This document shows positions 1-35,851 of a DNA stretch of 35,851 bases, piece by piece. The stretch lies in sequence record SRR31156797_1783. One strand, written 5' to 3'. The notes beneath the pieces are model-generated. The model searched no databases. It saw nothing but the letters and a program-made list of their open reading frames with translations, and was not told where the DNA came from. How positions within the stretch are numbered: position 1 is the stretch's first letter; the number at the start of each line of letters is the position of its first letter. A program made the position numbers and the translations under genes.

Positions 1-1
1 A

Positions 2-1762
2 ATTGCACATATAGACCACGGTAAGTCTACCTTGGCAGACCGCTTGATTGAGTTTACCGGTGCTATGCAGCAGCGTGATATGAGCGAGCAAGTCTTGGAT
101 ACTATGGACTTGGAAAAGGAGAGGGGCATCACTATAAAGTCTCAGGCTGTGCGTATGCAGTACACTGCAGATGACGGTGAGACCTATGTCCTGAACCTAA
201 TTGATACTCCCGGTCACGTAGACTTTACTTATGAGGTATCTCGCTCACTGGCAGCATGCGAGGGTGCAATATTGGTTGTAGACGCGTCTCAGGGCATAGA
301 GGCACAGACCCTTGCCAATGTATATATGGCACTGGAGCACGACCTTGAGATTATTGCTGTTATCAACAAAATTGACCTGCCCTCTGCCGATATAGAGCGT
401 ACTAGAAACGAGATAGAGGATATTATTGGTCTTCCTGCTGATGAAGCTCCCGCTATTTCAGCCAAAGCAGGTATAAATATAAAGGACGTTTTAGAATCAA
501 TCGTTAAGCATATTCCGTCACCAACAGGAGACGAAAATGCACCTCTTAAGGCACTTATCTTTGACTCTTTTTATGATAATTATCGGGGAGCTATGTGCTA
601 TGTCAGAGTCGTTGAAGGAACAATTGCAAAGAATATCACAATGATGATGATGTCCACTGGTTCCAAATTTGAAGTTGTAGAGACAGGTACATTTGCGCCA
701 TACTGGGTGGAGAAAGATGAGTTGAAAGCAGGCGAAGTCGGCTATGTGGGAGGATCTATTAAAAATCTATCCGAAACCAAAGTAGGTGATACAATAACTG
801 ATGCTAATAATCCTGCTGATAAACCACTGGCTGGATACAAGGATGTTAAGCCAATGGTTTTCTGCGGTATCTATCCTGCCGATGGTGCTCACTATGAGGA
901 CGTTCGTGATGCACTGGAGAAATTACAGCTAAACGACGCATCTCTTATCTTTGAACCAGAGACATCTATTGCTTTAGGCTTTGGCTTTAGGTGCGGCTTC
1001 TTAGGGTTGTTGCACATGGAGATAATAGCAGAGAGACTGGAAAGGGAATTTGATCTGGATTTGGTCACAACAGCTCCCAGCGTTATCTACAAAATAATTA
1101 CAATGGACGGCGAAGAAATATTAGTGGACAATCCATCTAACCTGCCTGATATTGCAACGATAGAATATATGGAAGAGCCTATTACCAATGCTCATATCAT
1201 ATCACCTCCTGATTATGTAGGTGCCATTATGGACTTATGTCAGGAAAAGCGTGGTGTGTTTAAAGACATGCAGTACCTAGATCAGAGCCGTGTTCAGATT
1301 AACTATGATTTACCTTTGAATGAAATTATATATGATTTCTTTGATACACTGAAATCCAGAACAAAGGGATACGCTTCACTTGACTATGATATTTCTGGTT
1401 ATGCCAGAAGCGACTTGGTCAAGCTGGATATTTTGCTAAACGGCGATATCTGCGATGCACTGAGCTGTATAGTCCACAGAGAGAAGTCATATACCAGAGG
1501 TCGTGCTATGGCACAAAAGCTTCAGGAAGTTATTCCTCGTCAGCAGTTCGAAATACCTATTCAGGCAGCAATAGGTGGTAAAATTATTGCCCGTGAAACT
1601 GTACGTGCATTTAGAAAGGATGTATTGGCAAAGTGCTACGGCGGCGATATCAGCCGCAAGAAAAAGCTTTTAGAAAAGCAAAAAGAAGGTAAAAAGCGTA
1701 TGCGTCAGGTAGGCAGCGTTCAGGTACCATCTGAAGCCTTTATGTCAGTATTAAAACTATAG
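2..1762 (+). CDS. lepA: Elongation factor 4 (LepA), 5'-truncated by the window edge
   Basis: The frame is open from base 2 ([15 protein letters not shown]1). It has [17 protein letters not shown] and NKID motifs and the LepA C-terminus [24 protein letters not shown]. Confidence 0.98.
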
Positions 1763-1834
1763 ATTAATACTTAAGCTCTTATAAACAGAGCAAATGCAAT
1801 TATTTGCAGTCGAAAAATTTTATTGGAGAGATAG

Positions 1835-3334
1835 ATGTTATTTAACTCACTACAGTATGTGGTATTTCTGCCCATTGTTCTGGCACTTTATTACATACTT
1901 CCTCATAAATTCCGCTGGATACTGCTCTTAATCGCCAGCTACTTCTTCTATATGTGCTGGAATGTATCCTATGCGGTTCTTATAATGATTTCAACCGTTG
2001 TCACTTTCTTTTCAGGAATTCTTATTTCCAAGCAGAATGAGAAAAAAGAAAAAGGTGAGATAGAAGAAGATACAGCAACTAGGAAAAAGAAACTTTTCGT
2101 TGCCTTATCCCTAATTATAAATCTCTCAATACTTGCATTCTTTAAATATTCACCAATGGTTCTAAAGACAATTGACAGCATATCAAAGGCATTGGGACAC
2201 AACACAGAAGTTCCTCAGTTTAGTTTCCTGCTGCCTGTAGGTATTTCATTCTATACATTTCAGGCTCTTAGCTACACTATGGACGTCTACCGTGGCAAGA
2301 TTGGTGCATCCCGTCACTTTGGTAAATATGCACTCTTTGTCAGCTTCTTCCCCCAATTAGTTGCTGGACCTATTGAGCGGTCTACCAATCTATTACCACA
2401 GTTTGATGAAGTGAAAAAGTTTGACTTAGTCAAGGCTCGCAAAGCATTTCTATTGATATTGTGGGGATTGTTCAAGAAAGTCGTAATAGCGGACAGAGTA
2501 GCTATTGCCGTACAGTCTGTATATGCAGATGTTACTATTCACAATGGATTAACAATTTCCTTTGCAACATTCTTATTTGCCATTCAGGTGTACTGCGATT
2601 TCTCTGCATATTCTGACATTGCAATAGGCTCTGCCAATCTGATGGGCTTTAACCTGATGAAAAACTTCGACAGACCATATTTCTCCAAGTCAATCGGCGA
2701 ATTCTGGAGACGCTGGCATATATCGCTGTCCACATGGTTTAAAGATTATTTATACATTCCTTTAGGTGGGTCCCGGGTATCCCTTGGCAGGTGGGCCTTT
2801 AATGTAATGGTTGTATTCACCTTGTCCGGTTTATGGCATGGTGCCGACTGGACTTATGTCATCTGGGGCGCAATGCATGGTGTGTATCAGGTAATCGGTA
2901 GATTTACGAAGGGTTTCCGAGACAGTACACTTCAAAAGCTCCACATTAAACGTGAATGGAAAATCATGCAGCTAATCTCTATGGCAATAACATTTGCACT
3001 CTTTTGCTACGCACTTATGATATTCAGATGCAACGATATTCCTCAGGCACTATATGCAACTGTCGAGGTGTTTAAGCTAAATGGGGATATGTTTAATCTA
3101 AATGCATTGCTAGTAAATGCAGGTATGAGCATGAACGACTTTATACTATCATCTGCAACGGTTCTGCTGCTGCTAATAGTACAGATAATACAGGGCAAAA
3201 CAACTATTGGCGATTTGCTGGAGAGAAGCAGCTGGGTTGTGCGCTGGGTTGTGTACTTTGCATTAATATTTGGAGTGATACTGCTGGGGCTATATGGTGT
3301 AGGCGATGCTGCATTTATATACTTCCAGTTCTAA
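1835..3334 (+). CDS. MBOAT-family O-acyltransferase (AlgI/PatA/DltB-like)
   Basis: MLFNS start, LPVGISFYTFQ, FFPQLVAGPI, FWRRWHISLS, catalytic GLWHGA and C-terminal FIYFQF motif. Many hydrophobic helices; GGAG RBS. Confidence 0.93.
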   Translation: MLFNSLQYVVFLPIVLALYYILPHKFRWILLLIASYFFYMCWNVSYAVLIMISTVVTFFSGILISKQNEKKEKGEIEEDTATRKKKLFVALSLIINLSILAFFKYSPMVLKTIDSISKALGHNTEVPQFSFLLPVGISFYTFQALSYTMDVYRGKIGASRHFGKYALFVSFFPQLVAGPIERSTNLLPQFDEVKKFDLVKARKAFLLILWGLFKKVVIADRVAIAVQSVYADVTIHNGLTISFATFLFAIQVYCDFSAYSDIAIGSANLMGFNLMKNFDRPYFSKSIGEFWRRWHISLSTWFKDYLYIPLGGSRVSLGRWAFNVMVVFTLSGLWHGADWTYVIWGAMHGVYQVIGRFTKGFRDSTLQKLHIKREWKIMQLISMAITFALFCYALMIFRCNDIPQALYATVEVFKLNGDMFNLNALLVNAGMSMNDFILSSATVLLLLIVQIIQGKTTIGDLLERSSWVVRWVVYFALIFGVILLGLYGVGDAAFIYFQF

Positions 3335-3344
3335 GGATAAAGAT

Positions 3345-4322
3345 ATGAAAAAAAGTGATAAAAAACATAGAGTAATTATCAGAGCAGTTATTTTTGTAAT
3401 ATTGTTCTTTGTGATGTTTGCATTTATGGAAGCAATATTTCACGATAGAACTCAGGTGCATACAGGCTGGGCATATGTCTATCAGGAAGAAATAGATGTG
3501 CTTATATTAGGCTCATCTCAGGTTCACTATGCTATAGATGCAAAGAAGATTACAGATGAAACAGGACTATCTGTAGTGGATGTATCTTCAGGCGCACAGA
3601 GCATCAAGCAAACTTACTACAATTTGGTAGAAATTCTAGAGCATCAAGAACCTGAATTAGTTGTTATCGAGACATACGGAATATTAGAAGACACCCTTAC
3701 CTGGATGGAAGCAAACGGCACTTTGGGGCTTGTGCTTGCAGGTATTGACGATATGGAGATGGGATATAACAAACTTAATGCTGCATTTTCAATATTAAAA
3801 TTTGAAGGTTACCCTGTATTTCATATAATGCGTGAAGCTGGCAAAACCCAGAGACTTATTGCAGGTATTAAAGATTTGTCAAATAGAATACGCAGACTAT
3901 TCGCTGATAATCAGGTAATCCTAGATGAAAACAGAGGATACATGCCAAATCTGGAAACCTGCTCAGATGAAACATACATCAAATACAAAGATGTAGAGCC
4001 TGCTCCTATGTATGAATTAACCGACGAGGCATTAAAATATACTGACAAGATAATTGAGCTTTGCGAGGAAAAAAATATACCTTTAGAATTCGTAAAGACA
4101 CCTCTTTTAAAGCGTGCAAAAGTCTTATCAGGTCAGACAGCCCTTGAGAATTATTTTGAAGAAAAGGGCTATGATTATCCAATGTACAATCTGATGGATG
4201 AGAAATATGGTATTGAATTAGGGCAGGAACACTACTGCGACTATAACCATATGAATCATGCCGGAGCAGAAGTTCTCAGCCAGTGGTTTATAAATCATTT
4301 CACCGAAATATTGGATAAATAA
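3345..4322 (+). CDS. Membrane-anchored SGNH-hydrolase-like acyltransferase, partner of the MBOAT (AlgJ/PatB/DltD-like)
   Basis: N-terminal TM helix, ILGSSQ (block I Ser) and C-terminal DYNH (DxxH). Lies directly after the MBOAT gene. Start moved to ATG 3345 behind AAGGA. Confidence 0.75.
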   Translation: MKKSDKKHRVIIRAVIFVILFFVMFAFMEAIFHDRTQVHTGWAYVYQEEIDVLILGSSQVHYAIDAKKITDETGLSVVDVSSGAQSIKQTYYNLVEILEHQEPELVVIETYGILEDTLTWMEANGTLGLVLAGIDDMEMGYNKLNAAFSILKFEGYPVFHIMREAGKTQRLIAGIKDLSNRIRRLFADNQVILDENRGYMPNLETCSDETYIKYKDVEPAPMYELTDEALKYTDKIIELCEEKNIPLEFVKTPLLKRAKVLSGQTALENYFEEKGYDYPMYNLMDEKYGIELGQEHYCDYNHMNHAGAEVLSQWFINHFTEILDK

Positions 4323-4384
4323 GTAATATATTCAAAATAATAAGCTGAAAAGCAACAATATTCCTTTTATCTGTCGGTATTTCA

Positions 4385-4413
4385 TTGACTTATAGTAAAT
4401 AATATACTAAAAT
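4385..4413 (+). promoter_or_regulatory. Putative sigma-A promoter
   Basis: TTGACT, 17 nt, TAAAAT upstream of the 4454 ORF. Confidence 0.55.
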
Positions 4414-4453
4414 TTAGTTATATATCAATATTAATTAAGAAATGAGGAATAAT

Positions 4454-4693
4454 ATGTATAACGATGATCCGGTAAGAGTTGGTGAGTGGATAGGTGTTTT
4501 CTTACTTTCAATGATTCCAATTGTAAACATCATCCTGTTTTTTGTGTGGGCATTTGGCAACACCAAGCCAAGCAAACAAAACTATGCTAAAGCAGTATTA
4601 ATTATGATGGCAGTATGCATTGTACTTGGATTGATATTTAGTTTATTGTTCGGAATGTCATTCGCAAATTTGGCTAATAGCTACAGTTACTAA
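4454..4693 (+). CDS. Small two-TM membrane protein, conserved hypothetical
   Basis: IPIVNIILFFVWAFG...KQNYAKA pattern with two hydrophobic segments. GAGGA RBS lies before ATG 4454, and a terminator follows. Confidence 0.75.
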   Translation: MYNDDPVRVGEWIGVFLLSMIPIVNIILFFVWAFGNTKPSKQNYAKAVLIMMAVCIVLGLIFSLLFGMSFANLANSYSY

Positions 4694-4729
4694 GCAATAA
4701 CAACAGTAAGTATTATTGTATTAAACATG

Positions 4730-4763
4730 AAAAGGTCAGTAATTACTGATCTTTTTTATTTTT
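4730..4763 (+). terminator. Intrinsic terminator
   Basis: AAAAGGTCAGT-AATT-ACTGATCTTTT hairpin running into a T-rich tail. Confidence 0.7.
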
Positions 4764-4835
4764 CATAAATTTTCAGGAACTATTTTACTGCTTTATAAGT
4801 CTAAAGATATAAAGACGCTATTTGTGAGGTTTACT

Positions 4836-5177
4836 ATGAAAAAGTTAATTTTAGTACTAATTGTAGTATTTGCAGTGTTGTTAGCAGCATGCGATAGTAT
4901 AGACGATATAATGCCATCAGTTACTCCGATAAATAATAATTCAAATGATATAGTTTCATTTGAAGCAGTAATTATAGAATTAAGTGATGACAGCGCTATC
5001 GTTGAGCCATACGAAAATGAAAGTATTAGAGGCTCAGCAGATAAAATAATTATCAGCTTAAAAGACAATGACGAGCAGTTTATTGTAGGAGATAATATTA
5101 TCGTTTACTATGACGGTTCTGTTATGGAAAGCTATCCTGCACAAGTAAATGTACTAGGGATAAAGAAAATAGACTAG
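4836..5177 (+). CDS. Small lipoprotein, DUF3221/YobA-like
   Basis: MKKLIL...LLAAC lipobox and C-terminal VGDNIIVYYDGSVMESYPAQ motif. GAGG RBS lies before ATG 4836. Confidence 0.75.
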   Translation: MKKLILVLIVVFAVLLAACDSIDDIMPSVTPINNNSNDIVSFEAVIIELSDDSAIVEPYENESIRGSADKIIISLKDNDEQFIVGDNIIVYYDGSVMESYPAQVNVLGIKKID

Positions 5178-5187
5178 AGCAGTATCT

Positions 5188-5961
5188 TTACTGCTCAATA
5201 ATTTCTACAGTAACATTATCAATATAGACTTCAGTGGTTTCATTTACACCTGAATCTACACCAATCATTATATATATTTTACCTTCGTCATTTGATTTGA
5301 CATCATATGCTGAAACAATATTCTTAATCTCATAAGTATCATTGCTGCTGTTGTGTTTTTGTATATTATCCAGCACATTGCCCTCTGTACCACTTTGGTC
5401 ATTGTTGCCTATATCCCAGTTAACACGCAGTACATTTTCACTGTCAATTATTGTTGCTAAGGGCACATTTGATGCACCTGTTTTTATAAATACATTTTCC
5501 TTACTTGCTGTATTAGTGCTGTACGTTCCCATCGGAATATTAACTGCAATATCAAAACTAATAGATACAGAATAATAAGTACTGGGCAACACCTCAAATC
5601 CTTTCGTTATATACATCAGCAAATCATTATTTTGATTGCTGCCTTTAAGTTTATAGCCCATAGAACCAATATCAGGAATTGACACTACTTCATTTTCCAA
5701 TGTTAAGGATTTCTCCTTACCTTGAGGATAATCAGCAAATCCTCCGAAATACCCATCATCACCATTTTCAAAATCAGTAAAGTAGCTTATTACAGGGTTT
5801 GGCTGATTTGTATTTACATCAGGCAATGTTGTAGGCGTTTGTGTCTCTGGAGCAGGCGGTATAGGTGTTGGCTGGTTTTCCTCTTCATCAGCTTTTCTGC
5901 AGGATACGCATGAAACAGTCACAGAAAAAATCATTATAAGTACAAAAACTAGTTTTTTCAT
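5188..5961 (-). CDS. Lipoprotein of unknown function with a Pro/Thr linker and a beta-rich domain
   Basis: MKKLVF...VSCVSC signal/lipobox, QPTPIPPAPETQTPT linker and DFENGDDGYFGGFADYP segment. AAGGA RBS. Confidence 0.7.
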   Translation of the reverse strand: MKKLVFVLIMIFSVTVSCVSCRKADEEENQPTPIPPAPETQTPTTLPDVNTNQPNPVISYFTDFENGDDGYFGGFADYPQGKEKSLTLENEVVSIPDIGSMGYKLKGSNQNNDLLMYITKGFEVLPSTYYSVSISFDIAVNIPMGTYSTNTASKENVFIKTGASNVPLATIIDSENVLRVNWDIGNNDQSGTEGNVLDNIQKHNSSNDTYEIKNIVSAYDVKSNDEGKIYIMIGVDSGVNETTEVYIDNVTVEIIEQ

Positions 5962-6122
5962 AGTCAATCCTTGTTAAAAAATTATTTATATGTATTTTGT
6001 GCATTTAATCTATAAATATTTTGGTATAATCAGTAAAAAAAAATATAGATACATTATTTTATAAGAATATAGTATAATATGATTTTAGAAATATATTATT
6101 AAATGAGAAAGAGAAATCCCTA

Positions 6123-7571
6123 ATGGGTAAGAAACTGCATAAAAACATATTAATACTTATTTTTACTGTCATTTTCACAGCTTTCGGATCCTCCAGCGTA
6201 CTTGCAGATGAAAATACCATTAATGTTGGTCCATACAAAGCTAATTTGGATTTAGATATTCTATATGGCATAGCTCCCAGTACAAGTATCTGGCAGTTTA
6301 TTGAAAATGTATATCCTTTCGACAGCGATATTACAGTTACTGATGAATATGGCGTTGTAATAAGCGGCGGTGATATTTTTACAAACATGCAGACAATGAT
6401 AGATTTCGATGAAGAGCAAAATCTCAAAACCATAATAAATGGCGATGTAAATATGGACAATATTATTGATGAAAATGATATTGCGCTTATAAAGAAATAT
6501 ATTCTCCAAGGCGCAACATTGTCGCCCATCGAGCAAATACTCTATGATGTAAATATGGACAACTCCATTGACATATGTGATATTGTAAGTATCAAGAATG
6601 TAATTAATAATGCTGAATTATCAGCAAATCCCATAGTAAACTCTATTACCATGAATTATTCATATGAAACTATGAAATCAGATGCATTATTACTCAGTGA
6701 AGCATATCCAGTCCTCTGTGATGTCAGTGTAATCGGTCAGTCAATTTTTGGCAGAGATATATACGCAGTACGTGTTGGGAATCCTGAAGCAGAAAATCAC
6801 ATATTAATTCACGGAGGTATCCATGGCAGAGAGCATTTAACTTCTATGCTTATCATGGATCAGGCAGAATATCTCATGAGTAAATCACAAGATTTATTCA
6901 ATAACAAAGAGATATATGCATACTTGCAAAACACCTGTATACACTTTATTCCTATGGTAAATCCTGATGGTATAATGCTGTCTCAGGAGGGAATAGAATC
7001 CGTACCTCAGGAATTTAAAGAAGAAATACCAAACCTCATCGCAATGAGTGATAACGGAGATTTCTCTACATGGAAAGCAAATGGGCGAGGCATTGATTTG
7101 AACAGGAATTTTGACGGCTCATACGATGATGTCAGCATTCAGTCACCAGGAGCAAGCGAGCCTGCATTTGAGATGTACGGTGGTGAAGAATACTTCACAG
7201 AGCCAGAAAGCATTGCACTGCGGGATTATACCTTAAGCTACGATTTTGATATAACAATCAGCTATCATTCAGCAGGTGAAATAATATTCTGGTTCTATAA
7301 TCAAGAGGATGGCTTGCTGGCTGTCAATTATCAGCTTGCTGCAACCGTAGGCAGTATTACAGGCTATGAAGTATTAGGCAGCGATATGCCTCCAACCACA
7401 TCAGGTTACAAGGACTGGGCTGTTCAGCAGCTTCAAATCCCCAGCTTAACTGTCGAAACCGGCAGTGTTAAAACGCCTCTGCCATATAGCCAATATGAAG
7501 AAATCTACAATGCCAACCTTATCCTGCCTCTTGAACTGATAGAATTTAACGGAGTGTACAGCATTGAATAA
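6123..7571 (+). CDS. Secreted dockerin-containing M14 zinc peptidase (gamma-D-glutamyl-meso-diaminopimelate peptidase-like)
   Basis: Signal peptide (VLA/DE) and a duplicated DVNMDN calcium-binding loop. M14 motifs: HGGIHGREH, PMVNPDG, NGRGIDLNRNF, EPES, SYHSAG, LTVETG. Confidence 0.88.
   Translation: MGKKLHKNILILIFTVIFTAFGSSSVLADENTINVGPYKANLDLDILYGIAPSTSIWQFIENVYPFDSDITVTDEYGVVISGGDIFTNMQTMIDFDEEQNLKTIINGDVNMDNIIDENDIALIKKYILQGATLSPIEQILYDVNMDNSIDICDIVSIKNVINNAELSANPIVNSITMNYSYETMKSDALLLSEAYPVLCDVSVIGQSIFGRDIYAVRVGNPEAENHILIHGGIHGREHLTSMLIMDQAEYLMSKSQDLFNNKEIYAYLQNTCIHFIPMVNPDGIMLSQEGIESVPQEFKEEIPNLIAMSDNGDFSTWKANGRGIDLNRNFDGSYDDVSIQSPGASEPAFEMYGGEEYFTEPESIALRDYTLSYDFDITISYHSAGEIIFWFYNQEDGLLAVNYQLAATVGSITGYEVLGSDMPPTTSGYKDWAVQQLQIPSLTVETGSVKTPLPYSQYEEIYNANLILPLELIEFNGVYSIE
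6441..6612 (+). repeat. Dockerin duplicated segment
   Basis: GDVNMDNIIDENDIALIKKYIL ... YDVNMDNSIDICDIVSIKNVI. The 17-mer GATGTAAATATGGACAA occurs identically at 6444 and 6546. Confidence 0.85.
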
Positions 7572-8853
7572 GATATTAAAAAATATTATCATATTAACAG
7601 TTATTATAATATTTCCTCTTAATGGCTTATTCATTTCAAAGGCTACTGATGTACCCAAATCAGATATCAGCGGTACACAGGTTGTAGCACCCGGCGAAGA
7701 AATCACAATTACAGTCAACGTTAAAGGCAATGATATAGCAGCTGCACAGATGGATGTATATATTGAAGATAGGTTCTTCGAGATAATGAATATTAGTGAT
7801 GTGAATAACGACAACTGGACTATTGAACACTTTGTCACCGATAAAATATCTATAGTAGCATACTGCAATGATTTATCTTCGCTGACAGATATCTCTTTGT
7901 TGCAAATAACCCTAAAAGCAAAAGATTATATTATCAAAGGCGATAAAACCAGCATAAATATTAAAAACTGCAAAGTTATATCACGTGAATTTTCAAATAC
8001 GCTTAGCCTTGCTGACAGCGAATATTCCATTTATGTGGGGGAATTCGCCCAAGCTAGGGACTGGAGCAGTCAAAAAGCCACTATTGATACCTCCAATAAT
8101 AGCTCTATTGATTTATATATGTATGAATATCCACAAGTACCTAATTGGGTGCTTTTGGCTGCAATAAACAATAATATCAGCATAAATGTTCATATGGTAG
8201 GATATGACTACAAAATCGACCCAAACAATCTTGATGAAGAAAATATAAAAGATGATTTCTACGCTATGTCGTTGCATGTAGATTATGATGGACATAAGTA
8301 TACCGATAATCAGATAGCTTTGATTGATATAACAGATTCTGATAATTACCCCGGCATGGTACAGTACTCCATCTATATGCCTGAATCAGATGCAGGTGAT
8401 ACACTAATGCTGTATAGAGTTGATGAATCATCAAAATATGAATTACTCGGCGAGTATCTGGTAAATGAAGATAAGAATATCATTGTTAATATTTCTGATT
8501 TCGGTAAATATATTGTCTCCAAAGCTGAGATTACAGGAGATTTACTAGCACCATATAAGAAACAGGAAATGCCTGAAGACGTACAAGTCAACGAGAATCT
8601 GGGAACTGAAATCATCACTGTCGTAATTATATTCATAATAATTGCTCTTTTCTGGCTGGCTGCTGTATTGTTTTTCCGTGCAGTCAGAAAAAGAATATAC
8701 AGAAAGAAAATCAATGCCAGAACAATGGAGCTGTTATTAGATGAAGATAAAGATGAGATGTATTATCTGGATTTACCTCATGATGAAAATACTGATGATA
8801 ATAATGATGTTGTAGTATCAGATGATAATGAAACAATCAATGATGAGGAATAA
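7564..8853 (+). CDS. Membrane-anchored protein with an N-terminal cohesin-like domain, C-terminal TM helix and acidic tail
   Basis: Signal peptide, then VAPGEEITITVNV-IAAAQMDVY-LLQITLKAK-TSINIKN beta-strand pattern typical of cohesins. TM helix IITVVIIFIIIALFWLAAVLFF is followed by a basic patch and a D/E-rich tail. The TTG start overlaps the upstream stop by 8 nt. Confidence 0.7.
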   Translation: MNKILKNIIILTVIIIFPLNGLFISKATDVPKSDISGTQVVAPGEEITITVNVKGNDIAAAQMDVYIEDRFFEIMNISDVNNDNWTIEHFVTDKISIVAYCNDLSSLTDISLLQITLKAKDYIIKGDKTSINIKNCKVISREFSNTLSLADSEYSIYVGEFAQARDWSSQKATIDTSNNSSIDLYMYEYPQVPNWVLLAAINNNISINVHMVGYDYKIDPNNLDEENIKDDFYAMSLHVDYDGHKYTDNQIALIDITDSDNYPGMVQYSIYMPESDAGDTLMLYRVDESSKYELLGEYLVNEDKNIIVNISDFGKYIVSKAEITGDLLAPYKKQEMPEDVQVNENLGTEIITVVIIFIIIALFWLAAVLFFRAVRKRIYRKKINARTMELLLDEDKDEMYYLDLPHDENTDDNNDVVVSDDNETINDEE

Positions 8854-8888
8854 AAAAGTGCAGTGAGTAGTCACTGCATCCTTTATTT
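8852..8888. terminator. Probable bidirectional terminator between convergent operons
   Basis: A6, then TGCAGTGA-GTAG-TCACTGCA, then TCCTTTATTT. The U-tract is stronger on the minus strand. Confidence 0.7.
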
Positions 8889-10418
8889 ATGTCTGGGCTT
8901 TACTGATTTTTGCCGCTTTGAATACTGCTGATACCTCAAATGTCTGTCAGCATATGAATACAGCATCATGCCGCCGACAATAGCAAGTATAATCAGCACA
9001 GCAATAAAGATTTTCTTAAATAACGGATTATTTGCATTATTTTGAATTTCCTCTATAATGTTTGTGTCAACTTTACCAAAATCCTCAGGTACTGCCGTCG
9101 GTTCTGCCGTTACCATAGGAACAGCATTTACATCATTTGCCGCTACCAGCTTTGCCTTTAGTTCAATCGTCATCAAGTCTGAACCATCTGGTGATTCCTG
9201 AAGGTAATCGTCATAGCTGTGGGTATTATTGTATGTATATGTTATTGTGCCTATATAGTCGCCCTTTTCAATAGGTGCAATAAGCGGGTCTTGATCGAAT
9301 TCAATTACAGCTGTAAAATATTCATCAGGATTTGCTCTAATTAGTTCACACAGCTCCTTGGTTTCTGTCAGGTAGGTCTTTGTATCTGGAGCAATTTCCA
9401 GATAAACCTCATTGCCGTCTATGCCGGAGGCAGCATTCTTTACTTCTGCTTTTATCTCCTTCTCACGGAAAAGTTGCTCAATATCTACAGTATCATAATA
9501 CTCAAACCCATACTCAAACATTGTAATAGAATTTATCCATTTACCATTGGTGGTATCCTTTAACACTACACCTACCAAAGATTGATTACCCTTTTCTGCT
9601 GACGTAACCAGAGTATGCTGAGCAGGAGTAGTAAACCCTGTCTTCATACCAGTTGCATAGTCATAGCCGTATGTAGAGTTACCATTTACCAGTTTGTTCG
9701 AGTTTCTCCACCTGTAACCGTCTCCAGAATAATCATGATAATCCGTATCGGATGGAGTATAGTATGCAGATGAAACTACCTTTACAAATGATGGGAATTT
9801 GTTTGCATATATAGCTAGTCTGGCATAATCCGCAGCACATGTTGAATGTCCTGATTGATAAAGCCCATGAGGATTTTTATATGTTGTTCTGGTCATGCCT
9901 AATTCTTCAGCCTTTTCATTCATCATGTCGATGAAATTATCATATGTACCGCCTACATGGATAGCTAGTGCTATTGCTGCATCAGCTCCTGATATTAGCA
10001 TCAGACCATAAAGTAAATCCTCTACATATACTGTTTCACCCTTTTGAAATCCACAGAGTTTTGCATCATCCTCCAGAGCCATAATTTCCACTGCCATATC
10101 ATTGCTTATAGTAACGATATCACTCATCTGAGTATTCTCAACAGCCAGTACTGCAGTCATAATTTTTGTAATTGAAGCAGGCTGCATATCTCTGTATTCG
10201 CTTTTGCCAAAGAGTATTCTCCCTGTTTTAGCGTCTGCTAGTATAGCTGCCTGTGCTGATGAAACAGCAGAACTCCGAAGCTCTCCTTCACTGTTTGCCA
10301 GCTCATCCCAGTCTCGTTCACTAACAGATGCTGCATAGGAAATCACACTGCCAAATAGCATAGTAACTGCCAGAACAAAGACTATTATGAATTTAGTAAT
10401 TTTACTCAATCTTCTCAT
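8883..10418 (-). CDS. D-alanyl-D-alanine carboxypeptidase family (S11, PBP5/DacA-like), copy 3; SxN motif reads SGA
   Basis: Signal peptide, PASITK (SxxK), LMLISGAD, NPHGL, MKTGF, C-terminal TM anchor. Confidence 0.9.
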   Translation of the reverse strand: MRRLSKITKFIIVFVLAVTMLFGSVISYAASVSERDWDELANSEGELRSSAVSSAQAAILADAKTGRILFGKSEYRDMQPASITKIMTAVLAVENTQMSDIVTISNDMAVEIMALEDDAKLCGFQKGETVYVEDLLYGLMLISGADAAIALAIHVGGTYDNFIDMMNEKAEELGMTRTTYKNPHGLYQSGHSTCAADYARLAIYANKFPSFVKVVSSAYYTPSDTDYHDYSGDGYRWRNSNKLVNGNSTYGYDYATGMKTGFTTPAQHTLVTSAEKGNQSLVGVVLKDTTNGKWINSITMFEYGFEYYDTVDIEQLFREKEIKAEVKNAASGIDGNEVYLEIAPDTKTYLTETKELCELIRANPDEYFTAVIEFDQDPLIAPIEKGDYIGTITYTYNNTHSYDDYLQESPDGSDLMTIELKAKLVAANDVNAVPMVTAEPTAVPEDFGKVDTNIIEEIQNNANNPLFKKIFIAVLIILAIVGGMMLYSYADRHLRYQQYSKRQKSVKPRHK

Positions 10419-10421
10419 TTA

Positions 10422-11957
10422 TCAATACCTGCGTCTGCCAGAATTTCCTCTGTTATCATGGGATCTGGAGCTTTGAGGTTGTTTGTACCTGTTGTTAGAT
10501 TTTGACCTGTTAACTATAAGTATAACCATCAAAAGTACCAGAATGATAAGTATCGCTATGACAGTGTACTTGATAATATCATTTAGTTCAAATCCGCCGC
10601 CAATTTGAGGAGACAATGTGGTTTCCGGTACTAAAGATTCCTCTGGAGTTGGTGTTGCAGTTACAATCGCATCAATACTGTTTTTTGCAATTAATGGTGC
10701 AGTATAAGAGAATTTCTGGGTTTCTCCCTCTGCCGCCTTGTAGCTCAAATATTCTGATGTATTACCTGAATAATTATATGTGTAAGTCACTGTGCCAAGC
10801 TGCTGACCTGCCTCAATAGGTGCTGTCAGCTGCTCTGCTGAATAGTCTATCTGCTCTGTAATATATGCAGAAGGGTCAGCTAATATTTCCTTTGTCTTCT
10901 CAGTACGCTCTGTAATATAGACGGCATCGCCCTCTCCTATAGTAACAGTTAACTCATCCCCGGTTGTATCCGGATTTGCTCCCTCTACAGTGGTAGTAAT
11001 CTCTGCTCCCTTGTACAGCGAACCAATATTAATAGTATCATAGAAATCAAAACCATAATCGAACAACATGCTTGAATTGTTCCATCTGCCAGTAAGTGAG
11101 TCATTCAGAACAACTGCTACCAAAGACTGACCATCGTTCTCAGCAGATGAAACTAAAGTATATCCTGCTTTTTTTGTATAACCTGTTTTAATTCCAGTAG
11201 CATACTCATAGCCGAATTCTTCATTTCCTGTAATCAACTCATTTAAGTTGAAAAAATATAAACCTTCCCCCTCAGAATACTTAGTAAGGTTTGTATCACT
11301 GGGCTTGTACTGCACAGTAGATACAATTTCGTTAAATTCAGGATACTGTTTTGCATACATAGCAAGCAGTGCCATATCACGGGCTGAGGTCACATGTCCT
11401 TCGTCTGTCAAACCAGTAGGGTTTATATACGTTGTGTTAGTCATTCCTATTTCAATAGCTTTGGCATTCATCATATTGATAAATTCATCGTATGTACCTC
11501 CGACATGATATGCCAGTGCTACTGCATCATCGCCTCCGGATACCAGCATCAAGCCATAGAGTAAGTCCTTGACGGAAATTATCTCGCTTTCCTTTACTCC
11601 GCTTTTGGATGCATCCTCATCCAAATCCCTTATCTGCTGTGCTATTACGCCGTTTATTGTAACCATATCTGTCATTTGGGAGTTTTCTATGGTTAATACA
11701 GCTGTCATAATCTTTGTAATTGAGGCCGGATCCAATACTTGGTCTATACCTTTCGCAAAAAGTATTCTGCCAGTATTTGCATCTACCAGTATCACAGCTT
11801 CTGCAGATGATACTGCCGCATCCTGTAGTTCTCCATCAGTATCTACCAGCTGATCCCATTGTCGAGTATCAGCATATGATACTGTATTGCCTACCAATAT
11901 TATAGCTGTCAAAACAACAGATATAATTAATTTGTTAATTTTATTAAATATTTTCAT
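10422..11957 (-). CDS. D-alanyl-D-alanine carboxypeptidase family (S11), copy 2; SxN motif reads SGG
   Basis: PASITK, LMLVSGGD, NPTGL, IKTGY, C-terminal TM helix and basic tail. Confidence 0.9.
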   Translation of the reverse strand: MKIFNKINKLIISVVLTAIILVGNTVSYADTRQWDQLVDTDGELQDAAVSSAEAVILVDANTGRILFAKGIDQVLDPASITKIMTAVLTIENSQMTDMVTINGVIAQQIRDLDEDASKSGVKESEIISVKDLLYGLMLVSGGDDAVALAYHVGGTYDEFINMMNAKAIEIGMTNTTYINPTGLTDEGHVTSARDMALLAMYAKQYPEFNEIVSTVQYKPSDTNLTKYSEGEGLYFFNLNELITGNEEFGYEYATGIKTGYTKKAGYTLVSSAENDGQSLVAVVLNDSLTGRWNNSSMLFDYGFDFYDTINIGSLYKGAEITTTVEGANPDTTGDELTVTIGEGDAVYITERTEKTKEILADPSAYITEQIDYSAEQLTAPIEAGQQLGTVTYTYNYSGNTSEYLSYKAAEGETQKFSYTAPLIAKNSIDAIVTATPTPEESLVPETTLSPQIGGGFELNDIIKYTVIAILIILVLLMVILIVNRSKSNNRYKQPQSSRSHDNRGNSGRRRY

Positions 11958-11960
11958 CAG

Positions 11961-13490
11961 TTAATGCCTGCGTCTTCCAGAACCTCCTCGATTATCTTGG
12001 GCTCTTGATTTTTGTGCCTTTCTGTATCTACTCTCTGATTTTGACCTGTAGACAACCAGAATAACTAATAGCAGTATCAGAATAATAAACAGTACTACAA
12101 TTGCATACATAGCAAAATCTCCTATATCAAAGCTTCCGCTTCCTCTAGGAGGCAGTGTAGTCTCTGGTATTGCTGTTGCTTCTGGTTCAGGTGTTTCAGT
12201 AACAATTGCTTCAATATTATTTTTTGCAATAAGAGGTGCTGTATATGAGAAATACTGAACCTCTCCCTCTGCTGCCATATAGCCTAAATACTCTACACTA
12301 TTATGTGAATATGTATATGTATATGTAACTGTACCAACCTGCTGACCTGCTGCAATCGGTGCTGTCAGCTGCTCAGTTGTAAAGTTTGTCTGCTCTGTAA
12401 AAAATGCTGAAGGGTCAGCTTTTATATCATCTATTCGCTCAGTACGCTCAGTAATATATACTGGATTACTTTCGCCTATAGTCATTATCAGCTCATCACC
12501 AGTTGTTGCCAGGTTCGCTTCATCAACAATAGTCGTAAGCTCGGTGTCTTGATACAGCGAGCCAATATCAATAGTATCATAGAAATCAAAACCGTAATCA
12601 AACAGTATTCTGCTGTTATCCCACTTACCGGTTTTTGTATCCTTTAAAACAACTGCAACCAAGGACTGTCCATCGTATTCAGCCGAAGAAACCAAAGTAT
12701 GTTCTGATGTTTGTGTATAACCGGTCTTTATCCCCGTAGCATACTCGTAACCATACACCTCATCACCATTAATCAGCCTATTTGTATTGGAAAAATATGC
12801 AGCTTGACCACTTGAATAACTGGTCAGATTAGTATCGCTTGGCTTATATTCCGCTGTAGAAACGACTTCATTAAATATTGGATACTGCTTTGCATACATA
12901 GCAAGCAGTGCCATGTCACGGGCAGAGGTCTTGTGCCCTTCATCTGTTAGTCCATGCGGATTGGTATATGTAGTATCCGTCATCCCTATTTCAATAGCCT
13001 TAGCATTCATCATTGCAATAAAGGCATCATATGTACCGCCTACATGATTTGCAAGAGCAACAGCTGCATCATTACCTGATTCCAACATTAAGCCATAGAG
13101 TAAATCCTGAACGGTAATAACCTCTCCTTCTTTTACTCCGCTTACTGATGAATCCTTGTCAAGGTCCTTTATCTGCTGAGCAATCACACTATTTATTGTA
13201 ACCTGATCCGTCATTTCTGCGTTTTCTATGGTTAATAAGGCAGTCATAATCTTTGTAATAGATGCTGGATACATAGAGCCATATGCACTTTTCTTGAATA
13301 AAATTCTCCCTGAATTAATATCTACTAGAATTGCACTGTCTGCCGAGTTTACAGCCTTATACAATAATTCTTCATCCTCTGTCAACCATCCTGACCAATC
13401 CCTAGTACCCGGCTCAGCAGACGCTGACGCCATACTCATTACGATTATCATAACAAGTATTATCGATACTAAAAGTTTTGACTTACGCAT
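11961..13490 (-). CDS. D-alanyl-D-alanine carboxypeptidase (S11), copy 1; canonical motifs
   Basis: PASITK, LMLESGND, NPHGL, IKTGY, C-terminal TM helix. AAAGGA RBS. Confidence 0.92.
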   Translation of the reverse strand: MRKSKLLVSIILVMIIVMSMASASAEPGTRDWSGWLTEDEELLYKAVNSADSAILVDINSGRILFKKSAYGSMYPASITKIMTALLTIENAEMTDQVTINSVIAQQIKDLDKDSSVSGVKEGEVITVQDLLYGLMLESGNDAAVALANHVGGTYDAFIAMMNAKAIEIGMTDTTYTNPHGLTDEGHKTSARDMALLAMYAKQYPIFNEVVSTAEYKPSDTNLTSYSSGQAAYFSNTNRLINGDEVYGYEYATGIKTGYTQTSEHTLVSSAEYDGQSLVAVVLKDTKTGKWDNSRILFDYGFDFYDTIDIGSLYQDTELTTIVDEANLATTGDELIMTIGESNPVYITERTERIDDIKADPSAFFTEQTNFTTEQLTAPIAAGQQVGTVTYTYTYSHNSVEYLGYMAAEGEVQYFSYTAPLIAKNNIEAIVTETPEPEATAIPETTLPPRGSGSFDIGDFAMYAIVVLFIILILLLVILVVYRSKSESRYRKAQKSRAQDNRGGSGRRRH

Positions 13491-13720
13491 TTATCCCATT
13501 CATTCCTTTCGAAATCTACTATACACATTTTGAGTAATTATAACATAAGTATTACTTTTTTGTATAGGTTAAAATAGTTAATAAAGTGTTTTGTATTTTT
13601 TGGTTTATGACCTATTACAGACAATTTACAAACAAACTTACAAAAAGAACAAGGTTTAAGCTAATTATAAATAATTTATTTGTTTTCGTATATTATTTAA
13701 TGTTTTATTTAAAATTATTA

Positions 13721-13749
13721 TTGACATTCATTGTTTGATAGTGTATTAT
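13721..13749 (+). promoter_or_regulatory. Putative sigma-A promoter
   Basis: TTGACA, 17 nt, TATTAT, followed by a GAGGTG RBS before ATG 13780. Confidence 0.65.
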
Positions 13750-13779
13750 TTACCCATAAATAATATTGAGGTGTAAACA

Positions 13780-14349
13780 ATGAAAATGCATGAAAAGAAA
13801 CTAAAAAGGTTTAGTATATACAAGAAAATTGCAAATGTGTTATTTATACTAACCATTATCTTTGGCGTACTGGCACTATTGGCAACTGTAATCGGTCAAC
13901 TATACATCGCAAACAACAGTAACGAGATTGTAGATACTGTCTCAAAATATCTGGAAGAACAGGATTTTACAGTTAGGATTACCGAAGATTTCACTATTCC
14001 AAATGGCTTGTTTTATGTCTTTATGGCATATATAGTTTTAAGTCTCTCTTTAACAGCCTATTTATTCAAATCAATTGGTAGACTTTTTGGATTTGTAATC
14101 GAAGATAAAACTCCTTTTACACAAAAAGTTGTAAAATCACTAAAGTCTATGGGAATTGCATTCTTTGTCTACTTAGGTCTAAAATTTATCCTTAGTATAT
14201 CTTTCTCTCCAGCTATGGGTAACGCTATTCACTTAGGATTTGACTCAATTGAGTACAAATATATACTCTTTGGCATACTTCTTTTGGCTCTTGGAGAAAT
14301 ATTTGAATTCGGTATGAATTTACAACAAGATAACGAATCCATCATATAA
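13780..14349 (+). CDS. DUF2975-family membrane protein
   Basis: Four TM segments, TPFTQKVVKSLK and the C-terminus EIFEFGMNLQQDNESII. Adjacent to a YozG-like HTH gene, as is typical of this family. Confidence 0.85.
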   Translation: MKMHEKKLKRFSIYKKIANVLFILTIIFGVLALLATVIGQLYIANNSNEIVDTVSKYLEEQDFTVRITEDFTIPNGLFYVFMAYIVLSLSLTAYLFKSIGRLFGFVIEDKTPFTQKVVKSLKSMGIAFFVYLGLKFILSISFSPAMGNAIHLGFDSIEYKYILFGILLLALGEIFEFGMNLQQDNESII

Positions 14350-14358
14350 GGGGAGATT

Positions 14359-14565
14359 ATGATTATTGTAAGACTTGATAGAATGATGGCGCACAGGAAA
14401 ATTTCACTAAACGAATTATCAGAGAGAGTAGGTCTGTCTAATGTAAACCTATCCCTTTTAAAAAACGGCAAAGTAAAAGGAATACGGTTTAACACATTGG
14501 ATGCTATATGCGAGGTGCTTGAGTGCACTCCAGGTGATATATTGGAATATTCAGAAAATGAGTAA
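14359..14565 (+). CDS. Cro/C1-type (YozG-like) HTH transcriptional regulator
   Basis: IIVRLDRMMAHRKISLNELSERVGLSNVNLSLLKNGKVKGIRFNTLDAICEVLECTPGDILEY; AAGGGGAG RBS. Confidence 0.92.
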   Translation: MIIVRLDRMMAHRKISLNELSERVGLSNVNLSLLKNGKVKGIRFNTLDAICEVLECTPGDILEYSENE

Positions 14566-14708
14566 TTGCATAATGTTACCTTACCAAAATCTATAAAAAA
14601 CACATATCAATTAACTAACTCAACATTTAACTAAATACATTCAGGCTGTAACTGTCCATGCAAAACACATGGGCATACGGCTTGGTTTAGTGCTGTCTTT
14701 TTTAATGA

Positions 14709-15296
14709 AATTTTATAAATGAAGGCAACTACCTGAACAGTATAGCAGACAATCCAAATGGGTTAGTTATTGGAAATCTGCTGGTTTTGCTAATGAGTAT
14801 TGCATGTCCTATAATTGCATACAGTATTTATCCTGTACTTAGTAAAAGGTGCAAGACTCTGGCAATAAGTGCTGTAGGCTTTAGAACAATCGAAGGAGCA
14901 TTAACTGCACTCTCTGCTATAACACTTCTAGCCTTAGTCCCAATAGCGAAAGAATATGCAGCATCAGGAAGTGAATTAGCACTATCCTCTGCATATGGGT
15001 TACTTACATTGAATCAAACAATATCGCCGGTTCTGGGAATAATTTTTTCTACAGGTGCGTTGATGCACTATATTGGATTCTTCAAATCACGCCAACTGCC
15101 TCTATGGATATCTATCTGGGGAATAATCGCAGCTGTAATGCATATCGTTGCGAGTATACTAGTCTTTTACGGATATGAAGCCTTCTCTCCAATCAACTTG
15201 GTACTAAATATGCCAATTGTACTTCAGGAGATGGTAATGGCTGTTTATTTAATAATCTTTGGATATAGAGAAGGACGAGTGATTAAGACTGCATAA
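14709..15296 (+). pseudogene. DUF4386-like membrane protein, apparently 5'-truncated
   Basis: The frame is open from 14709 (after TGA 14706-14708) and gives family-like sequence NYLNSIADNPNGLVIGNLL upstream of the first TTG/ATG. No clear RBS. Internal motifs GFRTIEGA, FKSRQLPLWISIWG and QEMVMAVYLIIFG. Confidence 0.55.
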
Positions 15297-15313
15297 AGAC
15301 TGTAATATTTATG

Positions 15314-15339
15314 TGGACATATCGATTTGAATATGTCCA
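15314..15339. repeat. 9-bp inverted repeat (weak terminator or operator)
   Basis: TGGACATAT, 8 nt, ATATGTCCA just after the DUF4386-like stop; no strong U-tract. Confidence 0.45.
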
Positions 15340-15484
15340 TTATTAATTTCAATAATAAAAGATTTATTCAAGATAAGTATGTACCAAAAATCCTTACATC
15401 AAATTAATCAAACCTGCATTTAATCTTTATTCAGTATCTTACAATAACTTAACACATTCAATATAGTACTTTAAATTGCTACAG

Positions 15485-15513
15485 TTGACAATGCATAATT
15501 ATAATGCTATTAT
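15485..15513 (+). promoter_or_regulatory. Sigma-A promoter of the aro/phe operon leader
   Basis: TTGACA (15485-15490), 17 nt, TATTAT (15508-15513), with an extended -10 TG at 15505. Confidence 0.75.
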
Positions 15514-15579
15514 TACTTAAATTCCTTATTTCTGCTAAATTGGAATCTGGAATACTAACGAGGTTAGGCGCATACTATT

Positions 15580-15690
15580 ATGATGAGAAACAGCAAATCG
15601 CTTTTCAATGCATTTTATTCATTTTTATTTACATTTAGCTTTGGCTTTTTTGGCTTTAGCTTTTTTGGATATGGAAAAATAAAATGTTGA
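15580..15690 (+). CDS. Phe-rich attenuator leader peptide (PheL-like), 36 aa, MMRNSKSLFNAFYSFLFTFSFGFFGFSFFGYGKIKC
   Basis: Hand-translated ORF with 11 Phe and 2 Tyr codons between the promoter and the terminator. The RBS is weak or distant (GAGGTTAGG at 15560-15568). Confidence 0.85.
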   Translation: MMRNSKSLFNAFYSFLFTFSFGFFGFSFFGYGKIKC

Positions 15691-15752
15691 GTATCTCATA
15701 ATAGGAACATACGGAATTCAAGAGAGACTCAACAAATGAGTCTCTCTTTTTT
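15685..15752 (+). promoter_or_regulatory. Transcription attenuator (mutually exclusive antiterminator and terminator)
   Basis: Terminator: AGAGAGACTCA-ACAAA-TGAGTCTCTCT plus T-run (15721-15752). Antiterminator: TGTTGAGTATCTC (15685-15697) pairs at 12 of 13 positions with GAGAGACTCAACA (15722-15734). Confidence 0.85.
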
Positions 15753-15796
15753 ATTAAATCAACTCATAACTATATGCAAATATGAAAGGAAATTTT

Positions 15797-16807
15797 ATGA
15801 TAATTGTATTAGAGCCAAATACACCTGAATCGGCTATCGCTGATTTAACTAAAGAAGTAGAGAGCATGGGTGTTCACATCCAGAGAAACAACGGCGAATC
15901 CTATACCGTTCTTGCCCTGCTTGGTGATACGTCAAAAGTTAAGGAAGCACCAATTTTATCTAACAAATACGTACATAACTTAGTAAGAATTCAAGAACCG
16001 TACAAAAGAGCTAACAAAATCTTCAAACCTGAAAAAACAGTCATTGAAGTAGGCGGACACAAAATCGGCGGAGATGAACTAATAATTATGGCTGGACCAT
16101 GTTCTGTAGAGGGCGAAGAGAGCATAATAGAGCACGCAATAGCTGTTAAAAAAGCCGGTGCACACTTTTTGAGAGGCGGTGCATACAAGCCTCGCTCTTC
16201 ACCATATTCTTTCCAAGGCTTAGGCAAAGAGGGTATAGACTATATGGTTAAGGCAAAGAAAGAAACTGGACTGCCTATTATAACCGAAGTCATGGCAATC
16301 GGCACATTGGACGAATTTGCTGATGTAGACATTATTCAGGTTGGCGCCAGAAATATGCAGAACTTCGCATTGCTGAAAGCATTAGGAAAGACCAACAAAC
16401 CAATCCTGCTAAAGAGAGGACTAAGCTCAACAATAGAAGAATGGCTGATGTCAGCAGAATATATAATAGCTGAGGGCAACGAGAACGTTATACTTTGTGA
16501 GAGAGGCATCAGAACATTTGAGAACTATACCAGAAATACTCTGGACATATCAGCAGTGCCCGTAGTAAAGAGATTGAGTCACTTGCCAATAATCATCGAC
16601 CCATCTCATGCTGCTGGTCTATGGTGGATGGTTGATTCACTTTCAAAGGCTTCAGTTGCAGCTGGCGCAGACGGTCTAATAATAGAAGTACATCTAGACC
16701 CTCCTCATGCTATGAGCGACGGCGGACAGTCACTGCGTCCTGAACAGTTTGAAAAGCTAATGAAGGAGATTAAGCCAATTTCTAAAGCAGTAAACAGACA
16801 TTTTTAG
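15797..16807 (+). CDS. aroF: DAHP synthase type I-beta with N-terminal regulatory domain
   Basis: AGPCSVE, RGGAYKPRSSPYSFQGLG, QVGARNMQN, LCERGIRTFE, DPSHAAG. Start set at ATG 15797 behind AAAGGA (alternative 15782). Confidence 0.95.
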   Translation: MIIVLEPNTPESAIADLTKEVESMGVHIQRNNGESYTVLALLGDTSKVKEAPILSNKYVHNLVRIQEPYKRANKIFKPEKTVIEVGGHKIGGDELIIMAGPCSVEGEESIIEHAIAVKKAGAHFLRGGAYKPRSSPYSFQGLGKEGIDYMVKAKKETGLPIITEVMAIGTLDEFADVDIIQVGARNMQNFALLKALGKTNKPILLKRGLSSTIEEWLMSAEYIIAEGNENVILCERGIRTFENYTRNTLDISAVPVVKRLSHLPIIIDPSHAAGLWWMVDSLSKASVAAGADGLIIEVHLDPPHAMSDGGQSLRPEQFEKLMKEIKPISKAVNRHF

Positions 16808-16816
16808 GGGATTATA

Positions 16817-17878
16817 ATGATTGCACAAATAGGAAATATTACTTATCCGCTATTTATTGACAATGGCACAATAGATAGTATTGGAATAACTATTAAAAAA
16901 GAGTTCCCAAAGGCTAAAGCCGTAGTTATTACAGACGACAAAGTCAATGCTCTCTACGGCAAAAGAGTAATGAAAAATCTTGAGGCAAATAATATAGACG
17001 CTGATATTATAGTGTTGCCTCAGGGGGAGAGCACCAAGTCCTTTGCAGTGCTGGAAGAAGTTATTGATAAACTAGCTAATAAGAAAATTATAAGAGATGA
17101 TATACTAATAGCTCTAGGCGGCGGTGTAATTGGTGACCTGACTGGATTTGCTGCATCCTGCTATCTCAGGGGCATTAAGTATATTCAAGTACCCACTACG
17201 CTATTAGCTCAAGTGGACAGTTCTATTGGAGGAAAAACAGCCATCAATCTGCCTCAGGGCAAGAATTTGGTTGGTGCTTTCTATCAGCCATCTATGGTCT
17301 TTATCGACCCTGATGTACTTACTACACTAGACGATGATGACTATGCCTGCGGAATGGCAGAAATTATAAAGACTGCCGCTATCAGAGATAGAAATCTATT
17401 TGATACATTAAGCCAATATAAGGGCAGGACAAAGGTTCACCCAGTTATTGGCGATATTATCTCAAGGTGCTGCGAAATCAAACTGGACGTGGTAAGTCAG
17501 GATGAAAAGGACAAAGGACTTCGCATGATATTAAACTATGGTCACACCTTAGGACACGCTTTGGAGAAGTGCGAAAACACCCTCATCAAACATGGTATGG
17601 CTGTAGCCATCGGTATGGCAGTAATAACCAAAATGTCAGAGCAGCTGGGATTGACAGATAAGGGTACATATCAGAAAATCATACAAATACTAATGCAATA
17701 CGATTTGCCCTATTTATCAGAAGGTTATGATATGGAGAAAGTACTCACACTGGCTAAAATGGATAAAAAGAACTTAAACAGCAAGCTCAACCTAATATTG
17801 CTAAAAGAAATAGGTAGCTGCTACATTCATAGTGTGGATTATTCAGAATTCGTAAGCATGACAGGAGATACCATATGA
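16817..17878 (+). CDS. aroB: 3-dehydroquinate synthase
   Basis: ALGGGVIGDLTGF, PTTLLAQVDSSIGGKT, LNYGHTLGHALE, HGMAV, DKK. Confidence 0.96.
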   Translation: MIAQIGNITYPLFIDNGTIDSIGITIKKEFPKAKAVVITDDKVNALYGKRVMKNLEANNIDADIIVLPQGESTKSFAVLEEVIDKLANKKIIRDDILIALGGGVIGDLTGFAASCYLRGIKYIQVPTTLLAQVDSSIGGKTAINLPQGKNLVGAFYQPSMVFIDPDVLTTLDDDDYACGMAEIIKTAAIRDRNLFDTLSQYKGRTKVHPVIGDIISRCCEIKLDVVSQDEKDKGLRMILNYGHTLGHALEKCENTLIKHGMAVAIGMAVITKMSEQLGLTDKGTYQKIIQILMQYDLPYLSEGYDMEKVLTLAKMDKKNLNSKLNLILLKEIGSCYIHSVDYSEFVSMTGDTI

Positions 17879-19158
17879 TTATTACGCCATCGATTCTCAA
17901 GGGCACTGTTATTGTCCCGCCGTCCAAAAGCCACGCTCATAGAGCAATAATTTGTGCGGCACTATCAGATAATGATACTATAATCTCAAATGTCAATATG
18001 TCAAATGATATAATAGCAACAATTAACGCTCTTCGCCAGCTAGGTGCAGTAATTGAGGTAGAAGGCAGTACACTGAAAATCGCAAAATATGAAAAAAAAG
18101 ATAGAATCAAAGAGCACCTTACAATTAACTGCCATGAGTCAGGTTCAACACTGAGATTTATCATACCTATTGCCATAGCGCTGGCAGACAAGGTAACATT
18201 TACAGGCAGTGCCAGACTGCCAAAGCGAAGCCTGGATGTATACTTTGATTTGTTCGACAAACTAAACATCAAATATAGTCGTGGCAAAGACTATCTGCCA
18301 TTAACTGTTGAGGGACAATTGCCAACGGATGGAAAATTCCATATGCGAGGTGATATCAGCTCTCAATTTATAACCGGTTTACTGCTGGCTCTGGGTATAA
18401 ATAATTCCAAATCAACTATTTACATTACAACACCCCTTGAATCAAAGCCTTATATAGACATTACACAAATGGTCATGAGTGAATATGGCGTTGATGTTAC
18501 CTATAGTGAAAATACTGATAATAATTCATATTCCTGCCTCTACAGTATAGAGAGTACAGGCTACAAATCAAAATTAAAAGATGAAGTCTCGGGAGACTGG
18601 TCACAATCAGGGTTTCATATTCTAGCTGGATTAAATGGTGATATTACTATTAATGGATTAAATCCCAATTCACCACAAGGAGATAAAGCTATATTGGATA
18701 TTATCAGCAGAATGAACGGCAATATTATACAATATGGTAATGGCATTGTGTGCAAAAATTCAAATCTTACTCCAATCGATACAGATGTCAGTGACATACC
18801 TGATATGGCAGTTGCAATAGCTGGCGCTATGGCAGTAGCTGATGGAACTAGCCGTATTACAGGTGCAGGCAGACTTCGCCTAAAGGAATCTGACAGAATA
18901 GAAACTATTATAACCACAATTAATAATTTAGGTGGACAGGCAACATCAGATGGTGATACTATAGTTATTGTAGGAAAAGATAGCCTTTCAGGCGGTTTTG
19001 TTAAATGCCACAATGACCATAGGATTGCTATGCTGGCAGGGGCATTATCTACCTACTGCAAGAATCCAGTGGAAATAGACGATAAAGACTGTGTAAATAA
19101 ATCCTATCCAAATTACTGGAGGGATTTTGTGAATCTTGGAGGTAGTATCAATGAGTAG
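17875..19158 (+). CDS. aroA: EPSP synthase
   Basis: PPSKSHAHR, ESGSTLRF, ISSQFITG, LRLKESDR, HNDHRIAM, KSYPNYW. Confidence 0.96.
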   Translation: MIITPSILKGTVIVPPSKSHAHRAIICAALSDNDTIISNVNMSNDIIATINALRQLGAVIEVEGSTLKIAKYEKKDRIKEHLTINCHESGSTLRFIIPIAIALADKVTFTGSARLPKRSLDVYFDLFDKLNIKYSRGKDYLPLTVEGQLPTDGKFHMRGDISSQFITGLLLALGINNSKSTIYITTPLESKPYIDITQMVMSEYGVDVTYSENTDNNSYSCLYSIESTGYKSKLKDEVSGDWSQSGFHILAGLNGDITINGLNPNSPQGDKAILDIISRMNGNIIQYGNGIVCKNSNLTPIDTDVSDIPDMAVAIAGAMAVADGTSRITGAGRLRLKESDRIETIITTINNLGGQATSDGDTIVIVGKDSLSGGFVKCHNDHRIAMLAGALSTYCKNPVEIDDKDCVNKSYPNYWRDFVNLGGSINE

Positions 19159-20236
19159 TATTTACGGCAAAAACCTAAAGATTTCTGTTTTTGGCGAAAG
19201 CCACGGCAAAGCCGTAGGCGTTACCATAGACGGTCTGCCATCTGGCGTGAAACTGGATATGGATAGTATAAATGCTCTTATGCTGCGTCGTGCTCCGGGA
19301 CATACGCCATGGTCTACACCTAGGAAGGAATCCGATAAGGTAGAGATATTATCGGGTGTAAAGGATAATATAACTACCGGTACACCGCTGACTGGCATAA
19401 TATTTTCCACCAATACAAAATCAGGCGACTACAGCAGACACCGTGATATTCCTCGTCCAAGCCATGCAGACTACACCGGACTAAAAAGATACAACGGACA
19501 TAATATCATAGCAGGGGGAGGTCATTTCTCTGCCAGACTAACTGCACCTATTGTATTTGCAGGTGCAATTGCAAAGGATATATTAAGAGAAAAGGGTATT
19601 GAAATCTCTGCACGTATTGAACAAATTGCAAATATTAAAGACACCAGTATTGATTTGTGTACTGGATTTACAGAAGATGATATTCCAGATAAATCTTTCC
19701 CCGCTATTTCACAGGATACAAAGGAAAAGATGATAGATACTGTGCTAACAGCCAAAGAAAAGGGAGACTCTGTAGGCGGTGTAGTAGAATGTTGTATTAT
19801 TAATATGCCAGCAGGTATAGGCTCACCAATATTCAGAAACATGGAGAGCAATATTGCTTCTATGCTTTTTTCCATTCCTGCCATAAAAGGTGTAGAATTT
19901 GGTATCGGATTTGACATTGCCAAAATGCAGGGTTCACATGCTAATGATAGAATGAAAATAGTTGATACAAAAGTAGTCACAACTACAAATAATAATGGCG
20001 GTATTCTAGGCGGTATTACCAACTCAATGCCTATTATATTCCGCTGTGCTGTCAAACCAACTGCCTCAATTGCTCTCGAGCAGGATACAGTTGACTTATC
20101 AAGTAATGAAAACACAAAAATCAAAATTGAAGGTCGTCATGACCCTTGCATAGTGCCAAGAGCAATACCTGTTGTAATTGCTGGTACTGCACTTGCCGTG
20201 CTGGACACATGGATGGATCAGGGCTTTATACTATAA
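19151..20236 (+). CDS. aroC: Chorismate synthase
   Basis: FGESHG, PRPSHAD, GGGHFSARLTA, NNNGGILGG, GRHDPCIVPRA. ATG 19151 follows GGAGG. Confidence 0.96.
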   Translation: MSSIYGKNLKISVFGESHGKAVGVTIDGLPSGVKLDMDSINALMLRRAPGHTPWSTPRKESDKVEILSGVKDNITTGTPLTGIIFSTNTKSGDYSRHRDIPRPSHADYTGLKRYNGHNIIAGGGHFSARLTAPIVFAGAIAKDILREKGIEISARIEQIANIKDTSIDLCTGFTEDDIPDKSFPAISQDTKEKMIDTVLTAKEKGDSVGGVVECCIINMPAGIGSPIFRNMESNIASMLFSIPAIKGVEFGIGFDIAKMQGSHANDRMKIVDTKVVTTTNNNGGILGGITNSMPIIFRCAVKPTASIALEQDTVDLSSNENTKIKIEGRHDPCIVPRAIPVVIAGTALAVLDTWMDQGFIL

Positions 20237-20265
20237 TTTAATATATATTAAGAAGGAGAATACAA

Positions 20266-21387
20266 TTGGATTTAGAGAAGATACGGGAGAAAATAGACGA
20301 CTTAGATTCCCAGATAATTGAGGCATTTGAAAAGCGAATGACACTGATAGACGAGGTTGCCAGATACAAGATAAAAAACGGCAAACCTATCTTTGACATG
20401 TCCAGAGAAGATAAAGTCATAGAGAGGGCTGTTGACCGGGTACAGACTGAATTCGTAAAAGAATACGTGCCTGATTTGTACCACTCAATTATGAACATTT
20501 CCAAACAGAGACAAAAAGCTCTCTTATCACAGCTTTCACCAGATAATAAGAAAAAAAAGGATACAAATGGTAAAACCGTAGGTTATCTTGGAATAAAAGG
20601 CTCATTCAGCCATCAAGCAATGACCCAATTCTTTGACAATGCAAGAGGTATTGGCTATGATAATTTTGATGAAATAATTGAACATGTATCAAATGGACAG
20701 CTGGATTACGGCATTGTCCCTATAGAAAACACTTCAACCGGCGATGTAAATCTGGTTATTGATTTGCTTCCATCATCTAATGTATGGATTTCTCATGAAT
20801 TTGTACTAAAGATAGAGCACTGTCTGCTAGGTAAAAAGGGAGCAGAGCTATCAGATATCAAACTGGTACACAGCCATCCGCAGGCTATAAGTCAGAGCAG
20901 GGATTTCCTGTACAGAAATGCCATTGATGTCAGCCTTAGCAAATCAACGGCTCAGGGTGCACTTTTGGCAAAAGAAGCAGATGACAAATCAATTGGTGCA
21001 ATAGGCTCAGTCCACTGCGCCAATGAATACGATTTGAACATAATTAAATGTAAAATAAACACAAATACTTACAATTATACACGGTTTGCAATCCTGCAAA
21101 AGGAGCATACTGTAGTAGAGGATGCCAATAAAACCAGCTTGATTATCGAGATTGATCACAAATCCGGTTCACTATACTCAATGCTGTCTATCTTTAGCAA
21201 GCGAAACCTGAATCTATTGAAACTGGTTTCAAGACCCATACCCAATAATCCGTGGGCATATAAATTTTATCTGGATTTCTCAGGCAATATATTTGATAAA
21301 GAGATAAACTCTGTTCTGGATGATATGAATGAATTAGGAGCAAGAGTAAAAATAATCGGCTGCTACAAAACTTTTGAGGTACTATAA
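20266..21387 (+). CDS. pheA: Bifunctional chorismate mutase / prephenate dehydratase
   Basis: N-terminal chorismate mutase domain (IREKIDDLD...YK...PIFDMSRE), then GSFSHQA, PIENTSTG, SHPQAISQ, YTRF and an ACT domain with SRP. Confidence 0.93.
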   Translation: MDLEKIREKIDDLDSQIIEAFEKRMTLIDEVARYKIKNGKPIFDMSREDKVIERAVDRVQTEFVKEYVPDLYHSIMNISKQRQKALLSQLSPDNKKKKDTNGKTVGYLGIKGSFSHQAMTQFFDNARGIGYDNFDEIIEHVSNGQLDYGIVPIENTSTGDVNLVIDLLPSSNVWISHEFVLKIEHCLLGKKGAELSDIKLVHSHPQAISQSRDFLYRNAIDVSLSKSTAQGALLAKEADDKSIGAIGSVHCANEYDLNIIKCKINTNTYNYTRFAILQKEHTVVEDANKTSLIIEIDHKSGSLYSMLSIFSKRNLNLLKLVSRPIPNNPWAYKFYLDFSGNIFDKEINSVLDDMNELGARVKIIGCYKTFEVL

Positions 21388-22193
21388 TGAATTTGTATGG
21401 ATTGTTAGGGCATAAATTATCTCATAGCATTTCCCCTCTGGTACACAAGATAATTCTTGACTATGCAGGTTTAAATGGGAAATATAAGCTCTTTGAACGT
21501 GAAGAAAAAGGAATTCCAGATTTATTGGACGACATTATACTGTGCAATATCAAAGGCATTAATGTTACCATCCCTTACAAAGAAACTGTATTTAAAATGG
21601 TCAAAGAAATAAGCCCAGAGGCAAAAGCAATCGGTGCAATGAATACCATATGCTTAAAGGACAATAAACTGACAGGCTACAATACAGATTACTACGGCTT
21701 CACCAAGGCATTGGAGTGCGGCGGCATCAGTGCACAAGACAAGAGGGTAGTGGTACTAGGCAGCGGAGGCTCCAGCAAGGCTGTCTGCTATGCCCTCAGT
21801 AATCTTGGTACACAGTCCATTACCATTGTCAGCCGAAGTCCGCAAAAAGGAAAATCAAATTACAACATGATATCATATAATCAATTGCCTCTGGCACAAT
21901 ATGACATCTTGGTTAATACCACACCTGTTGGAATGTACCCAAATGCAGACAATTGTCCGATACATGAGGATTTGATAAGCAAAGCAGATGCTGTTGTGGA
22001 CTTAATCTATCGTCCCAAGATAACAAAGCTGCTGTCATATGCCAATAAGCATAATATACGAAATGTCAACGGTCTGTATATGCTGGTAGCACAAGCAGTA
22101 AAAGCACAATCCATTTGGAATGAAATCTGCTTTAAAAATGAGGACATCAAAAAGATTTATAATCAAGTGTTAGGAGGATATGATTTTGGCTAA
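21387..22193 (+). CDS. aroE: Shikimate dehydrogenase
   Basis: HSISPLVH, NVTIPYKE, GYNTDYYGF, LGSGGSS, NTTPVGM, GLYMLVAQA. Confidence 0.95.
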   Translation: MNLYGLLGHKLSHSISPLVHKIILDYAGLNGKYKLFEREEKGIPDLLDDIILCNIKGINVTIPYKETVFKMVKEISPEAKAIGAMNTICLKDNKLTGYNTDYYGFTKALECGGISAQDKRVVVLGSGGSSKAVCYALSNLGTQSITIVSRSPQKGKSNYNMISYNQLPLAQYDILVNTTPVGMYPNADNCPIHEDLISKADAVVDLIYRPKITKLLSYANKHNIRNVNGLYMLVAQAVKAQSIWNEICFKNEDIKKIYNQVLGGYDFG

Positions 22194-22692
22194 AAATTTG
22201 GTCTTGATAGGAATGCCCGGCAGCGGAAAGACAACTATTGGACAATTGCTTGCTGCAAAGCTCTCTATGGACTTTATTGATATTGATGATGTTATAGAAA
22301 GCTACGGAATGACTATAGATGAACTCTTTGAAAGCGGAGAGGATGCTTTCCGTTGTGTGGAGACTATGGCAGTAAAGGATGTAGCATCTCACCACGACTT
22401 AATAATTGCAACAGGCGGAGGTGTCGTCACTAGAGAAGAGAATATTCATTACTTGAAACAAACAGGATTCATCTTCTTTCTGGACAGGTCTTTAGATAAA
22501 ATAAAAAAGGACTTAGCTCACGATAAAACCAGACCTCTCTTGGCAAATGATTTGTCAGCCCTTGATGCTCTGTATGACAAGAGATTTAATTTGTATAATA
22601 AATATGCTGATATAGTAATTGACAGCAATGTTTCTGTTTATATGGTTGCTGATGCTGTAGCTAAGGCTTACAGAGAGCTAACCTCAAAGTAA
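22180..22692 (+). CDS. aroK: Shikimate kinase
   Basis: LIGMPGSGKTT, GEDAFR, ATGGGVV, RPLL. Confidence 0.93.
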   Translation: MILAKNLVLIGMPGSGKTTIGQLLAAKLSMDFIDIDDVIESYGMTIDELFESGEDAFRCVETMAVKDVASHHDLIIATGGGVVTREENIHYLKQTGFIFFLDRSLDKIKKDLAHDKTRPLLANDLSALDALYDKRFNLYNKYADIVIDSNVSVYMVADAVAKAYRELTSK

Positions 22693-22710
22693 GAAAAGAA
22701 GGAGAGTCTT

Positions 22711-23160
22711 ATGAAAATTTTAGTTATTAATGGTCCTAATCTCAATATGCTTGGAACAAGAGAACCGGAAATATACGGCAACCGTACACATGATGATTTA
22801 GTTGTGTACCTAAAGAATGAAGGTGCCAAACTGAATGTGGATGTGGATGTGCTTCAGTCAAATTATGAGGGTGATATAATAAATGCAATACACGATGCAA
22901 ATGATAACAACTACTACGGCATTGTAGCCAATTTCGGCGCATTTACCCACTACAGCTATGCTATATTTGATGCCGTCAAGTCTCAGACTATCCCTGTTGT
23001 AGAGGTACATATGTCAAATATTCACGACAGAGATGAATTCCGCTCCAAATCTGTTACTGCACCGGCATGTCTAGGAATTATCAGTGGTTTTGATTTTCTC
23101 TCCTACGCACTTGGTTTAAAGGTAGTAGTGGAGAATGCGTATATGGATACGGAAAGTTAA
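22711..23160 (+). CDS. aroQ: Type II 3-dehydroquinate dehydratase
   Basis: INGPNLNMLGTREPEIYG, QSNYEG, THYSYA, VEVHMSNIHDRDEFR; AAGGAG RBS. Confidence 0.96.
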   Translation: MKILVINGPNLNMLGTREPEIYGNRTHDDLVVYLKNEGAKLNVDVDVLQSNYEGDIINAIHDANDNNYYGIVANFGAFTHYSYAIFDAVKSQTIPVVEVHMSNIHDRDEFRSKSVTAPACLGIISGFDFLSYALGLKVVVENAYMDTES

Positions 23161-23244
23161 CAGTTAGGAGAGCAATAGGGTTTTGCCTCATCCTATTTAA
23201 AGAACTAGCCCCCTTAAAAATACCAACATTTAAATAAACAATAT

Positions 23245-23282
23245 AAATGCAGTAAATAAATTTTGCTGTATTTTTTATTTTA
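23245..23282 (+). terminator. Probable terminator of the aro operon
   Basis: AAATGCAGTAAA / TTTGCTGTATTT stem with two G-U pairs, followed by T-tracts. Confidence 0.55.
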
Positions 23283-23770
23283 AAATTATCTAGCTAAAAT
23301 TATCTTTCACTGATATGTATTAAACCCTCAATAGATAATACTCTCATTATCTATAACTGCTTCTTTGATTATAATAAACTTATGTACAGTATACACAGCA
23401 AATAATGCATAACCCCCTCCCCCCGTCCATCATCCCTTTAATACCCTCAGGCAAATAATTTACCCATTCCATCACTTATTTAACACCAAAGAGTGCATAA
23501 GATTATATTTCCTGTTTCATACTAATATCATTGCACTATATATATCTTAGGTGGAGTAATAAATCTTGCATGCAGTAATTTCACCAATAGATATATGTAT
23601 AAAGGAAACAAGCTTAATCATTACCAATAGAAACCAACAGAATTATAAATTGGAACTGATTGGTATCTGAAAAATCGCTTATCACAAGCTCTCTTGTTTT
23701 AAGTTAATGCTTTATCTTATTAGTTTTGCATGTTATAATTACAACTGTATATATAAAGTGGGATTAGACT

Positions 23771-24952
23771 ATGCAATACAAATTCGTTCAGATTTCTGAT
23801 ATTTGTTTTAACCACAGCATTACGTGGAATTCAGAGATTAACAAGTTAATAGAAAGCATTAGAGAAGAAGCATTTGAGAACACAATCAACTTGTGTATTG
23901 AAGAAAAGGCAACTGCTCTAATTATATGCGGTAATTTATACGATGAAAGCAACTTAACCTTACACACAGTGCAATTACTGAAGCACTCATTCAACCGCTT
24001 AAAAGCCAACAATATAGCGATTGTATACGCTCATGGCAAGCTGGACAAAGGTGCTCTGGTAAAGAATCTGAAAAAGGAGGTCTTTGACTTTAGTACAGGA
24101 TACAGCAGTAATAGCTATACCTTGGGCTTTGACTTGGACAGAGTTGATTTTATCGGCATGGGTTACAGCAGGATGCTGATGATGGAAGATGAATTCATGG
24201 ACGCAGGTTCCGGTGAAAATCTGACCATCGGCTTAATGTATGTTGACAAAAATGTCTATAATGAAACAATGACAGATACCATAAGGAAAAGGCTCCAAAA
24301 GAGTAAAGCAGACTATTGGGCTATAGGCGGAGAACCTTCCTACATAGCCTATGATAAGAAAAAGAAATACTGCAGCAGCGGTTCTTTAAGTATTGTTCCA
24401 GATAATACTCCCAGCTGTGCAGTAGTGAGAGTTAATAACAAGAAACGTATTACAACAAATAAAATCAATGTCAGTAATTATGTGTTTAAGGAAATTTCTG
24501 TTGTTTCAACAGATAATCACGGCGATGTATATTCACTGGTGGAAGATTGCGTTATGCATATTCTCAATAATAAAGATCTTAAAAAGAAAAATATTATTAA
24601 ACTTAATATCAAAGGTCCGAGCAAATGCTATATTAATCTTACAACTCATCTAGAAGAGCTTGAAAAGGAAATTGCTAGACTTACAGATGTAAACCTGTAT
24701 ATTAATATTAATGAATTGTACAAAAAAGTTGAAATAACCAAAGCACTAAAGGAAGAAACAGATATCACTAATCTCTTGGAACAATACGAGAAACTCTATG
24801 ACGATGAAGCATTTAATCATATGATATTTTCTCTTCAGTCAAGAGGTGCGCTTTATCTGCAAAATGACCAGGATATCGACAGGAATAAACTCCTAGAAGG
24901 TGTTGATTCCATGCTAGTCGAATCAAGAAAAAACAATAAATCTACAGATTAA
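23771..24952 (+). CDS. YhaO/SbcD(Mre11)-like metallophosphoesterase-fold protein with degenerate active-site motifs
   Basis: Motif positions are recognisable but altered: FVQISDIC, ICGNLYDE, AHGKLD, DYWAIGGEP, SSGS. It sits upstream of a YhaN-like ATPase. Confidence 0.75.
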   Translation: MQYKFVQISDICFNHSITWNSEINKLIESIREEAFENTINLCIEEKATALIICGNLYDESNLTLHTVQLLKHSFNRLKANNIAIVYAHGKLDKGALVKNLKKEVFDFSTGYSSNSYTLGFDLDRVDFIGMGYSRMLMMEDEFMDAGSGENLTIGLMYVDKNVYNETMTDTIRKRLQKSKADYWAIGGEPSYIAYDKKKKYCSSGSLSIVPDNTPSCAVVRVNNKKRITTNKINVSNYVFKEISVVSTDNHGDVYSLVEDCVMHILNNKDLKKKNIIKLNIKGPSKCYINLTTHLEELEKEIARLTDVNLYININELYKKVEITKALKEETDITNLLEQYEKLYDDEAFNHMIFSLQSRGALYLQNDQDIDRNKLLEGVDSMLVESRKNNKSTD

Positions 24953-24986
24953 ATATAATAAGTATAGCAACCTAAGGAGGACCGAC

Positions 24987-27900
24987 ATGATTATCAAGAC
25001 CATATCTGCAGAGAATTTCGGAAAATTTGACCGATACTCTGTTAGCCTAGATGACAATATAAATGTGTTCTACGGCTCAAATGAAGCCGGAAAATCCACA
25101 CTTTATCAAATAATATCTACCCTTTTATTTGCCCCAACAACATCTGAGGAAACTCTGACCAGTAATAAGCTGATTAAAAAGGGGGAAGAGTACGCAAGAG
25201 TTTACGCTATTATGAATATTAAGGGTAAGGAAGTCTCCGTAGCACGAGAAATTTACCAAAATGATACTAACCTGACTATAGCTGAAAAGGATAACATTTC
25301 ATCTCTGGGTAATGTCAATGTACCCTTTATAGGCGACTTATCCCGTGATATGTATGAAAATCTTCATACAATAGACTATTACAACATGGCAACCATAACA
25401 AATAATGTCTGGGAACAGATAATGAAAATGATTCAGCAGACCCATGGTGCTCCTCGCAGGACTCCTTTATTTACCACAGATGAAAACGAAGAAGATATCC
25501 TGATAAATTCTCCATATGCTGAGGAAATTACAGCTCTTGAAAAAGAGATTAGTGAACTCTATGATAAGCTGAAGCTGTCCAAGCAGTCTCAGATAAAAAT
25601 GATAAAAAATCAGGAAACAATTGATAAATTCCAGTCTTCCTTAGAAGATGTTGAGCACAATATTGAATTGGAAAGTGCTTATCTGCGTGAAGCTGATAAA
25701 ATGAACAATATCAGAGCAACAATCAAAAAGACTCAGGACTTGGCTCTGGAACTTGAAACTTACAAAAAATTGGAACCATACATGCCTGATTTGCGTGAAA
25801 AATTTATGAAGCTAAAAGAGTACAGCTACAGAAAGGAAAATAATCTTCCAACTGATGATATTATTTTTGATGCAGCCAGTGAGGATATGGAACTTGTAGA
25901 AAGTCAAGAACCTGTGGAGCCAAAAATTGACGTAATGCCAGTTGTAGATAGTATTATTGCTTCAGAAATTGAAACAGCAATACCAGCTGATGAAACCAAA
26001 TCAGCAAAAGAAGATATTTCACAAAAAAGTTATGAGCAGACAATAAGCGAAAGTTCATTTGCAAATCAAGAAGTAATAGAAGCAATTAAGCGCATCAAAC
26101 ATAAAGGATTGGTTAATAATCCCTCAGGCAAATTTAATAATAATATGAAAATGAACCCTTATGACGTAGATGCATCTGATAAAGAATCAACAAAACAAAA
26201 GAACACTCAAGATGAAGAAAAATCTTTTTCCAGCAGTCAGGATGTACTAAAAAAATCACGTGATTTAAGAAAAATGTATGGTATGTCTACCCCGTACTCT
26301 GACAGTCATCCGGATATGAGCGACACAGACTACAGCAATGTGGACGTATCTGGAATCAAAGATGATGACAAAGGCGGCTACTCCTCTTTTAAAAATGAAG
26401 AAGAAACAGAGCCTACATTATCAGCTGATGCAAATGCGCTGGATATTCGTATCATAGATGCAAATGATGATAAATCTGATTCTATAACAGATTATGATAT
26501 TATTAGAATGGGTGATTCTCTGGAGCAGGTTGATGAAGAGGCCATAAAAATTGCTATAGAAAAGGCAAAAATACTATCAGATGAAGATGAAAAATCCCTT
26601 CACAACTCCTTTACAGCATTTACACGGGTAGTTAACAGGAATCTTAGCCAATACGATGATATCCAGGATATTATCAAAACATTAGAAGAAATTGATATAA
26701 GCAATATCAATAAATCTGTCGTTGAATATAGAGAGCTAACCCGAAATCTCCGAAAGATAGAGCACAACGTTAACAGGATGGAGTCATCTGCTAACAATAA
26801 TTCAAAAGTGATTTCTATGGTGATAATATCATTTATCAGTATGATTCTTGGTGTTGGTTGTTTCTTTATTGAACAAATAGTAGACTATGTACCGCAGCTT
26901 GAAGTAGTCTCTGATATCATTATGTCATTACCATTCCAGAATTACTTCGCAGGCGGCGCATTTGCACTAATTGGAATACTTCTGATCGTTGCATCCATTT
27001 TGGGTTCAGACTCTACATATGTTGAAAAAATCGCTGTTGATGAAGTCGAGATGGATAACCTTCGGAATAAGCTTCGCAGTTCAAAAAGACAAATAATTGA
27101 CTCACTAAAGGATTTACCTGTGCCTCCTGAATATCTGGACAATCCTTCAAATAATATAGTACAAACAGTTGGTGAGATTAAATCAGCATACGAAGATTAT
27201 CTTAATCTGCAAAAGAAAATATCTACTCCGGAAAGCATTGATATAAATCTGGTAAACGACCTAAGTAACAAATTCTTAAGTAATAAAAGTGATGATGTAT
27301 TTGAAAATATTAAAAGCTTAAGAGAACTGTTAGAAACAACCAAAGAAAAAATAAGAGAAGAAACTTCCCAAGATAATCAGCACAGTATAAGTCCAAAAAG
27401 CTTTGGTGAATCTACAAATACACTAAATATACCAAGCAATAATGAGTTTTCAGAATATGAAGTTAACTCTGATGCACCAAATCAGCAGGTCAATTCAGTA
27501 AAACCTGCAAGTGCTAGCTTCGGAGGACCAGGAAGCGTAAAAATCAATAGTAAAATCATGTCCCCTGACGATTCTGATTCTTACCAATCAGAACTTGACT
27601 ATGATGATAGTATAGACGAAGTTACAAATTTTGGTGCTGGTATTAACACTGGAGATGGTGATTACGATCAAAATGATATCAGTTATCCTACAGCTAGTGA
27701 CAGCAGTAGTAATCTAACTATTGACTCAGAAGATAACACATATCCTAACGAAGATATAAAGTCAGACGATACAGGTGAAAATCCATATGGCATTCCAGGA
27801 ATTCGAAAATATGACGGAATATCTGATAGCACTGACAGCAAAGATAAAGCTTCTTTTTTACCAGATTACGACAGTACTTTGTCAGACAATGCTTTTGACA

Positions 27901-29396
27901 CCACAAAAGAAGATATCAATCATAACCCATTTGAAGAATTTATTCAGCCAGAAGCTGAAAACCCAACTGAAGAAATTAATCAGTCAGAGGAAGATAATCC
28001 ATACGGTATCCCTGGAATCCGTAAATATGGCTATGAATTTACAGAAAATGATAGCGAAACCGAGGATAATCTTCTGGATAATGATGAGATTGAACATACT
28101 GATATGACCGATGAAGAAGACGGAGATACATTAAACAACCCATACGAATTACTTGGCATTCACAAGTATAATCCTGATGTTGATAATTCTTCTGATATTG
28201 TACAGAATACAGATACAGAGCTTGGTAGTGGTATATCAGATGAAAGCAAATCATCAGAACCTCTCAATACTGAGAGCTCTGAAAACAGTGATTTTGTTTA
28301 TTCATATATTAATAGTATCAACGAAAAACTGGATGAAACACAGGAAGCTGATAATGAAGAGGATATTGCTTTAGAATCAGTTGCAGAAGACGAACCGCCT
28401 GTTGAAACAGAAATCGAAGAAGATACAGACGTAAATACAGATATTGATATCGATAATTCACAAATAAATACAGCATACGCTGCCGAAACTGCAGAAGAAA
28501 TCGTACCTGCGGAAGAAATTCAGCCTGTTATTGAAAAGGATGAATACCAAAAAGAATACGATAAATTACTGGAACTTTTAGGCGAGAATCCAGAGGCTAC
28601 CATTGACAGAATATATGAACTAAAAGAAAATCTTGAAAGAGAAGTCATTAGTCGAGACAAAGCAATGGAGGAAATAATTCAGCACAATGACGCTGCTATC
28701 AGGCTGTCAACACTTTCTTCCAGCAAATGGCCATACAAGCAAAAATCAATTGATGACAGCAGGGAAAGAATCGAGGACTTGCATACCGAACGTGTAAAGC
28801 TAAAAACCCAGCTGGATATTCTAATGTCTAAGCAGTATAAGTTTACTTACGAAGAAACTCCGCAGGCAATATCAGATGAAATACGCCTTATACAGGAAAA
28901 AATAAGTAATCTTAAGATAGAGAATGATAAGTATATAATAGCTCATGAACTCCTGAGAAAACAAGGTAATGAGAAGGTAAGCACTGACTATGATAAATCC
29001 CATGTAATCGAAGACACAAGTGCATATATGAAGGAACTTACATTGGGTAAATACGATATGGTTAAAATAAACGAAGACCAAACAGGCTTATCTATCCGTG
29101 ATAAAGACGGTGAATGGTTTGATACTGCTAAGGTACGTCTGTCACAATCAACCAGAGAGCAGTTATATCTGTCCCTGAGAATATCTATAGCTGACTACTT
29201 TGATGAAAAGTCGCTGATATTCCCAATGTTCTTTGACGAAGCACTGATTACTTGGGACAAGAAACGTATGCACGCAGTAATGCGTCTGCTGTCCAAGATG
29301 TCCGCTCATCGTCAGGTACTAATATTCACCTGCCATGACTGGTTAAAGGATATGATAAAGGATTACCTGATTGGCGCAAAGATAATTATGATGTGA
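24987..29396 (+). CDS. YhaN/SbcE-like SMC-type ATPase with central TM hairpin and two large acidic insertions, 1469 aa
   Basis: N-terminal ENFGKF and Walker A YGSNEAGKST; coiled coils; C-terminal LSQSTREQLYLSLR, Walker B/D-loop FFDEALITWD and H-loop IFTCH. AAGGAGG RBS. Confidence 0.85.
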   Translation: MIIKTISAENFGKFDRYSVSLDDNINVFYGSNEAGKSTLYQIISTLLFAPTTSEETLTSNKLIKKGEEYARVYAIMNIKGKEVSVAREIYQNDTNLTIAEKDNISSLGNVNVPFIGDLSRDMYENLHTIDYYNMATITNNVWEQIMKMIQQTHGAPRRTPLFTTDENEEDILINSPYAEEITALEKEISELYDKLKLSKQSQIKMIKNQETIDKFQSSLEDVEHNIELESAYLREADKMNNIRATIKKTQDLALELETYKKLEPYMPDLREKFMKLKEYSYRKENNLPTDDIIFDAASEDMELVESQEPVEPKIDVMPVVDSIIASEIETAIPADETKSAKEDISQKSYEQTISESSFANQEVIEAIKRIKHKGLVNNPSGKFNNNMKMNPYDVDASDKESTKQKNTQDEEKSFSSSQDVLKKSRDLRKMYGMSTPYSDSHPDMSDTDYSNVDVSGIKDDDKGGYSSFKNEEETEPTLSADANALDIRIIDANDDKSDSITDYDIIRMGDSLEQVDEEAIKIAIEKAKILSDEDEKSLHNSFTAFTRVVNRNLSQYDDIQDIIKTLEEIDISNINKSVVEYRELTRNLRKIEHNVNRMESSANNNSKVISMVIISFISMILGVGCFFIEQIVDYVPQLEVVSDIIMSLPFQNYFAGGAFALIGILLIVASILGSDSTYVEKIAVDEVEMDNLRNKLRSSKRQIIDSLKDLPVPPEYLDNPSNNIVQTVGEIKSAYEDYLNLQKKISTPESIDINLVNDLSNKFLSNKSDDVFENIKSLRELLETTKEKIREETSQDNQHSISPKSFGESTNTLNIPSNNEFSEYEVNSDAPNQQVNSVKPASASFGGPGSVKINSKIMSPDDSDSYQSELDYDDSIDEVTNFGAGINTGDGDYDQNDISYPTASDSSSNLTIDSEDNTYPNEDIKSDDTGENPYGIPGIRKYDGISDSTDSKDKASFLPDYDSTLSDNAFDTTKEDINHNPFEEFIQPEAENPTEEINQSEEDNPYGIPGIRKYGYEFTENDSETEDNLLDNDEIEHTDMTDEEDGDTLNNPYELLGIHKYNPDVDNSSDIVQNTDTELGSGISDESKSSEPLNTESSENSDFVYSYINSINEKLDETQEADNEEDIALESVAEDEPPVETEIEEDTDVNTDIDIDNSQINTAYAAETAEEIVPAEEIQPVIEKDEYQKEYDKLLELLGENPEATIDRIYELKENLEREVISRDKAMEEIIQHNDAAIRLSTLSSSKWPYKQKSIDDSRERIEDLHTERVKLKTQLDILMSKQYKFTYEETPQAISDEIRLIQEKISNLKIENDKYIIAHELLRKQGNEKVSTDYDKSHVIEDTSAYMKELTLGKYDMVKINEDQTGLSIRDKDGEWFDTAKVRLSQSTREQLYLSLRISIADYFDEKSLIFPMFFDEALITWDKKRMHAVMRLLSKMSAHRQVLIFTCHDWLKDMIKDYLIGAKIIMM
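27780..28169 (+). repeat. Dispersed peptide repeat NPY-x(3)-GI-x-KY in an acidic low-complexity region
   Basis: NPYGIPGIRKY at 27780-27812 and 27996-28028, and NPYELLGIHKY at 28137-28169. Confidence 0.85.
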
Positions 29397-29417
29397 TAAT
29401 GTTAAACAACAATAATG

Positions 29418-29454
29418 AAAGCCTATGCACAGTATAATGCGTAGGCTTTTTATT
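29418..29454 (+). terminator. Intrinsic terminator
   Basis: AAAGCCTATGCA, 8 nt, TGCGTAGGCTTT plus TTATT right after the ATPase stop. Confidence 0.75.
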
Positions 29455-29541
29455 ATCCTGTTTCAACAAACTCAATGCAATCAAATAGACTCATAGTATT
29501 ATAATCAAAGCTTATTACCTTTGCATAGAAAGCTTCCTAAT

Positions 29542-30213
29542 CTAAATATTCTTCTCCAGCAAGTAAATACTCCCCACTCGTACAAACCCCAGTGCAGCGG
29601 CAGCATTCACAGAATTTTTATTGTTACTGGCAGACCTCCATAGTATCGTACGATTAGTATCATGCAAAATAGCATTTAGACATGCCTTAACCAAGCCCTT
29701 TTGCCTATGCTCATTAATGGTCAGTACACCAATATCCGCTATATCATCACCCCAGTACCATAGAGACGAAACAGATACTATCTCTTCGTCTATAAATGCA
29801 CCATATACTAAATCATCCTCGCAGCTTACCTGTCCCTGCTCTTTGTCCTCTTTAGAGCATTTAGACAAAAATCTATCAAAAATATCCTTGTCATCCGCTG
29901 TAATTTTTTTAATATAATATCTGCGTGGCAGTTTGATTTTCAATTGAATATCAGGAAATATATTAAAATATCCAGTCTCAGATAATTTATAATTCTGATT
30001 TGCAGCTATTATCTCATCCAGTCCAACTGCTTGATTACTTTCTGGATACTTTAGGTTATCATCCTTACCGTTTATAAGCCAGACAGTACTGTTCTTATAT
30101 ATGTACACTCTGGGTTTATCCTTTTTATTATCTGTATAAACATTGATTTTTTTATCAGGGTATTCCTTTTCACATGTTATAAACTTATAATAATTTTCAA
30201 TAAATTTTTCCAC
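29542..30213 (-). CDS. GNAT-family N-acetyltransferase
   Basis: ADIGVLTINEHRQKGL (motif A) and NKNSVNAAAALGF. GTG start with GGAGAGG RBS. Confidence 0.8.
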   Translation of the reverse strand: MEKFIENYYKFITCEKEYPDKKINVYTDNKKDKPRVYIYKNSTVWLINGKDDNLKYPESNQAVGLDEIIAANQNYKLSETGYFNIFPDIQLKIKLPRRYYIKKITADDKDIFDRFLSKCSKEDKEQGQVSCEDDLVYGAFIDEEIVSVSSLWYWGDDIADIGVLTINEHRQKGLVKACLNAILHDTNRTILWRSASNNKNSVNAAAALGFVRVGSIYLLEKNI

Positions 30214-30412
30214 TTTGCCTCTCCTATATGTATTGACGCACTCTGGTTTATTAGCCTATATTATAGCATAGTTTGAAGATATATATTCTAATGAATACAG
30301 TTAAACACATTTCATTGAATAATTTGTAAAATAATAGGTAATACCCTTCAATAACAGTCCAACAAGTGGATTTTTTGTATAAAATCTGATATAATACGTA
30401 GTCAAATCGGTA

Positions 30413-31522
30413 TTGGAGGAAATTAAAATCAACATCGATACTAAAGAAAAAATAGTAGTAGGAATGTCAGGCGGTGTGGACTCCGCCGTTGCTGCATATC
30501 TTCTAAAGGAGCAGGGGGCAGACGTTGTAGCGGTTTTTATGCGCAACTGGGATGAGCAGGATGAAAACGGCATATGCACAGCGGATGAGGACTATTCCTA
30601 CGTCATAGATATTTGCAATGAGCTTGATATCCCGTACTATACAGTTAATTTCGTAAAGGAATACTGGGACAGGGTTTTTACATACTTCTTAGACGAACTA
30701 AAAAAGGGACGTACCCCAAATCCTGATGTTATGTGCAACAAGGAAATTAAATTTAAGGCATTTTTAGACTTCGCAATGAAACTGGATGCGTCATACCTTG
30801 CAACAGGACATTATGCCAGAGTCAGAGAAGTTGAAGGCAGATATCAAATGCTACGAGGCGTTGATGACAATAAAGACCAGACATATTTTCTGTATACTTT
30901 GGGTCAGAAAGAATTAAAAAAGGTTAAATTTCCCATAGGGCATCTGCCAAAGGCAAAGGTAAGAGAGATTGCGGAAAAAGTCGAATTGGCATCTGCCAGA
31001 AGAAAGGATTCCACGGGAATCTGCTTTATTGGTGAAAGAGATTTCAACAAATTTATTTCTCAGTATCTGCCTGCGCAGGAGGGTGAAATCAGAAATATAA
31101 AGACTGATAAAGCAGTAGGCAGGCATCTAGGGCTGATGTACTACACGATAGGTCAGCGAAAGGGCTTAGGCATCGGCGGTAACTCAAAGCTGAGCGCACC
31201 TTGGTTTGTTGCAAAAAAAGATATTAAGAACAATATATTATACGCTGTGCAGGGAGATGACGATGTGTTATACTACAGAAGTTGCAAGGTTAATGAATTA
31301 TCCTTTGTAGACGGCAAACCTCCTGCAGATAAATTTACCTGTACAGTCCGTCTTCGCCACAGGCAAAAGGACAGAGGCTGCGACGTTAAGATTTTGGGGG
31401 ATGAAGCCATCGTTACATTCCACGACAGACAACGTGCAGTAACTCCAGGGCAATCAGCAGTATTCTATATTGGTGAAGTCTGTCTGGGCGGAGGGGTAGT
31501 GGACTCTGCAGAAAACATCTAG
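30413..31522 (+). CDS. mnmA: tRNA 2-thiouridine(34) synthase MnmA
   Basis: [65 protein letters not shown]. The start codon is uncertain. Confidence 0.97.
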
Positions 31523-31555
31523 AATATAAACAAAAGTAATGGATGGATTGAACTA

Positions 31556-32425
31556 ATGATGAAGAAAATAAAAAGCATAGTAAAATTATTGCGGGTAAAG
31601 CAATTAATTACAAAGAACGGTTTCGTATTTGCAGGTCTGATATTTGCTAGTAAGTTTACAGACATTGAAGCTATCAAGCTAACACTTCTGGCTTATATTG
31701 CATTCTGTGCCAGTGCAGCATGTATCTACGTGGTAAATGATATCATGGATAGAAAATACGATGCTAATCATCCCACAAAGAAAAATCGTCCTATAGCAAG
31801 CGGTGCGGTGACTGTTGCGGAGGCAGTAATACTAAGCATTATTCTGCTGGTCGTTGCGGTATTAATACCAATACTTATTAACTCAATAGGATTATTAATA
31901 TGTGTAGTATCTTATTTGATTCTTATGATATTCTACTCTATGGGGCTAAAAAACATCGTTATCCTAGACGTGTTTGCTATTGCTTTAGGCTTCCTTCTGC
32001 GTGCATTTGCAGGTGTTGCAGTACTGAATGTTCATATGTCTGAATGGCTGATACTATGCTCATTCCTGCTGGCACTATTTTTGGGTCTTAACAAAAGAAG
32101 CGGTGAACTGGCAAAAATGGGAGACGACGGTACAACCAGAAAAGTTCTTCGTGAGTACAATGAACCTGCAATCAATCAAATGCTGGGCGTTGTAACCCCA
32201 TCATTGGTAGTCAGCTATGCATTATATACATTTAATTCACCAATCGGTCCAATAATGTTGATAACTTTACCAATTGTAATCTATGGTATTTTCAGATATA
32301 TTTATATTAGCAGCAAAACTACAATGCACGACGCACCTGACGAAGTCCTGTTAAAGGATATTCCGCTTTTGATAAGTGTTATCCTATGGGGCATTACGTC
32401 AATTGTATTATTTATAATATACTAA
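31556..32425 (+). CDS. UbiA-family polyprenyl-phosphate phosphoribosyltransferase-like protein
   Basis: LRVKQLITKNGFVF, NDIMDRKYDANHPTKKNRPIASG, LKNIVILDV, GFLLRAFAG, KRSGEL, YGIFRY; multi-TM. Confidence 0.87.
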   Translation: MMKKIKSIVKLLRVKQLITKNGFVFAGLIFASKFTDIEAIKLTLLAYIAFCASAACIYVVNDIMDRKYDANHPTKKNRPIASGAVTVAEAVILSIILLVVAVLIPILINSIGLLICVVSYLILMIFYSMGLKNIVILDVFAIALGFLLRAFAGVAVLNVHMSEWLILCSFLLALFLGLNKRSGELAKMGDDGTTRKVLREYNEPAINQMLGVVTPSLVVSYALYTFNSPIGPIMLITLPIVIYGIFRYIYISSKTTMHDAPDEVLLKDIPLLISVILWGITSIVLFIIY

Positions 32426-32434
32426 AGGAACAAA

Positions 32435-32902
32435 ATGTTTGAAGTTAATGAAATACCAAAAAATCCATTAATACTGAGAATATACAGAGCGATACTCATT
32501 ATTGTCACTTCTGTTATGATGCTTGTTTACCTCTACTCAGCAGTATTCTATGTGGTTTCTGGTCCTAGCTTTACGCTTATAGAGGATACATCCATTTCAT
32601 TCTTAATCCAGATATCTCTTCTCGGCATAGCACTTTTTTTCATGATAATAGCGTGGTTTAAGCACCTGTTAAATGGCATTATCTCATCAATATTTATTAT
32701 TGGCTTTCTCGTATACACCAATATGATTACTGATGACATCAACCTGGGCATTATGCCCTGGATACTTCTTGGAACAAGTATTTCATTTATCGTGTTGGGG
32801 CTAATAAAAAGACACAGAAAAAGGAACATGTCAGATATTCTAACAGAACCTATAAAAGACGAATTCAAAGGTCCTGATGTATATAAATTTGGATTGAAAT
32901 AA
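32435..32902 (+). CDS. Four-TM membrane protein of unknown function
   Basis: Four hydrophobic segments and a basic tail. AAAGGA RBS; the stop overlaps the next ATG (TAATG). Confidence 0.7.
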   Translation: MFEVNEIPKNPLILRIYRAILIIVTSVMMLVYLYSAVFYVVSGPSFTLIEDTSISFLIQISLLGIALFFMIIAWFKHLLNGIISSIFIIGFLVYTNMITDDINLGIMPWILLGTSISFIVLGLIKRHRKRNMSDILTEPIKDEFKGPDVYKFGLK

Positions 32903-33732
32903 TGATTAAAAACGTATTTAAATTTAATAAAAAACCTGAAGGCAAAACCGGATATCAAAAAGAGTGGAGCGATATAAAAAAGACAAAGCGCAGCAAAAAT
33001 CTTAGGAGAATAGGTTTCTTCCTAGGTGTAGCTATCATAGTTACTCTCGTCACACTCTATATCAACTGGCAAAATTACAACAGTGCACTGTCCCAAGCAC
33101 TTTGGGAACTGGAGAATATCACTCCTGAGCCAACTGAAATACCAGCTACTCCTGAGCCAACCCCTGTTCAATATGATGATTTACCTCGTGAATTGGAATT
33201 AGCCTACAGAGCGAATCATGATACTGTTGGATATCTTTATGTAGAGAGCACTGAATTGGACTTTCCTGTAGTCAGGGGAGAGGATAACTACTTCTATCGA
33301 AATAGGTACTACAATAAGGAATCAAATCTAAATGGCTGTGTATACATGCTCACTGAATGCGACCCCGCCAAAACACGACATCTGGTACTAAACGGACCAA
33401 ATGAAGATGACGGCACTATGTTTGCCGACCTTACAGAGTTCCTGAATGAAGGATTCTTCTACAGTCATCAGTATATTACATTTTATACAATGGACGGCAA
33501 GTCCAACTGGCAAGTATTCTCTGTGCATTTTGCAAATGAAAACTTTGATTATGAGGATACTGAATTTGAAAACAATGTTGAATATCTTGCTTATATCAAT
33601 ATATTCAAAACTATGAGTAAGTTTGATACAAATATAGAGCTGGCAGCAAAAGACCAGATTCTGACTATGGCTACCAGCTATTATAATAATGAAAACGGCT
33701 ACCTGCTAGTTCATGCAAAGCTAATAAACTAG
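32902..33732 (+). CDS. Class B sortase-fold membrane protein lacking the catalytic triad
   Basis: TM helix and PEPT linker, then NHDTVGYL, DFPVVRGEDNYFY, GTMFADL, WQVFSV and QILTMATSY...GYLLVHAKL. The His, Cys and Arg positions read Pro, Ser and Tyr. Confidence 0.8.
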   Translation: MIKNVFKFNKKPEGKTGYQKEWSDIKKTKRSKNLRRIGFFLGVAIIVTLVTLYINWQNYNSALSQALWELENITPEPTEIPATPEPTPVQYDDLPRELELAYRANHDTVGYLYVESTELDFPVVRGEDNYFYRNRYYNKESNLNGCVYMLTECDPAKTRHLVLNGPNEDDGTMFADLTEFLNEGFFYSHQYITFYTMDGKSNWQVFSVHFANENFDYEDTEFENNVEYLAYINIFKTMSKFDTNIELAAKDQILTMATSYYNNENGYLLVHAKLIN

Positions 33733-33797
33733 TCCTTTTAAATCAAACCAAACTTGCCCAAAAGACACATAATTAGAATTTTCAACGATTTCAATGT

Positions 33798-33830
33798 AAA
33801 AAAGCTGGCATTTAGCCAGCTTATTATTTT
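33798..33830. terminator. Probable bidirectional terminator
   Basis: A-run, AAGCTGGC-ATTTA-GCCAGCTT, then ATTATTTT, between convergent genes. Confidence 0.65.
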
Positions 33831-35259
33831 ACTCTAAATACCCGTGATAGCACCCTGCAGAGCTTAATGCTGACACATAAGCTGTCCATTCAGTATCAAC
33901 ATCTTTTTCACCATTAATAAATGCTGTCCACCATTCGTACTGTATCTGTTCAATATTCGCTCTTACAGTTCTTTTTGCCATACCATATTTGTAATCTATA
34001 GTATCTTTAGCTATTATAAAGTCCTCTTCAGGCAAATACTTTCTAGTTTCAGCTAAATCACTAAGAAGCTCAGAATCAAACCTTGCCCATGAATTATAAT
34101 AAACACCCGGTAATCCCTCAGGGGTTAACCCCTGATACTTCCATTGATACGTACCGCTCATTGTGTATGGCAGCATATGCTCAATTGCACCATCTGTATG
34201 TTCACTGCTGTGAATACCATCAATACCAGTGTTCAGCAGTTCTCTACCCTCATCAGAAAAGCAAGTATCAATAAACTTTAAGACATTGTATTCATTACCT
34301 GCGCCATAGGTTATACCGCCGTATTTAGCAGGCTCATCTGCATTTGTAGGAATATAAGCATTAGGAGAAAACTGAAGCATTACAGGTGTAAAACCATTCT
34401 CATGAAGCCATTCATAATCATCCTCTGTGGATAAAGCCAATGTAGCCGTACCATCCAGCAGATTTTCTGTAAATGCAGAAGGAGGTGCATACTCGTAATC
34501 ACTTGGGATAATCCCTTGATTATACATATTGTTGAGTTCCTTCATCATTAGTTTGAATTCGTCACTAACTGGTCCATATGTATAGCTTACTTTATCGAAA
34601 TACCAATAAGTGTTTGTACCAAAATACGGAGCAAAAAGCTCCACTAATTCCATTGTTGAGCCTTGTACGACCAACTGACTTCCGTTCATATACTCATAAA
34701 ATGATTCTAAATCATATACATCCTGTGCTGCACCGCTTGGAGCAATAAATACATTGCCTGCAACCAACTGCGATTCCTCCCTAAATGGAAAGCGAGTAAT
34801 AGCAGTACCTGCATTGTAGTCCTCGGCAAAGCTAGGTACTGTCATTAGCCATTCAAAGAAATTAGGTGAACCGTCTTTCAAATACTCATTTACTGTCAGA
34901 AATTTATTTTTGTAGATTTCTGCATTTGATTCATCAACTTCAAAGAAATCATACATTTGATCGCTTGCTAATATTTTGCCTACCGCGTCCTGCCAATATT
35001 TCGGACGAATAGTCTTAAAATTTGCTTTAACCCCTGCCAGCTGATACAGCTCCTCAATTACGTCCCAGTTTTCCATAACATAATCTTCGCTTACCAATAC
35101 CATATTAATAACTGGAAGCTCTTCTTCCGGTGTTTCTACTTCAGGTTCAGGTGTCAGATATGGTTCTAATTCCTCTTCTGTCGGCTCTACAGCACATCCA
35201 GATACTGTTACCAACACCATAACTACAAATATATATAATTTAAATTTATTTTTCTTCAC
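33829..35259 (-). CDS. Extracellular solute-binding lipoprotein (carbohydrate ABC family 1-like), divergent and orphan
   Basis: Lipobox VSGC, YTYGPVSDEFK, MYNQGII, FSDEGRELLNTGIDG and C-terminal FINGEKDVDTEWTAYV. GTG start with AAGGA RBS. Confidence 0.72.
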   Translation of the reverse strand: MKKNKFKLYIFVVMVLVTVSGCAVEPTEEELEPYLTPEPEVETPEEELPVINMVLVSEDYVMENWDVIEELYQLAGVKANFKTIRPKYWQDAVGKILASDQMYDFFEVDESNAEIYKNKFLTVNEYLKDGSPNFFEWLMTVPSFAEDYNAGTAITRFPFREESQLVAGNVFIAPSGAAQDVYDLESFYEYMNGSQLVVQGSTMELVELFAPYFGTNTYWYFDKVSYTYGPVSDEFKLMMKELNNMYNQGIIPSDYEYAPPSAFTENLLDGTATLALSTEDDYEWLHENGFTPVMLQFSPNAYIPTNADEPAKYGGITYGAGNEYNVLKFIDTCFSDEGRELLNTGIDGIHSSEHTDGAIEHMLPYTMSGTYQWKYQGLTPEGLPGVYYNSWARFDSELLSDLAETRKYLPEEDFIIAKDTIDYKYGMAKRTVRANIEQIQYEWWTAFINGEKDVDTEWTAYVSALSSAGCYHGYLE

Positions 35260-35661
35260 AACAAATTCCTTATCTTAAAAATCATCAATTAAATTATATA
35301 ACAATATAGCAGTAAAATGCAATGATTTATTAAGATTGTGTTAAGTTTATCCAAATCAGTTTTGTAGAACAGTACAGCTAAATGCATCCAATTAGTAATA
35401 CATTCTTAAAATATAACTACACAACGCAATTGTAGCTATGTGTATAACTCTTATCAGGCTATATATTTAGCTTGAAAATACTATCACATTGTGAAATAAG
35501 CATACACATTCCATAAAGTAATGTTAAATGAAATATACACCGAAAATAACTGCACTTCACAACATCCGCTTTTTGTATGCCCTTTATCATGCCATTGCTA
35601 TAGCTTGACAAAAGCCATACTATCGCGTGGTTAAATAATAAACCCATCCTTAAATGGATGT

Positions 35662-35705
35662 AAAATATTAGGACCCGCCAAATCGAAAGGATTAGGCGAG
35701 CCCTA
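35662..35705 (-). terminator. Hairpin downstream of amt, probable terminator
   Basis: Minus strand TAGGGCTCGCCTAATC-CTTTC-GATTTGGCGGGTCCTA (G-U pairs work on this strand), followed by ATATTTT. Confidence 0.6.
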
Positions 35706-35734
35706 TAAATCTATATCATATTAATATAGCGATA

Positions 35735-35851
35735 CTATTTGCCAGCTGATGACATTGAGAAGTCAGGATATGCTTCTGAGCCGTGCTCGTGGATATCCAA
35801 TCCTTCCATTTCTTCGCTAGCTTCAACACGTAGACCAACAGTCTTCTTGAT
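35735..35851 (-). CDS. amt: Ammonium transporter (Amt family), C-terminal fragment at the window edge
   Basis: Hand translation IKKTVGLRVEASEEMEGLDIHEHGSEAYPDFSMSSAGK* matches the Amt C-terminal LRV...EE..GLD..EH..AY motif. Absent from the ORF track. Confidence 0.9.
   Translation of the reverse strand: MKKTVGLRVEASEEMEGLDIHEHGSEAYPDFSMSSAGK

Follow-up and report, generated by a model that had tools for sequence, protein, structure and literature searches.

The window analysed in this study, a stretch of 35,851 nucleotides from sequence record SRR31156797_1783, contains an operon of eight tightly packed genes for the synthesis of chorismate and phenylalanine, aroF-aroB-aroA-aroC-pheA-aroE-aroK-aroQ, which occupies positions 15797-23160 on the plus strand. 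The first gene, aroF (15797..16807), encodes a DAHP synthase with an N-terminal ferredoxin-like domain (NF006421, 491 bits), and its likely start is the ATG at 15797, which has AAGGA ahead of it. It is followed by aroB (3-dehydroquinate synthase, 16817..17878), aroA (EPSP synthase, 17875..19158), aroC (chorismate synthase, 19136..20236, start codon uncertain), pheA (bifunctional chorismate mutase/prephenate dehydratase, 20266..21387), aroE (shikimate dehydrogenase, 21387..22193) and aroK (shikimate kinase, 22180..22692), and aroQ, which encodes a type II 3-dehydroquinase (22711..23160), closes the operon. No prephenate dehydrogenase gene (tyrA) was found among these eight genes, and pheA is present. 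Further upstream lies a gene for a DUF4386 protein (14787-15296), and the terminator-like hairpin of this gene (15313..15340, plus strand; 10 pairs and then a T-rich tail) separates it from the leader unit described below. The other genes of the window encode LepA, a DltB-like protein, three PBP5-type carboxypeptidases, a class B sortase and MnmA, from which we conclude that the DNA is chromosomal and comes from a walled Gram-positive bacterium.

The leader unit, all of whose elements are on the plus strand, begins with a sigma-70-type promoter (15485..15513) composed of TTGACA, a 17-nt spacer and TATTAT, with TG ahead of the -10 box. This promoter has 11 of 12 matches and is the top-scoring site of the region 15200-15900 in a promoter scan; its position implies that transcription probably starts at about 15520. 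The leader ORF (15580..15690; MMRNSKSLFNAFYSFLFTFSFGFFGFSFFGYGKIKC) opens with a tandem ATG ATG and has 36 codons plus a UGA stop. According to its translation and codon list it contains 11 Phe codons (ten TTT and one TTC), two Tyr codons and no Trp codon, and the Phe and Tyr codons make up a regulatory codon block at 15604..15672, in which the first Phe codon is at 15604, the last at 15664-15666 and the Tyr codons are at 15616 and 15670. Phe thus takes up 11 of the 36 codons, compared with 3.7% across the long ORFs of the window, and when all six frames of the whole window were searched for at least nine Phe per 20 codons the leader ORF was the sole site. The region 15520-15760 is strongly structured (z = -4.9), and the ORF itself contains a long hairpin (15610..15687; z = -5.9 compared with codon shuffles) whose inner stem, AGCU/GGCU, lies at 15637-15664. 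This hairpin may have a pausing or timing role. A single Shine-Dalgarno-like core precedes the ORF, namely GAGG at 15560..15563, which lies within a hairpin loop (small hairpin, 15555-15567) 16 nt 5' of the ATG, the alternative being a bare AGG with an 11-nt spacer. The spacing of the GAGG is too long for a good ribosome-binding site (RBS), and this is the weak point of the attenuator model set out below.

Downstream of the ORF we find an intrinsic terminator (15720..15752), which consists of a 5' arm (15720-15731), a loop of 5 nt (15732-15736), a 3' arm (15737-15748) and a T-run to 15752. Its stem (15720-15748) has 12 pairs, including two basal A-U pairs, and a stability of -17.9 kcal/mol. 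The sequence 3' of the stem is TTTTATT, which provides only four U directly after the stem, or six if both basal A-U pairs are counted. The putative antiterminator 5' arm, TGTTGAGTATCTC (15685..15697), covers the UGA stop codon at 15688-15690 and is complementary at 12 of 13 positions to 15722-15734, that is to nucleotides in the 5' arm and loop of the terminator, and the two structures are therefore mutually exclusive. In the entire 35.8-kb window there is one place only that can pair with this arm with at most one mismatch, and the pairing with the terminator has a predicted energy of -16.7 kcal/mol (z = -7.5 against shuffles of the intervening segment). The first-pass annotation had described a near-consensus promoter, a 36-codon ORF with 11 Phe codons (10 of them UUU) and two Tyr codons, a weak RBS, an arm over the leader stop codon pairing at 12 of 13 positions with the terminator, and an 11-bp terminator with a U-tract. 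All of these elements were found where it had placed them and the observation is confirmed, the one correction being that the terminator stem has 12 pairs, with two A-U pairs at its base. In the 44 nt between the terminator and aroF (15753-15796) no promoter-like site was found, and hence aroF should depend on read-through from the promoter at 15485.

The folding of the leader was investigated with ribosome masks, in tests that were all performed in silico with an assumed ribosome footprint of about 28 nt. It had been proposed that a ribosome stalled on the Phe codons leaves the arm free while a ribosome at the UGA masks it, and that folding with and without masking of the stop codon should reveal the two states. 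Equilibrium folds of the full leader did not reveal them: the terminator was obtained under every ribosome mask because it is the more stable helix (-17.9 versus -13.4 kcal/mol). A terminator that wins at equilibrium is normal for attenuators. Since such folds cannot tell the states apart, we used folds of truncated transcripts ending at 15737 or 15742, in which the 3' arm of the terminator is still incomplete, and these did support the proposal. In the transcript to 15737, the antiterminator (15686-15697 paired with 15722-15733) formed in seven of the eight states tested, namely without a ribosome, with a ribosome stalled at F9, F12, F17, F24 or F29, and with a stall at F29 combined with a second ribosome at the start. 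The one state without it was that in which a ribosome on the UGA masked 15673-15700. In the transcript to 15742, the antiterminator formed with stalls at F9, F17 and F29 (three of the five single-ribosome stalls) and again with the F29 stall plus a second ribosome at the start. A long-range pairing between the start-codon region (15575-15587) and 15691-15703 won in this longer transcript without a ribosome and with a stall at F12 or F24, and it is the only competitor of the antiterminator. Given this competitor and the outcome at equilibrium, the attenuator model rests on co-transcriptional kinetics. The hairpin at 15610-15687 shares only about 3 nt with the antiterminator arm; the two can coexist, and the hairpin is thus not an obvious anti-antiterminator. 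No clear anti-antiterminator (1:2 hairpin) was found in the leader folds, and therefore the default of the untranslated leader is not clearly termination, unlike in the trp system.

Known RNA families and regulators were also considered. No Rfam family matches at gathering score anywhere in the window, and no T-box was detected in 15350-15850 with E values up to 10. A T-box leader, which we take to be Rfam RF00230, was rejected because there was no covariance-model match, with its specifier loop and T-box sequence, at either of these thresholds, in keeping with the first reading of the sequence, in which no such motif had been noticed. The Rfam family Phe_leader (RF01859) was likewise rejected, as it scored 15.3 bits against a gathering score of 55 (E = 8.1), with an alignment that extends over the terminator only. 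TRAP leaders contain an array of about 9-11 (G/U)AG triplets that are 2-3 nt apart; in 15520-15796 no more than two such triplets follow each other at that spacing, and TRAP control was rejected as well. When 60 related aroF loci were scanned with Rfam, none of them had a T-box (0/60), and thus the premise of the first-pass annotation that Firmicutes mostly use T-boxes for aromatic operons does not hold for this aroF orthologue group. The only Rfam matches across the 60 loci were four tRNAs, all of them at locus L018.

We then compared the upstream regions of aroF genes in relatives. AroF scans of genome and metagenome contigs yielded 159 loci, chosen by similarity to the AroF of the window, and the identity of these relatives to the window protein is 55-64%, the closest having 64% in the genome contigs and 62% in the metagenome contigs (one AroF scan each). 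Nine loci with less than 200 nt of upstream sequence were left out (L027, L040, L066, L080, L093, L111, L129, L150 and L152), and the resulting set of 151 upstream regions, window included, was dereplicated to 120 clusters. A close relative of the exact window leader was not among these loci. A small ORF with at least six F/Y/W per 12 codons was present in 99 of the 151 regions and, after dereplication, in 69 of 120, compared with 15 of 120 (12.5%) on the reverse strand and 111 of 2400 (4.6%) dinucleotide shuffles, which means that about 5-12% of regions are expected to pass this filter by chance. With a stricter cut-off of at least seven F/Y/W the numbers are 55 of 120 versus 4 of 120 on the reverse strand and 21 of 2400 shuffles; like all family statistics given here, these counts rest on related, non-independent sequences. 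A hairpin followed by a T-run lies between the ORF and aroF in 97 of the 99 positive regions (before dereplication), the two exceptions being L020 and L005, whose terminator is imperfect. Among the positive clusters, going by record titles, are Clostridium butyricum, C. chromiireducens, Clostridioides difficile, Oscillibacter and further members of the Oscillospiraceae, as well as Christensenellaceae, a Pelosinus MAG and an Acidaminococcus-labelled genome. In a six-sequence MAFFT alignment, gaps near the stems were too numerous for base pairs to be counted, and duplex tests were used for each locus instead.

The leader peptides of the relatives are between 16 and about 70 residues long. Their core blocks consist to 63% of F/Y/W and to just 4.5% of L/I/V/M, a composition that is unlike that of a membrane helix. 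A canonical Shine-Dalgarno sequence ahead of an in-frame start is present in 45 of the 69 positive clusters, the window being among those without. An alignment judged by eye matches the window peptide to those of L056, L102 and L092 on the core F-S-F-G-[FY]-F, the leader of L084 has the related FFCFGFF, and the motif F-S-x-G-[FY]-[FY] recurs across lineages; in several lineages, conserved Ser, Gly and Ala codons (AGC, GGC and GCU) form an RNA stem. The geometry of stop-codon arm and terminator is shared by example loci of quite different sequence. Among 67 cluster representatives, the best partner of the terminator 5' arm begins within 15 nt of the stop codon in 38, and the pairing of the terminator arm has z < -2 in 27. 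Furthermore, the stop-codon segment prefers its own terminator arm over those of other loci (double-centred mean -3.9 versus 0.06 kcal/mol, Mann-Whitney p = 3e-23), and the cognate pairing is in the best 5% for 20 to 22 of the 67, with the window ranking first of 66 in both directions. Taken together, these comparisons suggest that the window leader belongs to a group of aroF-linked aromatic leader peptides of Clostridia-type genomes.

The aromatic residues of these leaders vary with the genes that follow. Where tyrA directly follows aroF, Tyr has a median share of 0.50 among the aromatic residues of the leader (n = 46), and where aroB follows aroF it is 0.29 (n = 17); six loci were unclassified. 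The one-sided Mann-Whitney p-value for this difference is 9e-9, a value that overstates independence as the sequences are related. Gene calls were confirmed by Pfam searches for PDH and PDT in ten genomes, and tyrA lay directly after aroF in five of five Tyr-rich leaders checked in this way. The window, in which aroB is next, has a Tyr share of 0.15, and with its 11 Phe and two Tyr codons ahead of an operon that contains pheA and no tyrA it fits the pattern. L056, which is among the nearest leaders to that of the window, has 10 Phe and one Tyr; its pheA lies about 3.5 kb further downstream, and its tyrA is on a different contig. That the Tyr/Phe content tracks the operon content amounts to a simple natural experiment, and it suggests that the peptides are read as sensors.

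An experimental anchor for the family is provided by C. difficile. According to the available text of Fuchs et al. (2021, PMC8237595), transcription of aroF in strain 630 is subject to premature termination in a 5'UTR that is unlike any known riboregulator. In the supplement of that paper, the 5'UTR of aroF2 is mapped to 2105557-2105883 (326 nt) with a termination site at 2105845, which is 38 nt 5' of aroF2. Locus L037 of our set comes from another strain of C. difficile than 630. At this locus, a promoter with the boxes TTGACA and TATAAT has its 3' end immediately upstream of -326, the start of the leader ORF is at -300 or -285, its peptide carries MEDNTMKGILKELTAKLYSFYYFMFWGFYFSAGYFFYK..., and the stem of the predicted terminator ends at -44 and is followed by TTTTT. 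The ends mapped in 630 therefore bracket the leader predicted at L037, and the termination site falls in the predicted U-tract. By this analysis the C. difficile aroF leader is a member of the same family, to which it adds a mapped start and a mapped termination site; it differs from the window leader in its greater length (326 nt) and in a peptide that mixes F, Y and W. As the published account, as far as it is available, offers no mechanism, leader-peptide attenuation may provide one for the unexplained premature termination at C. difficile aroF.

Based on these findings, we consider it highly probable that the element in the window is a Phe-sensing, ribosome-mediated transcription attenuator of the eight-gene aro-pheA operon, as the first-pass annotation had proposed. 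This reading is supported by the folds of the truncated transcripts, by the lack of a promoter-like site in front of aroF and of a T-box, and by the layout and codon content of the leaders in relatives. According to this model, the operon would be transcribed from the promoter at 15485-15513, and a ribosome would translate the 36-codon leader. With ample Phe-tRNA, this ribosome would reach the UGA at 15688, cover about 15673-15700 and so hide the arm at 15685-15697, whereupon the terminator (15720-15748) could fold and RNA polymerase would halt at the U-tract ahead of aroF. If Phe-tRNA is in short supply, the ribosome would be expected to stall at one of the 11 Phe codons (15604-15666) and the arm would stay free; it could then pair with 15722-15734 before the 3' arm of the terminator is made, and the polymerase would read into aroF and on to aroQ. 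The attenuator would thereby sense charged tRNA-Phe and perhaps, to a small degree, tRNA-Tyr.

A real attenuator could also be set by an RNA-binding protein, an uncharged tRNA or a small molecule, in which case the Phe-rich frame would be a by-product of U-rich RNA. The weak RBS and the strong structure of the leader, both over 15520-15760 and in the ORF region, would be in agreement with such an effector, as would the enrichment of the C. difficile aroF2 5'UTR in Hfq RIP-seq that is listed in the supplement of PMC8237595. However, the U-runs of the leader fall into the reading frame as codons, with AGC/GGC codons in alternation, and the relatives keep an aromatic-rich frame in differing nucleotides, with UAU/UAC codons for Tyr and UGG for Trp, and therefore U-richness does not explain the aromatic frame. 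The Tyr share that tracks tyrA also argues for reading by ribosomes, and no T-box or other Rfam match supported a different effector even with E values up to 10, nor did a TRAP-like array, with two triplets in the longest chain. We therefore regard this explanation as improbable.

Even less probable, in our view, is that the ORF is an independent gene for a small hydrophobic protein with its own promoter and terminator and no regulatory link to aroF. The promoter, ORF and terminator do form a complete unit, and the recurrence of F-S-x-G-[FY]-[FY] could mean that there is selection on the peptide. Set against this, no promoter-like site for aroF itself is present in the 44 nt that separate it from the terminator, the unit is found directly ahead of aroF in 69 of 120 clusters, and a stop-codon antiterminator arm would have no role in a stand-alone gene. 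The peptides of the relatives also vary in length and have cores of aromatic rather than L/I/V/M residues, and in several lineages the conserved AGC, GGC and GCU codons build an RNA stem. Finally, the arrangement could be a coincidence in a T-rich intergenic region, and the hairpin a leaky terminator or an RNA-stability element. This region is indeed 37% T, and when the intergenic sequence 15341-15796 was dinucleotide-shuffled 2000 times, at least seven aromatic residues per 12 codons were reached in 64 of the shuffles. However, a small ORF with at least 11 Phe appeared in only two of the 2000 shuffles, the Phe-dense ORF and the partner of the 13-nt arm are each unique in the window, and the duplex has a z of -7.5. 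For these reasons a chance origin of the leader elements is unlikely, and since the whole layout recurs in relatives, we consider this last explanation extremely remote.

If the leader is indeed a Phe-sensing, ribosome-mediated attenuator, it is ordinary in kind and textbook in mechanism, one more member of a common and barely catalogued Clostridia-type family. It nevertheless gives a concrete, testable control mechanism for the chorismate-plus-phenylalanine operon of an unstudied Firmicute, and it adds to the evidence that in this aroF orthologue group leader-peptide attenuation, rather than T-boxes (0/60), is the common form of RNA-level control. More noteworthy are the regularities at the level of the family, namely its breadth, the Phe/Tyr tuning and the hairpin that is formed from a few non-aromatic codons. 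These might suggest that the window leader belongs to an ancient, very widespread superfamily of aromatic leader peptides, absent from Rfam and hardly published, that spans Clostridium, Clostridioides, Oscillospiraceae, Christensenellaceae and Negativicutes-labelled genomes. Such a superfamily would be marked by three distinctive features: its Phe:Tyr(:Trp) mix would be tuned to the terminal-branch genes that ride with aroF; non-aromatic codons (AGC, GGC and GCU) would be kept for a hairpin inside the sensing block; and termination would require a ribosome at the stop codon, with no anti-antiterminator involved, so that the untranslated default would be read-through, the opposite of trp. We put this joint reading forward tentatively, as a possibility that falls somewhat short of an even chance. 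A family RNA model, if curated, would improve the annotation of many gut Clostridia genomes.

The layout at the window locus is similar to that of the enterobacterial pheL-pheA and trpL/hisL systems, in which an ORF close to the promoter, with many codons for the end product, is followed by a mutually exclusive antiterminator and terminator. While pheL has 15 codons, the window ORF has 36, and the element appears to govern eight genes and not pheA alone; in addition, no 1:2 anti-antiterminator is evident in the window, and in the trp attenuator an untranslated leader defaults to termination. Rfam includes a leu/phe leader motif of Lactococcus, but none of its families matched the window. The aroR-aroF leader-peptide attenuator of Corynebacterium glutamicum has reportedly been described by Neshat et al. 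in 2014. According to the available text on this system (PMC11802643), the leader contains Phe-Tyr-Phe, transcription increases when the ribosome stalls, and it is limitation for Phe, not for Tyr, that is reported to elicit the response; Mentz et al. (2013, PMC4046766), available in part, is another source on the aroR leader. As described in these sources, aroR resembles the window leader as a short leader with Phe and Tyr codons ahead of a DAHP synthase gene. It differs in being actinobacterial, in having only the Phe-Tyr-Phe motif compared with 11 Phe in the window, and in that the window operon comprises the entire chorismate pathway plus pheA.

A parallel within a Firmicutes-related lineage is the uORFC-13-1 motif, which, in the text available from Brewer et al. 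(2021, PMC8632094), is reported exclusively upstream of aroF in Acholeplasma and environmental sequences (24 representatives) and is proposed to mediate Phe-dependent attenuation. It is described as having -35 and -10 boxes, an RBS, a start codon, a U-run that encodes Phe (with 'at least one' such codon) and, next to it, an intrinsic terminator (PMC8632094). Compared by this description only, the window shares with it the position at aroF, the promoter, the start codon, the Phe-coding U-run and the terminator, and a difference lies in the host, Acholeplasma there and here a walled bacterium with three PBP5-type carboxypeptidases and a sortase. Aromatic leader peptides ahead of aroF in Clostridia were not described in the literature searched, beyond the systems cited here, and the available portion of Naville and Gautheret (2010) contains nothing on aro genes. 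The first-pass annotation had nonetheless overstated the novelty of the element when it presented leader-peptide attenuation as classic in Proteobacteria, given that such control of aroF has been published for C. glutamicum and proposed for Acholeplasma. In Firmicutes, moreover, His leader-peptide attenuators have been predicted in the B. cereus group, Peptostreptococcaceae and Erysipelotrichales, as stated in the available part of PMC9413887, and these likewise would act through leader-peptide attenuation, with another amino acid and another operon than in the window.

Within the aromatic codon block of the window leader, an ORF rich in Phe codons that lies in front of aroF, a hairpin can be formed by nucleotides 15637-15664, with its G-C pairs being supplied by non-aromatic codons. 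Such codons are few in the aromatic block, namely AGC for Ser, GGC for Gly, GCU for Ala and ACC for Thr, and it is from these that the G-C pairs of the in-ORF hairpin are built in several unrelated lineages. Besides the window, hairpins of this kind were found in the leader ORFs of the related aroF loci L049, L065, L102, L106 and L115, and the stem of Oscillibacter-type leaders (AGCUUUACC...GGUAAGGCU) may serve as an example. When compared with codon shuffles, the window leader has a z of -5.9; the median for the family of aromatic leaders is -1.0, and z is below -2 in 19 of 67 members. The conserved F-S-x-G-[FY] motif of the leader peptide may have its source in such a constraint on the RNA.

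According to the Hfq RIP-seq data in the supplement of PMC8237595, the aroF2 5'UTR of C. difficile 630 is enriched in three growth phases, with log2FC values of 2.2 to 4.4; this U-rich leader transcript may be bound by Hfq. At the related locus L018, four tRNA genes (L018 281-972) are located immediately upstream of the aromatic leader.

In 51 of the 120 aroF upstream clusters, which are those without an aromatic ORF, neither a T-box nor another Rfam element was found within the 1.2-1.5 kb fetched, and in some of these clusters the first gene may be one other than aroF. In one genome, two aroF paralogues (loci L074 and L039) share a contig and are separated by about 10 kb. An F/W-rich leader precedes only one of them, which has pheA about 4 kb downstream; its paralogue lacks an aromatic leader ORF and is directly followed by tyrA.

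Elsewhere in the window, three tandem paralogous genes on the minus strand (8883-13490) encode PBP5/DacA-type D-Ala-D-Ala carboxypeptidases of about 510 aa each. The 610 nt gap after aroQ (23161-23770) revealed neither a terminator-like site on the plus strand nor an ORF of at least 90 aa. It is followed by a two-gene pair (23771-29396) encoding a 393-aa protein with faint similarity to SbcD/Mre11 and then a 1469-aa protein, the N-terminus of which weakly matches Rad50/RecF ATPase heads, and judged by sequence the two look like a divergent SbcCD-like pair.
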